Both the position numbers and the translations under genes were made by a program. The notes beneath the pieces were generated by a model. That model worked only from the letters and a program-made list of their open reading frames with translations. It was not told where the DNA came from and did not search any database. A DNA stretch of 64,000 nucleotides from an uncultured PS1 clade bacterium. GTDB taxonomy: Bacteria > Pseudomonadota > Alphaproteobacteria > RS24. Where the stretch lies: the NCBI GenBank assembly GCA_902624095.1, contig CACNWB010000005.1, positions 7,886 through 71,885 on the forward strand, given 5' to 3'. This document shows positions 1-64,000 of the stretch, piece by piece (positions within the stretch are counted from its first letter, which is position 1; each line of letters begins with the position of its first letter).

Positions 1-966
1 TCGGTAGACCCTCAAAAAGTTATCGAGCAATCTGGTGCCGAGATTATCCGCCTGTGGGTGATGTCGTCGGATTATAGCGAAGACACACGTGTCGGGCCCG
101 AAATTATAAAGACAAATACGGATGCCTACCGCAAAATGCGCAATTGCTTCCGGTTTCTGCTGGGCAATCTTGCGCATTTTAATGCAGATGAAAAAGTTGA
201 CCATGCCGACATGCCGGAGCTGGAACGCTATATTCTGCACCGGCTTGGTGAACTGGACGCGCTGGTTCGCGAAAATTACGAGCGCTATAATTTCCGCAAA
301 ATCTATCAGGCGCTGTTCAATTTCATGACCGTTGACTTGTCGGCATTTTATTTCGACATCAGAAAAGACACGCTTTACTGCGACCCGGCCTCCAGCCTCG
401 ACCTGCACGCCTGCCGCACGGTTCTCGACATCGCGTTTACCTGCCTGACGCGCTGGCTGGCCCCGATTTTGTGCTTCACAACGGAAGAAGTATGGCAATC
501 GCGCTACCAGGACGCCGACAATTCTGTGCATCTTGAAACTTTTACAAATATTCCCGATGTATGGCACGATGACGCGCTGGCTGAGAAATGGAACGACATT
601 CGAAACGTACGCCGCGTTGTAACCGGCGCGCTTGAAATCGAACGTCGAGAAAAGCGCATTGGCTCAAGCCTTGAGGCGGCACCGGCGGTTTATGTGTCGG
701 ACACCAATTTGCTGGAAAGCCTTGAGGGGCAGAATATGGCCGACATTTGTATCACCTCGCAGCTTGAAATTCGCGCCGATACAGCCCCCACCGAAGCCTT
801 CACGCTGGACGATGTTGCCGGCGTCGGCGTTGTGCCCTCACTGGCCGAGGGGCGCAAATGCCAGCGCTCATGGAAAGTGCTGCCGGATGTCGGATCGGTC
901 AGGGATTATCCCGATCTTAGTCCCCGCGATGCCGCTGCTGTCGCCGAGTTTGATGCAAGCGCCTGA
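1..966 (+). CDS. ileS: isoleucine--tRNA ligase, C-terminal part (5' end lies outside the window)
   Basis: The reading frame is open from base 1. The translation SVDPQKVIEQSGAEIIRLWVMSSDYSEDTRVGPEIIKTNTDAYRKMRNCFRFLLGNL is typical of the IleRS anticodon-binding/C-terminal region. It is followed by lspA, the classical ileS-lspA pair. Confidence 0.9.
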   Translation, partial: SVDPQKVIEQSGAEIIRLWVMSSDYSEDTRVGPEIIKTNTDAYRKMRNCFRFLLGNLAHFNADEKVDHADMPELERYILHRLGELDALVRENYERYNFRKIYQALFNFMTVDLSAFYFDIRKDTLYCDPASSLDLHACRTVLDIAFTCLTRWLAPILCFTTEEVWQSRYQDADNSVHLETFTNIPDVWHDDALAEKWNDIRNVRRVVTGALEIERREKRIGSSLEAAPAVYVSDTNLLESLEGQNMADICITSQLEIRADTAPTEAFTLDDVAGVGVVPSLAEGRKCQRSWKVLPDVGSVRDYPDLSPRDAAAVAEFDASA

Positions 967-1447
967 ACCAAGCTCTCGCCTGCAAAATGGGCTGGCGCTT
1001 GCCGCCGTCACCGCCGGTCTTGATCAGACATCGAAGTGGGCCATCATGCATATTCTCGATCTCGAAACCTTGCGCCGCATCGAGATATTGCCCTTTTTGG
1101 ATTTCGCCTTCATTTGGAATTATGGCATCAGTTACGGGCTTTTTAGCTCCGGCAGTGAAGCGGCGCGTTGGCTGCTCATTAGCCTGACACTGGGCGTCAC
1201 CGTCTATCTTGCCCGCGCCATGATGACAACGCCCGGTCCCTTCACGCGCCTCGGCTATGCGCTGATTATTGGCGGCGCGCTGGGCAATCTGGCTGACCGC
1301 ATCATTCACGGCGCGGTGGTCGATTTTGTTTCACTACATTATGCCGGATATTACTGGTATGTGTTCAATCTCGCAGATATATGGATTAGCTTTGGCGTCG
1401 TGCTTTTGATCTGGGGGTTTTGGCGCGAACCAGCGTCCGAAGCCTAA
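953..1447 (+). CDS. lspA: lipoprotein signal peptidase (signal peptidase II)
   Basis: LspA motifs NYGISYGLF and LGNLADRIIHGAVVDFV...FNLADIWISFG are present. I chose the ATG at 953, which overlaps the ileS stop by 14 nt. The longer tracked ORF from 632 is a shadow extension inside ileS. Confidence 0.9.
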   Translation: MQAPEPSSRLQNGLALAAVTAGLDQTSKWAIMHILDLETLRRIEILPFLDFAFIWNYGISYGLFSSGSEAARWLLISLTLGVTVYLARAMMTTPGPFTRLGYALIIGGALGNLADRIIHGAVVDFVSLHYAGYYWYVFNLADIWISFGVVLLIWGFWREPASEA

Positions 1448-1516
1448 TTTGATGGCTAAGGTGACGGCGGGCTTGAGGGTGGTTGCCAAGTTCAAATATT
1501 TGTCTATAGATAGGTA

Positions 1517-1984
1517 ATGTCTGAAGCATCCAAATTGAAAGCGATCCCCGTGTTATTCTCCACTTTCCCATTCGCCCTCGGGAAAAATAGAATTGCACTT
1601 ACCTTCGGCGCCTGCCTGATGCTGGCGGCCTGTGGTGATGATGCTTCCGACGCATTCGGCTACGGAAAATCGTCACCGGATGAATTCACCGTCATTTCAC
1701 GGCCTCCGCTTATCTTGCCCCCCGATTATAATTTGCGTCCGCCCGGCAGTGGCACAACGCGCACGGCCATTCCCAAGCCGAATGAAGTTGCCAAAATTCT
1801 TGTTCTCGGCAAAGACACAGTCACGGCCGAAAAAAACACTGCTGCCGAGGACAAACTTCTCGAAAATGCTGCCACCGCCCAGCCGACTGGCGACAGCATT
1901 CGCGAAATAATCGAAAATGAACGCACCGGAACCGTCAGCAAAAGTCCTGACCTGACCGAGACATTGACGAAAGACCAAAAGTAA
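1517..1984 (+). CDS. DUF3035-type lipoprotein
   Basis: It has a lipobox (LMLAAC) followed by SPDEFTVISRPPLILPPDYNLRPP, the conserved DUF3035 core. In alphaproteobacteria this gene often sits just after lspA. Confidence 0.7.
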   Translation: MSEASKLKAIPVLFSTFPFALGKNRIALTFGACLMLAACGDDASDAFGYGKSSPDEFTVISRPPLILPPDYNLRPPGSGTTRTAIPKPNEVAKILVLGKDTVTAEKNTAAEDKLLENAATAQPTGDSIREIIENERTGTVSKSPDLTETLTKDQK

Positions 1985-2083
1985 AATCTACTCAGTTCTT
2001 GGCGATAAGCGCGTCGGCCGATAGCTTTAGATGTGCAATCAGGCCCGGTTTTCGGGCTTTTCTTGCCGACGGGAGCCTTGCAA

Positions 2084-3337
2084 ATGTTTTCATCGTTTTT
2101 TCCCTTTCCGCGTCTCTTTTTTCCTTCCGTGATTATTTGGACCCTTGTGTGTATTGGTTGCTGGTATGGGTTTGCCGCCGACCTCAGCGTGCTGTTGGGT
2201 TCTGACGGTGAAAACCCTACCGGCGAAGTGGTAATCGGGGTGCAGCATTTCTTCACGCCCGAATATATCTGGTTCGATATTTATTACGCAGCGGCGACCG
2301 CCCTGTTCGCCTTCGCATGGCATCGTCTGCAACCGCATGCTTGGGCGGTATGGTCGATCATCGGCAGTTCGTTTCTGATTTTTCTGGCCTACACCTCCGT
2401 TCAGGTGTCGGTCGTAATTAATGCGTGGTACGGGCCATTTTACAATGATATTCAAAAAGCCCTGACGGGCGATCAGGGCGTCACCTCAGGCGATATTTAC
2501 GGGCATTTGCTGATTTTCTGCTCGATCGCGTTTCCCTATATTGGCCTGATTATTTTCCGAAATTTCTTCACCTCGCATTTTATCTTTCGCTGGCGCACAG
2601 CCATGAACGACTATTTTACGGCCCAATGGGAGCGCGTGCGTCATATTGAAGGTGCATCTCAGAGAGTGCAAGAAGACACAATGCGTTTTGCATCAATCAT
2701 GGAAACTCTGGGCATTGCCTTTGTTGACTCGATTATGACACTAATTGCCTTCATTCCGGTGCTGGCGGCCTTATCGGTTCACGTCGAGTCCATACCCGTT
2801 CTGGGCTCGGTACCCTATGCACTGGTGTTTCTGGCGCTGGCTTGGTCGGCCTTCGGCACGGCTTTGCTCATTCTGGCCGGTGTGAATTTGCCGGGGTTGG
2901 AGTTTAAAAACCAGCGCGTTGAGGCGGCCTACAGAAAAGAACTGGTATTCGGTGAAGACAATGCTGAGCGCGCCGCGCCGCCGACGCTGAGGGAATTGTT
3001 CCAAAATGTCCGCAGAAACTATTTCCGGATCTACATTCACTACACATATTTCAACCTGTTTCGCTACATGTACCTTCAGGCCGACAATGTGATCGCCTAT
3101 GTTTTTCTTGTGCCGACCATTGTCAGTGGCCAAATCACATTGGGCATTATGAACCAGATCATTCGTGCCTTCGGGCAAGTCGCCTCATCCTTCCAGTTTC
3201 TGGTGTTTTCATGGACGACAATCATCGAGCTGATATCCATCTACAAACGCCTGCAAGGTTTTGAAAACGCGATTGATGGTTTACCATTGCCACGTATTGA
3301 TGAAGAATTTATTAAAGCGGGTGAGAAGGAGATTTAG
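2084..3337 (+). CDS. bacA: SbmA/BacA family peptide/antibiotic transporter
   Basis: The N terminus MFSSFFPFPRLFF resembles E. coli SbmA MFKSFFPKPGTFF. The block FRWRTAMNDYFTAQWERVRHIEGASQRVQEDTMRFA is the SbmA/BacA signature region. The start is set at ATG 2084 rather than the tracked 2033. Confidence 0.85.
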   Translation: MFSSFFPFPRLFFPSVIIWTLVCIGCWYGFAADLSVLLGSDGENPTGEVVIGVQHFFTPEYIWFDIYYAAATALFAFAWHRLQPHAWAVWSIIGSSFLIFLAYTSVQVSVVINAWYGPFYNDIQKALTGDQGVTSGDIYGHLLIFCSIAFPYIGLIIFRNFFTSHFIFRWRTAMNDYFTAQWERVRHIEGASQRVQEDTMRFASIMETLGIAFVDSIMTLIAFIPVLAALSVHVESIPVLGSVPYALVFLALAWSAFGTALLILAGVNLPGLEFKNQRVEAAYRKELVFGEDNAERAAPPTLRELFQNVRRNYFRIYIHYTYFNLFRYMYLQADNVIAYVFLVPTIVSGQITLGIMNQIIRAFGQVASSFQFLVFSWTTIIELISIYKRLQGFENAIDGLPLPRIDEEFIKAGEKEI

Positions 3338-3343
3338 GTTCCG

Positions 3344-3790
3344 ATGGAAAATCTGTGCCAGCTACGCATAAAAACTGACCAAACCCTGTCCGAGGATTTG
3401 CGCGGGACCTCAGATAGTGAAACGGCTCGAGAACTGCGCTCCATACTCGACAGTTTTGAAGCCCGACTGGCATGCGTCTTTGACGAATTTTGCGGCTATT
3501 GCAAGGAAGCGGAGCAAAACGGCATTGAAAATTACCCGCTCTATCATTGGACAAAATCGGTAATTGACGACCCCAGAAAACAGCAAAAACACCAGCGTTC
3601 TTTCACGATTTATTTGGGCGCAGCGGCGGTTTATCCGGTCGCTTCAGCACAGGGTTTAATGGCCGCACTTGAAGCGGTCGCCAGCGGCAAAAACATCCTT
3701 GTGCAGATGGTGGATACAGACCCCAGCAAAAACCCGCAACCGCCTGCCGAGTTTATAAATACCGGTAGCGGGCAAGGTAGCGGCGCTTAG
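3344..3790 (+). CDS. hypothetical protein (148 aa)
   Basis: This is an ORF only, with no recognisable motif. Its stop is 1 nt before the rhomboid start codon, which suggests co-translation. Confidence 0.45.
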   Translation: MENLCQLRIKTDQTLSEDLRGTSDSETARELRSILDSFEARLACVFDEFCGYCKEAEQNGIENYPLYHWTKSVIDDPRKQQKHQRSFTIYLGAAAVYPVASAQGLMAALEAVASGKNILVQMVDTDPSKNPQPPAEFINTGSGQGSGA

Positions 3791-3791
3791 C

Positions 3792-4547
3792 ATGTTTTTC
3801 CTGCCTATTAGCGACGACAACCCCACCCGCCACCGGCCATGGATTTCCTATATTATCCTCGGCTCGTGCTTGTGTGTATTTTACTGGCAAATTTCGCTGG
3901 GTGCCGCCCAACAGGCAGCGATATATGGCTACGGCATGGTACCCGCGCGCCTATTCGGTGCCCCGCTTGACGCAAGCATTCCCAATCCGGTTAGCGGCTG
4001 GACAACGCTGTTTACCTCCATGTTCATGCATGGCGGGCTGATGCATTTGGGAGGCAATATGCTCTATCTGTGGATTTTTTCTGATAATGTTGAGGACAGT
4101 ATCGGGCGTGGCCGGTTCATTATTTTCTATCTTTTGTGCGGGGTGTGTGCAGCTTTTGCCCAAGCATTAACGGACCCGTCATCACCAGTGCCGATGGTTG
4201 GCGCCAGCGGTGCCATTGCCGGTGTGCTGGGAGCTTATCTGCTTCTGCATCCGCGCGCCAATATTCGCTGCATTGTTGGCATTTTGATTTTTTTCCGGGT
4301 GATGAATGTGCCGGCCTTTCTCGTGCTTGGTGGTTGGATTGTGTTGCAGTTCACGAATTTGGGGCAGGTCGGCAGCAATGTAGCTTATGTAGCACATATT
4401 GGCGGCTTTATCGCCGGCATGGTGCTTATTCCATTTTTCAAGCAGCCGCATGTGCGCCTGTTCGAGCCCGCCCACAGCAAGGCTTTTAGCGTTTCTCGCG
4501 TCAATACGCCCGCGCATATCCCAAATGTCACAAGACGCAAAAAGTAA
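3792..4547 (+). CDS. rhomboid family intramembrane serine protease
   Basis: It is a multi-TM protein with the catalytic GASGAIAGVLGAY (Ser) and HIGGFIAG (His) rhomboid motifs. Confidence 0.85.
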   Translation: MFFLPISDDNPTRHRPWISYIILGSCLCVFYWQISLGAAQQAAIYGYGMVPARLFGAPLDASIPNPVSGWTTLFTSMFMHGGLMHLGGNMLYLWIFSDNVEDSIGRGRFIIFYLLCGVCAAFAQALTDPSSPVPMVGASGAIAGVLGAYLLLHPRANIRCIVGILIFFRVMNVPAFLVLGGWIVLQFTNLGQVGSNVAYVAHIGGFIAGMVLIPFFKQPHVRLFEPAHSKAFSVSRVNTPAHIPNVTRRKK

Positions 4548-4628
4548 AAAACATAGCTTCAAAAAAATTTTAGTTTGATATGTACTTTTCTGTGATCGTT
4601 AGAAATTAGCTTATCGCAGCGAAATATC

Positions 4629-5687
4629 ATGCAAATTATGCGGAATCACGATAAACTCTCGCTTAGTATGGAGAATATATTAAATATTATTACAAATGTG
4701 GTACCGAATGATTTGTCTGCGGAAATCATCATCATAGCAGGCATTTTTTTGCTCTCAATTGCTGCAATCCTGCTTGCGGGGCAGCGCTGGCAAAGAGCTG
4801 ACGCGGCGACTAAAGCCAAGGAAGATCCCTCTGATATTGAAACAGTTATCGCTGAACTTAATTCAGAACCAGTGAGGTCCTCGTCACCTGCTGACATAGG
4901 CCAATATACGAAACCTGTTTTATCTACTGAGACAGAGACGCAAGGCTCTTTAGAAAAAGGAGATTGCCAAACATTAGAAATCACGCGCGATTTAGATTTA
5001 AGTGACGAGTCTAGTAGGTTAGCTCCAGAAAATGCATTTTCCATAGAAATTATAGAACAAAAAACCGATTTAGATTTGTCACACATCGCGCCAAATTTTG
5101 CGGCGGAACCAAAGGAAATAAAACCTGATTCGACTAGCGCGCCTCGGGAAATCACAACGTCAACCGTTCAAGACAAAATCTCGATCCCGAGACAGGGGGC
5201 CGAAGACATATCAAAAAATCTGTCTGAGTCAGATGTAAATTGTGAGACCGATGGCAAACACGACCTTTCCAAAATCGAACCTAATGTTGATTCAAAACAA
5301 GATGTCTTTGTAGAACCATCAGCTAATGAAAAAATAAATAGTGAAGCAAACGATGGCGATTATGGACGAAATGATTCTGATCTTGGAATGGTAACGCCCC
5401 ACGCGATTGCTAACGCGGTGGCAGAACTGGTCGGCAGTAGTATAGGCCAGAATTCGGACCCTAAACCTGGGGAGGAGGTGCAAGACGCGAAAAATCTTAG
5501 CTTAAAAGACACATCTCTAAAGACAGAAGTAAAACTCGACGAAAAACATAATGGCTTTGATGAGATTGAGCACCTTGCGGAGGTAGAAGGTAAAATGCGG
5601 GCTTTGCGGGAACTATTTGAGGCAGGTTTAATTGCACCCGAAGTATATTTATTAAAAGCACGTGAATATGCTTCCGAGGGACTTTAG
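4629..5687 (+). CDS. membrane-anchored, highly acidic low-complexity protein with C-terminal SHOCT-like domain
   Basis: It has one N-terminal TM segment (IIIIAGIFLLSIAAILLAG) and about 250 aa of D/E/S/K-rich sequence. The C-terminal MRALRELFEAGLIAPEVYLLKAREY fits the SHOCT short oligomerisation motif. The start could instead be the internal Met at 4668. Confidence 0.6.
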   Translation: MQIMRNHDKLSLSMENILNIITNVVPNDLSAEIIIIAGIFLLSIAAILLAGQRWQRADAATKAKEDPSDIETVIAELNSEPVRSSSPADIGQYTKPVLSTETETQGSLEKGDCQTLEITRDLDLSDESSRLAPENAFSIEIIEQKTDLDLSHIAPNFAAEPKEIKPDSTSAPREITTSTVQDKISIPRQGAEDISKNLSESDVNCETDGKHDLSKIEPNVDSKQDVFVEPSANEKINSEANDGDYGRNDSDLGMVTPHAIANAVAELVGSSIGQNSDPKPGEEVQDAKNLSLKDTSLKTEVKLDEKHNGFDEIEHLAEVEGKMRALRELFEAGLIAPEVYLLKAREYASEGL

Positions 5688-5923
5688 ATTATTTTTTATC
5701 GTGGCCGCTATGTCTAGCATTGTCGTTCATAAAGCTGTGATAGACGTAAGAGATAAGCATGTTTACGAAGTCATCTTCGCCGATACACAGTATTATATTA
5801 AGTTAATATTTGGTTTAAACGAGACATCCTTCTCCAGAGTTTAGCCTCCAAATTAAATTGAATATCTTGACCCTCCATCCGTTTTTCGGAGATCAATGTT
5901 AACAGTGCCAGCTCTGGTTCATT

Positions 5924-6313
5924 TTATTGAGGTGTTTTACGGACGCGGGATATTTGCTCAATGGCTTCTCCGATGACTTCTTTCGCAATAGTCGCCATAT
6001 TACGATTGATCCATTCTTCAATCAGCGGCTTTGTAACTTCGGCCACTGCTTGCCGAATGGTCTCTCGTGACTTTTCTGTGTCAAAAATACTTGAGTAGCG
6101 CAAAAATTCGGCACGTAACGCCACCGTTGCCTCTTCGGTAATCAATAGATCAAGTCCCTTAAGATATTGATCCATATCTTGTTCGGGAATCGTCGGTTCG
6201 CTGTTAGTTTCGCGGGCAGAAACTGCGTCACCCACTTCTTCCTCCGCATCGGAAAGAAGGGCTCGAATAGTGTTTTTATAGTCCGCCGCTGATCGCACTG
6301 AACTTGTGGACAT
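5924..6313 (-). CDS. DUF2497 / PopZ-like protein
   Basis: The N-terminal TIRALLSDAEEE resembles PopZ ILASIRRIISED. An acidic linker follows. The C-terminal TKPLIEEWINRNMATIAKEVIGEAIEQISR resembles the PopZ/DUF2497 helix LLRPLLKEWLDxNLPxIVExxVxEEVxRISR. Confidence 0.6.
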   Translation of the reverse strand: MSTSSVRSAADYKNTIRALLSDAEEEVGDAVSARETNSEPTIPEQDMDQYLKGLDLLITEEATVALRAEFLRYSSIFDTEKSRETIRQAVAEVTKPLIEEWINRNMATIAKEVIGEAIEQISRVRKTPQ

Positions 6314-6670
6314 CTGATCGCTCCTACATCGAGTTTTGCGAATCTGTAATACTTTCTATATATACAGCTGTTCGCTTAACAGGTGGCCTAAAAATGCCTC
6401 AATGGGTATCTACCTAAAAACGCAACAATAGCAGCCAAGCCATGCCCGCTATAGCTAGGAAACATCAAAAAGGTACTTTCACTAGCACCAAACTGTGATA
6501 CTTCACTCTTGCCAAGTTCATACCAAAGCGAAAAACTACACTGGCCATACTTGCAACAAATAATATTGGCAAGCGGTAGAAAATTACCTGTCCAATTACA
6601 CGCCCTCCGAGAAAGCAAGAATGCGGCCTAACGACAGTCCTCTATTTTATTCAAGCCGCAAGAAATGAGA

Positions 6671-7210
6671 TTAGTCCCAATCAACATCCCAATCCATTTC
6701 CGTCAAAAGTACGTTCGAGTCTTCTGACGGGACACAAAAATGTGTCTGGATCAGTGTGCCACTGACAGAAACAAGTACGTCGCCGGCTTCAGCACCAACG
6801 TCTATCTCCTTGCACTTTGTAACGCCGATGGAGATGGTCGATCTTGACAACTGACCGCGAATGGTTGTGTCACCAGTCCGACTTGAGTTGTAAGGATTTT
6901 CAAAGTTTGCGAACGGACCATCCACACTGCCAATAGAAGCGAGACAAGCCTGAATTGTGGATTCGGTATTAGCTTCGCTGGCATTGCACGATGTCGGATC
7001 AGCGTCTATGCCAGCGGCGCGAATCGTCTTTGTGTTCAAAACCCAATTCTGAACAGCTTTGGCGTTTGATTCTGTAGCCGATTTTTTAGCGCTTTCGAGG
7101 TAACCTTGGTAACCGACTACAACAACGAAGGTTAGAACGCCTATGACAGCAACAACAACAAGAAGCTCGATAAGACTGAAACCTACTTCATTTTTAGCGC
7201 GGATTCTCAC
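6671..7210 (-). CDS. type IV pilin / pseudopilin-like protein (prepilin-type N-terminal cleavage/methylation domain)
   Basis: The leader MRIRAKNEVG is followed by FSLIELLVVVAVIGVL, the class III signal peptide with G/F cleavage site and Glu5. The start is GTG. No pilus assembly genes occur anywhere in the window. Confidence 0.8.
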   Translation of the reverse strand: MRIRAKNEVGFSLIELLVVVAVIGVLTFVVVVGYQGYLESAKKSATESNAKAVQNWVLNTKTIRAAGIDADPTSCNASEANTESTIQACLASIGSVDGPFANFENPYNSSRTGDTTIRGQLSRSTISIGVTKCKEIDVGAEAGDVLVSVSGTLIQTHFCVPSEDSNVLLTEMDWDVDWD

Positions 7211-7244
7211 AGGAACTCCCCTCTAATACAAAACGCGCCGAGGC

Positions 7245-7258
7245 GCAAAGACCCGACC
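7245..7258 (-). promoter_or_regulatory. possible sigma-54 (-24/-12) promoter upstream of the pilin gene
   Basis: On the minus strand the site reads GGTCGGGTCTTTGC, which is GG-N10-GC with TTGC at -12. It lies about 35 nt upstream of the GTG start. The match to TGGCAC-N5-TTGC is weak. Confidence 0.2.
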
Positions 7259-7571
7259 GCCGATAGTCTAGTAAATATCCGAATTAAAAGGCAACTGCTA
7301 CGTATTTAGTGCTTTTACAATTGTGTATTCAAATTACGCAGTTTTATTAATGACTTGAAGGATAATTTTTTATAGCCTTTCAATTCACTGAAGATAAGCC
7401 GAATGCCCTTATACTGATTTTGTCCGGCCATGTTGACCTTGAGATTACTCGAGAAATTAAGTCGCCAAATAATAATACCTCCATGTTCCCAGCGAGGCGC
7501 GGACATCATTTGCAAGCTTGAAATGCGGCCTAAGTTTGGCCTAGTCTCAGTCGAGTATTTTGGAGGTGCTC

Positions 7572-8408
7572 ATGGGGCAAATTGAAGTTGTACCGGTGTC
7601 TGGGGGCGTCGGTGTTGAAATTCATAATGTCGACATTAAAACCGGAATAGATGCGGGCACATTTAAAGAATTGCGCGCGGCCTTTTTTGAACATGGACTT
7701 ATCTTCCTGCGCGATCAGGACATCACGCCTGGCGAACATATCGCTTTTGCCGAGCGCTGGGGCGAGATTAACATCAATAGGTTTTTCCCGCGTCTTGACG
7801 GTTATGATCAGATTGCAACGGTCACCAAGGAACCCGACCAGACCACGAATATTGGCGGCGGCTGGCACACCGACCATTCCTACGACCACGTGCCGGCAAT
7901 GGGCTCAATTCTGATTGCACGCGAAACACCGCCCGTGGGCGGCGACACACTTTTTGCCTGCATGTACATGGCCTATGACACTTTGTCGGACGGACTGAAG
8001 CAGACATTGGAAGACATGAAAGCTGTGCATTCCAGCAGGCATGTTTTCGGCGAACAGTCGAGCTATCGCGACATGATGAAAGACCGGTTCTCAAACCCCA
8101 AAGATGCCACCCAGGACGCCGTGCATCCGGTGGTCATCACGCACCCCGAAAGCGGGCGCAAGGCGCTTTACGTCAATCCGGGTTTTACGTTGCATTTTGA
8201 CGGTTGGACGGCGGCAGAAAGCAAGCCGCTGCTTGATTATCTATACGCCCATGCTGTGCAATTGGAACACACCACCCGCTTTCAATGGGCACCGGGCTCA
8301 ATCGCCTTCTGGGACAATCGTTGCACATGGCATTATGCACTGAACGATTATCACGGCACGCGGCGTGAAATGCACCGCATCACCATTGAGGGCTCGCCGA
8401 TAAGCTAG
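7572..8408 (+). CDS. TauD/TfdA family Fe(II)/2-oxoglutarate dioxygenase
   Basis: The blocks GGGWHTDHSY (HxD iron ligands) and WDNRCTWHYALNDY are typical of taurine dioxygenase-like enzymes. I prefer ATG 7572 to the tracked TTG 7560. Confidence 0.85.
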   Translation: MGQIEVVPVSGGVGVEIHNVDIKTGIDAGTFKELRAAFFEHGLIFLRDQDITPGEHIAFAERWGEININRFFPRLDGYDQIATVTKEPDQTTNIGGGWHTDHSYDHVPAMGSILIARETPPVGGDTLFACMYMAYDTLSDGLKQTLEDMKAVHSSRHVFGEQSSYRDMMKDRFSNPKDATQDAVHPVVITHPESGRKALYVNPGFTLHFDGWTAAESKPLLDYLYAHAVQLEHTTRFQWAPGSIAFWDNRCTWHYALNDYHGTRREMHRITIEGSPIS

Positions 8409-9007
8409 TCTTGCAACAATTCCTCGACCTGTCCGAGGCGCTCCTTACCGAAGAAAATTTCGTCATCAACAAAAAATGTCGGAATACCGAAGGCACCCCT
8501 GTCGACGGCTTCCTGAGTATTAGAAATCAATTTTGCTTTAACTTCATCGGAAGCCATCTGCTCAAAAATTTTGTCGGCGTCAAAGCCTGCATCTGAAAAG
8601 GCGGCTTTTAAAACCTCTGGATCATCCATCTTTAATTCTTTTTCCCACATGCAGGGCAACATAGCTTCGATAAATTCCATCAAGTAGCCGTCTATATCAG
8701 CAGCAACGGCGGCGCGCATTAGCTGCAACGTAATAATTGGGAAATTCGGATTCATCTTAAACTCGTCGATAGCGTGTTTTTTGATGAACCTATCTATTTC
8801 AATAGAGTCATATGCCATTTTTAAGGGAATATCTGCAAAGGCCACCATTGGCGCTTGATTATTTGATAACTTGTGAATACCGCCCAGAAGGCACGGTTTA
8901 TAAACGAACTTAGCCCCCGTGCGCGCCTCAATATCTGGTATCACTTTATGGCAAAAATATCCGTTAGGGCTTGCAAAATCGAATATAAAGTCAACAGTCT
9001 TGCTCAT
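8405..9007 (-). CDS. DsbA-family 2-hydroxychromene-2-carboxylate isomerase-like protein
   Basis: The N terminus VDFIFDFASPNGYF and the C terminus AVDRGAFGIPTFFVDDEIFFGKERL are characteristic of HCCA isomerase / DsbA-like thioredoxin-fold proteins. It shares a CTAG stop overlap with the convergent tauD-like gene. Confidence 0.8.
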   Translation of the reverse strand: MSKTVDFIFDFASPNGYFCHKVIPDIEARTGAKFVYKPCLLGGIHKLSNNQAPMVAFADIPLKMAYDSIEIDRFIKKHAIDEFKMNPNFPIITLQLMRAAVAADIDGYLMEFIEAMLPCMWEKELKMDDPEVLKAAFSDAGFDADKIFEQMASDEVKAKLISNTQEAVDRGAFGIPTFFVDDEIFFGKERLGQVEELLQD

Positions 9008-9061
9008 CTAACTCCTCCACTTGCAAATTAAGAGTAACCGTCAAGCATAAAACCTATGGCG

Positions 9062-9328
9062 TCAAGTACTAGGTCGACTTAGCGAATATCCCGCCCCGCG
9101 CACGGTTCGAATAATGTCTGGCCTGTTCTCGGCACTGTCAGCGCGCCGATTAAGCGCGCGGCGCAAGCGGCTCATATGCACATCGAGCGGCCGGTGTGCG
9201 ATATGCGCGCCCAGCAACTCAAACGCTTTGGCATTTGAACGCTCTACAACTCCCGTCCGGTCAACGATGATGATGGCTTCGTTGAAAATCTTGGACAGGC
9301 TTTCAAATCGGTCTGTCTGCTGCACCAT
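9062..9328 (-). pseudogene. 88-aa chimera: PAS-domain start fused to the last ~45 aa of an OmpR/PhoB-type winged-helix domain (probable gene remnant)
   Basis: FESLSKIFNEAIIIVDRTGVVERSNAKAFELLG looks like the first strands of a sensor PAS domain. PLDVHMSRLRRAL...IIRTVRGAGYSL is the OmpR-family recognition helix and wing. Neither a receiver domain nor a kinase core is present. Confidence 0.5.
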
Positions 9329-9341
9329 TCAACCTTTTAAA

Positions 9342-9416
<75 letters not shown>

Positions 9417-9553
9417 ATGCCGCGATTTTATGGCAAGTATTGTGTCGGAAATCAAGCACGCAGCCGAAGACGGGCGGCGGCGACAGCTTGACCCCCAGTC
9501 TGTCAATCCGTAGTGTGTTTCTGTTTTGTTCTTAATTTATTGCGTTTGAAAGC

Positions 9554-9847
9554 TTGTGTTGCGTGTTGGATGATGATCGGGAAAATGACGAAGATAATGT
9601 AGCGCCGGAACCTGCGCGCCTGTCATGGCTGGCCGTGCGCAGGCTTGATTTATGGGTCTGGTGTGAAAAATGCAGCCACCACCGAATTGTCGCAGTCGCG
9701 CCCCTGCTGGAACGCTTCGGCGATGCATCCTTGCAAGGGCTGAGCCGGCGCTTCAAATGCTCCAAATGCGGCGCGCGAGACATATTTTTGCGTCCGGACT
9801 GGCCGCGGCGCGGCGTCGTTGCGCGACACGACAAATTGGGCGACTGA
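9554..9847 (+). CDS. hypothetical small protein with CxxC...CxxC zinc-ribbon-like motif
   Basis: The motif WCEKCSHH ... FKCSKCGARD is present. The start codon is uncertain because several TTG/GTG candidates lie between 9554 and 9570. Confidence 0.45.
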   Translation: MCCVLDDDRENDEDNVAPEPARLSWLAVRRLDLWVWCEKCSHHRIVAVAPLLERFGDASLQGLSRRFKCSKCGARDIFLRPDWPRRGVVARHDKLGD

Positions 9848-9911
9848 ACAGGATGCGTACCGGCCCATGAAGAGGCTTGACCGTGTCCATGAAGGGCGGC
9901 AAACAGATAGA

Positions 9912-10055
9912 ATGAAGAATTCGTCAAACCCTCCAACCCGCGAGCAAACCCGCGAGGCGCGCCAAAAAAAGCTGGCCGAAGCATTGCGCGCCAATTTGCG
10001 CCGCCGCAAATCATCCGGCACCGCCAGAAAGCCCGGTGCACGGGGCAATCGCTGA
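9912..10055 (+). CDS. possible small basic protein (47 aa)
   Basis: [35 protein letters not shown]... starts at an ATG and stops 1 nt before the murA ATG. It is below the ORF-track cutoff as an independent Met-ORF and has no recognised family. Confidence 0.3.
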
Positions 10056-10056
10056 T

Positions 10057-11340
10057 ATGGATCGCATTCTCATTGAGGGCGGCACGCCACTACACGGCAC
10101 ATTGGCAATTTCCGGATCCAAAAATGCGGTTTTGCCGCTCATGGTAGCTGGCCTTTTGACCGACCAGCCGGTTACCTTGCGCGGCACGCCTCGCCTTGCC
10201 GACACGCGCACGCTGGCCAATGTATTACGCGAGTTGGGGGCGGAAGCTGAAGAATTTGGCAGCGGCCCCGGCGAAGGAGTACGCGTGCACGCCCATGATC
10301 TGAGCAGTGTTCGCGCGCCTTATGAGTTGGTGGCAAAAATGCGCGCCAGTTTCTGGGTGTTGGGTCCATTGCTGGCGCGCGCGCGAAAAGCCGAGGTTTC
10401 GCTGCCCGGCGGCTGCGCCATTGGCACTCGGCCCGTGGATCTGTACCTGTCGGGACTTGCTAAAATGGGCGCTGATATTGCCGTGGAGGGCGGCTATGTC
10501 ATCGCCGCGGCGCGCGGCGGCCTGAAGGGTGCGCGCATTGACCTGCCTTTTGTTTCGGTGGGCGCCACCCATGTCCTGATGATGGCGGCAACACTGGCCG
10601 AAGGCAGAACCACTATCACCAATGCCGCGTCCGAGCCAGAGATTGTCGATGTTGGGCGCTGTTTGCAACAAATGGGCGCAAAGATTGACGGGCTGGGCAC
10701 GCGCACCGTGCACATTACCGGCGTCGGGCAATTGGGCGGGGCCGACCATACGGTGTCGCGCGACCGCATTGAGGCCGGCGCTTATGCGCTGGCGGTGGCC
10801 GCCAGCGGCGGGTCGGTCGACCTTACGGGCATTACGGGAGAAGAACTGGGCGCTTTATTGCCAGCCATGCGTCTGGCCGATGTGCAAGTGACGGAAAGCG
10901 ACACGGACACAAAACCGGCTTTGCGGGTTTCTGCCCCGGAAGGTCGACCAAATGCCACGCCTGTCACCACCGAACCTTATCCCGGCTTTGCCACCGACCT
11001 ACAGGCCCCTTTTATGGGGCTTATGTGCCGCGCCAATGGCGTCAGCCGCATTCGCGAAACGATTTTTGAAAATCGCTTCATGCACGTGCAGGAACTGGTG
11101 CGGCTGGGTGCCGATATTTCGCTGGAAGGCGACACGGCCATTGTTACAGGGGTTGATCGGCTTTACGGCGCGCCCGTCATGGCGACCGATTTGCGCGCTT
11201 CCGTCACGCTGGTGATTGCCGGACTTGCCGCACGCGGCACGACAACCATCAACCGCGTTTATCACCTTGATCGCGGCTATGAACGCATCGAGGAAAAACT
11301 CTCAGCCTGCGGTGCAAAAATCTGGCGGGAAGAAGCATGA
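10057..11340 (+). CDS. murA: UDP-N-acetylglucosamine 1-carboxyvinyltransferase
   Basis: [29 protein letters not shown] matches MurA. The active-site loop [10 protein letters not shown] is present and the C-terminal [13 protein letters not shown] is conserved. I chose ATG 10057. Confidence 0.95.
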
Positions 11341-11771
11341 CGCACAGACCGCTCAAACTCTTCGCCAGAGCCGCCGAGGATATGGATATCATATCAGCCC
11401 ATACGCAAGATGCGGTTTTGCAAACCGGTGATATGGCCTTTCTGGACGACCAGCGCCGCGTGGTGCTCGTGATGAACCGTTTTTGCTGGGAATTGCCGGA
11501 AAGCAAATCTTTACGCGTACGAAGTGCACTACAAATTGGCAGCATTGTGAGCGCCCAACGCCGCAATATTCGCACCGACCAGCCCAATGGCGTATTGTCG
11601 CTTCTGGCGTTACGCTTTGAAGCGGAAGACGCGCCGGCGGGCACGGTTTCGATTATTTTTTCCGGTGGCGGCGAAATACGCTTGGCGGTAGAAACTTGCG
11701 AAGCCATATTGGAAGATATAACCGAGCCATGGGCCGCAACTCGGCGGCCGGCTCATGATGCAAACGCATAG
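11337..11771 (+). CDS. DUF2948 family protein
   Basis: [30 protein letters not shown]...NRFCWE is the conserved alphaproteobacterial murA-hisD spacer gene. It has an ATGA overlap with the murA stop. Confidence 0.8.
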
Positions 11772-11784
11772 CAGGAGCCGTTAG

Positions 11785-13113
11785 ATGACGTGCAAGATGA
11801 TCCTGAATTCTGCGGATACGGATTTCTCCGACCGTTTCGTTGCCCTGCAATCAATGAAGCGGGAGCAGGACGCCGATGTGCATGCCGATGTGAGTGCAAT
11901 TATTGATGCCGTGCGCACCGACGGCGACGACGCACTTGTCGCCTACACAAAAAAATTTGACCGGCTTGACCTCAAGCAAACCGACATGCGCGTGAGCGCG
12001 GCAGAAATCGACGCGGCCGAAGCAGCTTGCGCGACCGAAACGCGCGCGGCGCTCGAAAATGCCGCTGCCCGCATTGCCGATTATCACACGCGGCAAAAGC
12101 CGGAAGACAGCCGCTTCACGGATGCGGTCGGGGTTGAGCTGGGCCATCGCTGGACGCCGGTCGATGCGGCGGGCCTTTATGTTCCAGGCGGGTTGGCAAA
12201 TTATCCTTCTTCCGTACTGATGAACGCCATTCCTGCGCGCGTGGCCGGTGTTACTCGGGTGGCCATGGTGGTGCCCGCCCCTGGGGGAGCAATAAACCCC
12301 CTGGTTCTGGCGGCAGCAAAATATGCGGGCGTCAATGAAATATTCCGAATTGGCGGAGCGCAGGCGATTGCGGCACTGGCCTATGGCACAGCAACGGTCG
12401 CACCCGTAGATGTAATTGTCGGACCGGGCAATGCCTATGTCGCAGCGGCCAAAAAGCAGGTATTCGGACAGGTCGGCATCGACATGATGGCCGGGCCATC
12501 CGAGATTTTGGTGGTAGCCGACGCCGATAATGATCCGGCTTGGATTGCAGCCGATTTAATGTCGCAGGCAGAGCATGATGATGTCGCCCAATCCGTATTA
12601 ATTTGCGACAATGCCGAATTTGCCGATGCGGTGATCGCGGCAGTCGATATGCTCTTGAACGACTTGCCGCGTGCTGATATTGCGCGCCGCAGTTGGGAAA
12701 ATTTCGGCGCGGTTGTTATTGTTGAAAATGTAATGACGCATGCCGCCGATCTGGTAAATGCGCTGGCACCCGAACATCTTGAACTGGCCGTCGAAGATCC
12801 TGAGGCCTTGGCGCGCGATATCAGACATGCAGGCGCCATTTTTCTGGGTCGCTATACGCCCGAAGCGGTAGGCGATTACATTGCCGGGCCCAATCACGTG
12901 CTGCCGACCGCGCGCGCGTCCCGCTATGCGTCGGGATTGTCGGTACTGGATTTCATGAAACGCAGTTCGCTGGTGCGTTGTGACGCCGCTTCGCTAGCCG
13001 AAATTGGTCCTAATGCCATGCGTCTGGCCGATGCAGAGGGATTGCACGCGCATGGCCGCTCCATTTCCATCCGGCTAAACCAACGCCCTGCCAATTCAGG
13101 CAAAAATGGCTGA
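11785..13113 (+). CDS. hisD: histidinol dehydrogenase
   Basis: The motifs YVPGGLANYPSSVLMNAIPARVAGV, GPGNAYVAAAKK, SQAEHD and GPNHVLPT are all present. Confidence 0.95.
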   Translation: MTCKMILNSADTDFSDRFVALQSMKREQDADVHADVSAIIDAVRTDGDDALVAYTKKFDRLDLKQTDMRVSAAEIDAAEAACATETRAALENAAARIADYHTRQKPEDSRFTDAVGVELGHRWTPVDAAGLYVPGGLANYPSSVLMNAIPARVAGVTRVAMVVPAPGGAINPLVLAAAKYAGVNEIFRIGGAQAIAALAYGTATVAPVDVIVGPGNAYVAAAKKQVFGQVGIDMMAGPSEILVVADADNDPAWIAADLMSQAEHDDVAQSVLICDNAEFADAVIAAVDMLLNDLPRADIARRSWENFGAVVIVENVMTHAADLVNALAPEHLELAVEDPEALARDIRHAGAIFLGRYTPEAVGDYIAGPNHVLPTARASRYASGLSVLDFMKRSSLVRCDAASLAEIGPNAMRLADAEGLHAHGRSISIRLNQRPANSGKNG

Positions 13114-13621
13114 CGCGCCCGACAAGCGCGATGCAACCTCCGGCAAATCCGGAGCGGCGGAGCGTATCGTGCATATTTCGCTTGATGATCCGGCGCTGGT
13201 TGCGCGCAATCCAGATATCGAGCATGAGCGTCGTGTTGCCATTTTTGACCTTATTGAAGGCAATCATTTCCGTCTCATTAGCGGAAAAACCGGCCCCTTC
13301 AGGGTGCGGCTGTCTCTCAGCGAACGCGGCATTCAGTTTGACATCTCTGATACTGACAACGCCCCGCTGGAGACTATTGATATTTCCATGGCGCCGTTTC
13401 GCCGCCATATTCGGGATTATTTCATGGTCTGCGAGAGCTATTACGACGCCATTCGCAGCGCAACGCCCGATAAAATTGAGACAATTGATCAGGCGCGGCG
13501 GGTTTTGCATAATGAAGGTGCCGAGACGTTGCGTACACGACTTGCCGGCCAGGCCGATATTGACGACGATACGGCGCGGCGTCTATTCACGCTGATCAGC
13601 GTGTTGCAAATGCGCGGATAG
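13106..13621 (+). CDS. UPF0262 family protein
   Basis: ERRVAIFDLIEGNHFRL is the UPF0262 signature. It overlaps the hisD stop. This is conserved alphaproteobacterial synteny. Confidence 0.8.
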   Translation: MADAPDKRDATSGKSGAAERIVHISLDDPALVARNPDIEHERRVAIFDLIEGNHFRLISGKTGPFRVRLSLSERGIQFDISDTDNAPLETIDISMAPFRRHIRDYFMVCESYYDAIRSATPDKIETIDQARRVLHNEGAETLRTRLAGQADIDDDTARRLFTLISVLQMRG

Positions 13622-13687
13622 GTCGAAAAGACTTGATTTTTCTGCATATTCTGACCATTCTCCGGCATCAAGAAATAAGTGAGACGA

Positions 13688-13906
13688 ATGGCAAAAGAAG
13701 AATTACTGGAATTTAACGCAACCGTTGTCGAATTGTTGCCGAATGCAACTTTTCGGGTAAAACTCGAAAACGACCACGAAGTGATTGCCCATACTGCGGG
13801 CAAAATGCGAAAAAACCGCATTCGAGTGCTGGCGGGCGATAAAGTTCTGGTAGAAATGACACCTTATGATCTCACAAAAGGACGGATTACCTATCGATAC
13901 AAATAA
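13688..13906 (+). CDS. infA: translation initiation factor IF-1
   Basis: [72 protein letters not shown] is a near-canonical 72-aa IF-1. Confidence 0.95.
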
Positions 13907-14510
13907 GCCGCTATGCCTTGCAAGCGCCTCGTCGCGCCGTCAGGCATTGTTGGCGCAGGTCGGCATTGTGCCCGACACGATTGTTCCAGCCGATATTGAC
14001 GAAACCCCGAAGCACAGAGAATTGCCCCCACAACTCGCCGCGCGGCTTGCTTTTGAGAAAGCTCTTTATGTTTCTCAAAACACTGCCAATAAGGCGAATA
14101 TGCTAGTTCTGGCCGCCGATACGGTTGTCAGTATCGGGCGGCGCATTTTGCCAAAAACCGAAACGCGCGATGCCGCACATGAGTGCCTCACAGCTTTGTC
14201 CGGCCGCGGGCACCGTGTCAGCACCGGCGTGTGTCTGTTTGCCGAAGGTGCTTGTGTCGCAAGGCGTCTGGTCACAAGCCGCGTGCGGATGAAAACGCTT
14301 GATGCCCAAGATATTGAAACCTATCTGGCATCCGGCGAATGGCGGGGCAAGGCCGGCGGCTATGCCATTCAGGGCAAGGCCGCGCGTTTTGTAACCCGCA
14401 TTGTTGGGTCGTATTCAGCGATTGTAGGCTTGCCAGTTTTTGAAACTGTCGCCATGTTGTCGGGGGTGGGTTTTACGGTCACGGAAGTTGGAGAAGATAA
14501 TGGGCCATGA
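13866..14510 (+). CDS. maf: Maf family nucleotide pyrophosphatase
   Basis: [19 protein letters not shown] and [10 protein letters not shown] are Maf motifs. The only in-frame ATG (13866) overlaps infA by 41 nt, so the true start is uncertain. Confidence 0.85.
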
Positions 14511-15750
14511 GGTTTTGATCAGCGTGCGCGACGCCACCGCACGGATTGCTCAAATTGAAGACGGCAGGCTTGTCGGATTTCAGGCTGCCCCGATGGGGCA
14601 AACACAAGCCGACGCCGCCGACCGACTGAACGGCCGCATCTATCTTGCCCAGGTTGAACGCGTGGTGCCGCATTTGCAGGCGGCTTTTGTTAATATCGGC
14701 CTCGATCGGGCCGGATTTCTGGGCGCGCGCGAGGCACGCGCTTTGGTGCCGAGCGCCGACCGCGAGACCCCAATTGAAGATTGTGTGCAAAGCGGCGACA
14801 CATTGCTTGTGCAGGTCACACGCCCGCCAGTGGGCGACAAGGGCGCGCAAATAACCGCGGATGTGACCCTACCGGGTCGCGCCGTGGTTATCGCGCCGTG
14901 CCGCAACCGCATTGCCGTATCGCGCAGTATAGAAGATGAAGGCGAGCGTACGCGTCTGGGCGAGCTTGCCGGCCAAATTGTCGCCGGTAAAAACGCCGAC
15001 CCCATTGAGGTTGAAGGTATGGATGGGCCGGCAGGCTGGGTAATCCGCACCGCCGCAGTGGGCATGCAGGCCGACGAACTCGCCGCGGATATGACGAGCG
15101 TCGCCGCGCAATGGGAAGCACTTATTGATCAAGCCGAGGAAGCCCGGCCACCAAGCCTTTTGCACGAAGATTTGGGCCCAGTTGAACGCGCCATACGCGA
15201 CCTTGTACGCAGTAGCACTGAAATTATTTGCATTGAAGGAGAAGCTGCGTTTCGTGCCGCACAAGCCTATTGCCGCCAGCATTCGCCCGACCTTGTTGAC
15301 CGCATTAAAAAATCCGACGATGACGAATATTTGTTCGACCGGCACAATATTGACGAATACATTGAAGAAGCCCAATCCGCGCGTGTTGAATTGCCCTCAG
15401 GCGGCTGGGTGATGTTTGAAACCACGCAAGCCATGACAACGATTGATGTAAATTCGGGCAATCACGACGCACCGGCGCGCGCCGTTAATTTGGAAGCCGC
15501 CCAAATCATTGCACGGCAAATCAGGTTGCGTGGCCTTGGCGGGCTGATAGCAATTGACTTTATCGATATGACCGAAAGTACCGATAGCGAAACGGTTTTG
15601 CAGGCCCTCGATGAGGGGTTTACCGGCGACAAACAGCCGGTGCGTATAGGCCCGATGTCGGAGTTTAGCGTGGTAGAAATGACGCGGCGACGCGGCGGCA
15701 TGACGCTTGCCCAGAGCTTGCAACAAATCCGCCCCGCAGTGGATGAATAA
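14500..15750 (+). CDS. rng: Rne/Rng family ribonuclease (RNase G-like, 416 aa)
   Basis: It has an S1-like N terminus (IYLAQVERVVPHLQAAFVNIGLDRAGFL) and a catalytic core TTIDVNSG ... GLGGLIAIDFIDM. The ATG at 14500 overlaps the maf stop. Confidence 0.8.
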   Translation: MGHEVLISVRDATARIAQIEDGRLVGFQAAPMGQTQADAADRLNGRIYLAQVERVVPHLQAAFVNIGLDRAGFLGAREARALVPSADRETPIEDCVQSGDTLLVQVTRPPVGDKGAQITADVTLPGRAVVIAPCRNRIAVSRSIEDEGERTRLGELAGQIVAGKNADPIEVEGMDGPAGWVIRTAAVGMQADELAADMTSVAAQWEALIDQAEEARPPSLLHEDLGPVERAIRDLVRSSTEIICIEGEAAFRAAQAYCRQHSPDLVDRIKKSDDDEYLFDRHNIDEYIEEAQSARVELPSGGWVMFETTQAMTTIDVNSGNHDAPARAVNLEAAQIIARQIRLRGLGGLIAIDFIDMTESTDSETVLQALDEGFTGDKQPVRIGPMSEFSVVEMTRRRGGMTLAQSLQQIRPAVDE

Positions 15751-15967
15751 ACGTACGAGCGCCATTATGGGAAAATGCCCGATCTGCAAAGATGAACCGC
15801 CGCAAGAGACGCATAAACCCTTTTGCTCCAAGCGCTGTGCCGATATTGACCTGCACCGCTGGCTGGGCGGCACCTATGCCATCCCCGCAGTTGAACCGCC
15901 GGATGATTTTGACGCCGAGATGGAAGCAGCTTTGCGCGAGATTGACACGCCGGACGAAATTCACTGA
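15743..15967 (+). CDS. yacG: DNA gyrase inhibitor YacG (zinc finger)
   Basis: CPICKDEPPQETHKPFCSKRCADIDLHRWLGGTYAIP is the YacG Zn-finger. The start is either 15743 (overlapping the rng stop) or 15767. Confidence 0.85.
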   Translation: MNKRTSAIMGKCPICKDEPPQETHKPFCSKRCADIDLHRWLGGTYAIPAVEPPDDFDAEMEAALREIDTPDEIH

Positions 15968-16004
15968 CGGCATTCAACAAGGATATAAAAGGGGGGAGGA
16001 ATCC

Positions 16005-16745
16005 ATGCGTCTTGAAAACAAAGTGGCGATTGTAACCGGCGCGGCATCGGGCATTGGCGCGGCCACGGCACAGCTTTTTGCCGTCGAAGGCGCGCGCGTC
16101 CTGGCCGTTGACCTGGGTGAAACGGGCCTGCACAACAATCATGGCGAGACAGCCAATATTAATTGCTTGGCAATGGATATTTCCGACGCGGATGCTCCAG
16201 ATAAAATTATCGGCGAAGCAGTTGACCGATTTGGTCAGCTGGACATTATGATGAATAATGCAGGCATCGGTTCCAATGCACTGGGCGAAGACATGGCTTT
16301 GGAGGTTTGGCAGAAGACGCTGGACGTCAACCTCACCGCCTCATTTCGGTTGTGTCAGGCAGCCATTCCGCATCTTAAAAACGCCCCCGCCGGGCGCATT
16401 ATCAATGTGGCCTCGGTGATGGCGCAACATACTGATTATGGTCTGACCGCCTATTGCGCCTCCAAAGCCGGCGTAACGGGCTTTACACGTACTCTGGCGC
16501 TAGAACTGGGCAAGTATGGCATCACCGCAAATTGCATTTTACCCGGTGCCATTCACACCGGCATGACAGCGGCCTCTTTCGCGCATGATGAAATTGCCGA
16601 TACATGGGCGAAAAAATCACCCCTGCGCCGATTAGGGCAACCTATCGATATCGCGCGGGGTGCGCTGTTTCTGGCAAGCGATGACAGCGGCTTTGTGACG
16701 GGCCATGATTTGAATGTCGATGGCGGCATGCTCTTGCGCACCTAG
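16005..16745 (+). CDS. SDR family oxidoreductase (FabG-like)
   Basis: The RBS GGGGGGAGGA precedes ATG 16005. It has TGAASGIGAA (TGxxxGxG), NNAG and the YCASKAG (YxxxK) catalytic motif. Confidence 0.85.
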   Translation: MRLENKVAIVTGAASGIGAATAQLFAVEGARVLAVDLGETGLHNNHGETANINCLAMDISDADAPDKIIGEAVDRFGQLDIMMNNAGIGSNALGEDMALEVWQKTLDVNLTASFRLCQAAIPHLKNAPAGRIINVASVMAQHTDYGLTAYCASKAGVTGFTRTLALELGKYGITANCILPGAIHTGMTAASFAHDEIADTWAKKSPLRRLGQPIDIARGALFLASDDSGFVTGHDLNVDGGMLLRT

Positions 16746-16861
16746 ATCGCGCGAGAACCCAAGCAACTTGACAAGCAAAATAAGTTTGCCGACGCTGGAT
16801 AACTATTTGTCCGGCACTGAGCGGCATTGCGCCGGCGCATACCGGACGTCAGGAGGAACAG

Positions 16862-18091
16862 ATGAGCGAAACATCCCGAATGATGCCGCGCACCGCCCAT
16901 TTTAACGGGTGGCGCGACCCGAAAAACATACGCTGGCACTTGCGCAACCTCTCCACCCTACCCTCGCTTATGGTGCCGCGCGGTGGCCCCGTCTATGATT
17001 TGTCGATCGGTACATCGCGCGATATCGAAAAATTCAGCTATGAGTGGCAGGGAAAAGCGCTGACGCTCGACACAGCGATGGCGCAAGACTGCATTGACGG
17101 ATATCTTGTCGTGCATGACGGCAAATTGGTTTTTGAGCGCTATTTTGACAGCTTTCGCGACAGCGACCACCACATCTGGTTTTCCATGACCAAATCGCTG
17201 ATCTCGACCGCGTTCGGGATCGCACAAAGTCGCTTCGACATCGATGAAAACAAACCACCGGCCCATTATCTGCCGGAACTTGGCGACAGCGTGTTCGGGA
17301 AAGTATCCATCCGCAATGTACTCAATATGGTGACAGCGCTCGACTATACGGAAGAATATGACGAGATGACGCCTGGTAGCGTGCATCTGGAATATTTCCG
17401 ACGATTGGGTTTTATGGCGGATTTTTCGCTTTATTCAATCGACCCCGCCGTATCCGATGAGCCGCGCGGTGTGCGCGATATGCTGCCACAATTCCGCCAG
17501 GCAGATGGCGGCGTTACCGGTGCCATGTTTCAGTATCAATCGCCAAATGTGGATGTGATCGGCTGGTTGGTCGAGCGCATTACCGGCGCACCGCTTGTCG
17601 ACTTTATCCGGCAGAATATCTGGGCACCGCTGGGGGCTGAACATGACGGTGTGTTTACAACAGATGTGTCTTTCGCACCCATCGCAACAGGCGGCTTCAA
17701 CTCCACTTTACGCGACGCAGCACGTTTCGGCCTCATGGCGCTCAATGACGGTTACCTCGGACAAACACAAATCGCACCGGAAAGCTGGATAAAGGACACC
17801 TATGATGTGAGTGACGAAGACCGCGCCGCCGGAGCCGCCAGCGTCAATGCCGATGCCACACATGAACGATTCATTGACGGCTTCACCGGCTATCGCAGTT
17901 TCTGGTGGCAATTTGATGCCGCCCAAGGCGAGCGCGTTGCCATGGGCGTGCATGGGCAGGTGATATATGTAAACCGCGCGAAAAATTTGGTCATTGCAAA
18001 TTTCGCCAGTCCCGAAGTGACAGCCAATCAATTACGACCGACATTCAAACAAATGTTGGCCGGCACCCGCGCGCTTGCCGCCAGTTTTTAA
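16862..18091 (+). CDS. serine hydrolase (class C beta-lactamase / 6-aminohexanoate-dimer hydrolase-like fold)
   Basis: It has the SxxK motif FSMTKSLISTAFG. The RBS AGGAGGA lies upstream of the ATG. Confidence 0.8.
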   Translation: MSETSRMMPRTAHFNGWRDPKNIRWHLRNLSTLPSLMVPRGGPVYDLSIGTSRDIEKFSYEWQGKALTLDTAMAQDCIDGYLVVHDGKLVFERYFDSFRDSDHHIWFSMTKSLISTAFGIAQSRFDIDENKPPAHYLPELGDSVFGKVSIRNVLNMVTALDYTEEYDEMTPGSVHLEYFRRLGFMADFSLYSIDPAVSDEPRGVRDMLPQFRQADGGVTGAMFQYQSPNVDVIGWLVERITGAPLVDFIRQNIWAPLGAEHDGVFTTDVSFAPIATGGFNSTLRDAARFGLMALNDGYLGQTQIAPESWIKDTYDVSDEDRAAGAASVNADATHERFIDGFTGYRSFWWQFDAAQGERVAMGVHGQVIYVNRAKNLVIANFASPEVTANQLRPTFKQMLAGTRALAASF

Positions 18092-18217
18092 AACCTCTCG
18101 ACAGCGTTTATTTCTTTGCCTTTCGCGCTGCCTTTTGGAACAATATCTGTGAGGTTAAAGAAAACAAACTAGGCCGTAGGTGTTATCTTTAATTCATGCG
18201 GTATTGGGGGCTAAGCG

Positions 18218-19777
18218 ATGACCAATCTCACACAATTTTTGAACGCGGCAGCGGATACGCGCCCGAATGCCGGTGCCACGATTATGGGCACCCGCAAGCG
18301 CAACTGGCACGAACATCGCGAGCGCGTGGCAAAGCTGGCCGACAGCTTGCGCAAGCTGGGTGCCTCAGCAAGAGACCGCGTAGCTATTCTAGCACTCAAT
18401 TCTGACCGCTATACCGAATATTTTCATGCCGTCTGGTGGGCGGGTGCCGCCGTGGTGCCGATGAATATTCGTTGGACGTCCGTCGAAAACGCCTATTCGC
18501 TAAACGATTCCGAGGCTGAAATTTTGTTCGTGGATAAAGCCTTTGCGCCTGTGGTCGACGAAATACGGCCCGAATGCCCAAGGCTGAAAACGGTCATTTA
18601 TCTTGACGATGACGAGGCGCCGGAAGGCATGCTGGCTTATGAAGACCTCGTGGATCAGGGCAGTTTATGTGACGACGCCATGTGCTTTGGCGAAGACCTC
18701 GCGGGGCTCTACTATACGGGCGGAACGACAGGATTTCCCAAAGGCGTAATGCTGCCGCACCGAGCGCTCTGGTACAATAATCTGGTGATGTCAAAAATGA
18801 GCGAAGCGGGGCCCGAAAGCCTCTATCTGCACACCGGGCCCATGTTTCATTTAGCCGATGGCTGCGCCAGCGGCGGGCTAACAGCGGTCGGGGCGACCCA
18901 TGCCTATATTCCCATGTTTGATATTGACGGCGTGCTGGACACCATCGAAACCCACGGGGTTACACACACCCTGATGGTGCCGACTATGATCGGCATGTTG
19001 CTTGACTCGGACAAATTTGATCCAGCACGTCTGGCGTCATTGAAATATCTGACCTATGGCGCCTCGCCCATGCCGGAAGGCCTCCTGATCGACCTGATCG
19101 AGCGTCTGCCGAATTTGAATATCATCCAAGGTTACGGCCAGACCGAGCTGGCTCCGATTGTGACGACCCTACAGCCGGAGTATCATGTGCTGGGAGGCAA
19201 TAATTCCAAATTGCGCTCGGCTGGACGACCGGTACCAGGCACGGAGGTTAAAATCGTCGATGAAGACGGCAATAAAGTTAAAAGAGGCGAAGTCGGCGAA
19301 ATTTGTGCGCGCAGCATGGGTGCCATGCAGGGTTACTGGAAGCTAAAAGACCAGACAGCATCCACGCTGGTCGATGGCTGGGTGCATACGGGCGATGGCG
19401 GTTATATGGATGATGACGGCTTCATCTTTATCGCTGACCGCATGAAAGACATGATTGTCACCGGCGGCGAGAACGTTTTTTCAGCAGAAGTCGAGAGCGC
19501 CATTTCCACCCATGACGCGGTTTCCGCAGTTGCGGTAATCGGCATTCCGGACGACAAGTGGGGTGAAGCGGTGCACGCGATTATCGTTCCGAAAGAAGGT
19601 ATGGCGCCGAACATGGATGAAATTATCGAGCATTGTCGTCCCCTGATTGCAAATTACAAACTGCCACGCTCAAGCGAGCTGCGCGCTGACCCATTGCCCC
19701 TTTCGGGCGCGGGCAAGGTGCTGAAACGCGATTTACGGGCACCCTTCTGGGAAGGCAAAGAGCGGCAGGTCAATTAA
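18218..19777 (+). CDS. acyl-CoA synthetase / AMP-dependent ligase (class I adenylate-forming)
   Basis: It has the AMP-binding motif YYTGGTTGFPKGV. The blocks GYGQTE, TGDGGYMDDDGFIFIADRMKDMI and GKVLKRDLR are also present. Confidence 0.85.
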   Translation: MTNLTQFLNAAADTRPNAGATIMGTRKRNWHEHRERVAKLADSLRKLGASARDRVAILALNSDRYTEYFHAVWWAGAAVVPMNIRWTSVENAYSLNDSEAEILFVDKAFAPVVDEIRPECPRLKTVIYLDDDEAPEGMLAYEDLVDQGSLCDDAMCFGEDLAGLYYTGGTTGFPKGVMLPHRALWYNNLVMSKMSEAGPESLYLHTGPMFHLADGCASGGLTAVGATHAYIPMFDIDGVLDTIETHGVTHTLMVPTMIGMLLDSDKFDPARLASLKYLTYGASPMPEGLLIDLIERLPNLNIIQGYGQTELAPIVTTLQPEYHVLGGNNSKLRSAGRPVPGTEVKIVDEDGNKVKRGEVGEICARSMGAMQGYWKLKDQTASTLVDGWVHTGDGGYMDDDGFIFIADRMKDMIVTGGENVFSAEVESAISTHDAVSAVAVIGIPDDKWGEAVHAIIVPKEGMAPNMDEIIEHCRPLIANYKLPRSSELRADPLPLSGAGKVLKRDLRAPFWEGKERQVN

Positions 19778-19807
19778 AATCGAATTTGTGGGCGTAGCTG
19801 GCAATAT

Positions 19808-20536
19808 CTAGGAATCGATAATCTGTTCAAGCGATACTTCCGATAGCGATGACAACAGTCGTTGCACCGCCCCCCTCAGCTCACCAAGTGGCACCGCGTT
19901 TTCGAACAAAACGTCAGGAACATTCGGCACACGCAAAATGATACGGCGCCATTCATGCACCAATGAAAGCCGTAGCACAGCGTGATCCAATTCCGCCGAA
20001 CCCGATCCGGTGGAAAAGTCCGTCAATCGCGCGTGTAAATTTCGGGCAGCGCGCAAAACATCGCACGCAACCAATCGATCCACCATCCATGAGGGCAGCG
20101 GGTCTGTTACCGCAAGGTTCATCGCACCCTCATATTTCGATGTGACCAGGCTTATGCCGGAAGAGATACGGAAACCCTCTGGCGCAATTTTGCTCGGATC
20201 ATACAGAGCAAGCATCAGCGCCTGCCCCGAAGCCGCCCCATAAATACGCGGCGCAGCCTCGCGGCTAAGATTGCGCCCATTATCGGTTAGGCGATAGTGG
20301 CTTTCACGACCGAATTTTGCGCTTTCAAGCCAATCTTCTTTGCGCAGGCGATGCAGGGCCACACGCGTGGCTTCCGGTTTCACCCCGATTTGTGCGGTCA
20401 GTCGGTTAAGTGTTCGGGAGCTAATATAGCGGTTATCTTCGCGAGCCAAATCGCCGAAAATCGTCACAATAAACGACCAGACGCGTGGACGTTCCCCGCC
20501 AAGGATATGGTGGACGGCAGGCGTCATGGGCCGCAT
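19808..20536 (-). CDS. paaX: PaaX family transcriptional repressor (short, 242 aa)
   Basis: VWSFIVTIFGDLAR...ISSRTLNRLTAQIGVKPEATRVALHRLRKEDWLES...YRLT is the PaaX N-terminal wHTH. The start is set at ATG 20536. The tracked 421-aa ORF extends antisense into paaG. Confidence 0.8.
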   Translation of the reverse strand: MRPMTPAVHHILGGERPRVWSFIVTIFGDLAREDNRYISSRTLNRLTAQIGVKPEATRVALHRLRKEDWLESAKFGRESHYRLTDNGRNLSREAAPRIYGAASGQALMLALYDPSKIAPEGFRISSGISLVTSKYEGAMNLAVTDPLPSWMVDRLVACDVLRAARNLHARLTDFSTGSGSAELDHAVLRLSLVHEWRRIILRVPNVPDVLFENAVPLGELRGAVQRLLSSLSEVSLEQIIDS

Positions 20537-20568
20537 GTAACTCCTTCTTCGATTCTTGTTTAATAATT

Positions 20569-20584
20569 GACCGACTGGTCGGCT
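20569..20584. promoter_or_regulatory. palindrome GACCGACTGGTCGGCT in the paaX/paaG divergent promoter region (candidate operator)
   Basis: CCGAC-TG-GTCGG is a perfect 5+5 inverted repeat in the middle of a 90-bp divergent intergenic region. Confidence 0.3.
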
Positions 20585-20626
20585 TATGCAACGATTAAAC
20601 GAAATTGATTGAGGGAGTCTACATTC

Positions 20627-21412
20627 ATGAGCGATACAATCCAGTGCCTTGAACATGATGGTTGGTTTGAGATTACCCTGAACCGGCCCGATCAACTCAA
20701 CAGTTTTACCGATGAAATGCATTTGGCCCTTCGTGCGTGCTTGCAAAAAGCTCAAGACAACTCTACGCGTGCCGTATTGTTGACGGGCGCGGGGCGCGGA
20801 TTTTGTGCGGGTCAGGATTTGGGCGACCGAAACCCTTCTAAAATGGACGGGCCGCCGGATCTGGGCGCGACAGTGCGCGCATTTTATGCCCCGCTCGTGA
20901 AACAAATACGTGAACTGCCCTGTCCGGTTGTGTGTGCCGTAAATGGTGTAGCCGCGGGCGCCGGCGCAAATATTGCGCTCGCTTGTGACATCGTACTGGC
21001 AGCCAAAAGTGCCAAGTTTATCCAATCCTTTTCCAAAGTGGGATTGATCCCTGACACGGGCGGCAGTTGGCATCTACCGCATTTGCTTGGCGAAGTCCGT
21101 GCCAAGGGACTGGCTTTTTCCGCCGAACCTCTAAGCGCTGAAAAAGCCGAAAGCTGGGGTCTCATCTGGAAATCGGTCGAGGATGCGAGCCTGATGCAAA
21201 CCGCACGCGACATGGTGGAAAGCTTCGCCAAAGGGCCCACATTGGGCCTTGCACTTACTAAAGAAGCGATCCAGACATCTTGGGATAATGATTTGCTCAC
21301 CCATCTCGACAAAGAGGCCGAATTCATGACCCGTTGTGGCGAAAGCGCGGATTACGCCGAAGGGGTCAGTTCATTTCTGGAAAAACGGGCACCAAATTTT
21401 AAAGGCCGATAG
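20627..21412 (+). CDS. paaG: 2-(1,2-epoxy-1,2-dihydrophenyl)acetyl-CoA isomerase (crotonase fold)
   Basis: It is collinear with E. coli PaaG as I remember that sequence: TLNRPDQLNSFTDEMH, LLTGAGRGFCAGQDLGDRN, VCAVNGVAAGAGAN, ADYAEGVSSFLEKRAPNFKG. Confidence 0.9.
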   Translation: MSDTIQCLEHDGWFEITLNRPDQLNSFTDEMHLALRACLQKAQDNSTRAVLLTGAGRGFCAGQDLGDRNPSKMDGPPDLGATVRAFYAPLVKQIRELPCPVVCAVNGVAAGAGANIALACDIVLAAKSAKFIQSFSKVGLIPDTGGSWHLPHLLGEVRAKGLAFSAEPLSAEKAESWGLIWKSVEDASLMQTARDMVESFAKGPTLGLALTKEAIQTSWDNDLLTHLDKEAEFMTRCGESADYAEGVSSFLEKRAPNFKGR

Positions 21413-21522
21413 TCACGGACGCCATTAAACTACGCAAAATCAGCTGAGGCAAAGGGGAGCCACAAGAAGGCTTCAGGCTTGGCGTATCAGCCTAAAGGGA
21501 ATGTAGAAAGAGACGGACAAAC

Positions 21523-22824
21523 ATGAAGGATTTAACGCCAAAAAAATCGGATCTTGACCCGATTGAAATCGCATCAGTAGACGAGATCCGGGCGCTTCAA
21601 TTGGAGCGTTTGAAATGGTCATTGAGCCATGCCTATGACAATGTTGCCATGTATCGCGAGCGCTTTGATACTGCCGGCGTGCATCCGGATGATGTGACGG
21701 ATTTATCTGATCTGGCGAAATTCCCGTTTACCACCAAAGGTGATCTGCGCGATCACTATCCTTTTGGCATGTTTGCCGTACCGGATGAGAAAATCATCCG
21801 CATTCATGCTTCCTCCGGAACAACCGGAAAATCGACCGTTGTTGGTTATACAAGGCAGGATATTGATGTTTGGGCCGATTTGGTTGCGCGCAGCTTGCGC
21901 GCGTCCGGCGTGCGAGCAGGCGACTTGGTGCATTGTGCCTATGGCTACGGATTGTTCACAGGCGGCCTTGGCGCGCATTACGGAATTGAGCGCCTGGGTG
22001 CGCGCGTGGTGCCGATGGGCGGGGGACAGACCGAAAAACAAATTACATTGCTTGAGGATTTCAAACCCAAAGCGATTATGGTCACGCCGTCCTACATGCT
22101 CAATATTCTGGAAGCCTATCGCGCGGCCGGGCTGGATTTGCGCGCATCATCGCTCGACGTCGGTATTTTTGGCGCCGAACCGTGGACCAATTCCATGCGC
22201 GAGGAAATTGAACAGGCCTTTGACATGCATGCGGTGGATATTTACGGCCTGTCCGAGATAATGGGCCCCGGGGTAGCCAATGAATGCGTCGAAACCAAAG
22301 ACGGCCTACATCTGTGGGAAGACCATTTTTATCCGGAAATCATCGACCCCGAAACGGGCGCGGTATTGCCCGACGGGTCGGAGGGCGAACTGGTGTTTAC
22401 CTCATTGACCAAAGAGGGCATGCCGATGATCCGCTATCGCACACGTGATTTGACCCGCCTGTTGCCGGGCACCGCACGCACCATGCGGCGGATTGAAAAA
22501 ATTACCGGCCGGTCGGATGACATGATTATTCTGCGCGGGGTCAATGTATTCCCCACACAGATCGAAGAGCAGGTTTTGGCAACCGACGGTCTGGCTCCTT
22601 ATTTTCAGATAGAATTGTTGAAAGAGGGGCGCATGGATGCCATGCGCGTGCATGTTGAGGTTGAAGCCGACGCCGCAAGCGAAGACGCCCGCTCTGCAGC
22701 GGCGGCCTCATTGGGCAAAAAAATAAAAGATATTGTAGGTGTTTCAACCGAAATCACGGTCGGTGACCCCGGCGCGGTCGAACGTTCCCAAGGCAAGGCA
22801 CGCCGCGTTGTGGACAATCGATAA
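21523..22824 (+). CDS. paaK: phenylacetate--CoA ligase
   Basis: DPIEIASVDEIRALQLERLKWSLSHAYDNV, IHASSGTTGKSTVVGYT and GRSDDMIILRGVNVFPTQIE are PaaK hallmarks. The protein is 433 aa. Confidence 0.9.
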   Translation: MKDLTPKKSDLDPIEIASVDEIRALQLERLKWSLSHAYDNVAMYRERFDTAGVHPDDVTDLSDLAKFPFTTKGDLRDHYPFGMFAVPDEKIIRIHASSGTTGKSTVVGYTRQDIDVWADLVARSLRASGVRAGDLVHCAYGYGLFTGGLGAHYGIERLGARVVPMGGGQTEKQITLLEDFKPKAIMVTPSYMLNILEAYRAAGLDLRASSLDVGIFGAEPWTNSMREEIEQAFDMHAVDIYGLSEIMGPGVANECVETKDGLHLWEDHFYPEIIDPETGAVLPDGSEGELVFTSLTKEGMPMIRYRTRDLTRLLPGTARTMRRIEKITGRSDDMIILRGVNVFPTQIEEQVLATDGLAPYFQIELLKEGRMDAMRVHVEVEADAASEDARSAAAASLGKKIKDIVGVSTEITVGDPGAVERSQGKARRVVDNR

Positions 22825-22830
22825 AACGGC

Positions 22831-23433
22831 ATGGTTCGCACAATAGCCAAAGACTACGATGCTAAACGTGAGAGGATTCTGGCCGCTGCCGCAAATGTAT
22901 TTGCAAATTGTGGGGTGACCAGCGCTTCCATGACAGAAGTGGCCAAAGCCTGTGGCATATCGAAAGGAAACATCTACCATTATTACGACAGCAAGCTGGC
23001 CATATTATTTGAGATACTGGACAATTATTTGTCGCGCCTTCGAGGTCTCGTAATCGCGATAGAACTGGATATAAGCGATGTGCAGGGATCGCTAGAAGCG
23101 CTTTGCGCTGAGATTTTAAATGCCTATGAGGGGATGGATGACGAACATAAAATACAAACCGAAGGCATTCCCCTATTGCCGGAGGATCAGCAATGCATTC
23201 TCAAAGGATATCAACGCGATATGGTGCACCATTTGGAGGCATTTTTGAGCGCCACCAATGAAGACCTTAAATCGGACACGCAGGCCCTGCGCGCAGCCAC
23301 TATGTCCGTGTTCGGCATGCTCAATTGGTTTTACATGTGGAACACGCGGAACGATGCTGACGGACGTGCGACCTACGCCAAAACAGTCGCTGCCATGACA
23401 ATGGGCGGTGTGCCAAAGCTCAGAGGGTTTTAA
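22831..23433 (+). CDS. TetR/AcrR family transcriptional regulator (PaaR-like position)
   Basis: The N-terminal HTH is ERILAAAANVFANCGVTSASMTEVAKACGISKGNIYHYYDSK. It lies 6 nt downstream of paaK. Confidence 0.85.
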   Translation: MVRTIAKDYDAKRERILAAAANVFANCGVTSASMTEVAKACGISKGNIYHYYDSKLAILFEILDNYLSRLRGLVIAIELDISDVQGSLEALCAEILNAYEGMDDEHKIQTEGIPLLPEDQQCILKGYQRDMVHHLEAFLSATNEDLKSDTQALRAATMSVFGMLNWFYMWNTRNDADGRATYAKTVAAMTMGGVPKLRGF

Positions 23434-23438
23434 AAAAC

Positions 23439-24500
23439 CTAGTGATCAAATTCGACATCGACCTGTTCGCTTACCGGAAAAGACTGGCAGGCCAAGACAT
23501 ACCCCTGTTCAATTTCATAATCCTCAAGCGCATGATTGGCGACCATGTCGACCTCGCCTTTGGTTACTCTGCACCGGCAGGTCGAACACACACCCGACTT
23601 GCAAGCGTAAGGCGCATCGAGGGCATGATCCAGGGAAGCCTCCAATATCGATTGATCGGCATTCATGGTAATTCGGCGCTGCGTGCCCTCTATTGTGACG
23701 CCCAATGCTATAATCTTATCAGCAGATGTGGCCGCTTTTCTTCTCTGTTCCAAACGCCCGTGCTGAGACGCGGCAAAAAGTTCAAATTTAATTTGCTCAT
23801 CGCGCAAACCATGCGCGCGCAAAGCGTCGGCTATGGCCAACATCATAGGTTCGGGGCCGCAGATAAAAGCGGTGTCCATAGCCGTAATATCAATCCAGTG
23901 CTTGAACAGAAGGCCACATTTTTCTTCGTCTACACGCCCCTGAAATAGGTCAATATCTTGAGCCTCAGTTTCTAAAATATGCAAGATGGTGAGCCGACCC
24001 ATGAATTGGTTTTTCAGATCTTCAAGCTCTTCTTTAAACATGATCGTGTTCACGCCCCGGTTAGCATAGACAAGCGTGAATTTTGATTGCGGTTCTCGGT
24101 TCAAAGTGGTCTTGAGAATGGACAGGACAGGGGTAATCCCGGAGCCACCGGCGAACCCAACATAGTTTTTTTCAAGTTCAGGTTCGAGAGGCATATGGAA
24201 ATTTCCCATGGGCACCATTCCCTCAACCCGCATGCCCGGTGTCAAAGTATCATTTGCCCAATTGGAAAAAGCGCCTCCCTCAACACGTTTGATGCCAACT
24301 TTAAGCCCCTCACCCTTACCCGCACAAATCGAATAGGATCTGCGAATTTCGGTGCCCTCAATGACCTGGCGAAAGGTCAGATATTGACCCTGTTCGAAAT
24401 CAAAATCAGCTTTGTTATCTTCCGGTTTGAGGGAAACAACAATTGCATCACGAATTGTATTTTCAACATCAGTAACTATCAGAGAATGAAATTTGGCCAT
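23439..24500 (-). CDS. paaE: 1,2-phenylacetyl-CoA epoxidase reductase subunit
   Basis: It has an FNR-like FAD/NAD module (RSYSIC, GGSGITP) plus a C-terminal plant-type 2Fe-2S motif CKSGVCSTCRC...C. Confidence 0.9.
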   Translation of the reverse strand: MAKFHSLIVTDVENTIRDAIVVSLKPEDNKADFDFEQGQYLTFRQVIEGTEIRRSYSICAGKGEGLKVGIKRVEGGAFSNWANDTLTPGMRVEGMVPMGNFHMPLEPELEKNYVGFAGGSGITPVLSILKTTLNREPQSKFTLVYANRGVNTIMFKEELEDLKNQFMGRLTILHILETEAQDIDLFQGRVDEEKCGLLFKHWIDITAMDTAFICGPEPMMLAIADALRAHGLRDEQIKFELFAASQHGRLEQRRKAATSADKIIALGVTIEGTQRRITMNADQSILEASLDHALDAPYACKSGVCSTCRCRVTKGEVDMVANHALEDYEIEQGYVLACQSFPVSEQVDVEFDH

Positions 24501-24509
24501 TTCACCCCC

Positions 24510-25004
24510 TCAAATACATTTGAAGTAGTCAAAGGACTCATGACATGTGTCGCATCGCCAGTGCGCCTTGCACGGGGTTGAGCCGAATTGAGACACAAGG
24601 CTGACCCCGTTTGCACTGCAAAGCGGACAGGCCTCTGGCTGTCCCTTGGCGCTTGGCGCCGCAATGCCATATTCGCGCAATTTCGTCTTTCCCTTTTCCG
24701 ACATCCAATCCGTCGTCCAGGGGGGCGAAATTTGCTGATTGATAACAAGTTGTTCGACACCATGTGCGCCCAGCGCGTTGCGCACATCCTGCTCGATGAC
24801 CCGTGTCGCAGGGCAACCCGAATAGGTGGGGCTCAGCGTGACACTGAGCACATTTCCGGAATAAGCCACATCGCGAACAATCCCCAAATCGACGAGTGAA
24901 ATCACAGGGATCTCGGGGTCGGGTACCTCGTCCAGCCATTGCCACACGGTCTCTATATCCGGATGCGCTACCACGTGGCCCCCGGATAGGCACGTTGCAG
25001 CCAC
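24510..25004 (-). CDS. paaD: phenylacetate-CoA oxygenase subunit PaaD (PaaJ nomenclature in some genomes)
   Basis: VWQWLDEVPDPEIPVISLVDLGIVRDV is a SUF/MIP18-like domain, with a C-terminal Cys cluster. An alternative GTG start at 24974 would give a 7-nt overlap with the paaC stop instead of 37 nt. Confidence 0.85.
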   Translation of the reverse strand: MAATCLSGGHVVAHPDIETVWQWLDEVPDPEIPVISLVDLGIVRDVAYSGNVLSVTLSPTYSGCPATRVIEQDVRNALGAHGVEQLVINQQISPPWTTDWMSEKGKTKLREYGIAAPSAKGQPEACPLCSANGVSLVSQFGSTPCKAHWRCDTCHESFDYFKCI

Positions 25005-25723
25005 TGCATTTGTGTCAGCAAATGTCCCAAATGCTCGCTGTGCTGTTTGCCCGACCGACCGCCCGAATGTGCAAAACTTGTTTCCGGAATGGCAAGTGTT
25101 GCCGCACCCAGGATCGCCTTTGCGCGGGCGTCGAAACGGCTGCGTAACGATGACGGCAAGGGCGCGATGCCCGTTTCATTCAGCGTCTCATCGCCAGCAT
25201 CCGTTTCAAACAATTCGCCCGCAAATGTCCACTGATTATCCAATGCGGCCTGCATGCGCGCATGGCTTTCTTGCGTTCCGTCCCCAAGAGCGATAATCGT
25301 CGTGGCGGAGCGTTCAACGTGGTATTCGACTTCTTTCAGAGATTTCGCGGCAATGGCGGCGATGCGGGCGTCACTGCTATTGACCAATTCAGACAGCAAC
25401 TCAACGTGATAGGCATCAAAAAGGAATTGCCGCATCATGGTTTGTCCAAAATGACCATTTGGGCGTTCGACCAAAATCGCATTGCGAAAATCCCACGCAT
25501 CTCGAAGCATCGCCAGATCGTCAGAACTGCGGCCCATGCCTTCCACCTCACCAGCAAGGCCCAACCACATTTGCGTCTGTCCCAGCAAATCAAGTGCGAT
25601 ATTGGCAAGCGCAATATCTTCTTCAACAACAGGGGCATGGCCGCACCATTCGCTGATGCGGTGAGACAAGATGAGGGTATTGTCCCCCTGCCGAAGCAAG
25701 AATTCGAACAAGGGGTCGCGCAT
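24968..25723 (-). CDS. paaC: 1,2-phenylacetyl-CoA epoxidase structural subunit
   Basis: FEFLLRQGDNTLILSHRISEWCGHAPVVEEDIALANIALDLLGQ is a PaaC ferritin-like fold. The order paaABCDE is preserved. Confidence 0.85.
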   Translation of the reverse strand: MRDPLFEFLLRQGDNTLILSHRISEWCGHAPVVEEDIALANIALDLLGQTQMWLGLAGEVEGMGRSSDDLAMLRDAWDFRNAILVERPNGHFGQTMMRQFLFDAYHVELLSELVNSSDARIAAIAAKSLKEVEYHVERSATTIIALGDGTQESHARMQAALDNQWTFAGELFETDAGDETLNETGIAPLPSSLRSRFDARAKAILGAATLAIPETSFAHSGGRSGKQHSEHLGHLLTQMQWLQRAYPGATW

Positions 25724-26028
25724 TACATTGCTCCTACATCGTCGGGAATGTCGAAAAATGTCGGGTGACGGTAGACTTTGGATTGGGACGGTTCATACAT
25801 TGGGCCCTTATCCGATGGGGATGACGCTGTTATTTTTGATGCTTCAACAACCCAAATGCTAACCCCTTCATTGCGGCGGGTATAAACATCGCGCGCATTT
25901 TTAATTGCCATTTCGCTATCCGCTGCATGTAAAGATCCAACATGGCGGTGCGACATACCGTGCTGCCCGCGAATGAATATTTCCCATAGCGGCCATTCAT
26001 TGCGGGCGGTGGGGCTCTCATCACTCAT
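25723..26028 (-). CDS. paaB: 1,2-phenylacetyl-CoA epoxidase subunit B
   Basis: [41 protein letters not shown] is a canonical PaaB. The stop and start overlap by 1 nt with paaC. Confidence 0.9.
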
Positions 26029-27032
26029 TCGGCCGCCACTTTTTCGTTCGCGGCTTTTTTACGAGCGTGCTCCATCATGCCCTCACGCACCCATTCACCG
26101 TCATTCCAAGCCTTATTGCGTGCAGACAAGCGCTCGGTATTACACGGCCCATTGCCATTGAGAACTTCAAAAAACTCGTTCCAATCCGGCTCGGAAAATT
26201 CGTAGTGCCCAGTTTCTTGATTAAAGTGCAGCTTCTCATCCGGAACAGTCAAACCAAGATATTCGGCTTGAGGAACCGTTTGGTCGACGAATTTCTGGCG
26301 CAATTCGTCGTTCGAATTGATTTTAATGCGCCATTTCATCGACTGCGTGGAATGCACGCTTTCCTTGTCCGACGGTCCAAACATCATGAGCGACGGATAC
26401 CAATACCTGTTTAGCGCATCTTGCGCCATGCGCTTTTGTGCGATAGAACCTTGAGCCATCTTCATCATAATGTCATAGCCCTGACGTTGATGAAAACTTT
26501 CCTCTTTGCAGATACGGATCATTGCCCGCGCATAAGGACCGTATGATGTCCGTTGCAGCGGTACCTGGTTCATAATTGCAGCCCCATCGACGAGCCATCC
26601 AACCGCGCCCATATCCGCCCATGTCAGCGTCGGATAATTAAAGATCGACGAATATTTCATGCGCCCATCCAGCAGCATTTCCGTGAGCTCATCGCGGCTC
26701 ACGCCCAATGTTTCAGCCGCACAATAAAGGTAAAGACCATGCCCGGCCTCATCTTGAACCTTGGCCAGCAAAATGGCCTTGCGTTCCAGTGTCGGAGCAC
26801 GTGTAATCCAGTTTCCTTCCGGCAATTGCCCGACAATTTCGGAATGGGCGTGCTGGCTGATTTGGCGGATCAATGTTTTGTGATAGCCGTCGGGCATCCA
26901 ATCCTTTGGCTCAATTCTTTCGCCCGCATCAATACGCGCCTGGAAGGCGTCAAATTCCGGGCCGCTATCTGTATTCTCGGATTTCACCATTTGGGCATAC
27001 ATTCGCTCGTTCCTCATAGCTATTTGGGACAA
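26025..27032 (-). CDS. paaA: 1,2-phenylacetyl-CoA epoxidase catalytic subunit
   Basis: It has the di-iron motifs QHAHSEIVG and DEAGHGLY / EESFHQRQG. The protein is 335 aa, with an ATGA overlap with paaB. Confidence 0.95.
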
Positions 27033-27102
27033 ACGGCCATTTCAGCCACTAACCCACTACAAGAAAATAGTTTAGCACGGTTCACATCATCACTCAATAT
27101 TT

Positions 27103-27141
27103 ACGTTACATAAAAATTGTTATGAGAATTTTTTGTAACGC
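27103..27141. promoter_or_regulatory. long-spaced inverted repeat upstream of paaA (candidate repressor site)
   Basis: ACGTTACATAAAAA - 12 nt - TTTTTTGTAACGC. The core arms CGTTACA/TGTAACG are perfect and 23 nt apart. The site lies 70-110 nt upstream of the paaA ATG. Confidence 0.3.
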
Positions 27142-27236
27142 ATTTATCCGTGTGTCCGCGCGCTTCACTATCAGAGCCAGAACCCAAAACTTTTGGTCTC
27201 ACGCTGGAATAATCGAAAATCCCGGTGATACAGAAA

Positions 27237-27761
27237 TTAAAGCGGTGAGGGTCGCACCGGATCGGTCCCGTCCCAGCCTTTGGCCGCATCTTCAACCAAT
27301 TTGAACAAATCCAGATACACTTCATTATTGTCCCAAAGCTCTATGAAGTGCCCAACGCTGTCTACAGTATCGAAATAAACCAGAGGGGCCCCGCCGACCG
27401 TGCATTCAAAAGCAGCCTCATGACCTCTGGCAGCATAATCCCGACACGTCTCTTCAAAATTTTCGGGCATCATCCCAAAGTGATGAACGCCGGTTTTGCC
27501 GGCATCGAGAAACTCTTTGTAGACGGAAGGCGCATCATTTTCGCAATAGATCAGTTCAATCTGTACATCCCCGGAATTACCCAGCGCGATAGAAATATCT
27601 GCATTTGATGCGCCGCCCCGGTATTTTTGATTTTCCAGAGGGGCATGCTCGAGCATGAAAAATGGCCCCACCTTAAGATATTCAGTCCAGTATTTAAGAG
27701 CCTTTTCCATATCTCTCACCACATAGGCAACTTGGCGAACGGTATATAAAGGTTGTGTCAT
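27237..27761 (-). CDS. VOC (glyoxalase/bleomycin-resistance/extradiol dioxygenase) family protein
   Basis: It has the two-module beta-alpha-beta-beta-beta pattern (VAYVVRDMEKALKYW ...VHHFGMM... GHFIELW). The RBS GGAGGAGGG precedes the ATG. Confidence 0.8.
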   Translation of the reverse strand: MTQPLYTVRQVAYVVRDMEKALKYWTEYLKVGPFFMLEHAPLENQKYRGGASNADISIALGNSGDVQIELIYCENDAPSVYKEFLDAGKTGVHHFGMMPENFEETCRDYAARGHEAAFECTVGGAPLVYFDTVDSVGHFIELWDNNEVYLDLFKLVEDAAKGWDGTDPVRPSPL

Positions 27762-27781
27762 AACTTTCCCTCCTCCGGTTT

Positions 27782-27868
27782 AAACAACCAGCAACAATGC
27801 TTTAACGCTACTTTTGAAGCCATTTCTAATCAAGACCATGCGGAGCGTCACTCGCCCGATATAAAACC
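27782..27868. repeat. copy A of an ~87-bp intergenic direct repeat (partner at 29830-29916)
   Basis: The ungapped alignment to copy B shows 65/87 identities. Identical blocks are GCTACTTTTGAA, ATCAAG and GCCCGATAT. Copy A lies immediately upstream of the VOC gene. Confidence 0.85.
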
Positions 27869-27889
27869 CCACTTTTGCGTCGGGACGGA

Positions 27890-29128
27890 TCAAGTAACTC
27901 CGATAGAATAGAGTATATCAGGAATGTGTTTCTTGACCTTGAAGAAGCCAGCTGTCGCGTGCGGCCAAATCGCCTCATCCCAATCCCTGCGCCATTCTAC
28001 GACCGTTATTCCGGACTCGTCCAAAGCGGGCTTGGCGTCAAGCATCCAGTCGCGCAAAGGGCCAGTTGGAATAAACGGCGTGGCGATCTGAGTGGCACCC
28101 GCGCGAGAAACCCAACGGGCCAGATCAGCCGGTACACCTGCTCGAAGCTCAGTTGTATCCAAATTGCTCCGCAAGGCGGCATCCTTTAACGCCTCTCGCT
28201 CAAACTCTTCTACCAAAGGTGAAACGGCTGAAGGAGAACGCAGATGGCTTGCTGTGAGTGTCACGCAACCAACGAGGTTCAAACGGGACAGGTCGAAGTC
28301 TTCGGGGCGACAATCTTCTTCAGTGACCAACAAAACAGTCGGGCGGCGAGGATCGGGGTTATCCGGCATCCGCGGTGGAGATACGCTGGGCAGGCCGTCA
28401 GGTTCTTCGCCCTCCAGACCTTCAACGACTTCTGCGAGATCAGCGGAGCCCGGGTTAAAACGGTTATTGGTAAACTTGGCGATATTCCAAGCCTGTGCCT
28501 GATAGGGCTTCCCCCTCGTGTGGAGGCCTCCAACCCAACGCCACCCCAGCGTATTTGAAGCCGGGTCCCCATCAAGAAGGTGCCGAAAGAAGAAGTCCGC
28601 CCCCAGCCTCCAGGGCAATTCGAGTGAGAAGATCCAGATTGAGGCAAACCACATACGGGCATGGTTATGAAGGTAACCAGTTTCGACTAACTCTTGCGCC
28701 CAGCTATCGAAATAATCGAGCCCGGTCTGCCCGGTCTCAGCGGCCTCTACGCGCTTGCGGAGGCCACTATCGCGATCAAGCGCGGCGAGGTCACGTGCCA
28801 GGCCCTTTTTGTATAAATCCCAGATAACGGGGCGGTGTTCCAGCCACCCTTTGAAATAGGCGCGCCAAACAACTTCTTGGATAAATTTCTCGGCTCCTTC
28901 TGCACCATGCGTCTGAACTGCTGTTGCGACCACGTCCTGTTCAAGAACAAGCCGTCGCCGCAAATATGGCGATAACATTGAAACATCGCGGTGTTGACCC
29001 ATGCCTCGATCAAAATTGCGCCCGTTTGTATAGCGTTTTCCCATTTTGGGCGCGAAAACCTCTAAGGCCGCCTCGCCGGCCATACGGGTCGGAATAAATT
29101 GTTGGTTGCTTAGATAATCAGACTGCAT
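27890..29128 (-). CDS. photolyase/cryptochrome-family FAD-binding protein with apparently permuted domain order
   Basis: The N-terminal 240 aa carry photolyase FAD-domain blocks: LSPYLRRRLV, VVWRAYFKGW, TGYLHNHARMWFASIW and FFFRHLLDGDPASNTLGWRWVGG. The C-terminal ~165 aa look like the alpha/beta domain (TVLLVTEEDCRPED ... AGFFKVKKHIP). Confidence 0.8.
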   Translation of the reverse strand: MQSDYLSNQQFIPTRMAGEAALEVFAPKMGKRYTNGRNFDRGMGQHRDVSMLSPYLRRRLVLEQDVVATAVQTHGAEGAEKFIQEVVWRAYFKGWLEHRPVIWDLYKKGLARDLAALDRDSGLRKRVEAAETGQTGLDYFDSWAQELVETGYLHNHARMWFASIWIFSLELPWRLGADFFFRHLLDGDPASNTLGWRWVGGLHTRGKPYQAQAWNIAKFTNNRFNPGSADLAEVVEGLEGEEPDGLPSVSPPRMPDNPDPRRPTVLLVTEEDCRPEDFDLSRLNLVGCVTLTASHLRSPSAVSPLVEEFEREALKDAALRSNLDTTELRAGVPADLARWVSRAGATQIATPFIPTGPLRDWMLDAKPALDESGITVVEWRRDWDEAIWPHATAGFFKVKKHIPDILYSIGVT

Positions 29129-29236
29129 GACGTCCCTCTATCATCGGTCTATGGGAAGTAAGTTGAAATATCAGCGTGTCGAGGAGCCAAAATTTTTTAG
29201 GGCCGCGAATTGATGGGAATAATCTTTAATATCCCA

Positions 29237-29821
29237 TTATTTGAGGGCGATACCACATTGGGCGAACACCTCCGGTGCGTTATTAGTGAATGTGAGGTTG
29301 TATTTCTTTTTCACCTTGAAATAAATCTCAACATAGGCACAGCGGTTTTTGATCTCATAATCCATGCCCCTGCCATCACCGCTCTTTCTGAAAAAGTCCT
29401 TCGGCGTGCTTGATCCCTTAGAGCTGTTTATACGTTTGCAGCTGGGCACATGATTGGATTTGTCATTTGCAAACCGCGCTTTTTTGAATGACGACCAGTT
29501 AAAACCACCGCTTTCGTGCGCATCTTTTAGAGACACAACATGGTCGGTATTGGTCGGGCATTTCATGCCGGTGTAAAACCCGGTCGATATATTGGTGGGG
29601 TAACTGCGGTAAGAATATAAATCCCTCGAATAGGGAGTGTGACGAGGCGACTTATCACGAGCCTCAGTATCGGGGGTGTCGGGTGTGTCTGAATTTCTGT
29701 GACAATGGTATTGACCCTTTTTAAGGTCTTTGTGGCATCCGTCACTGTTCAGGCCACCGCCAAGTGCTCCGGCAGGGCCAGAGCAAACAATGCTTATAAA
29801 TATGAACAAACGAACCGGCAC
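29237..29821 (-). CDS. secreted YHYH-motif + HNH/DUF1524-like nuclease
   Basis: It has a signal peptide, then DGCHKDLKKGQYHCH (a YHYH-type motif). Next comes DHVVSLKDAHESGG...W...RFANDKSNHVPSCKRINSSKG, an HNH-like DUF1524 nuclease pattern. The start is GTG with no obvious RBS. Confidence 0.7.
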   Translation of the reverse strand: MPVRLFIFISIVCSGPAGALGGGLNSDGCHKDLKKGQYHCHRNSDTPDTPDTEARDKSPRHTPYSRDLYSYRSYPTNISTGFYTGMKCPTNTDHVVSLKDAHESGGFNWSSFKKARFANDKSNHVPSCKRINSSKGSSTPKDFFRKSGDGRGMDYEIKNRCAYVEIYFKVKKKYNLTFTNNAPEVFAQCGIALK

Positions 29822-29829
29822 AAATCAAA

Positions 29830-29916
29830 AAACAACTAACAACAACCCTTTCAGGCTACTTTTGAAATCCTCTCTTATCAAGGCAATGAGGCGGGCCATA
29901 TGCCCGATATTCAACC
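29830..29916. repeat. copy B of the ~87-bp intergenic direct repeat (partner at 27782-27868)
   Basis: See copy A. Copy B lies immediately upstream of the nuclease gene and about 120 bp from tRNA-Phe. Confidence 0.85.
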
Positions 29917-30034
29917 GTAGGAGTAAAGCTTCTCTACCTTATTTTCCGCCCATTTTCAGGCCGGCCACGCATCTGGACAGGGCACTGGTAATGACATATA
30001 AACCAAGGTCTTGACGCGCGTTCCGTGTCTCATC

Positions 30035-30110
<76 letters not shown>

Positions 30111-30271
30111 TTGTTCCTCATTTTAATAATATGCGACGTTAAGTGCCCAAGAGCATTAAGGACTGAAAAAAAATTATCGATTGCTCTTGCCAAAAATAGC
30201 GAAGCCATCGATGCTTGGATCAGTGAAAAAAACGGGGTTTACAGACAAATACCAGTGACTTGGGAGCAGAT

Positions 30272-30709
30272 ATGGACCACAAAATAGGTGTTATTCCCAT
30301 GGCCACTCGAGGCCAGCGTATTGCACTGATGTTTGTAACATCACAACAGCGAGGGCGTTGGATTTTACCAAAAGGTAATTTGGCGGCTAACGAAACCCAT
30401 GCCGACGGCTGCAAACGCGAAGCTTTTGAAGAAGCCGGCATTAGGGGAAATATTATTACCGATTTTCCGATAACAGCTGCCATCGGCAAATCATCCGCGC
30501 AGGGCATTGTGCAGACTGCCGTTACTTATTATCCGTTTTTGGTGACTGAGCAACTTAGTGATTGGCCGGAAAAAGCCAAACGCGAACGCCACTGGGTTCT
30601 TTTGCGCGACGCACCACACATCACCGACCGCGATGATTTCAGAACCTTAATCAAGCAATTTGAGGCTATTTCACCGGCAGTGTTAAAGTCTGTAGAACAT
30701 AAAATATAG
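30272..30709 (+). CDS. NUDIX hydrolase
   Basis: The Nudix box is GNLAANETHADGCKREAFEEAGIRG (GX5EX7REUXEEXGU). I chose ATG 30272. It overlaps the convergent PiT gene by 44 nt. Confidence 0.8.
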   Translation: MDHKIGVIPMATRGQRIALMFVTSQQRGRWILPKGNLAANETHADGCKREAFEEAGIRGNIITDFPITAAIGKSSAQGIVQTAVTYYPFLVTEQLSDWPEKAKRERHWVLLRDAPHITDRDDFRTLIKQFEAISPAVLKSVEHKI

Positions 30710-32171
30710 CTGCTGCGATACTGGCTGATGCAGGAACAGTAATGACCCAGGCCGCAGCAATGGAAACCACAAAGCGTCGGCGCACCAGCTTTCGCTTTTG
30801 GCGGTGATTGGTGTTGTTAAAGGCATCGTCCGCCGTGTGGTTGAGTCTATGACTTGGCTTAATGCGCCTTTTATTCGGATTTTCGACATATTCGCGCAAG
30901 AAACCAATGCCGAAAATAGCGCCAATGGCAATGTGGGTTGAACTGACGGGGAGACCCAAAGCGGTCGCCAACAAAACGGTCACAGCTGAGGCCAGTGCCA
31001 CACAGTAAGCGCGCGGCGCATTAAGTCGCGTGATTTTTTCACCCACCGTATTGATGAGCTTTGGACCGAATAAAAACAAGCCCAGAGCCAAGCCCAGCGC
31101 ACCAATAAGCATAACCCAAAACGGCACAGCGACTTTTGCCTCAACCGTGCTAGTAGCGAAAGTGGATACAATGGCGGCAAGTGGGCCGACAGCATTAGCG
31201 ACATCATTAGCACCATGCGCAAAACATAAAAGCGAAACACCTATAATAAGGGGCACATTGAAAAGATGATGAATATCCTTTCGGCGATTTTGCAAAGGCT
31301 GGGCTGCGGCCCGAATATAGGGAACCGATACGGCCCAAGTGGCAAGAAAAGCCAGGCCTGAAAAAATTAGAATTTCGTCAGCATCGGGTTTCCAAATTTT
31401 CTTCAGGCCTTTCATCGCCATATAGGCGACAAAGGCAGCAGCCATCAGACCAATAAGAATCGGTACCCATTTTTTGGCCGCTTGTAATTTATTATCGACC
31501 CGCAATATTTTGACTTTTATAAATAATAAAAGACTGGCGGCAGCAATGCCCCCTAGTACAGGCGAAATAACCCAGCTTGCCGCTATCTTGCTCATGGTCA
31601 CCCAATTCACCAGACCAACGCCCGCACCGGCAATTCCTGCACCCAACACACCACCCACAATAGAGTGGGTTGTTGAGACTGGGGCATTAAGGTAGGTCGC
31701 TAAATTTATCCATAAAGCTGCTGCCAACAGGGCGCCCAACATAAGATTTCTAAAAGCATCGACACTGACGCCGCTGCTCGGGTCAATAATCCCCTTTGCT
31801 ACAGTTTTTACCACATCACCACCTGCCAGAAGCGCACCTGCGCTCTCACATACAGCTGCAATAACCACCGCGGTGCCAATGGTCAAAACGCGCCCGCCAA
31901 CAGCCGGACCCATATTATTCGCTACATCATTGGCCCCAATATTCAGCGCCATATAAGCGCCAATAGCTGATGCCGCGACCAGTATAATTATGTTTTCAGT
32001 TGATACATCTAAGTTCAAAAAGCCCCAATATCCGGCAGCAACAAGAAAAATGATCGATACCAAAAAGGGAAAGCGGCCAAAGCGCATCGATGCCGTTTGC
32101 CGTTTGCCGAATTCCAGCTTGCGCAAGTCATTTACGTAACGATTTTCAAGCTTTTTAGGAGCATCAGTCAT
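30666..32171 (-). CDS. inorganic phosphate transporter, PiT family
   Basis: It has the duplicated GANDVANxxGP signature (GANDVANNMGPAVG and GANDVANAVGPLAA) and is multi-TM. The start is set at ATG 32171, which trims 41 aa from the tracked ORF. Confidence 0.9.
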   Translation of the reverse strand: MTDAPKKLENRYVNDLRKLEFGKRQTASMRFGRFPFLVSIIFLVAAGYWGFLNLDVSTENIIILVAASAIGAYMALNIGANDVANNMGPAVGGRVLTIGTAVVIAAVCESAGALLAGGDVVKTVAKGIIDPSSGVSVDAFRNLMLGALLAAALWINLATYLNAPVSTTHSIVGGVLGAGIAGAGVGLVNWVTMSKIAASWVISPVLGGIAAASLLLFIKVKILRVDNKLQAAKKWVPILIGLMAAAFVAYMAMKGLKKIWKPDADEILIFSGLAFLATWAVSVPYIRAAAQPLQNRRKDIHHLFNVPLIIGVSLLCFAHGANDVANAVGPLAAIVSTFATSTVEAKVAVPFWVMLIGALGLALGLFLFGPKLINTVGEKITRLNAPRAYCVALASAVTVLLATALGLPVSSTHIAIGAIFGIGFLREYVENPNKRRIKPSHRLNHTADDAFNNTNHRQKRKLVRRRFVVSIAAAWVITVPASASIAAAIFYVLQTLTLPVK

Positions 32172-32414
32172 GACAAGAAATCCGTAACTGTTTTTATATT
32201 TATGAACTACGATTCGTACAGTGTGTACAAAAACATATCGTTTTTTTCCAAAAAATTTACTTTCCGAAGAGCCAGTTGCTTGGGAAAAAACCAAAAAATA
32301 GTCTGAGATTAGTTAAGCAGTCGCGCTTATAAAACCCACCGTCCGTCCGGTTGTTCCAGAAATTCATCTGACGGGCTAGCTCCGTCTTTTCACGGCGCAC
32401 GAATTCATCACAGT

Positions 32415-33650
32415 TTATTTTTTAGCAGCAGTGGATTTTGAGTCCACGAAGGCAGACAGCCCACTATAGAATGCATGGGTCTGATCGTCATATTTTTCTA
32501 CCCAGTCTTCTGGCCATGCGCTGGCTCTAGCAACCACAAGTTCGCGTGCGGGGTCAATGAAAATACTCTGTCCGCGGCTACCATCCGCCTGAAAGGTTCG
32601 ATCAGCAAATGTCCACCAATGCCAACCATATCCCTTTCGCCAGTTCTTATCGACTTTGCCATGGGCCAAATGGGCTTCGGTTGTTGTCGTCGCATCGGCT
32701 AGCCAGTTGTCTGGTAAAAGCGGTTCGCTTTCCCATACGCCATCACGGCTGATGAAGAGACCAAAGCGCGCCCAATCGCCAAGCGTCGCGTTAAAAAATG
32801 CTCCACCTATTTCCCGGCCACCACTGCCAGGCCGATCGATCACCCATGATGCATCGTGCTTCATCCCAAGGGGTTGCCAGATTTTCTGAGACATATAGTC
32901 GGCGGCATCCATTTTGGTTGTGCGAGCAAGTAACTCGAGTAGGATTTGTGTTTCGGCAGTGTTATAATTGAATACTGTACCCGGAGTCGATACGCGCGGA
33001 AACCGAAGGGCAGCTTCGAAAGCTGACTTATTATTCAGTATAATCGCAGTCAACCCCCAGTTGACTGTATCATCTGCCTCACCCTTTAGGGGGTCGTCAA
33101 ATTGAATGCCAGACGACATTTGCAATGCTTGCTTGATAGTAACACCGGCGTAGGCGGTATTTGCCAACTCCGGCAGATAAGCTTCCAGCTTGTCATTGAC
33201 GCTGGAAATTAAGCCGTCTTTTACGGCAAATCCAATTAGGGTTGAGACGAGCGATTTGACAAGTGAATAGGTGGTAAAATGGCTATGCGGACCGCTTCCC
33301 TCGCTATAATTTTCATAAATTACCGCGCCCTTATGAACCACAATAAGCCCGAGCGTTTCCATATCATGCATCATGCTTTCAATGGTGTGCGATTGACCCT
33401 CGAAGGTGTAATTGAACCCAGTCAAGAAATCTGAATCGTTGTCAAATCTGAATGTTTTGTCACCTCGGGCGACAATACGGGTGGGAAACAATTCGCTGAC
33501 ACTTTGAGCAGTCCACCGAACTTTATTTGGGTCGCTCAGCGCATTAACACGTGCGGTAACATGATGCGGGGGCAGGTAGCGCGCCGTCAGCCCAGTGATA
33601 ATCAACGCACCCAAAATTACGGCGAACAAAAGTTGTGCTACAAATTTCAC
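32415..33650 (-). CDS. membrane-anchored serine hydrolase (beta-lactamase fold)
   Basis: It has an N-terminal TM helix and the SxxK motif YSLVKSLVSTLIG. Confidence 0.8.
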   Translation of the reverse strand: MKFVAQLLFAVILGALIITGLTARYLPPHHVTARVNALSDPNKVRWTAQSVSELFPTRIVARGDKTFRFDNDSDFLTGFNYTFEGQSHTIESMMHDMETLGLIVVHKGAVIYENYSEGSGPHSHFTTYSLVKSLVSTLIGFAVKDGLISSVNDKLEAYLPELANTAYAGVTIKQALQMSSGIQFDDPLKGEADDTVNWGLTAIILNNKSAFEAALRFPRVSTPGTVFNYNTAETQILLELLARTTKMDAADYMSQKIWQPLGMKHDASWVIDRPGSGGREIGGAFFNATLGDWARFGLFISRDGVWESEPLLPDNWLADATTTTEAHLAHGKVDKNWRKGYGWHWWTFADRTFQADGSRGQSIFIDPARELVVARASAWPEDWVEKYDDQTHAFYSGLSAFVDSKSTAAKK

Positions 33651-33770
33651 GAAGGCATCCTTGCTGGTTTACGACTTCGAATTAACTATAAACCAATAAA
33701 AATGATAAGCCATGCTTTGAGCAGCTTGGCACCACCGTATGAGCACCCGCCCGACCCGTTCTAAAGGTTC

Positions 33771-35057
33771 TTATCCTGTTTTAAGACCGCCTAAGTCCAC
33801 TTCAATAAACTTACCACCATGCTCAGCTAATTTAACAAGTGTTTGAGCGGGCTTTATGCTGTCATCACCCGCCGCCAAGGCTCGCATTGTAGCAAGAATT
33901 TTTTCAGCACCAATCAAATCACCATAAAACATTGGGCCGCCTGTATTACCGGGCCAGCCGTAGCCGAACGACCAAATCACATCGATATCACTGGCTCTTT
34001 GCGCTTTATTCTCTTCCAAAATGACCAGCGCTTCGTTGATCATGGGGTGTAACAGTCTTGCCAGTATGTCTTCCTGCAACACACCCAAGCTACCCGCTTC
34101 GATGCCCGTAACATCAGCGATAATACCTTCAGTGACTTTGCTGGGGCTACGTTGGCGGTTGTCGTCATAGTCATAATAACCGGCGCCCGTTTTTTGGCCA
34201 CGCCGATTCAATTCACATAATTGGTCGCGGATGGCATTTCCGGTTTTCGCTCCCTTTTTCCAACCAATATCAAGTCCGGCTAGATCGGACATTTGAAATG
34301 GACCCATCTTAAAACCAAAGGCATTGAAGGCATCGTCTACCTCCCATGGCAGCACCCCTTCACTAAGCAGTTTTTGTGCCTCGCTCTGGCGGGCAGCCAA
34401 AATACGATTGCCGACAAAACCAGGACAAACCCCGACGAGGGTTGCCACCTTGCCAATAGCAACTGCCAACGCCATAGAGGTCGCAACGACATCATCAGCG
34501 GTCCTATCAGCACGGACGATTTCCAAAAGCTTCATGACATTGGCAGGCGAGAAGAAATGAAGGCCGATTACATCCTGAGGCCGCGACGTGACGGCAGCTA
34601 TTTCGTCTATATTCAGTGCCGAGGTGTTGGTCGCTAAAATTGCATCTGCTTTACAAATTTTGTCTAGCTCAGAAAAAATTCGCTTTTTTAAGTCCATATC
34701 TTCGAAAACAGCTTCGATAACCAAGTCGCAGTCAACTAATTTTTCTATTTCAAGTGCACCCTCGATGCGCGCCATGCGCTCATCGACTTCATCTTGCGCG
34801 AAGCGGCCGCGGTCAGCAGATCGCTGATAATTATTTCGCACAACGTTGAGCCCACGCGTTAACGCGTCTTCTCGAGCTTCGACAATGGTGACAGGAATGC
34901 TCGCGGTGGCAAAGTTCATTGCTATGCCTCCACCCATTGTTCCGGCTCCAATAATTCCGACCTTTTTAATGGGCCGCAATGCTATTTTGTCGGGCAGTCC
35001 ATTGATAATTCGCGCCGCCTTGGCAGCTTCACTCATGTAGGCAACTACGTCATTCAT
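33771..35057 (-). CDS. 3-hydroxyacyl-CoA dehydrogenase (NAD-binding, no hydratase domain)
   Basis: It has the Rossmann motif VGIIGAGTMGGGIAMNFA. The HFFSPANVMKLLEIV block and the C-terminal dimerisation repeat are also present. Confidence 0.9.
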   Translation of the reverse strand: MNDVVAYMSEAAKAARIINGLPDKIALRPIKKVGIIGAGTMGGGIAMNFATASIPVTIVEAREDALTRGLNVVRNNYQRSADRGRFAQDEVDERMARIEGALEIEKLVDCDLVIEAVFEDMDLKKRIFSELDKICKADAILATNTSALNIDEIAAVTSRPQDVIGLHFFSPANVMKLLEIVRADRTADDVVATSMALAVAIGKVATLVGVCPGFVGNRILAARQSEAQKLLSEGVLPWEVDDAFNAFGFKMGPFQMSDLAGLDIGWKKGAKTGNAIRDQLCELNRRGQKTGAGYYDYDDNRQRSPSKVTEGIIADVTGIEAGSLGVLQEDILARLLHPMINEALVILEENKAQRASDIDVIWSFGYGWPGNTGGPMFYGDLIGAEKILATMRALAAGDDSIKPAQTLVKLAEHGGKFIEVDLGGLKTG

Positions 35058-35293
35058 CCTGTTCCCCCTAAACTAATAAACTAGTTTGAATTCCACGCTT
35101 CATCCCATCAAGTCCTGTATTCGGAATTCTTGAATGGAACGCCCTTAACTTTTCCACCATCAGTGGAGTGTGTGCGAGATCGTGAGGAATGTCACTATGC
35201 CTAGAACTGTTAGACCAATGACCGTGTTATACGCAGGATTGTCATTGACCCTAAAAGGTTTCTATTTGGCGCTTGTTTAGGCGCCCGGGCCTA

Positions 35294-35425
35294 TCAACAC
35301 CCGCCAGATTCTTCCGGCGGTGCGGCGATGGTGATTTCCGCTTCAAATTTTTTACTCGTCAAAAAAGAGGCGACGATCAAGCCGCCAATAAAGAGCAGCG
35401 CTAGTTTAAAATAAAATTTCGGCAT
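35294..35425 (-). CDS. possible 43-aa single-TM protein (below ORF-track cutoff)
   Basis: MPKFYFKLALLFIGGLIVASFLTSKKFEAEITIAAPPEESGGC starts at an ATG. It sits 58 nt downstream of the distal DUF1329 gene on the same strand. The RBS is weak. Confidence 0.3.
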   Translation of the reverse strand: MPKFYFKLALLFIGGLIVASFLTSKKFEAEITIAAPPEESGGC

Positions 35426-35483
35426 GGTTTTCCGCTATTTCAGTCTATGAAACGCTTCAAAGCTCGCATTTCCGTCTTAATTT

Positions 35484-36860
35484 CTAGATTCCGAGGCGGC
35501 GCAGTGACCCTACTGTGAGATATTTATCATATAAAGACGGGTCATTAACCTTCATCGAATATCCGCCCTGCAATTTGGAAGCTTGAGCGAGGCGTGTCAT
35601 GCGCCCAGACTGCGCGTCATATGCGTGGACCCTGGTCCAGGACCAGTATGGGTTCTTACCATTCATGACCTTCTTTCCATTGGCTTCGTAGACAGAATAG
35701 GCGCCATCAAATGACTTGAATACCTGGCCCTTCCGGTCAAAGGTCACCATCGATATTGGTGATTGTGTGCGAGCATCGAACCAGACCCGTTTCTTGCCGA
35801 CTGGTGCGCGCGAAAAACCAGTTGGTTCAGCTTCCACCACGATTGCTTCAGGAACTAATTGAACTTTAGTATCCCAGAACATCGCATTCTCATTGCCACC
35901 ATGTGTCGTATGGCCCCAATTATCGTCTTTACCAGTCCAGCTATCTGCCACAGCGGCTAAGTAAGGCCCACGGTGAACTACCTTGAAGTTGCCCCAAAGT
36001 AAAAAAGGATCTCCGGCTGCCCAGGCGTCTGAAAGATAGAGTGTATTTCCAGCAATCAATGGCTCAAAGCGCTGATTGGTTGGGAACCGGCGCACACGCT
36101 TAAATGCTGGCAGATAGCCGTGCAATTCAGGAAACTTGCGTTGGTCATAGTGCCAAATATTCAAAAAAGAGGTGCCGGCAACATCATTGGGCTTCATGAA
36201 TATTATATTTTGGTAACGCAACTTGTCTTCGTGACCGGGCCAATATGGTTTGGGATCTATTGTCACACGCCCAGTAGCTTGATACTCGATCCAAACAGCC
36301 TCGTATTTATAAGTAATATTACCATCCGCATCTAAATCGGTTTCCTTTACTGGGTAGAGGGATGCATCATGGCGACCCCAGGACAGCGTCGCATTGGCAA
36401 ATACTTCAGTGCCATTTTTTGGATTTGGAAACGGCGTGCCGCCGATCCAAGGTTTTCCATCTTTAGTCGTTACATTGCCATCAGAATCAAAGGTCGCCTT
36501 TCCGCTATTACGGAATGTTGCTTCGAGATAATCATGCGGATTAAGACGATATAAATCAGTTGTCTGGGGCATGACATTTAAAATTCTGCCCAACTCCTTG
36601 ACCTGAAGATATTGAATTGGATCGAGTAGATCTTTAACGAAATCAACGTTGTTTGCGTCAATGGTTCCGGTGTCGGATATTTTCCCACCAGTATAAGCAT
36701 CCAGAGACAAGAGTTCCTCAGGATAGGCTCTTGAATGGTCACCATCCTCAGCCAAAACCGACCACAATGGCGAAAGCACGCCCATAGAAGCGCCGGCAAC
36801 GCCGAGGGTTTTGATGAACTGCCGCCTTGAAAAGTCACTTGTGTATTTTTTTATACGCAT
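35484..36860 (-). CDS. DUF1329 family periplasmic protein, paralog 1, with twin-arginine signal
   Basis: The Tat motif is SRRQFIKTLGVAGA. Conserved DUF1329 blocks such as GYLPAFKRVRRFPTNQRFEPL and YLSDAWAAGDP are present. By eye it is about 50% identical to the 39863-41248 product. Confidence 0.85.
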   Translation of the reverse strand: MRIKKYTSDFSRRQFIKTLGVAGASMGVLSPLWSVLAEDGDHSRAYPEELLSLDAYTGGKISDTGTIDANNVDFVKDLLDPIQYLQVKELGRILNVMPQTTDLYRLNPHDYLEATFRNSGKATFDSDGNVTTKDGKPWIGGTPFPNPKNGTEVFANATLSWGRHDASLYPVKETDLDADGNITYKYEAVWIEYQATGRVTIDPKPYWPGHEDKLRYQNIIFMKPNDVAGTSFLNIWHYDQRKFPELHGYLPAFKRVRRFPTNQRFEPLIAGNTLYLSDAWAAGDPFLLWGNFKVVHRGPYLAAVADSWTGKDDNWGHTTHGGNENAMFWDTKVQLVPEAIVVEAEPTGFSRAPVGKKRVWFDARTQSPISMVTFDRKGQVFKSFDGAYSVYEANGKKVMNGKNPYWSWTRVHAYDAQSGRMTRLAQASKLQGGYSMKVNDPSLYDKYLTVGSLRRLGI

Positions 36861-36895
36861 GGCTTATTGTTTAGCGGGTTTGCCACAGGGTCAAC

Positions 36896-36924
36896 AAAAA
36901 AATGGCCCGCCGGAGGCGGGCCAT
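36896..36924 (-). terminator. rho-independent terminator between DUF1302 and DUF1329 paralog 1
   Basis: The minus strand reads ATGGCCCGCC-TCC-GGCGGGCCAT followed by TTTTTTTG. That is a perfect 10-bp GC-rich stem with a 3-nt loop. It lies 20 nt after the DUF1302 stop and 35 nt before the next ATG. Confidence 0.8.
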
Positions 36925-36944
36925 TCATTCTTTGGTGACTTCCT

Positions 36945-38882
36945 TTAGAAGTAATAGGAAGCTCTCAAAAATACCTCATCCATAGTTTCAATGGTGCCCA
37001 TGATGTCATCATTGCCACCGTCGCTATCCAAGAAATTTGCATAGAGATCTAGTTGGAAATCATCGCGAGGACGCCACCGGACACCCGGCTGCACCAGCAA
37101 ACCACCCTCCAGATCGTACAACACGGACAGATCAGCCCGCCAGATCAGGTTAGGGAATGGTTGTTGAAATGCAAAGGCGACTGCGTTGAATTGATCATCG
37201 CCCGTTGGAACGCCGCCAGTTTCATATGGAGACCCATTTCCCGATAGATGACGACCAAACATATCGCTTTCGGACTTATGCATCCACTGGGCGACCATGT
37301 AAGTAGCCGGAAACTTTGCTGAGAACTTGTGATATTTCTCAAGCGAAACCACGCTCGTAAACTCATCTTCCTCAATCTTGGTCTGAGATAGGCTTGGAGC
37401 TGTGAACAAGCGATCTTGTGTAAAGGTCGCCTCAACGCCCAAAATAAGTTGGTCCGTGAAGCTGTCTGGAGCACCGGTGAAAACATATTTCGCGCTCGCG
37501 CCCACGATAACTTCCTCGTCATAATCGCGGTGCAGATAGCCTCGCAATGGACCAAAGCCTACAGCCGGTAGGCTGAAGAAGAGGTCTAACTCACCTTTAG
37601 CCAGCAGCTCAGCTGTAGTTGTTCCAGGATTCTGAGCATTCAATTGAGCTGCAGTTGCTGTTGGTGAAAACGCTCCCGCAGCCGCGGCAGCTACTGCAAA
37701 AGGTGCCTCTGTAACTGAAGTATCCAACGTGGTAACTGGATTGAAGCGAAGCCACGACGCACCCCAGAACCACTCGTCCGCACTTGCTGTGCCACGAGGA
37801 TCCGGCGCAAATGCCAGCCCCGGACGACGCCCAAATTGAGGAGCGCCGTTGCCATTACCATTGTCTGGATCGGTTGTGCTTGGATAAAGTTCGTTTCGTG
37901 CCCAGCGATAAGTCCCATCAGGCGTTGTCCTCGAAACTGCCATGAACGATAAGTCTATATCATTCCATTGACCTGACAACCGGAAGCCGACGTCGATATC
38001 GTCCTCATCTTGTTCATAGCCTGGCTCTTCATATACTGTAAATGCTTCGGCAACTACGCTGTAGGGTGTTCCAGGCCTAGGAAGAATGGTCGGCCTAAAC
38101 TGCTGAGCGTAACCTTCGAGCTCCCAGTCGTTTGCAAAACGGTAACTTCCTCTGATTGCCAAGGATGGGATACGACTATCCGAATATTCCTCGGCTGCAA
38201 CGCCAAGGAAGCTATGACGGCGCAAGTCAAGGCCTTGCACAACATCAAATACCCGGAAGAATAATGCCTCGCCCCACGCGATCTGTTGATTACCAACGCG
38301 AAGCCAGAGCGGACCTTTGTTGTAATCCAGATATAGAGCGGGAATATCAAGCATATAATCTTGCCCGTTATTCTCGAGGGCCGACCCGTAGCCATCATCT
38401 AAAGGCGTGTTTCGGAACACTCTCGACGGCAATGCGAAGAGCGGTGCCTCAGGATGGTCAACTCCGTTTGCGGTAGCAGCCTTACCAAAATAATCATAAT
38501 GCCTCAGAAAATCATCTTGGGGGTTTTCAGCATAACCGCGTAACTTCGTGTAAAGGGTAACATTTTCGCTTAACCGACCTTGAACGTCGATTTCCAATCT
38601 GGTCGCGAATTGGTTCCAGTCATTTTCTTCCGCTTTAACATTCGCGCGGGTTGTTTGGTGAGCAGGCAAGTTAAGCCCTAAAACGCTTAGGTTTCCAATA
38701 TGACTGGTGTTCTGCCGGCCGTTCCAAGGCGAGCCCCATGAAGTGTGCATGTTAGCGTCACCAGTATTGGCGGCTATTTCTTGGCGGATCATACCAGTAA
38801 CGCTGAAACTCGGCTCAGCGTAGGCCACCCCCCCAGTTGCCGCGACACCAAGTGCCGCCAGAGTTAGTGTTAGCTTTTTCAT
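36945..38882 (-). CDS. DUF1302 family outer-membrane beta-barrel protein
   Basis: It has the Sec signal MKKLTLTLAALGVAATGGVAYA and is 645 aa. Alternating amphipathic strands are visible, and the terminal LRASYYF is a typical OMP C-terminal aromatic signature. Confidence 0.8.
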   Translation of the reverse strand: MKKLTLTLAALGVAATGGVAYAEPSFSVTGMIRQEIAANTGDANMHTSWGSPWNGRQNTSHIGNLSVLGLNLPAHQTTRANVKAEENDWNQFATRLEIDVQGRLSENVTLYTKLRGYAENPQDDFLRHYDYFGKAATANGVDHPEAPLFALPSRVFRNTPLDDGYGSALENNGQDYMLDIPALYLDYNKGPLWLRVGNQQIAWGEALFFRVFDVVQGLDLRRHSFLGVAAEEYSDSRIPSLAIRGSYRFANDWELEGYAQQFRPTILPRPGTPYSVVAEAFTVYEEPGYEQDEDDIDVGFRLSGQWNDIDLSFMAVSRTTPDGTYRWARNELYPSTTDPDNGNGNGAPQFGRRPGLAFAPDPRGTASADEWFWGASWLRFNPVTTLDTSVTEAPFAVAAAAAGAFSPTATAAQLNAQNPGTTTAELLAKGELDLFFSLPAVGFGPLRGYLHRDYDEEVIVGASAKYVFTGAPDSFTDQLILGVEATFTQDRLFTAPSLSQTKIEEDEFTSVVSLEKYHKFSAKFPATYMVAQWMHKSESDMFGRHLSGNGSPYETGGVPTGDDQFNAVAFAFQQPFPNLIWRADLSVLYDLEGGLLVQPGVRWRPRDDFQLDLYANFLDSDGGNDDIMGTIETMDEVFLRASYYF

Positions 38883-38910
38883 TTTAGTATCCTCCCAAAT
38901 ACTTTTTGAA

Positions 38911-39858
38911 TCAGAAATTTACGATTTGTCCATATTGACCAGCAGCTAAAAACCTTCTGCCATCGCCATCTGGGCTTATGCCCGATACACCTTGATACCA
39001 ACGTCTCTCAGTATCTCGATTAGAAACGGCCTGCCAACTGCGGCCACCATTATTGCTTTTCAAAACTGCACGAACGCCTACAACGGCAAAAGCCTTGCCC
39101 GACGAACTTACGCCTAAGAGATTCGCTTTTGTGCCCGATTTGGCTGCCTGCCAGGACACACCATCATCGATAGACGAGATAATGTATCCAGCTTGTCCTA
39201 CACCAACCAGGCGACCATTTGCACCCTGGTGCAGAGCAAAAACGGAAGAGTCATTCGTGTTCTGGACAGACCAGGTCTTGCCACCATTGCGGCTAAGCAA
39301 AACCATACCAAATTCGGCGGCAATTAATAGGGTGCCGGCCTCTGTTTGCATAACATCGTACAAATGCGGCTCAAAGCCGTCCTCGACAATTGCGTCCCAA
39401 TCCACAGCGATCTTCTTAAAACTTTTGCTTCCAGCTGACCGCTTTACGATTGTACCAAAAGCGCCTACTGCCATTTGACTGCCATTGGATAGTGTTGCAA
39501 TGTCTAAAAGGCGCTCTTCGGTACCCGAGTCCAGCGGCTCCCAATTCTCACCTTCAGCAGAAAACATAAAGGCTTTTCCAGCTTGGCCAACTATGACCGG
39601 TTGACCTCTATCAATGGCCATGCCCAAGGCCGCAAAGTCTCCCGGAGAGGCAATTCTTTCCCAGTCCGCGCCACCATTATCAGAACGCAAAACGAGGCCG
39701 TGTCCACCGATCGCCCAGAGAGAAACCCCAGATCGGTCGATCGAATAAATTGCATCATGAGGCAATCCAGCCCTCACTGCCTGGAAGTTGTCAGCCGCAA
39801 AAGCTGAGCCGACAACCCCCAGAAAAGTAAGAGTTAAAGCTGTCTTAAGGAGCCGCAT
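38911..39858 (-). CDS. Ycf48-like BNR/beta-propeller protein
   Basis: It has a Sec signal and four BNR-type motifs: SDNGGADW, SRNGGKTW, SIDDGVSW and SNNGGRSW. Confidence 0.8.
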   Translation of the reverse strand: MRLLKTALTLTFLGVVGSAFAADNFQAVRAGLPHDAIYSIDRSGVSLWAIGGHGLVLRSDNGGADWERIASPGDFAALGMAIDRGQPVIVGQAGKAFMFSAEGENWEPLDSGTEERLLDIATLSNGSQMAVGAFGTIVKRSAGSKSFKKIAVDWDAIVEDGFEPHLYDVMQTEAGTLLIAAEFGMVLLSRNGGKTWSVQNTNDSSVFALHQGANGRLVGVGQAGYIISSIDDGVSWQAAKSGTKANLLGVSSSGKAFAVVGVRAVLKSNNGGRSWQAVSNRDTERRWYQGVSGISPDGDGRRFLAAGQYGQIVNF

Positions 39859-39862
39859 CTAA

Positions 39863-41248
39863 TTAGGCACCCAAGCGGCGAATAGCTGACTTAGTTAGAT
39901 AGCGATCATAGTCAGCAGTGTCATCATAGTGTGTCGGATAACCGCCCGCCATCTCCTTAACAAGCTCCGGCAGCGAAATCCGACCAGTCTGAACGTCGTG
40001 GATGATGACGAAGTTCCAAGTCCAGAGCGGACCGCCTCTGTAAGCTTTGGTTACGGTGCCGTCCTTATCGATGGACATACCATTACCGTGCTCGAAGTTT
40101 TTGTACACCTTGCCCTGACGGTCGTAGCTAACACTGGTGTATGCCACCATCGTCCGAGCATCGAGGTAGACGCGACGCTTGCTTATCGGCGCCCTTGGAT
40201 AGCCGGTAGGCTCGCAATCGATAACAACCACGTCCGGGATAACCTCATAGTCAGAGCGGAAGAAGCTGGTGCCCTGAGGCCCACCCACACGCTCACGCTT
40301 CCAGTTCGGGTCTTTAGAGTTAAAGTTACCGCCACCAGCTGGACCGACCATCGGACCACGGTGGACAATCTTAAAGTTACCCCATGTCAACCAGGGATCC
40401 CCCGCACCCCAAGCATCCGACAGGTACCAAGTCGGACCAGGTAGGAGCGGCTCAAAACGCTGATTAGTCGGGAAGCGACGGACCCGTTTAAACGCAGGAA
40501 GATAGCCCTCCAATTTCGGGTACTGCCGTTGATCATATGGCCAGGTGGACAAGAAGGCAGTGCCTTTAACGTCCTGCGGAGCGTTGAACCAAGCAGTTTG
40601 ATAACGAACCGTATCCTGCTGGCCTTTAAAATAAACGCCTTCAGGGTCGCTAACCCGACCAGTGGCTTGCTGCTCAATCCAAGCAAAGTCATAAGAATAT
40701 GCAACCGAACCATCTGGGTTCAGGTCATCCTCTTGAATCGCATAGAAAGTGTTATCGTAGCGACCCCAAGACATTGTGATATTTGCAAATGCCTCTGCCC
40801 CGTTCTTAGCGTCAGGGAATGGGTTCCCGCCGATCCACGCGGATCCATCATCAGTTACCACATTACCATCAGCGTTAAACTTGGCGCGACCAGAATTTTT
40901 GACAGATGCACCGAGATAGTCTGGCGGCGACAGATAGCTAGGATCCAAGGTTGTCGCGTGTGTGTCTATCTCGCGGCCCATTTCTTTGACCTGCATGAAC
41001 GCGACCTCGTCCATGTAGTCTTTGAGGAAATCAACATTGTTGGCATTGATTACGTCGCCATTATTGATTTTGCCCTTAGTAAGGCCCTCAAAAGATGAAA
41101 TCTCATCCGGATACACTCCTTCGAGCGTGCGGCCCATGGCAATGGTCGACCACAAAGGTGCCAACACGCCAGTGGCCAGCGCACCGGTCGCCATCTGTTT
41201 CATGAAGAAACGGCGAGAATAATTAGAATCAAATTTTTTGATGTGCAT
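39863..41248 (-). CDS. DUF1329 family periplasmic protein, paralog 2, with twin-arginine signal
   Basis: The Tat motif is SRRFFMKQMATGA. It shows the same conserved blocks as paralog 1. Its stop is 4 nt before the BNR gene start. Confidence 0.85.
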   Translation of the reverse strand: MHIKKFDSNYSRRFFMKQMATGALATGVLAPLWSTIAMGRTLEGVYPDEISSFEGLTKGKINNGDVINANNVDFLKDYMDEVAFMQVKEMGREIDTHATTLDPSYLSPPDYLGASVKNSGRAKFNADGNVVTDDGSAWIGGNPFPDAKNGAEAFANITMSWGRYDNTFYAIQEDDLNPDGSVAYSYDFAWIEQQATGRVSDPEGVYFKGQQDTVRYQTAWFNAPQDVKGTAFLSTWPYDQRQYPKLEGYLPAFKRVRRFPTNQRFEPLLPGPTWYLSDAWGAGDPWLTWGNFKIVHRGPMVGPAGGGNFNSKDPNWKRERVGGPQGTSFFRSDYEVIPDVVVIDCEPTGYPRAPISKRRVYLDARTMVAYTSVSYDRQGKVYKNFEHGNGMSIDKDGTVTKAYRGGPLWTWNFVIIHDVQTGRISLPELVKEMAGGYPTHYDDTADYDRYLTKSAIRRLGA

Positions 41249-41585
41249 TTTTCCCTCCCAAGAAAAATTTTTGGTTATCTAAATTTAAACAGTTGGCGGA
41301 GATTAAAAGTCTTCAGAACGAGTATTGTAACTCAACCTTAAAAACCAAAATTCCACTTAACCTGCACCCCCCTATTTGAAGAACCGAATGGATCTCTAAT
41401 ACTGCTAGAATACTTCATAACTGATTTTCGCCATTTGCAAGCGTTTTTTATGCCCGAAAGCTAGTTTTTATAAAAACAAGCATCTTTTGCAGACATGTTG
41501 CATTTTAGATACATTTGGCACGTTCTATGACATTATAGCCTTTGACTAATCGTTGCCTGATGATCAGTCAAAGAGCCACAAGCTC

Positions 41586-43967
41586 TTATATCTTTCTCCA
41601 GTCCTCATTCAACCAAGCAATATCGGCATTCACAAATTTTGGTTTAAGCAGATATACGAGAAGCGGCACGCCTATCAAGGCAACCACCATATTGATCAGC
41701 ATGACCAACACCAATAGAAGACCCATGTCAGCGAGGAACTTCAAACCAGAAAGATAATACCAAGGCAGAATGCTTATCAGAACGATTGTTGCCGTAAAGA
41801 AAATAGCTTTACCGGTAGTCATGACTGCGGTCATTATGGCGGTGCCATAATCATCCCCAGAGTGCTCCTCACAAATGCGGCTAAGCAGGTAGATGCCGTA
41901 GTCAATGCCCACGCCAATGCCGATCGCTGCGATAGGGAGGGTGTTAACGTCGAGCCCAATACCCATTAAAACCATGGTCGAGCCAAGCATCATATTTGAT
42001 AGGTTTACAGGTATGAGAAGCAATATCCCTGCTAAAATAGAGCCATAAGCCAACGAGCAGGTGAGCAGAATAACGGCGTTAAGCGCCGCCAAAATATACC
42101 ATTGATAGAGGTCCACAGTATCGTTCACAGATTGCTGCAAAGCGATCGCGCCCGTTGCCAGGCGGATTTTAAACTCAGGAAAATCCTGCCCTATATCCGC
42201 AATTATTTCATTTGCAGCCTCGAGAGCTTGGTCAACAGTGTCCTGTTTATTATCTTTGTACCACAGAGACACAGTTCCGTTTTTGAGTTCAAAATCTGAT
42301 ACATGGCTATACGCCTTGGAGCTCGCACCTAACAGAAGAGCCCCGGCAGCGGCATTGACAGCGTCATCAGTGTAATCTAACGGAGACCATTTAGGGTTGC
42401 CGCCTTGGTAAAGCCGGCTCGCCTCTGGCAAGTAGTCAGCAAAGGATAGCGTCGCCGTAGGCGGAAACTCCGATTCCTCTAGGCGGCGCTGTATTTCATT
42501 CATGACTTTTACTGTCTCGGCACGCTTCACAGTCCTGACTGTTTCATCCTTGCCTTCAAAAACAAGCTCTAGGGTCATCAAGCCAGGGAAGTTCTGGTTG
42601 ATGGCCCTGACAGCGGTGTTGTAGTCAGAATCCTCCCACAGGAGATTACTGCCCTCAACAGGATTTCCTACCCGGATTTGTGGCATCAGATAAAGACAAA
42701 CCGCAATGATTACAGCAAAAGTAGTGGCACTAAAACGAGCGCCCCGACCAAAGCTCAGTTTTGAAATTTTTTCCAAAAGATTAACAACCGCTCTATGGAA
42801 CTTCGCGCCCTCTTCTTTTCCAAGCAAAGTTTTGACATTTTTGGGCGCCGGAAACCACGACAGTAAAATAGGCGACAGGAACAAATTGGCTGGCACCAAG
42901 ATGAGCGCCCAAAACCCGCAGAAAAGTGCAAAGCGTTCCATTACCGGAATGGGAGCGATGGCGATAAGGAATAGACCTGTTGCATCCGTAACGATGCCAA
43001 GCGCACCCGGCGCCATCAATACCCTGAGCGCTAATTCAGCCGACTTGTGTCTATCTCCGGTCTCCTCATAAATCTCATAATAGCGTTCGATAAATTGCAC
43101 GCAGTGACTGAAAGAGCGCGCAACCAGCAAGAGCGGCACAACCATAATGAGCGGTTCAATTGGATCGCCGATCCAGCCAACAAACCCAAATCCCCAAATC
43201 GCAGCGACTATACTCACAAAGAGCGGTGTGATCACTCCTGGAATATTGCGCATGTAAAGGATAAGAGCTATGAACAACGCTGCCAGCGTAACGCCAAAGA
43301 TGGAGAGCATCTCGACCTGATAGGCATATACCCACCCAGTTAAGATGGGAGCTCCGGCAACATAAACTTCATGATTGTCATCGCGCTCTCGTTCCACCAT
43401 TTCCTGAATATATTGAGATGTCTTACCGTAATCCAAGAGGCGCTCGATAAATGTCGCGGTTACCACTGTCGCCGTTTCGTCCGGAGATATAAAAAAGGTC
43501 TGAACGTAGGGAGCCTTATTTACACGGTTTTTAAACTCGCGCATTTCTTCTTCGGTTTGTGGCGCACGGTCACCCATGAGCGGACGGGTATCAATGCCAA
43601 ACGGCGTCGCTTCAGAATAACGAGCCTTCTCTGTGGCGATTGATAGTATTTGGTCGTGGTCGACCGCCGGAGCCAGGTCAATATCCCGGCTCATGCGCCA
43701 AATTTTTTCTAATGTTTCGGGATTATAGATATCGCCATTCTTGACCTTCACCATCATAACCACTGTAAGAGGGTTCCCAAAGTTGGGATGGTCTTTATAT
43801 GTTTCTACAAAAGGATGGTTCTTAGGAAACAGATCGGAAAAAATTGTTCGAATGTCGACGCGTTGAATTCCAACGGCGAAGAACGCTGTGATCAACATTA
43901 GCATGACGAAGGACGCCACACTGTTCTTCATTGTTGCTTGCGCAACTCTTTTCTGAAATTCTTCCAT
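41586..43967 (-). CDS. RND superfamily transporter (MMPL/HpnN-like, COG1033 type)
   Basis: It is 793 aa with two 6-TM bundles, each preceded by a large soluble loop. No adjacent membrane-fusion protein or TolC-like gene is present. Confidence 0.85.
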   Translation of the reverse strand: MEEFQKRVAQATMKNSVASFVMLMLITAFFAVGIQRVDIRTIFSDLFPKNHPFVETYKDHPNFGNPLTVVMMVKVKNGDIYNPETLEKIWRMSRDIDLAPAVDHDQILSIATEKARYSEATPFGIDTRPLMGDRAPQTEEEMREFKNRVNKAPYVQTFFISPDETATVVTATFIERLLDYGKTSQYIQEMVERERDDNHEVYVAGAPILTGWVYAYQVEMLSIFGVTLAALFIALILYMRNIPGVITPLFVSIVAAIWGFGFVGWIGDPIEPLIMVVPLLLVARSFSHCVQFIERYYEIYEETGDRHKSAELALRVLMAPGALGIVTDATGLFLIAIAPIPVMERFALFCGFWALILVPANLFLSPILLSWFPAPKNVKTLLGKEEGAKFHRAVVNLLEKISKLSFGRGARFSATTFAVIIAVCLYLMPQIRVGNPVEGSNLLWEDSDYNTAVRAINQNFPGLMTLELVFEGKDETVRTVKRAETVKVMNEIQRRLEESEFPPTATLSFADYLPEASRLYQGGNPKWSPLDYTDDAVNAAAGALLLGASSKAYSHVSDFELKNGTVSLWYKDNKQDTVDQALEAANEIIADIGQDFPEFKIRLATGAIALQQSVNDTVDLYQWYILAALNAVILLTCSLAYGSILAGILLLIPVNLSNMMLGSTMVLMGIGLDVNTLPIAAIGIGVGIDYGIYLLSRICEEHSGDDYGTAIMTAVMTTGKAIFFTATIVLISILPWYYLSGLKFLADMGLLLVLVMLINMVVALIGVPLLVYLLKPKFVNADIAWLNEDWRKI

Positions 43968-44025
43968 CCGTTCCTCCCAAAAACGAAAATGATGATCTAT
44001 AAGCCGGACCCAAGAAGAGCTTGGC

Positions 44026-44058
44026 TGACAACTGAGCCACAGAGCGGGTCAGTTATCA
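44026..44058. promoter_or_regulatory. inverted repeat upstream of the RND gene (candidate operator or 5' UTR hairpin)
   Basis: TGACAACTGA - 13 nt - TCAGTTATCA, with 9/10 complementary arms. It lies 60-90 nt upstream of the RND ATG, in the divergent region facing the lipoprotein and tandem-MarR genes. Confidence 0.3.
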
Positions 44059-44345
44059 ATTTCTTTTTTTGAATTTGGGAAAAAAATATCTGCCGATTGA
44101 CACTATTTTCCTTGACGTTCAAAATCTTTAATGAAGGTGCATATTCTGAAATAAAAAAAACGACTTACGCTGTGAGATAGTTGAGAACTTTAAAAGGAAA
44201 TATCCCCATAAAAAAAATTATTATGCCAAAAGCTCGACGAATTCAACGGAGAAACCTCCAACAATCAATATAAAATTTCCTAAACAAAGTAGGCCCAAGA
44301 TCCTTAACATGCAAATTACCAGACAAAATCGAACAGGAGTTATCG

Positions 44346-44675
44346 ATGCGTTTCATTTTATTATTGCCTGTAATTACTGTTTTGGGGTGTAGCCCGGCCA
44401 CGAAGCTGGACACAGCGTCAGCTAAAAAAAACGAAACAAAATGCGCCGAGCTGGCCGCTTCATATGAGATGGCCCAAAAAAGAAAAGCTGAAATAGAAAA
44501 AAAGACAGAAGAAAAACAAGGTATCGAGATTGAAGAAGCGATCTTCTCGTGGCCATCCATGCTGGCCACAAGAATAGGCGAAATTTCGGATGCAAACGTG
44601 GCCTCAAAAAAAATGAGGGAGTTAAAAAAAGAAATGGCCAAAATAAATTGCAAAGGTGTTGAAAAACTCGACTAG
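44346..44675 (+). CDS. small lipoprotein, hypothetical
   Basis: It has a lipobox (ITVLGCS) followed by a charged, coiled-coil-like sequence. No family was recognised. Confidence 0.5.
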   Translation: MRFILLLPVITVLGCSPATKLDTASAKKNETKCAELAASYEMAQKRKAEIEKKTEEKQGIEIEEAIFSWPSMLATRIGEISDANVASKKMRELKKEMAKINCKGVEKLD

Positions 44676-44727
44676 CATAACGAATGTGCGTATTTGAAAG
44701 GCTGGCAAATTGTGATACGCGTGGTCC

Positions 44728-45888
44728 ATGGTTCTAGAACACACTGAAAAGACACCTGAGGTGATGATTGAACATTGCCCGAGGGACTTGGCCGCTGAAA
44801 AGCTCTTGGATTTGTTCTTTAGAATTCACTACGTAGTCGGCATGAAGGTGGAGGACACACTTCGCACCAATGATGTTCTGAACAGGCATCAGGTCGCCGT
44901 GTTGTGGACTATTCGCTCGGAAGGCATTGAGGGCCTGTCCATGCGCCGCAAATATATCGAGAGCACTATGACGGGTTGGTATGACATCAGCAGCAGCGCC
45001 ATTTCCAAAGCCATCCGTGCCATAGCCAAAAGTCCATTAGAACTCATAACAATTGAAGAACACCCTAAATCGGCACGTGAAAAGCTGATAACGCTGACGC
45101 CACGGGGGCGAAAATTCGTTCATGCCATGGTTAAAAATGGCACGGCCATGTGCCAATGGTTTTTGGACAATATGTCCAAATACGATGCTGAACGTGATAT
45201 CTGCCTGTATATTTATTCCAAAACAAATGCGATTTTTAATCGCATGATTGACCGGGAACGCATCGAACTTGGGGAGAAACACGAAGACCCGAAAAAGTCG
45301 AACCAACTTCTCCAGCATCCCCTCGCTGCCAACTTTCTTGAAAAACATTATAATTACGCAGAAATCCCGCGCGTGCCACGCGAATATTCGGCGCTAATGC
45401 AGCTCGATATATTTTTCCCCATTCACTATAAAGCAGGTAATCGGGTGGAAACGGCTTTACGCAAAGGCGCTTCGCTGAACCGTCAGCAAGTGATCATTCT
45501 ATGGGCCATTGCCGCCCAAGGTGTTGACGGCGAAAAAATGGAGCGCAAGCTCATAGAGCAAACCCTCAAAGATTGGCTGGAGATTACCAGCAGCTCTGTC
45601 TCAAAAGCCATACGATCGCTAACGGATCCGCCGCTCAATATTCTAACCATTACCGAAAATCCGGCCTCGGGCCGCGAAAAAATCGTTTGTCTGACCACAG
45701 AGGGTAAAAAGGTGGTTCAGGACATGCTGAGCAATGGCAAAGATTACCTGCAAAATCTCATCTCTGAATTAAGCGATGAAGAAATCAACATGGTTATTTC
45801 CATATTCGCCAGAACACACGAAATATTCAAACAATACCCCGGCCCTTTTCGCGAAGGGCAACCGCTTAAAGAAGCTACGGCCTGGTGA
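44728..45888 (+). CDS. tandem (duplicated) MarR-type winged-helix transcriptional regulator, 386 aa
   Basis: Residues 27-138 and 226-337 align ungapped at 55/112 identities. Shared blocks include LDxFFxIHY, LNRxQVxxLW, SSSxSKAIR, REKxxxLTxxGxKxV and NG. Each half looks like a complete MarR wHTH module. Confidence 0.8.
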   Translation: MVLEHTEKTPEVMIEHCPRDLAAEKLLDLFFRIHYVVGMKVEDTLRTNDVLNRHQVAVLWTIRSEGIEGLSMRRKYIESTMTGWYDISSSAISKAIRAIAKSPLELITIEEHPKSAREKLITLTPRGRKFVHAMVKNGTAMCQWFLDNMSKYDAERDICLYIYSKTNAIFNRMIDRERIELGEKHEDPKKSNQLLQHPLAANFLEKHYNYAEIPRVPREYSALMQLDIFFPIHYKAGNRVETALRKGASLNRQQVIILWAIAAQGVDGEKMERKLIEQTLKDWLEITSSSVSKAIRSLTDPPLNILTITENPASGREKIVCLTTEGKKVVQDMLSNGKDYLQNLISELSDEEINMVISIFARTHEIFKQYPGPFREGQPLKEATAW

Positions 45889-45941
45889 AAGGTCGCAGGT
45901 TTATTCCAGCCACCAGATGATGGCAGGCAATAATCGGGGAA

Positions 45942-46256
45942 TCAAAAGCCCTCTTCGGGTGCAACCGTCACTCTGATATTGTCAATTTCCGGCGTGATTT
46001 TTAGCTGACAGGCCAGGCGGCTTTCGGGCTTTCTCTCGACGAGGAAGTCAAGCATCTCTTCTTCTGCACTCTCCGGTTCCGGCAATTTCGATAGAAACGC
46101 TTCATCAACAAACACATGACATGTGGCGCATGAACATGAACCACTACAAGTTGCGTCCACCAGATCAGCACCTTGCAACGGACTCATGAGCGTATCGCCC
46201 TCCTGCCCGTCAACTACATGTTCTGCTCCGTCGCGATCTGTTACATGAATTTTCAT
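45942..46256 (-). CDS. 2Fe-2S ferredoxin (adrenodoxin/putidaredoxin type)
   Basis: The cluster motif is CSGSCSCATCHV ... LACQ. The protein is 104 aa. Confidence 0.9.
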   Translation of the reverse strand: MKIHVTDRDGAEHVVDGQEGDTLMSPLQGADLVDATCSGSCSCATCHVFVDEAFLSKLPEPESAEEEMLDFLVERKPESRLACQLKITPEIDNIRVTVAPEEGF

Positions 46257-46453
46257 TTATGTCTCCAACTGGCAAAGGGCACCAGCACGAAGCTGGCACT
46301 GAAACGAGATGTCGTTATTTTACAGAATTTGGCAGAAATCGCAGGCCGGTTTGCCGGCACCGGAACTGTTTGCCCATCAATGGCGATACCCCTAGACAGC
46401 CATTCTTCAATTCCGTGTCGCTCAATTCCATCTCCTCAAATTAACGGCGAAGG

Positions 46454-48070
46454 CTAAGCCACTTCGAAGGCGTTCAAACCGTCAAATGCTGCTTCGCACT
46501 GCTCGCGATACAACGGAAACCCGCCCAAAAAAAAGACCGTCTGACGAGGCTTGCCCGGAATATTGTCACCCATGTAATAATTATTAGATTTGGGGAACAA
46601 GGTCATATTGCCAATCTGATTGGTCAGATCGACCCAGCCCTGCTCGTTCTCTTCCGTCGCCTCCAATATTTTCTTTCCGGAGTCGTCCATATGGTTTAAC
46701 GCGTCAAAAATCAGATCGCATTGGAACTCGGCGAGAAGAATGGGATTGTAGAACTGGCTGTGCGGGCCGTTGATCCAGAAAAAGTTCGGAAAGCCTCTGG
46801 TCATCAGACCGAGATAGCTTGTCAGACCTTCTTTCCAGCGGCTCTTCAACGCTTGCGCGTCACGACCGCGAATATCTATGCGATCCATAGCACCAGTCAT
46901 CACATCAAAGCCGGTGGCGAAAATGATAATATCAAGCTCAATCTCTTCGTCGCCGACAATGATGCCGGTTTCGGTGAAACGCTTGATCGGCTTTTCATTC
47001 AAATCAACCAGATCGACATTGTCGCGGTTAAACTGCTCAAGGAAGTTCGTCTCCGGTGACAGGCGCCGCGTCAAAATGTGATAGTCTGGCGACAGCTTCT
47101 CGGCAATTTTCGGGTCGTTCACACGTTCGCGAATTTTTTCCCGGGCAAATTCCGCCATGGTAGCATTGCTGTCTTCATCCATCAGCGTATCAGTGAACGC
47201 ATAATAGGGCGACAGGCCGCCCGACTTCCAACGGTTTTCATATTCCGCCCGACGGTCTTCCTCGCTCAACTCCAAAGCTGACTTAGAAGGCAGCGGCGAC
47301 AGGTCAGAATGAAGCAAGGTGAACCCGCCAAAACTCTCTTTTTCCAGTGCCCGCAACTCGTCATATTTGCTTTTGATTTTTTCAGCCTGCCCATTTTCGA
47401 GTTCATGGTTCTGCAGCGGAATGACGTATGACGGCGTGCGCTGGAAAACCAGAAGCTCGCCGCATTTTTCGGCAATCTCGGAAATGACCTGAATGCCGCT
47501 CGAACCGGTGCCGACGATACCGACACGCTTGCCGCCAAACTGAATTTCTTCCTTAGGCCATCGGCTGGTCATATATTGCTCGCCCTTAAATCCGTCCAAA
47601 CCCTCAAAGTCGGGGTCAACGGGGGCCGAAATCAGCCCGGTCGCCATGAAGCAAAATTTCGCTGAGATTTGATCTCCGCGATTGGTTTTGACTTCCCAAC
47701 GCTGCGTTTCCTCATTGAAAATGGCCGATTCCACGCGCGTTTCAAATTGCATATAGTCGCGCAAATTATAGCGTTCGGCGACGTGTTTGGCGTAGTTCAG
47801 AATTTCAGCTTGTCCCGCATAACGTTCTGTCCACTCCCATTCTTGCTGCAAGGCTTCATCGAAAGAATAGGAGTATTCCAAACATTCAATATCAACACGC
47901 GCGCCTGGATAGCGGTTCCAGTACCACGTGCCGCCAACATCCGTGCCTGCTTCAAAGCATTTCACGCTTCGGTTGTCTTTGTTGGCGCGGTAAACGGCAT
48001 ACATGCCCGCAAAACCAGCTCCAACAACGACAACATCCAAATGTTCAATTGAATTATCGCTCATATCCAA
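46454..48070 (-). CDS. type I Baeyer-Villiger monooxygenase (flavin, NADPH-dependent)
   Basis: It has VVVGAGFAGMY (FAD GxGxxG), GGTWYWNRYPGARVD (the BVMO long motif) and VGIVGTGSSGIQ (NADPH). The fingerprint FKGEQYMTSRWP is present with Met where His is canonical. Confidence 0.9.
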   Translation of the reverse strand: MDMSDNSIEHLDVVVVGAGFAGMYAVYRANKDNRSVKCFEAGTDVGGTWYWNRYPGARVDIECLEYSYSFDEALQQEWEWTERYAGQAEILNYAKHVAERYNLRDYMQFETRVESAIFNEETQRWEVKTNRGDQISAKFCFMATGLISAPVDPDFEGLDGFKGEQYMTSRWPKEEIQFGGKRVGIVGTGSSGIQVISEIAEKCGELLVFQRTPSYVIPLQNHELENGQAEKIKSKYDELRALEKESFGGFTLLHSDLSPLPSKSALELSEEDRRAEYENRWKSGGLSPYYAFTDTLMDEDSNATMAEFAREKIRERVNDPKIAEKLSPDYHILTRRLSPETNFLEQFNRDNVDLVDLNEKPIKRFTETGIIVGDEEIELDIIIFATGFDVMTGAMDRIDIRGRDAQALKSRWKEGLTSYLGLMTRGFPNFFWINGPHSQFYNPILLAEFQCDLIFDALNHMDDSGKKILEATEENEQGWVDLTNQIGNMTLFPKSNNYYMGDNIPGKPRQTVFFLGGFPLYREQCEAAFDGLNAFEVA

Positions 48071-48097
48071 TAACCCTCTTCAATCTTTTGTGACGCC

Positions 48098-49375
48098 CTA
48101 AGCCGGCACAAAGTTTACAGGAACGGTAGAAGGGCCATAATTAATGAAATTACGGTCCTGAAAAATTACTTCGCCATCACCCGGCTCAACCGCTTTATAC
48201 CGGTCCAAAATACCATTTATCATTGCTGCCGCCTCATTGCGCGCAACAAGGGCAGCGATGCAGTGGTGAATGCCGTGACCGAAAGTCAGGTTCTTGCCGA
48301 CATTCGGACGGCCCATGATGAACTCGGACGGATTTTCAAACATGCTGGGGTCGTGATTGCCCGAGCCGTTAAACACGCATACCCACTCACCCTCTTTGAT
48401 TTCCTGATCACCAATCATGGTGTCTTCCAAACACTCGCGGAACAGGCGCTGAATCGGGCCCGTGCGGCGAATGTTTTCTTCGAGGAAAGGCCGGATCAAA
48501 GAGCGGTCTTCACGCATTTTTTGATACAGTTCGGGCATTTCCAGAAATGACACAATTTGGTTACCAAGCAGGAAAACGCTCGACTCAGCGCCGCCGGCGA
48601 CCATCGTGATGCAAAACTTTTTCACTTCTTCCGGTGTCAGTTTTTTACCATCGTCGTCTTCGGCTACAATAAATCCTGTCATCAGATTATCTTTGGCCGT
48701 CCCGGCTTCAATTTGTTTGTAACGCTCGTTGACGTGGTAGGTGAAATAATCGTTAAATTCGATACTGGTAGCTAGTTTTTCTTCCGTGGTCTGGGTCGAA
48801 GTTCCCATATAGGCATCAGCAAACTGGCGGATTTTCCGATATTCATCTGCCGGCGTGCCAAGCAGCTTCGCAATAAAGCGTGCGGGTAGGTCGGCGGCCA
48901 GATTGGTCATGAAATCAACTTTACCGGGCCCTTCCTTTTCCAGCATGTGGTCACAAATTTCGGCCAGCCAAGGCGCCACATCCTGATCTACGCGCTTTGG
49001 TGAAAAGGCCTGACGGGCAACATTGCGCAAAAATGTATGCTCAGGTTGGTCATGGTTCACAAGCATCATGGAAGGTGCTTCTGACGCCTCCTGCATGCGA
49101 TCCTCTGAGGAGAAAATCTTGTGATTGGCATAAACATGCTTCACGTCGTCATAACGAAAAATTCCCCACGCAGGAATTGGTTCATCCACACCCTGCACGG
49201 TTCCGGGCGGATAGCCGCGCACGCCATATTGTATAGGTTTTTCACGCATCAAATCGTAGTAGGGAAAAGGGTTGCGAATAACTGCGGCCTGCTCAATATC
49301 GCATGCCGAAAATTCGTCTCCCTGGATTACCAAATCGTCATCCGGAATAAATTCTTTGCCATTGATTTCTAACAT
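48098..49375 (-). CDS. cytochrome P450
   Basis: It has the heme-thiolate loop FGHGIHHCIAALVAR, the ExxR motif (EENIRR) and the I-helix AGGAESS. Confidence 0.9.
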   Translation of the reverse strand: MLEINGKEFIPDDDLVIQGDEFSACDIEQAAVIRNPFPYYDLMREKPIQYGVRGYPPGTVQGVDEPIPAWGIFRYDDVKHVYANHKIFSSEDRMQEASEAPSMMLVNHDQPEHTFLRNVARQAFSPKRVDQDVAPWLAEICDHMLEKEGPGKVDFMTNLAADLPARFIAKLLGTPADEYRKIRQFADAYMGTSTQTTEEKLATSIEFNDYFTYHVNERYKQIEAGTAKDNLMTGFIVAEDDDGKKLTPEEVKKFCITMVAGGAESSVFLLGNQIVSFLEMPELYQKMREDRSLIRPFLEENIRRTGPIQRLFRECLEDTMIGDQEIKEGEWVCVFNGSGNHDPSMFENPSEFIMGRPNVGKNLTFGHGIHHCIAALVARNEAAAMINGILDRYKAVEPGDGEVIFQDRNFINYGPSTVPVNFVPA

Positions 49376-49404
49376 TTCATTTCTCCCCTTTAAACTTTAC
49401 GCAC

Positions 49405-50226
49405 TTAAGTCGCGTAGAAGCCGCCATCGATAATCAGTTCGGTGCCGGTGACATAGCGGCTTGCATCTGAAATTAGGTAAACCGCACCACTGGCAATATC
49501 GCTCACTCTGGCGGCCTCACCCATTGGAACACCCGCCAAAAAGCCGGCTTCTGAAGTTTCCATATCCGGCACGACACCCAAGCCGACAAGCTGCTCATGG
49601 AACAAAGAGCCCATCTCACTTTCGACAATGCCCGGATGAATTGAGTTACAGCGGATGCCTGTTTTCAACATGGCGCATTCGGCCGCAACCGATTTGGTCA
49701 GCAGGCGCACAGCACCTTTGGACGAGTTATAGGAGGCCAGGGCAATTGTGCCGGCCAGGCCCATAACAGAAGACATATTGATGATCGAGCCGCCTTTGCC
49801 GGCAGGACCGCCAGGTTGCATAGCGCGAAAGCCGTGTTTGCACCCAAGCATGGAGCCAGTCACATTCACATTTAGAACACGGTTATATTCCTCAACATCA
49901 AGCTCGGCCAGATAATTCATCGGCACAATGGCCGCATTGTTGATGACGCCGCTGAGACCACCCAATTTTTCAATCGCGGCCGCGACAGCGGCCTCCCACT
50001 GCGCTTCATCTGTAACGTCATGTTCGAGGAAATGAGCGGTCGCACCGGCAGTGGCCAGTTCTGCAACAATAGCTTGTCCCTTTTCGACGGCGACATCGGT
50101 TGCCAAAACAGAGGCGCCCATGGACGTCAACCCGCGACAAATTTCGGCACCAATATTGCCACCTGCTCCGGTGACGATAACCTTCTTGCCCTCCAGTGAA
50201 TGGGCGCTTTTATAATCAAAACTCAT
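49405..50226 (-). CDS. SDR family oxidoreductase (probable secondary-alcohol dehydrogenase of the operon)
   Basis: It has TGAGGNIG, NNAA and YNSSKGA (YxxxK). It is the first gene of the SDR-P450-BVMO string, with gaps of 29 and 27 nt. Confidence 0.85.
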   Translation of the reverse strand: MSFDYKSAHSLEGKKVIVTGAGGNIGAEICRGLTSMGASVLATDVAVEKGQAIVAELATAGATAHFLEHDVTDEAQWEAAVAAAIEKLGGLSGVINNAAIVPMNYLAELDVEEYNRVLNVNVTGSMLGCKHGFRAMQPGGPAGKGGSIINMSSVMGLAGTIALASYNSSKGAVRLLTKSVAAECAMLKTGIRCNSIHPGIVESEMGSLFHEQLVGLGVVPDMETSEAGFLAGVPMGEAARVSDIASGAVYLISDASRYVTGTELIIDGGFYAT

Positions 50227-50489
50227 TTGAGACCCCTCCTTTTTGCCATTCCCGCTCGTTCTAAACGCCGCAGAACGTGGCTATGTTAATTAACAAATTC
50301 TAATATATCAATATTACATTATTTATTTTTGACATTATTTTTTTGGAAAAACATCTCCGATTGAAACGCACTCTGGGTGAACCTCCGATTGCCACCGCCC
50401 CAATGCCAAAAATAGGATTGCTTTGGCACTGGCGGTTTGCGCCGACAGTGCCTAAAAAGAAGGAGGATTAAGCAGAGGAGCAATCAGCC

Positions 50490-51176
50490 ATGAGCATGGG
50501 ATATGATGATGTCGTTTTGGGTCGGCGGTCGATCAGGGGGTATCAGCAAAAGCCGGTGTCGAAAGAGTTGATCGAAGAGATTCTAACACTTGCCATGCGC
50601 GCGCCGTCTTCAATGAACACCCAACCGTGGAATTTCACCGTCCTCACAGGCGCGCAATTGGACAAGATTCGTGCCGGCAATACCGCGCGCAACCTTGCCG
50701 GCGTGCCGCATTCACGCGAATTTCGCATCGGCAAGGCGTTTGAAGGCCAACACCGAAAACGGCAAGTGGATGTCGCCAAGCAGCTCTTCGCCGCCATGAG
50801 CATTGCGCGCGAAGACACCGAGGCGCGCCAAGATTGGGTGTTGCGTGGCTTCCGCCAATTTGACGCGCCGGTATGCATCATTATTACCTATGACCGCGAA
50901 CTGGCTGACAGCGACGACACGGCCTTTGATTGCGGCGCTGTCACCACCGCACTCGTCAATGCCGCCTGGTCGCGCGGGCTGGGGGCAGTAATCAATAGCC
51001 AGGGCATTATGCAATCGCCCGTTGTGCGCGAGCACGCCGCCATTGCCGATGATCAGGTGATTATGAAAGCTGTCGCCTTAGGTTGGCCGGATGATGCATT
51101 TCCGGCCAATGGCGTTGTCTCGGAGCGCAAATCTGTTGCCGAGGCCGCCCGCTTCATCGGTTTTGACGAGATTTAG
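50490..51176 (+). CDS. nitroreductase family protein
   Basis: RRSIRGYQQKPVSKELIEEILTLAMRAPSSMNTQPW is the nitroreductase N-terminal signature. Confidence 0.85.
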   Translation: MSMGYDDVVLGRRSIRGYQQKPVSKELIEEILTLAMRAPSSMNTQPWNFTVLTGAQLDKIRAGNTARNLAGVPHSREFRIGKAFEGQHRKRQVDVAKQLFAAMSIAREDTEARQDWVLRGFRQFDAPVCIIITYDRELADSDDTAFDCGAVTTALVNAAWSRGLGAVINSQGIMQSPVVREHAAIADDQVIMKAVALGWPDDAFPANGVVSERKSVAEAARFIGFDEI

Positions 51177-51260
51177 ACCTTGAAAGATCACTAAGCCTTG
51201 AGCGGCTGAGGCCGAGCTTTTCCTTTACCGGCGCGTCGTTTCCGTTTTAATTTGAAAACC

Positions 51261-52073
51261 ATGAGGCTTGACGATCTGGTCGATGATCTGTGTCGCTTTC
51301 TCACGTCACGTGACACATCACCACCTTTTATTTTTGGTATTTCGGGCGGCCAGGGCGCCGGCAAATCCACCTTGTGCGCGGCGCTGGCGCAGACGCTGGC
51401 AACTATGGGCAAAAAAACACTCACGTTGTCGCTCGATGACTTCTATCTGTCAAAAGCAGTGCGCGAGCATCTTGCGCAAACCGTACATCCGCTTTGTGCA
51501 ACCCGCGGTGTTCCCGGCACGCATAATGTTGACCTTCTGGCGCGGGTTTTAAGCGGCTTGGCACAGGTTTCACCAGACAAGCCCCTGCACCTGCCGCGCT
51601 TCAGCAAAAGCCGTGACGACACGCTGCCCGAAGAGCGAAATACAAAAGTGTCGGCTTGCCCCGATTTCGTATTTTTAGAAGGCTGGTGCGTCGGCGGTCA
51701 CGCGGCGTGCATCGAGCCGCGCCCGCAAAATAGCTGGGAAGAAATCCATGACCCGCAATCGATCTGGAAACAGTGGTCGCAGGCCAGCGCACGCGCCTAT
51801 CAGCCAATATGGGATATGGCCCGCGCCACATTGTTGTTGCGCCAAAAAAATTTCGAAGCCGTAATCGACAGTCGCTGGCTGCAGGAACAGGACAATGCGC
51901 GCGAAAGCGGCATCTGGCAATTTGCCGACCGAAGCGAAGTTGCCGCCTTCTGCGCACATTATGAAAGCTGGACATTGGGCATTTGGGACGACCTTGGCGC
52001 GCGCGCCGATTTTGTGTTCGGGCGCAATGCCGACTATGAATATTTTCCGCTTAAGGTTATCAATAATTCCTGA
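51261..52073 (+). CDS. P-loop kinase (glycerate-3-kinase / YFH7-like)
   Basis: It has the Walker A motif GISGGQGAGKSTL, followed by LSLDDFY and RGVPGTH. I prefer ATG 51261 to the tracked TTG 51252. Confidence 0.7.
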   Translation: MRLDDLVDDLCRFLTSRDTSPPFIFGISGGQGAGKSTLCAALAQTLATMGKKTLTLSLDDFYLSKAVREHLAQTVHPLCATRGVPGTHNVDLLARVLSGLAQVSPDKPLHLPRFSKSRDDTLPEERNTKVSACPDFVFLEGWCVGGHAACIEPRPQNSWEEIHDPQSIWKQWSQASARAYQPIWDMARATLLLRQKNFEAVIDSRWLQEQDNARESGIWQFADRSEVAAFCAHYESWTLGIWDDLGARADFVFGRNADYEYFPLKVINNS

Positions 52074-52273
52074 TTTGAAAGTGTCCGGCCAGTGCTTCGT
52101 GAAACCATATCCCATCATATCGAACTGATTTATCCGGCAAATGATGCCCATACGTTAAGTGAGAAAATCTGCGCGGCTTTCTGCCTCGCCCCCGACACAC
52201 GCACGCGCATCGGCGACGCGGAACAAAAAAACCCCTATAGTGCATTCAAGCAGCGGGGCAGAGGGAGTTTCCG

Positions 52274-53464
52274 ATGAAGGATCTGGATATTGTGGTTTAC
52301 GGCGCGACGGGTTTTACCGGCAAATTATGTGCTGAATATATTCATGCGAGCGGCCGGCCAATCAAGTGGGCGATTGCGGGGCGCAGTGCCAGCAAGCTGA
52401 AAACGGTGCAAGGGGGCTTGTCGCCAGATATCGAAATCATAATTGCCGATGGCAATGATGATGGCGCGCTGAAGGCCATGACGGCGCGCGCGAAAGTCAT
52501 TTTGTCAACAGCCGGACCGTTCCACCGCTATGGCTCGAGGCTAGTGGCGGCGTGTGTTGAAAATTCTACACATTATGTCGACATCACAGGCGAAAATTTC
52601 TGGGTCAAGGATATGATCCAAAAACATCACGAGGCCGCCGCCGCCAAAGGCGTGCGCATTATTCCCTCATGCGGCTTTGATTCGATCCCGTCTGATTTGG
52701 GCAGTTTTTTTGGCATCCGCAAATTGGGGGCGCCGGTCAAACGGGTTGAGTCTTTTCACAGCTTCAAGGGCGGTGCGTCGGGCGGCACGTTGGAAACGAT
52801 TTTCTCAATGGGCGATCTCGATTTGAAAGACGAGCTGACTGATCCGTTCCTGCTGAACCCGCCGGGCAGCTATAATGCGGAGATGCACGCCAAAAGCCGC
52901 GATACGTTTGAAATTGTGAAAAAGCCGGAGATTGGCGGCTGGGGCGGCCCGTTTGTCATGGCCGCTGCCAACACACGCGTCGTGCGCCGTTCGGCAGCTT
53001 TGTTGAGCCAGCGCCAGGAACCTTACGGGTCAAATTTTACCTATCAGGAATTCGCCTTTAACAAATCGCGCAGCCAAGCCATTAGGAGCGCGCTCGGCCT
53101 CGGTGCTATGGCGCTCGTCGTCATGACGCCCTTGCGCAAGCTAGTGCGTCCGCTACTGAAACAGCCCGGCGAAGGCCCGACTGAAGCCGAACGCGACAAT
53201 GGTTGGTTTGATTGCAAATTCATCGTCGAAACCGAAAGCGGTGAGAAGTCTGTTTTCGCCATGCATGGCAAAGGGGACCCTGGCTACAAGGTAACCTCAA
53301 AGCTGGCGAGTGAATGCGCTTTGTGTCTGGTAGAAAATGCCGAGGAATTGCCGGGCGGGGACGGTTATGGCGGCGTGCTCACCAGCGCATCTGGGTTGGG
53401 AGAAGCGCTGATTGCGCGCCTTAGCAAGGTAGGTATTCATTTTGATGGCCCTTTTAACACCTAA
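52274..53464 (+). CDS. saccharopine dehydrogenase-like / trans-acting enoyl reductase family oxidoreductase
   Basis: It has the N-terminal Rossmann motif IVVYGATGFTGKL and the YVDITGE block. Confidence 0.8.
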   Translation: MKDLDIVVYGATGFTGKLCAEYIHASGRPIKWAIAGRSASKLKTVQGGLSPDIEIIIADGNDDGALKAMTARAKVILSTAGPFHRYGSRLVAACVENSTHYVDITGENFWVKDMIQKHHEAAAAKGVRIIPSCGFDSIPSDLGSFFGIRKLGAPVKRVESFHSFKGGASGGTLETIFSMGDLDLKDELTDPFLLNPPGSYNAEMHAKSRDTFEIVKKPEIGGWGGPFVMAAANTRVVRRSAALLSQRQEPYGSNFTYQEFAFNKSRSQAIRSALGLGAMALVVMTPLRKLVRPLLKQPGEGPTEAERDNGWFDCKFIVETESGEKSVFAMHGKGDPGYKVTSKLASECALCLVENAEELPGGDGYGGVLTSASGLGEALIARLSKVGIHFDGPFNT

Positions 53465-53487
53465 ACATCACTCGAAATTATAGGAAG

Positions 53488-54672
53488 TTGGTTACTGTGG
53501 TCATTTTTACACTCACTGCCTTAACCGTTCTGGCTATCGCTATTTTCAGCTGGCGTAAGGAACTCAAGCTATTAATGCTGCTTTTTATCGTCCGCCGTAG
53601 AATTACACCCAAAGAAAGATTTGCAGATACTTCCCCGCCCAAAGCTCCTGATTATTCAGATGAAAATTCTTGGTATCCGGTGCCCAATAGATCCGGAGTC
53701 GCCAACCGAAATGCCTTCGAAGACGCGCTGCGAGACCCAAAGCCCGTAGATGTGTTTTTCGTCCACCCGACAACTTTTCTGAGCCCCAGAAGCTGGAACG
53801 CTCCGATTGATGATCCCAGATCCTCCCATCTTGTCGAGCAGCTGGTTTTACCTCCACAAGCCGGCATTTTCATCAAACATGCCAATATTTATGCGCCCAA
53901 ATACCGGCAGGCAACATTAGCGTCTTATTTTTCTCAAAACGCCAATGGTCGCGATGCCCTTCGTCTAGCTTATAAAGATGTTGCCGCTGCCTTTTCGTAT
54001 TTCATTTCCAATATCAATAATGAGCGCCCGTTCATAATTGCAGCACATAGCCAGGGAGCCGGGCATTGCACACGGCTGCTCAAGGAAAACCTGGACGCCA
54101 GCAGCGCGCGCGACCGTTTTATTGCGGCCTATTTGATCGGCGCCGGCATCTGCGAAAAAAGATATAACCTGGAGGTGAAAAACATCCCGATAGCTAATAG
54201 TGTTGAGCAGACCGGTTGCCTTATTGCCTTTGACACAGTCGGACCAGATTTTAATGCCGCTTCCTTGCGGCGGGGTCGTGAGTGGGATGGAGAAAATTTT
54301 GTACCACGCGAACCAGACGGAAAAATCATTGGCTTTAACCCGGTTACGGGTGATAAATCAGCGTCCAAAATTCAAGCACATATGGGACCAGCCTATCCGC
54401 GCTATAACAATGAAGAAGCCTTAGCGCAGGCCTATAACCCCCGCTCGGAAGATGCTTTAGAGTTCGAATTTTTAGGCTTCGAAATGCCCACCGACGAGAA
54501 AATTGGGGCCCGCCTTGACGCTAAATCCGGCTATCTAGTAGTCGACAGGCCAAAGAGAAAGCTATTTGAATTTCCACCAGATGCCTACCACCTGTATGAC
54601 TACTCTCTTTTTTTTCGAGATCTTGAAAAAGACGTGGGTGCAAGAATCGAAAGATTTCACCTCAAAAATTAA
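53488..54672 (+). CDS. DUF3089 family alpha/beta-hydrolase (lipase-like)
   Basis: It has an N-terminal TM segment, VDVFFVHPT and a nucleophile elbow AHSQGAGH (GxSxG-like). The GTG at 53497 has better RBS spacing than the tracked TTG 53488. Confidence 0.7.
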   Translation: MVTVVIFTLTALTVLAIAIFSWRKELKLLMLLFIVRRRITPKERFADTSPPKAPDYSDENSWYPVPNRSGVANRNAFEDALRDPKPVDVFFVHPTTFLSPRSWNAPIDDPRSSHLVEQLVLPPQAGIFIKHANIYAPKYRQATLASYFSQNANGRDALRLAYKDVAAAFSYFISNINNERPFIIAAHSQGAGHCTRLLKENLDASSARDRFIAAYLIGAGICEKRYNLEVKNIPIANSVEQTGCLIAFDTVGPDFNAASLRRGREWDGENFVPREPDGKIIGFNPVTGDKSASKIQAHMGPAYPRYNNEEALAQAYNPRSEDALEFEFLGFEMPTDEKIGARLDAKSGYLVVDRPKRKLFEFPPDAYHLYDYSLFFRDLEKDVGARIERFHLKN

Positions 54673-54915
54673 CCGTTGGACGCTTAGTAAAATCTTCGCA
54701 AAAGTTCATTTCCAGCACATATTTTCAGCTCGCGCTGGAGAGGATATGGAGCGTCGGATGGATTGACGACCCTAAATATCGAATGTTTTTTTTGAAGTCT
54801 CGGAGCCAAAACTTAGTATATTTTTGTATTATTTCTCCAGTCGATTTTTGAACAAAATATACTGCAACAGCCGCTCGCTATCATTTAACTAAATTATCCT
54901 CTATTATCATTCTCT

Positions 54916-55860
54916 ATGGAGAGTTTTATGGATGTCAGCAACATAATTACCACGCCAGTTATTTTGAGCGCGATACCTGTGTTTTTCCTGTTCATTTTCG
55001 CCGAGATTATTGCTGTGCGCTATTTCAACCAACGTGGCAGCTTGCATGCGAAAGATGACAGCGTGAGCATTTTCATGGGTCTGTTCAGCGTGCTCACCAA
55101 CGGCGCAGCCGCTTTTTTGACCCTTGGCATGTTGGTCTGGGCACAACAATTTCAAATCTATGCCCTGCCATTGACTTGGACCACACTGATTGCCTGTTTT
55201 GTGGTGGACGATTTGCGCTATTATCTGCACCACCGAATCGCGCACCGGTGTCGCTGGCCATGGGCCATGCATATCATTCATCATTCGAGCCAGCGTATTT
55301 CGTTCGCGGTCGCATTGCGGCAGGGGTGGACCAAACATTTCACTGGAACAACGATTTTAAAAGTGCCGCTAGTGCTCATCGGCTTTGACCCGTTAATGGT
55401 GATTTTTTGTGGTGCTTTGAACGCGGTGTACCAGTTCTTTTTGCACACCGACACTGTCGAAAAATTGCCCAGGTGGGTCGAAGCCGTGTTTAACACACCG
55501 TCGCACCACCGCGTACATCACGGCAAAAATCCGCAATATTTGGATGCCAATTATGCCGGTACGCTTATCATATGGGATCGCCTTTTTGGTACCTTCGTCG
55601 CAGAAGATCCATCCGACCGGCCTCGCTACGGTTTGGTCAAAGACTTTGAGACTTTCAATCCCTTCCGAATTTTCATTCACGAATATTGGGGTATCTTAAA
55701 GGACATCGTGCGGCCCCAGCTAAGCCTCCGTCAGCGGCTCTTATATGTTGTCGCGCCACCGGGGTGGAGCCATGACGGATCGCGACAATCCTCGCGCGAT
55801 ATCAAGCGCGCTGCTGGGTTGCTTGACGCACCGCCGAATGCCACCCATCCCGCTGAGTAG
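54916..55860 (+). CDS. fatty acid hydroxylase / sterol desaturase superfamily membrane di-iron enzyme
   Basis: It has the histidine boxes HHRIAH, HIIHHS and HHRVHH in a multi-TM protein. Confidence 0.8.
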   Translation: MESFMDVSNIITTPVILSAIPVFFLFIFAEIIAVRYFNQRGSLHAKDDSVSIFMGLFSVLTNGAAAFLTLGMLVWAQQFQIYALPLTWTTLIACFVVDDLRYYLHHRIAHRCRWPWAMHIIHHSSQRISFAVALRQGWTKHFTGTTILKVPLVLIGFDPLMVIFCGALNAVYQFFLHTDTVEKLPRWVEAVFNTPSHHRVHHGKNPQYLDANYAGTLIIWDRLFGTFVAEDPSDRPRYGLVKDFETFNPFRIFIHEYWGILKDIVRPQLSLRQRLLYVVAPPGWSHDGSRQSSRDIKRAAGLLDAPPNATHPAE

Positions 55861-55865
55861 TTTTC

Positions 55866-56447
55866 GTGCCCACCCATTACGCAGCATCAGAAGTGCTGAT
55901 CCTATTAGTTGCTCTTTGGACAGCCCAGGCCTTGTGGCGGCATAAAATCTTCTATGGCGCCCTCGGAATTGTTCTTTTCGGCACAGCCGCCGCCTTTGGT
56001 GCAGTCAGGTTCGGCTTTGGTTTGGATAACGAGAACCTGATTACCATGCATCAGTTTGTCGGTCAGTTTGGAGGACTTATCGGTCTAATCTTGTTCATCT
56101 GCCAGCTAATGATTGGCGCAAATTCCGGACATAAATGGCATTTGTGGCATGCCGGTATTGCTGGCCCAGCGATACTGTTAGCCCTTTTCTTGCCATCAAC
56201 CCGCGTAACGCTGTTTCTAATTTGGTTACTAGGGTTGGTAGTTCTGAGCGCCGCGCGCACCCCGCAGATAGCGCTTCGAGGTCCGGTGAAAGCAGCTCTG
56301 GCGGGTGTTATGCTGGTAAATGTGCTGGTTTTGCGCCAGGCTTCTTGGCTGACTCCGGCGGAGAGTTGGCACGCAGTCCACTTTGTCGTCGCCTGCTGGC
56401 TGTTGGCTGTCTATACCTTGTTGGTTGCCCAGCGCGAACGGATCTGA
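55866..56447 (+). CDS. hypothetical integral membrane protein
   Basis: It has 5-6 predicted TM helices. The GTG start is 5 nt after the preceding stop. No family was recognised. Confidence 0.5.
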   Translation: MPTHYAASEVLILLVALWTAQALWRHKIFYGALGIVLFGTAAAFGAVRFGFGLDNENLITMHQFVGQFGGLIGLILFICQLMIGANSGHKWHLWHAGIAGPAILLALFLPSTRVTLFLIWLLGLVVLSAARTPQIALRGPVKAALAGVMLVNVLVLRQASWLTPAESWHAVHFVVACWLLAVYTLLVAQRERI

Positions 56448-56449
56448 GA

Positions 56450-57589
56450 TTAAAACATCAAATCTGCAAGTTTGCGCCGGTGATAGCGCGCATCGCCGTA
56501 CAGCGCCGCATTCCAAATCGCGCGGCGGCGATAGAGCTGGGCGTCGCAATCATAAGTAAAGCCATAGCCGCCATGAAACTGAATGGCGCGGTCGGCGGCA
56601 AAGGCGAAGGCCTCTTCTGCTTCGGCCTTGGCCATGCGCACAGCAATCTCCCCCTCGCCCTGCTGACCGAACAAAAAGGCCGCAGAATATAAATGCGCGC
56701 GTGCGCGCTCATAACCCATATGCGCGTCGACCATTGTGTGTTTCAAAGACTGATAGCCGCCGATCAGCTTGCCGAATTGCTTGCGTGTTTTCAGATAATC
56801 AAGCGTGTAGTCAATAACGCTGTATGTGCCGCCACACATTTCCGCCGCCGCCAGCAATGAGGCGGCCAGTTCAATATGGGCCAAGGTGTCAGCCACGGCG
56901 CCCTTGTCCATCAGTGCATCCGCCGGCAGAATTATACCATCCAGCGCAACGGCAAAAGCGCGGCGGGTCTCGTCAATAATTTTCTCACGCCGTACTGCCT
57001 TTGGCGGCAGCGCGTCTGTAGGAATAATCGCAAGGTTCGCTTGCTCACCGACAGCCACGGTTGTAACCATATAAGCTGCTTCCTGCAAATCCGACACCAG
57101 ATATTTCGTGCCGGAAAGCGCCAATTTGTCACCCGTGACGGAGCCCTTGCACGTGACACGGGAAAGGTTCCAGTCGCCATGGTCTTCGCACAAGCCAAGT
57201 GTCGCCGCCGTGCCGGAAGCCAGTTTCGGTAAAATTTCGTTTTTTTGCGCTTCCGTGCCGCCGCGCAACACCGATTGTGCGGCTAGCACCGTGCTGACAT
57301 AGGGCGTTGTCAACAAGTGGCGCCCCATCTGCTCGACAATCGGCACAATCTCGCCCAGACTCAACCCGATACCGCCATAGGTGTCGGGAATGCCAATGCC
57401 CAGCCAACCAAGCTCGGCTATTTCGTCCCAGATGCCAGGGTTAAAGCCCGTGTCTTCTTCAAGCAGCGCGCGCACCTCGGCGGCAGGCGATTTGTCACGA
57501 CAGAAGCCTGCCGCAATATCGATAAGCTGTGCCTGTTCTTCACTCAACCCGATGCCGGGCGTTTGGGCCGGATTTACAAAAGTCGACAT
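56450..57589 (-). CDS. acyl-CoA dehydrogenase family protein (379 aa)
   Basis: It shows ACAD fold blocks (GWLGIGIP, GGYQSLKH, IQFHGGYGFT). It lies 15 nt downstream of the 404-aa ACAD gene. Confidence 0.85.
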   Translation of the reverse strand: MSTFVNPAQTPGIGLSEEQAQLIDIAAGFCRDKSPAAEVRALLEEDTGFNPGIWDEIAELGWLGIGIPDTYGGIGLSLGEIVPIVEQMGRHLLTTPYVSTVLAAQSVLRGGTEAQKNEILPKLASGTAATLGLCEDHGDWNLSRVTCKGSVTGDKLALSGTKYLVSDLQEAAYMVTTVAVGEQANLAIIPTDALPPKAVRREKIIDETRRAFAVALDGIILPADALMDKGAVADTLAHIELAASLLAAAEMCGGTYSVIDYTLDYLKTRKQFGKLIGGYQSLKHTMVDAHMGYERARAHLYSAAFLFGQQGEGEIAVRMAKAEAEEAFAFAADRAIQFHGGYGFTYDCDAQLYRRRAIWNAALYGDARYHRRKLADLMF

Positions 57590-57604
57590 GATTGCTCCCC
57601 GGTC

Positions 57605-58819
57605 TTAGCCCTTGGGCAAGCCCAAAACATGCTCGCCGATAATATTGCGCTGGATCTGTGACGTACCGCCACCGATGGTGGCCGAAAAACTGTTCAGATA
57701 GCCGCGCTGCCAAATCCCGTTATCATGTGCTGACGGGTCGTCAACATAATAAGCGCCGCGTGTGCCCTGCAGGGAAATCGCAAAGGCATTCAACCGCTGG
57801 TAGAAATCAGTGCTAGACAATTTGCTGCCCAGCGCCAGCGACATAGGATAATCCTGTGTCAGCGGCTGAATTTTATCGCGCCGGCTGTTGAGCCCCAGCG
57901 CGCGCGCTTCGGTCATGAGCTTCACAAGTTCCTCGCGCAAGGCCGGGTCTTCAATGGCGGGTCGGCCGTTTACCTGTGCCGATTTTGCCAAATCAATAAT
58001 GTCGGCTGGATTGGTCAGCATCATCACATGCCCGCCCGCCTGACCGGAGCGCGCACCGCGCTCATACTCCAACGTTTCCATGGCGATAATCCATCCTTCG
58101 CCCTCTTGACCCATCAGGCTTGAAGCGGGGATGCGCGCATCGGTAAAAAATGTCTGGGTAAAGCCGTATTCGCCAGTCAACTTGCGAATGGGTACAGTTT
58201 CCACGCCGGGCGCTTTCATCGGTGCTAGGAAAAAACTCAGGCCCTTATATTTGGTCTCCGCGTCCGGATTCGTCCGTGCCAGCAAAATCATGAAATCGGC
58301 GTAATTGCCCTGCGTCGTCCAGATTTTAGACCCGTTAATGACATATTCGTCGCCGTCGCGGACGGCGCGCGTTTGTGCGTTGCCGAGGTCTGAGCCGTGG
58401 TCAGGTTCGGAAAAACCCTGACACCAGATGCTCTCCGCCGACAAAATGCCCTTGATATATTTCTGTTTTTCTTCATGCGTGCCACGGTCCAGCAAAAGCG
58501 GGCCGGTCCAGTTGAGACCGATGGCGTTCAACATGATGGGCGTGCGCGCCGCCGACATCACCTTGGTCGCGGCATCCTGAAACGCGCGGTCAAGCCCACC
58601 ACCGCCATACTCTTTCGGCCAATGCGCGCCCAGATAACCGGCCTCGTAAACTTTGTTTTGCCAATCACGTAAAAAATTGAACTGCTCGTCTGTACCGACC
58701 TCCATAAAGGTAAGTGGCAACAAGAAGTCCACCTCGCGCGGGGTATTTTCGTCAAACCACGCCTCAGCTTGCTCACGAAACTCTGTGATTTCTTTTTCAT
58801 TAACCGTGCTCATTTGCAT
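57605..58819 (-). CDS. acyl-CoA dehydrogenase family protein (404 aa)
   Basis: It has WCQGFSEPDHGSDL, DEYVINGSKIWTT and GGGTSQIQRNIIGE. Confidence 0.85.
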   Translation of the reverse strand: MQMSTVNEKEITEFREQAEAWFDENTPREVDFLLPLTFMEVGTDEQFNFLRDWQNKVYEAGYLGAHWPKEYGGGGLDRAFQDAATKVMSAARTPIMLNAIGLNWTGPLLLDRGTHEEKQKYIKGILSAESIWCQGFSEPDHGSDLGNAQTRAVRDGDEYVINGSKIWTTQGNYADFMILLARTNPDAETKYKGLSFFLAPMKAPGVETVPIRKLTGEYGFTQTFFTDARIPASSLMGQEGEGWIIAMETLEYERGARSGQAGGHVMMLTNPADIIDLAKSAQVNGRPAIEDPALREELVKLMTEARALGLNSRRDKIQPLTQDYPMSLALGSKLSSTDFYQRLNAFAISLQGTRGAYYVDDPSAHDNGIWQRGYLNSFSATIGGGTSQIQRNIIGEHVLGLPKG

Positions 58820-59415
58820 TTTTTCCTCGGCTATTTTTCGTAATCGTTAGCTTAAGTTCACATGCGCAGGCAGGCAAATTTTTTTCCGTGTCAAAACACC
58901 GCAACCGGAAGTACCTCGAGCGGCGGGCCTAGCGCGCCACCGCTGATTTTTACGAATGTGCGCTGGCCGCCAAAGCCCAGCGAACCAATCAACACGGCAA
59001 TCAACTCTTCCATGTGAATGGCAAGCGGTACGGCAATATCCAGTCGATAAAGGGCGATCAATAAAGGCTTGATATGGCGCAAGATGATGGAATAGGGCAA
59101 TTAAAAACCGTACGCCCAACCGATAAACAGGCGCCAGCCTTAAGCAAAAATCGACCGGCGCGCGGCCTCAACATTGTTTATTTCGGTCTGTACGAGCGCG
59201 GGCTGTTAGGCCATGCTCGCCATTGCCACAGTCTTGCTAAGGCGCTCCTTGTCGGAGGTAAAGAACCCGTCCAGCGCGCATCCCACGGCTTAAATGGGTT
59301 CGGCGGCAACAGGCCGGTTGAAAATGACCACATATGCATTGCTCCACTTCCCTTGCTGGTATCAACGGAGAAGCCGACGGTGGTTCTTTGCCCTTCAGCA
59401 CTTTATATCAATGCC

Positions 59416-60102
59416 TTAGCGTTGAACGATATTTTGCGCCTCTTTGGCAAATTTTTCGGCTTCTTCTTCTTTGCCGTCGATCAGCAATGCAAGGTCAAAC
59501 GGCACTTTAACGCCGGCCTGACATTTCGGGCGCGCTGACATGGCCGTGCTCCAGCGGCTCAAATGTTCCAGATCACGGCTTTCCACACCTGACCATTTGG
59601 CCGTTCGCGTCCAGCACCAATTGGCAATATCGGCGATTGAGAAATCGTCAGCTAGCCATTCATGTTCTGCCAGATGTGTGTCCATCACCTCAAACAGGCG
59701 ACGCACTTCATTTTGATAGCGGTCAATGGCGGGTTGAATTTTTTCGGGAAAATAGCGGAAAAACACATTTGCCTGCCCCATCATCGGACCGATGCCGCCC
59801 ATTTGAAACATCAGCCAGCTCAAAACGCGTGCCCGCGCCTTGGGCTCAATCGGCAGCAATTTGCCAGCCTTTTCCGCCAAATGAATCATGATGGCGCCAC
59901 TTTCGAAAACCGGCAAATCGTCAAAATCGTGATCAATAATCGCCGGAATGCGTCCGTTTGGGTTTATGGCCAAGAATTCCGGTTTTTTCTGGTCACCAGA
60001 CTGTAAGTCAATCGCGTGCACATTATATGAGAGTTCCAACTCCTCCAGCGTGACGGATGCCTTATAGCCGTTGGGGGTGGGTGATGTGTAAAGATCAATC
60101 AT
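59416..60102 (-). CDS. glutathione S-transferase (Nu-class, YfcG/YghU-like)
   Basis: [25 protein letters not shown]...[12 protein letters not shown] is a Nu-class GST N-terminal domain. Confidence 0.85.
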
Positions 60103-60498
60103 GATGCCCTCTTTTGCAAAGATTTGCAGATAGCCTAGCTAGCCGGACAGATAAGCTCAATCGCTAAATTGAAGCACAATGCCGATGGGCCCGAACGCCG
60201 TGCGGTTGAATGGAAACAGGCTGCGGCCGGAGAAAAAGGGCCGCATATTCGGTTCCATGATTTGCGGCATGACGGGATCAGTCGCCTGTTCGAAAAAGGC
60301 TGAGTGTTCCAGAAGGTGCTTCGATAAGCGGGTACAGAACACCCAGCCAATTATTCATACATGCGCATGCAGATCTGAAACTGATCCGATAGCGCCTTAC
60401 TTGCGATGATTTGGCTCACCAGCCTCTGCAGAATCTCGCTCGATCGGTTTCTCCTCAATTCTATTTTTTATAATCATTGGCAACCGAGGCTCGCTAAC

Positions 60499-60529
60499 AA
60501 AAAAAGGGAATGCTCGCATCCCCTTTTTT
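60499..60529 (-). terminator. rho-independent (bidirectional) terminator after nrdB
   Basis: AAAAAAA-GGGAATGC TCGCATCCCC-TTTTTT is a GC stem with A- and T-runs on both sides. It begins about 30 nt after the nrdB stop. Confidence 0.7.
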
Positions 60530-60560
60530 AAATTCCGCTTATAGGAAACCTCCTCGTCGG

Positions 60561-61520
60561 TCACCCGAAGGCTTCATCCCATGTGCCCGCAGTGGCGGCT
60601 TTCGCGTATTCTGTGGCACGGCCTTCGAAGAAATTCATATGCTCAATGCCGTTCAGCATTTCATCCATCCACGGTAGAGGGTTTTTGTCGATGTCATAAA
60701 TCGAGTTCAACCCAAGCTGTGTCAGACGGCGATTGCCGATGAAACGGATGTATTGTTTCACTTCCTCGGGCTCGAGGCCCTCGACCCCTCCCATCTCAAA
60801 AGCCAGATCGATGAAGGCGTCCTCGTGCGTGACTATAGTGTCACAAGCTTTATACAAATCCTGTTGAAAAGCATGATCCCATATTTCTGGGTTTTCATCG
60901 ATAAAAGTCCTAAACAGTCTTATCGTCGAGTTTGTGTGCAGGGTCTCATCGCGCGCAGACCATGTTACGATCTGACCCATCCCCTTCATTTTGTTAAACC
61001 TTGGGAAGTTCATTAAAATAGCGAAACTTGCAAATAGCTGTAACCCCTCAGTGAAACCGCCAAAAACCGCAAGGGTTTTTGCAACATCAGTTTTAGTTTC
61101 TACGCCCCATTCCTGCATATAGTCATATTTATCCTTCATCTCTCCATATTTTAGAAATGCCTCATACTCAATTTCCGGCATACCAATTGTATCGAGCAAA
61201 TGTGAATAGGCAGCGATGTGGATCGTTTCCATATTCGAAAAGGACGCCATCATCATTTGCACCTCAGTTGGCTTAAAAACCTGACTGTAGTGCTTCATAT
61301 AACAGTTATTAACTTCTACATCTGCTTGCACAAAAAAACGAAATATCTGTGTGAGCAGATTACGCTCTGGATCAGACAGGTTTTTGTGCCAGTCTTTCAC
61401 GTCCTCAGCAAGAGGGACTTCCTCTGGAAGCCAATGTATCCGCTGCTGAGTAAGCCACGCATCATAGGCCCACGGGTAACGGAATGGTTTGTAGGTAATT
61501 CGTTCTTCAAGTAGTGACAT
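60561..61520 (-). CDS. nrdB: class I ribonucleotide reductase small subunit
   Basis: The di-iron ligands are QADVEV, METIHIAAY (ExxH plus the radical Tyr at H+4), TEGLQLF and RDETLH. Confidence 0.9.
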   Translation of the reverse strand: MSLLEERITYKPFRYPWAYDAWLTQQRIHWLPEEVPLAEDVKDWHKNLSDPERNLLTQIFRFFVQADVEVNNCYMKHYSQVFKPTEVQMMMASFSNMETIHIAAYSHLLDTIGMPEIEYEAFLKYGEMKDKYDYMQEWGVETKTDVAKTLAVFGGFTEGLQLFASFAILMNFPRFNKMKGMGQIVTWSARDETLHTNSTIRLFRTFIDENPEIWDHAFQQDLYKACDTIVTHEDAFIDLAFEMGGVEGLEPEEVKQYIRFIGNRRLTQLGLNSIYDIDKNPLPWMDEMLNGIEHMNFFEGRATEYAKAATAGTWDEAFG

Positions 61521-61601
61521 TTTTATATCTCTCTATATGCAAATTTATTTAATTGAAAACTTCATCCGGGGAATCGCTGCCCAAAATTCTACATTGTAAT
61601 T

Positions 61602-63557
61602 TTACTGGCAGGAGAGGCACTCCTCATATTCTGATACGGAACCAGATGGTTTTTCAATTTGAGTTGAACCACTTTCCTTTTCAGCTCTTTGAATAGACAG
61701 AGAGCGACAATAATAAAGGCTTTTAACGCCTTTTTTCCACGCCTGATAATGGATCTGGTGCAGATCGCGTTTGTGGATATTGGCAGGCAAGAACACATTC
61801 AGCGATTGCGCCTGATCAATAAGGTCGGAGCGGTCGCCGGCCAAATCAATCAGCCAGCGCTGGTCGATCTCAAACGCGGTCTTAAACACTGATTTTTCAT
61901 CTTCACTCAAAAAGTCCAGATGCTGTACCGACCCGCCCGATGTGACGATGGACGACCAAACCTCATCCGTATTCTGGCCTTTGTCGCTCAGCAATTTGTT
62001 CAAATGCCGGTTGCGGACATTGAACGAACCCGAGAGGGTTTTATGGGTAAAGCTGTTTCCGGCAATAGGTTCAATACCAGGGCTTGTACCACCGCAAATG
62101 ATTGAAATTGAGGCCGTCGGCGCGATTGCAGTTTTATTGGAAAAGCGCTCATTGGTTCCGCATTCAGCAGCATCTAGACATGGGCCCCGCTCATGTGCCA
62201 ATTCTTTCGACGCCGCGTCCACATGCTCTTTGATATGCGTGAACATGCGCTTGTTCCAGACCTTCGCCATCACCGATTCCCATGGGACCATATTGGCCTG
62301 CAGAAAAGAGTGAAAACCCATGATCCCAAGCCCGACACTACGTTCGCGTTGGGCCGAATATTTAGCCTTAGCCATTTCATCCGGCGCCCGCTGTATGAAG
62401 TCTTCAAGCACATTATCAAGAAAGCGCATCACATCGTGAATAAAGTTTTCGTCCTTGCTCCACTCCATGAACTTCTCGGCATTGAGCGACGACAGGCAGC
62501 ACACAGCCGTGCGCTGCTGGCCGAGATGATCCTCGCCCGTTGGCAGAGTGATTTCAGCGCATAAGTTGGAGGTTTTAATTTCTAGATTGAGTAGCTTTTG
62601 ATGTTCAGGACGCAGATTATTCACGGTATCTTTAAAAACCATGTAAGGTTCGCCTGTTTCGATGCGTGCAGTCAGCATGCGAATCCACAAATCACGGGCC
62701 TGCAATGTCGCCTGCACAGAGCCGTCGCGCGGGCTTCGCAATGCCCATTCTTCGTCGCGCTCAACCGCCCGCATAAAAGCGTCTGAGATCAACACACCAT
62801 GATGCAAATTGAGCGCTTTGCGATTCGGGTCGCCGCCCGTGGGACGGCGTATCTCCACAAATTCCTCAATTTCGGGGTGGTCAATCGGCAGATAGACTGC
62901 CGCCGAGCCACGCCGCAAAGAGCCTTGCGAAATAGCCAGCGTCAGGCTGTCCATAACGCAAATGAACGGAACAATACCAGAAGTCTTGCCGTTTTGGCCA
63001 ACGCGCTCACCGATTGAACGCAGATTGCCCCAATAGCTGCCAATACCGCCGCCACGCGCAGCAAGCCAAACGTTTTCATTCCACAAATTGACAATATCGC
63101 CTAGGCTGTCATTGGCTTCATTCAAAAAGCAGGAAATTGGCAGGCCGCGATCCGTACCGCCATTGGATAAAACCGGTGTGGCGGGCATGAACCACAATTT
63201 CGAAATATAGTCGTACAGGCGCTGGGCATGGCCTTCATCATCCCCGTAATAAGAAGCAACACGGGCGAACAAATCTTGGAAGGTTTCGCCAGGCATCAAA
63301 TAGCGGTCGGTCAAAGTGGCTTTGCCGAAATCGGTCAACAGCGCATCGCGTGATGGGTCGATTTTAACCCTCGGCCGCGAGACAAACTGGACGCCTTGGT
63401 CCTGCCTGTCAAAATCCATCCGCGGCTCTTTTTCAGCCGGATCACCTGCGGCCTTGCGTGAAGCCCGCTCTTCCGCGGGGAAAGTGTTCAGCAATTCCTG
63501 CATTTCCTTATCCGTTACACCTGAATGCCCGTTTTTGCGTAGCGTATCTCTAAACAT
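61602..63557 (-). CDS. nrdA: class I ribonucleotide reductase large subunit (no N-terminal ATP-cone)
   Basis: It has PATPVLSNGGT, the catalytic NLCAEI and GLGIMGF. The C-terminal Cys pair is ECLSCQ. The N terminus lacks the VxKRDG ATP-cone motif. Confidence 0.9.
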   Translation of the reverse strand: MFRDTLRKNGHSGVTDKEMQELLNTFPAEERASRKAAGDPAEKEPRMDFDRQDQGVQFVSRPRVKIDPSRDALLTDFGKATLTDRYLMPGETFQDLFARVASYYGDDEGHAQRLYDYISKLWFMPATPVLSNGGTDRGLPISCFLNEANDSLGDIVNLWNENVWLAARGGGIGSYWGNLRSIGERVGQNGKTSGIVPFICVMDSLTLAISQGSLRRGSAAVYLPIDHPEIEEFVEIRRPTGGDPNRKALNLHHGVLISDAFMRAVERDEEWALRSPRDGSVQATLQARDLWIRMLTARIETGEPYMVFKDTVNNLRPEHQKLLNLEIKTSNLCAEITLPTGEDHLGQQRTAVCCLSSLNAEKFMEWSKDENFIHDVMRFLDNVLEDFIQRAPDEMAKAKYSAQRERSVGLGIMGFHSFLQANMVPWESVMAKVWNKRMFTHIKEHVDAASKELAHERGPCLDAAECGTNERFSNKTAIAPTASISIICGGTSPGIEPIAGNSFTHKTLSGSFNVRNRHLNKLLSDKGQNTDEVWSSIVTSGGSVQHLDFLSEDEKSVFKTAFEIDQRWLIDLAGDRSDLIDQAQSLNVFLPANIHKRDLHQIHYQAWKKGVKSLYYCRSLSIQRAEKESGSTQIEKPSGSVSEYEECLSCQ

Positions 63558-63757
63558 TCCTCGTCCCCCGACAGTTCCAGCCCTTCAGTTTCTCTCCTAA
63601 AGCAGGGAATTCCGCGGGCTTCAGCCGTTTGGGAATAGTTATCGAGAGGCGCGAACGCACCATAGCTCAGCTTGAGCATACCACGATCAGATAACTGCTT
63701 TAGGTGCCTTTTAATCCATGTCCCCGAAAAGGTTGGGGGGTAAATCTCAAGGCCCAG

Positions 63758-63773
63758 ACACTACATATAGTGT
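63758..63773. promoter_or_regulatory. NrdR box
   Basis: ACACTACATATAGTGT matches the 16-bp NrdR consensus acaCwAtATaTwGtgt at 15/16 positions. It lies 200 nt upstream of the nrdA ATG. Confidence 0.6.
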
Positions 63774-63789
63774 CCAAAGCCCTCTAAAT

Positions 63790-63805
63790 CGTCAACAGAT
63801 AGTTG
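63790..63805. promoter_or_regulatory. possible second, degenerate NrdR box
   Basis: CGTCAACAGATAGTTG matches the central 10 positions of the consensus at 8/10. Its centre is 32 bp from box 1, which is the usual tandem-box spacing. Confidence 0.3.
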
Positions 63806-63917
63806 CAAATTTTTTAAACTATTTATTCGGAGAAAAAAAACGCACGAATTTTCAACGAGTTATTGGCGCTGCGGGATGATCACGCCAAGATACAAATTTG
63901 CAAAATTCCCCACCGAC

Positions 63918-63926
63918 TTATCCACA
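63918..63926. promoter_or_regulatory. perfect DnaA-box 9-mer upstream of nrdAB
   Basis: TTATCCACA. A single occurrence is statistically unremarkable, since about 0.5 are expected per window on both strands. Confidence 0.25.
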
Positions 63927-64000
63927 AGGTGCAGTTTTGGCAAATCAGTGATTTGTTTCGACCTGTTTTGCCCGCAGAAACCGCGACACGACCCAGGCAC

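Follow-up and report, generated by a model that had tools for sequence, protein, structure and literature searches.

A five-gene cluster in a PS1 clade alphaproteobacterium is very probably an Ame-type envelope relay for hydrophobic compounds

[quoted passage not shown] The genes occupy 35484-43967 of the window (the whole 64,000-nt stretch of DNA analysed here). All lie on the minus strand, and they encode proteins of 793, 461, 315, 645 and 458 amino acids. A preliminary description had picked out this co-oriented group, with gaps of 4 nt between one of two DUF1329 genes and a BNR gene and of 28 nt between the BNR gene and a DUF1302 gene, and the ORF coordinates agree with it on each point except the boundary: its start at 35294 lies 190 nt past the stop codon of the last gene (35484) and takes in a dubious 43-aa ORF. 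Pfam and NCBIfam profile searches uphold all four of the families it named (RND, DUF1329, BNR and DUF1302), and the identical five genes are called in a 99%-identical public assembly, GCA_902625105.1.

The 793-aa protein (41586..43967, minus strand) is an inner-membrane RND protein, HAE3/MMPL-like and of the AmeD type (Pfam MMPL, 5.8e-24). Its best NCBIfam match, HAE3 TIGR00921, scores 143.6 bits, under the cutoff of 351.9, and its sequence matches in the PDB are solely to the membrane domains of MmpL3, MmpL4 and Patched. Its hydropathy profile, with twelve hydrophobic segments, fits a protein with 12 TM helices and a pair of periplasmic domains, one of about 185 aa and one of about 200. Across 45 homologues, R284, S287 and H288 in TM4, D328 in TM5, D689 and Y690 in TM10, and K720 in TM11 are invariant, the titratable TM residues included; from these conserved intramembrane residues I infer that the protein is coupled to protons.

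Two of the remaining products have recognizable places beyond the inner membrane. The 315-aa protein (38911..39858, minus strand) is a Ycf48-like BNR/Asp-box beta-propeller of the AmeC/COG4447 type (Pfam PSII_BNR, 9.3e-11; NCBIfam Ycf48, 1.1e-10; PDB matches HCF136 and Ycf48). It begins with a Sec signal peptide (...GSAFA/ADN) and carries the four BNR motifs it was credited with, S-x-[DN]-x-G-x-x-W boxes at residues 59, 189, 229 and 268. The 645-aa protein (36945..38882, minus strand) matches DUF1302 over its full length (Pfam, 9.4e-24) and is an AmeA-type outer-membrane beta-barrel with a Sec signal and, as described, a C-terminus ending in SYYF (...ASYYF, the last residue Phe). Its AlphaFold2 model (pLDDT 72.8, pTM 0.74) shows roughly 18 long strands, and residues 368-437 form an insert of five helices; Foldseek matches it to MOMP, OccAB3, AlgE and OmpF-type porins with probability 1.0 and target-normalised TM scores of 0.5-0.6.

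That leaves the two DUF1329 proteins, one of 461 aa (39863..41248, minus strand; Pfam DUF1329, 9.2e-52, and LolA_like) and one of 458 aa (35484..36860, minus strand; Pfam DUF1329, 8.1e-60, and LolA_like). Both are predicted to be LolA-fold proteins exported by Tat. The first has a twin-arginine motif, SRRFFMK, and no lipobox Cys; the second scores 24.7 bits against NCBIfam TAT_signal_seq, over the cutoff of 16.7; and all but one of 93 homologues (92) have the Tat motif. The AlphaFold2 model of the 458-aa protein (pLDDT 75, pTM 0.82) starts with a helical part and continues as a beta-rich domain. Its top Foldseek matches are 3bk5, LolA3 (9tp6, target TM 0.80) and 4z48, itself a DUF1329 structure; LolA, LolB and RseB come after them. 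With twelve segments in the RND protein, two Tat substrates, a Sec-exported propeller and an 18-strand barrel, the predictions fit the claim that the parts span all compartments.

Do these genes belong together? The order RND-DUF1329-BNR-DUF1302 found in the window recurs in 39 of 54 informative related loci, drawn from Alpha-, Beta- and Gammaproteobacteria, so the genes are grouped far more often than chance would have it, and the conserved neighbourhood that had been expected is there. The annotation of the Methylibium petroleiphilum PM1 megaplasmid shows two sets of all five genes in the window's order, with rubredoxin genes and a LuxR-type regulator a few kb upstream. Several genomes hold more than one copy of the module.

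The two DUF1329 genes are not interchangeable. A neighbor-joining tree splits the family into two clades (bootstrap 100/100), the 461-aa protein falling in clade A and the 458-aa protein in clade B/C. Clade follows position, beside RND and propeller or beside the barrel, with one exception among 92 sequences; the clade-A gene always lies between the RND and propeller genes. Four Methylibium copies, left out of the building of the tree, fall in the clades that their positions predict. The window's two genes belong to two old, position-specific clades, possibly a new observation, and this suggests a relay of two carriers akin to LolA and LolB.

The second DUF1329 gene is also set off from the barrel gene by more than distance. 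Between them a scan for terminators finds a GC-rich hairpin of 12 bp with a T run after it (36900..36926, minus strand), a candidate terminator, attenuator or mRNA-stability element, with a promoter-like site just downstream (36894-36866). A strong hairpin occupies the same position in most of 21 related loci checked, often with a T-rich tract after it, its sequence varying by lineage. About 100 nt past the stop codon of the clade-B gene, a terminator-like hairpin (35369..35386, minus strand) probably marks the end of the transcription unit. The 43-aa ORF (35294-35425) overlaps it and is probably not a gene.

What surrounds the cluster is as the preliminary description had it. On one side, both on the minus strand and assigned by Pfam, a beta-lactamase-family serine hydrolase occupies 32415-33650 and a 3-hydroxyacyl-CoA dehydrogenase 33771-35057. 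The hydrolase starts with a hydrophobic anchor or signal and has SxxK as a motif at residue 129. These two neighbours are found also in the 99%-identical assembly and are not kept in more distant loci. On the other side, again on the minus strand, are an SDR (49405-50226), a P450 (48098-49375, with PDB matches as well), a type I BVMO (46454-48070) whose nearest PDB matches are steroid monooxygenase and phenylacetone monooxygenase (~1e-150), and a 2Fe-2S ferredoxin (45942-46256). Divergent from the module, on the plus strand at 44728..45888, is a gene for a 386-aa protein with two MarR-type winged-helix domains (Pfam HTH_27, two stretches), a candidate regulator of the module. The SDR-P450-BVMO-ferredoxin-MarR cassette stands beside the module in OM60 gammaproteobacteria too (loci L031, L035, L039 and L048, at 55-71% identity; the regulator's relatives at 54-55%), and the arrangement there differs from that in the alphaproteobacterium. 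A BVMO or P450 lies within 10 kb of the module in 15 of 47 loci with the full module. Neighbouring genes, related loci and the Methylibium plasmid together make the tie to catabolism of hydrophobic compounds a real one. As had been claimed, membrane-fusion protein and TolC genes are missing from the cluster. The ~50 window ORFs scanned hold none either, and no FadL gene, and in 121 neighbouring proteins the commonest families do not include a FadL-type uptake channel.

One claim did not stand, that the machine is uncharacterised. The four-part DUF1302/DUF1329/BNR/RND module was reported as a co-fitness cluster (bioRxiv 10.1101/072470), and AmeABCD of Castellaniella defragrans was named, deleted and read as an exporter giving monoterpene tolerance (PMC6394551). 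The module has been modelled with AlphaFold-Multimer (PMC10866462, PMC13499233) and predicted to belong to aromatic-catabolism and solvent-stress regulons (PMC6449761). The published models include a complex of barrel and DUF1329 (ipTM 0.84) and a DUF1329-BNR-RND heterotrimer.

The cluster, then, is a real and well-conserved set of envelope-spanning transport genes for very oily molecules, and I have little doubt that it is an Ame-type relay for hydrophobic compounds. I propose that the RND protein draws on the proton gradient through R284/H288, D328, D689-Y690 and K720 and lifts very hydrophobic, uncharged molecules from the periplasmic leaflet of the inner membrane. With the propeller as periplasmic scaffold, it would pass them to the clade-A DUF1329 carrier, a hand-over that fits the published heterotrimer. 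The cargo would then move to the clade-B protein, docked on the DUF1302 barrel, which would discharge it either to the outer membrane or to the medium. In its workings the system would resemble LolCDE-LolA-LolB, with an RND protein in place of the ABC transporter as its motor. It might serve as an envelope valve on a pathway running from P450 through SDR, BVMO and esterase to beta-oxidation, keeping the loading of the membrane with substrate, ketone or ester tolerable. The best reading is of a proton-driven relay of very hydrophobic compounds between membranes, tied to their catabolism.

Must the relay run outward? On this my confidence stands at about the halfway mark, outward transport being somewhat more likely than uptake. 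All bacterial RND transporters characterised so far, the lipid movers HpnN, MmpL3 and BstA among them, carry their cargo away from the inner membrane, and no bacterial RND importer is known. The lower limonene tolerance and slightly greater Nile Red accumulation of the ameABCD deletion mutant (PMC6394551) count for the outward direction, as does the module's predicted place in aromatic and solvent-stress regulons. The Ame evidence for export is weak all the same, since the Nile Red difference was slight and seen only with CCCP, real-time efflux being that of the wild type (PMC6394551).

Uptake, which the preliminary description preferred to efflux, can legitimately be read from the published phenotypes, but it opposes the sole direct experimental interpretation, and I consider it rather unlikely. 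The module would be an inward conduit of the NPC2/NPC1 kind, leading from DUF1302 through clade-B and then clade-A DUF1329 to the propeller and RND protein and so to the inner membrane, proton influx driving unloading or the recycling of carriers. The Ame mutant grows poorly on limonene as sole carbon source and is rescued by acetate, which fits a defect in uptake equally well, and it fails solely on the most hydrophobic, unfunctionalised monoterpenes (PMC6394551). [quoted passage not shown] Phenanthrene has low solubility and only weak toxicity. According to a report cited in PMC13101534, deleting a DUF1329 gene in Delftia impairs growth on it, and this counts against the outward direction. 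The authors of the Foldy paper, too, put forward a substrate transport system. Uptake also gains from the recurrence of the module by catabolic genes (those 15 loci, both cassette arrangements, the rubredoxin genes of the Methylibium plasmid) and in multiple copies, from the weak similarity of the RND protein to Patched, and from the FadL search, for with no such channel nearby the uptake route is otherwise missing. It must contend with the want of any known RND importer, with the Ame authors' tolerance and Nile Red data, and with the partitioning of hydrophobic molecules into the inner membrane, which needs no energy.

It is improbable that the module instead exports an endogenous lipid or outer-membrane component, acting on hydrophobic substrates indirectly through surface hydrophobicity, permeability or vesicle formation. 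In Shewanella and P. stutzeri, Price et al. found the phenotypes to be pleiotropic and proposed that a cell-wall component is exported. The outer-membrane vesicles and nanopods of Delftia contain DUF1302 and DUF1329 proteins, and DUF1302 is nearly universal in P. aeruginosa strains. Those relatives that have been characterised, HpnN, MmpL3 and BstA, move endogenous lipids. Yet the subfamily in the window inhabits variable catabolic neighbourhoods and is carried on a catabolic megaplasmid, two or more copies being common, no lipid-synthesis genes adjoin the module in the window, and Ame expression is induced by monoterpenes and undetectable on acetate (PMC6394551). As for the hypothesis of Thompson et al., in which DUF1302 and DUF1329 supply the missing fatty-ester esterase, it draws on the ester-specific defect and on nearby fatty-acid genes in Pseudomonas, but I give it hardly any credence: neither model has a hydrolase fold, one being a porin-like barrel and the other a LolA-fold carrier, the later AlphaFold analysis in the Foldy paper put forward a role in transport, and a separate serine hydrolase is encoded beside the cluster.

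How does the module compare with systems already known? One comparison is with eukaryotic NPC1/NPC2 and Patched, in which an RND-superfamily membrane protein is likewise joined to a soluble lipid carrier. The window's RND protein gives weak sequence matches to Patched, but the kinship is very distant and the carrier fold different, so that they are useful only as a precedent for inward delivery. The HAE1 pumps AcrAB-TolC, TtgGHI and SrpABC are also RND-based and often encoded or induced with solvent and hydrocarbon pathways, whereas the module has neither HlyD-family adaptor nor TolC-family duct, and its RND protein has ~790 aa to their ~1050. HpnN, MmpL3 and BstA(BC) resemble it in having 12 TM segments, two periplasmic domains, the D-Y motif in TM10, lipid or hydrophobic cargo and no AcrA/TolC partners; their similarity is weak, however (NCBIfam scores far under cutoffs, PDB matches to TM segments only), and they are not encoded with DUF1302, DUF1329 or BNR partners. 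LolCDE-LolA-LolB shares the plan of an energised inner-membrane extractor and two paralogous LolA-fold proteins, one near each membrane, and DUF1329 structurally matches LolA, LolB and LolA3. The Lol motor, however, is an ABC transporter and its cargo lipoproteins, where the module has an RND protein, a barrel as outer-membrane partner and presumably small hydrophobic molecules to carry, and DUF1329 proteins are twice as large, bear Tat signals and are not lipoproteins.

Two systems share all four families with the window. The co-fitness module of Shewanella amazonensis (Sama_1588-1591), Kangiella and Pseudomonas has shared mutant phenotypes; in Pseudomonas it is split between two loci (P. putida PP_0765/0766 and PP_2018/2019), whereas the window's genes are contiguous, and the Pseudomonas studies name a single DUF1329 protein beside the barrel in place of two specialised paralogs. 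AmeABCD of C. defragrans 65Phen (Puentes-Cala & Harder, PMC6394551) is made of AmeA (DUF1302, 605 aa), AmeB (DUF1329, 451 aa), AmeC (COG4447, 316 aa) and AmeD (HAE3 RND, 787 aa), and, like the genes studied here, forms one cassette within a catabolic island for hydrophobic compounds, lacking membrane-fusion protein and TolC. It differs in its surroundings, anaerobic monoterpene genes against an aerobic P450/BVMO context, and in order, consecutive accession numbers implying DUF1302-DUF1329-BNR-RND or the reverse against the window's RND-DUF1329-BNR-DUF1302. The window adds a second, clade-B DUF1329 gene after the barrel, behind its hairpin. By composition the cluster belongs to this already described type: it is the AmeABCD-type "tetrapartite" HAE3 RND system in a five-gene form.

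Five co-oriented genes on the minus strand make up the cluster, hereafter the module: an MMPL/HAE3-like RND protein of 793 aa (41586-43967; ORF list, Pfam, NCBIfam), a DUF1329 protein of 461 aa, here called DUF1329-A (39863-41248; Pfam PF07044 plus a LolA_like match), a PSII_BNR/Ycf48-like BNR propeller of 315 aa (38911-39858; Pfam, NCBIfam), a DUF1302 barrel of 645 aa (36945-38882; Pfam PF06980 over its full length) and a second DUF1329 protein of 458 aa, DUF1329-B (35484-36860; again Pfam PF07044 plus a LolA_like match). The preliminary description had named these five genes and families from the sequence, and the ORF list and the Pfam and NCBIfam searches agree with it, down to the gaps of 4 nt and 28 nt on either side of the propeller gene, the propeller's four Asp boxes, the C-terminal SYYF of the barrel and the identity of the flanking genes. 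It had also seen no membrane-fusion protein or TolC, and none is encoded within the cluster; a scan of about 50 ORFs in the window gave no HlyD-family adaptor, TolC-family outer-membrane factor or FadL-type channel. What has to be given up is its start coordinate for the cluster, 35294, a position that includes an ORF of 43 aa, unconvincing as a gene and overlapping a terminator-like hairpin. In a public assembly that is 99% identical, GCA_902625105.1, the five genes are called alike and their downstream neighbours agree, and the best database relatives of the cluster are MAGs labelled Parvibaculales, PS1 clade or Rhodobiaceae.

A DUF1302 profile search of species-representative genomes gave 79 loci, of which 54 had enough upstream sequence to be informative. 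The preliminary description had staked its proposal on co-conservation of the genes, and indeed RND-DUF1329-BNR-DUF1302 occurs in the window's order and orientation in 39 of the 54; RND-BNR-DUF1302 is found in 3 and the barrel alone or with DUF1329 only in 12. Carriers of the module include Parvibaculum, Zoogloeaceae, Azoarcus, Halieaceae, Luminiphilus, HTCC2080, Porticoccaceae and Salinisphaera, and solitary DUF1302 genes occur in two Verrucomicrobia MAGs. Of 68 loci, 20 have a second DUF1329 gene directly past the barrel gene and another 17 have it 5-8 kb downstream. The megaplasmid of Methylibium petroleiphilum PM1 carries the identical five-gene order twice, as an inverted duplicate (L080 in the set of related loci compared with the window; RPME01, 530132-555889), with a LuxR-type regulator and two rubredoxin genes lying a few kb upstream of it, and in one copy the DUF1302 gene is split by an ISMpe1 transposase.

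Where the second DUF1329 gene is distal, in gammaproteobacterial relatives, recurring genes fill the 5-8 kb between it and the barrel gene (L045: 11828-16615; L009: 13223-16425; L013: 14400-16586; L074: 13749-17194). They include a MotA/ExbB-like gene (three surveyed loci), a VWA-domain gene and, directly upstream of DUF1329, a gene for a protein of 690-775 aa that has TPR repeats in two of the four cases scanned and no Pfam match in the others. The set resembles Bat/ExbB genes and is absent from the window.

The hydropathy of the RND protein (about 790 aa) fits 12 TM segments and two periplasmic domains. Its sequence similarity to solved structures is confined to the membrane domains of MmpL3, MmpL4 and Patched. 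Seven intramembrane residues are invariant in 45 homologues (R284, S287 and H288 in TM4, D328 in TM5, D689 and Y690 in TM10, K720 in TM11), and from this invariance I infer that they may constitute a proton-relay network. The propeller has PSII_BNR and Ycf48 matches and, like the barrel, a Sec-type signal peptide. An exact-sequence look-up of the window's barrel gave no record, and the 99%-identical relative was consulted for that comparison. The barrel model (pLDDT 72.8, pTM 0.74) comprises about 18 long strands plus an insert of five helices, with structural matches to 16- to 18-strand porins, Occ channels and AlgE. This agrees with the 18-strand barrel of the ECLIPSE work, where it was predicted with DUF1329 at an ipTM of 0.84, an experimental structure being nonexistent (PMC13499233).

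The model of DUF1329-B (pLDDT 75, pTM 0.82) consists of a helical N-terminal part and a LolA-superfamily domain, its best structural matches being 3bk5, LolA3 (9tp6) and the DUF1329 crystal structure 4z48. Both DUF1329 proteins of the window bear canonical twin-arginine motifs without a lipobox (SRRQFIK and SRRFFMK), DUF1329-B scores above the cutoff of TIGR01409, and the motif is present in 92 of 93 DUF1329 homologues. The Tat route exports proteins after folding. In both classes of DUF1329 the n- and h-regions around this signal (SRRxFL) are unusually conserved, as MHIRKYDxDYSRRxFLxK..GVLxPLW over the 93 homologues.

In a neighbor-joining tree of the 93 DUF1329 proteins, those encoded between the RND and propeller genes form clade A and those whose genes follow the barrel gene, next to it or at a distance, form clade B/C, with one exception, in a rearranged locus. 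The split has bootstrap values of 100/100 in a non-redundant subset of 55 sequences, and the four DUF1329 genes of Methylibium, left out when the tree was built, fall in the clades predicted by their positions. Mean identity is 0.63 inside clade A, 0.66 inside clade B/C and 0.53 across; the window's own pair is 47% identical. Only two columns are conserved differently in the strict type-II sense, so the clades are distinct, yet not strongly diverged. The literature searched holds no earlier description of the distinction; Price et al. mention just 'paralogs for DUF1329'.

A GC-rich hairpin of about 27 nt followed by a T run (36900-36926, minus strand) separates the barrel and DUF1329-B genes. 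A strong hairpin of differing sequence and length stands at the same position in most of 21 related loci checked (among them L001-L003, L020-L033 and L022/L023/L067), often with a T-rich tract after it; in Parvibaculum it is about 100 nt long, at -55 to -99 kcal/mol. Its role may be to fix the proportion of carrier to barrel, or it may mark a separate transcription unit. Taken with the split between the clades, the hairpin makes RND-DUF1329A-BNR-DUF1302 appear to be the core operon and DUF1329B a semi-independent unit. At the other end, the RND and DUF1329-A genes are separated by 337 nt of AT-rich, ORF-free sequence (41249-41585), and the gap could hold an internal promoter; for L001 and L003, the closest relatives, the coordinates of the tblastn matches give roughly 140-160 nt. 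Neither this gap of the window nor the 425-nt one past DUF1329-B contains a convincing small ORF, and Rfam, run over 33000-47000 at E<=0.1, gave no structured RNA. A search for a shared palindromic operator in the divergent region between RND and MarR, upstream of SDR and in the internal gaps turned up just isolated imperfect palindromes and one-mismatch 12-mers, and therefore speaks neither for nor against co-regulation. For an ORF of 136 aa at 44243-44653, Pfam gave no match and the related loci offered no homologue; over that interval the 99%-identical assembly annotates a gene of 109 aa.

Upstream of the module in the window is a cassette of SDR, P450, BVMO and ferredoxin genes with a double-MarR regulator (44728-50226). 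In OM60 gammaproteobacteria (HTCC2080, L031, at 11938-17765; also L035, L039 and L048) this cassette adjoins the module directly on the downstream side. Its proteins are 55-71% identical between the window and the OM60/NOR5 loci, while for the transport proteins the values are 65% (RND), 52% (DUF1329A), 42% (barrel) and 33% (propeller); that the cassette is better conserved than the transport genes beside it suggests that it passed by lateral transfer. A pair of acyl-CoA dehydrogenase genes abuts the RND gene just upstream in the alphaproteobacterial locus L003 and is about 13 kb away in the window, where the two proteins are 83% and 65% identical to those of L003. By comparison with L003, about 12 kb appear to have been added in the window between the RND gene and this pair, and the cassette looks like an insertion in the window's lineage. 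Two independent juxtapositions of module and cassette argue for a functional coupling of the two. A BVMO or P450 homologue occurs in the flanks of 15 of 47 full-module loci, which stand for no more than about five or six independent lineages. A census by Pfam of 121 neighbouring proteins counted 103 families, so the context of the module is variable; at the top are oxidoreductase, CoA-ligase and beta-oxidation families, among them SDR, P450, acyl-CoA dehydrogenases and BVMO. The proteins nearest to the window's BVMO are steroid monooxygenase and phenylacetone monooxygenase, and the best PDB match of its P450 is 9lw0.

Other genes of the neighbourhood deserve mention. A beta-lactamase-family serine hydrolase (32415-33650, minus strand) shows a hydrophobic stretch at its N-terminus (MKFVAQLLFAVILGALIITGL...) and SxxK at residue 129, and may be a membrane-anchored esterase facing the periplasm; the transporter beside it has relatives in P. 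putida that are required for the use of esters. A second protein of that family is encoded at 16862-18091. A phenylacetate catabolic cluster (19808-27032; PaaX-like regulator, PaaK-type ligase, TetR regulator, PaaE-type reductase, PaaD, PaaC/PaaA-family subunits) lies 8-15 kb downstream of the transporter. Upstream of the module, 53488-58819 holds genes related to lipids and hydrophobic compounds: DUF3089, a fatty-acid hydroxylase family protein and two acyl-CoA dehydrogenases.

The preliminary description called the machine uncharacterised, which it is not. Price et al. had already reported that DUF1302, DUF1329, BNR (COG4447) and RND (COG1033) form a conserved cluster by co-fitness, for which they suggested export of a cell-wall component (bioRxiv 10.1101/072470). 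Puentes-Cala and Harder gave the cassette of Castellaniella defragrans the name AmeABCD and described it as a 'tetrapartite RND transporter' of a distinct HAE3 lineage: its deletion impairs growth on unfunctionalised monoterpenes, not on oxygenated ones, acetate restores growth of the mutant up to 5 mM limonene, Nile Red accumulation in the mutant rises slightly with CCCP, and the authors concluded that it is an exporter (PMC6394551). Thompson et al. found the P. putida genes to be required specifically on Tween 20 and butyl stearate (bioRxiv 10.1101/2020.07.04.188060). The Foldy paper predicted two complexes, one of the barrel with DUF1329 and one of DUF1329 with BNR and RND, and suggested a role in substrate transport (PMC10866462), and Suvorova and Gelfand placed the four genes in phenol/aromatic regulons, once with a flavin monooxygenase and an esterase (PMC6449761). 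Overall, the earlier observation stands and its interpretation stands in part only.

I propose, with high confidence, that the module is an envelope-spanning relay for very hydrophobic, uncharged molecules, in which the RND protein is the motor, the propeller a scaffold, the two LolA-fold proteins carriers and the barrel the outer-membrane part. The bacterial RND proteins characterised so far are all known to move their cargo outward. Because of this and of the Ame tolerance data, I would give outward transport of hydrophobic compounds by the window cluster about an even chance.

The same behaviour weighs against uptake of hydrophobic compounds through the module, which is a tentative alternative. 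It would account for the ester-specific, cell-private phenotype in pooled P. putida libraries and for an Ame defect confined to the least soluble substrates; a phenanthrene defect reported for Delftia, as cited in PMC13101534, points the same way, and no other obvious uptake channel was found in the window. Its full form, somewhat unlikely, would be the first bacterial RND-dependent import, the barrel and two specialised Tat-exported LolA-fold carriers bringing very insoluble growth substrates across the periplasm. One carrier would be proximal to the barrel, the other to the pump, and the RND protein would discharge its cargo into the inner membrane, an arrangement like that of NPC2/NPC1; possible cargoes are alkanes, ketones, esters, terpenes, PAHs and steroids. 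If import were true, hydrophobic carbon sources would enter marine and soil Proteobacteria by a route of uptake that is both general and modular. Export of an endogenous envelope lipid is quite improbable, and other explanations share the little probability that is left. That DUF1302 or DUF1329 is itself an esterase I reject on fold, the models being a porin/AlgE/Occ-type barrel and, for DUF1329-B, a LolA-fold protein.

A relay of this kind matters because the module is found widely, both in Proteobacteria that degrade hydrocarbons, terpenes, steroids or esters and in abundant marine clades (PS1/Parvibaculales, OM60), and the DUF1302 module is nearly universal in P. aeruginosa. The window does not contain a new kind of system; it is a good model for a widespread type of transporter. 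The five genes are contiguous, the two carrier paralogs separable and the adjoining P450-SDR-BVMO pathway compact, all of which makes the locus convenient. It could reveal the means by which very insoluble molecules get across the periplasm, and tell whether LolA-like carriers can serve an RND protein in place of an AcrA/TolC duct.

How, then, does the cluster compare with known systems? A classical tripartite HAE1 pump would be expected to come with an HlyD-family protein and a TolC-family factor, and the cluster has neither. A Lol-type carrier relay would have two paralogous LolA-fold proteins with distinct, conserved roles; the window encodes two DUF1329 paralogs of predicted LolA fold, from position-specific clades (100/100) that differ in the conservation of only two columns, and they may have such roles. 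The RND protein's best NCBIfam match is the HAE3 subfamily TIGR00921, at 143.6 bits, below the curated cutoff of 351.9, which fits the 'distinct lineage within HAE3' of PMC6394551. With AmeABCD (AmeA DUF1302, AmeB DUF1329, AmeC propeller, AmeD RND) the cluster shares the HAE3-affiliated RND protein, DUF1302, DUF1329, here in two copies, and the COG4447/Ycf48-like propeller, and the composition of the window's cassette is conserved across genomes, as is expected of an Ame-type system. Since the module has been described before, the window cluster is a member of that described transporter type, in a five-gene form with two clades of carrier.
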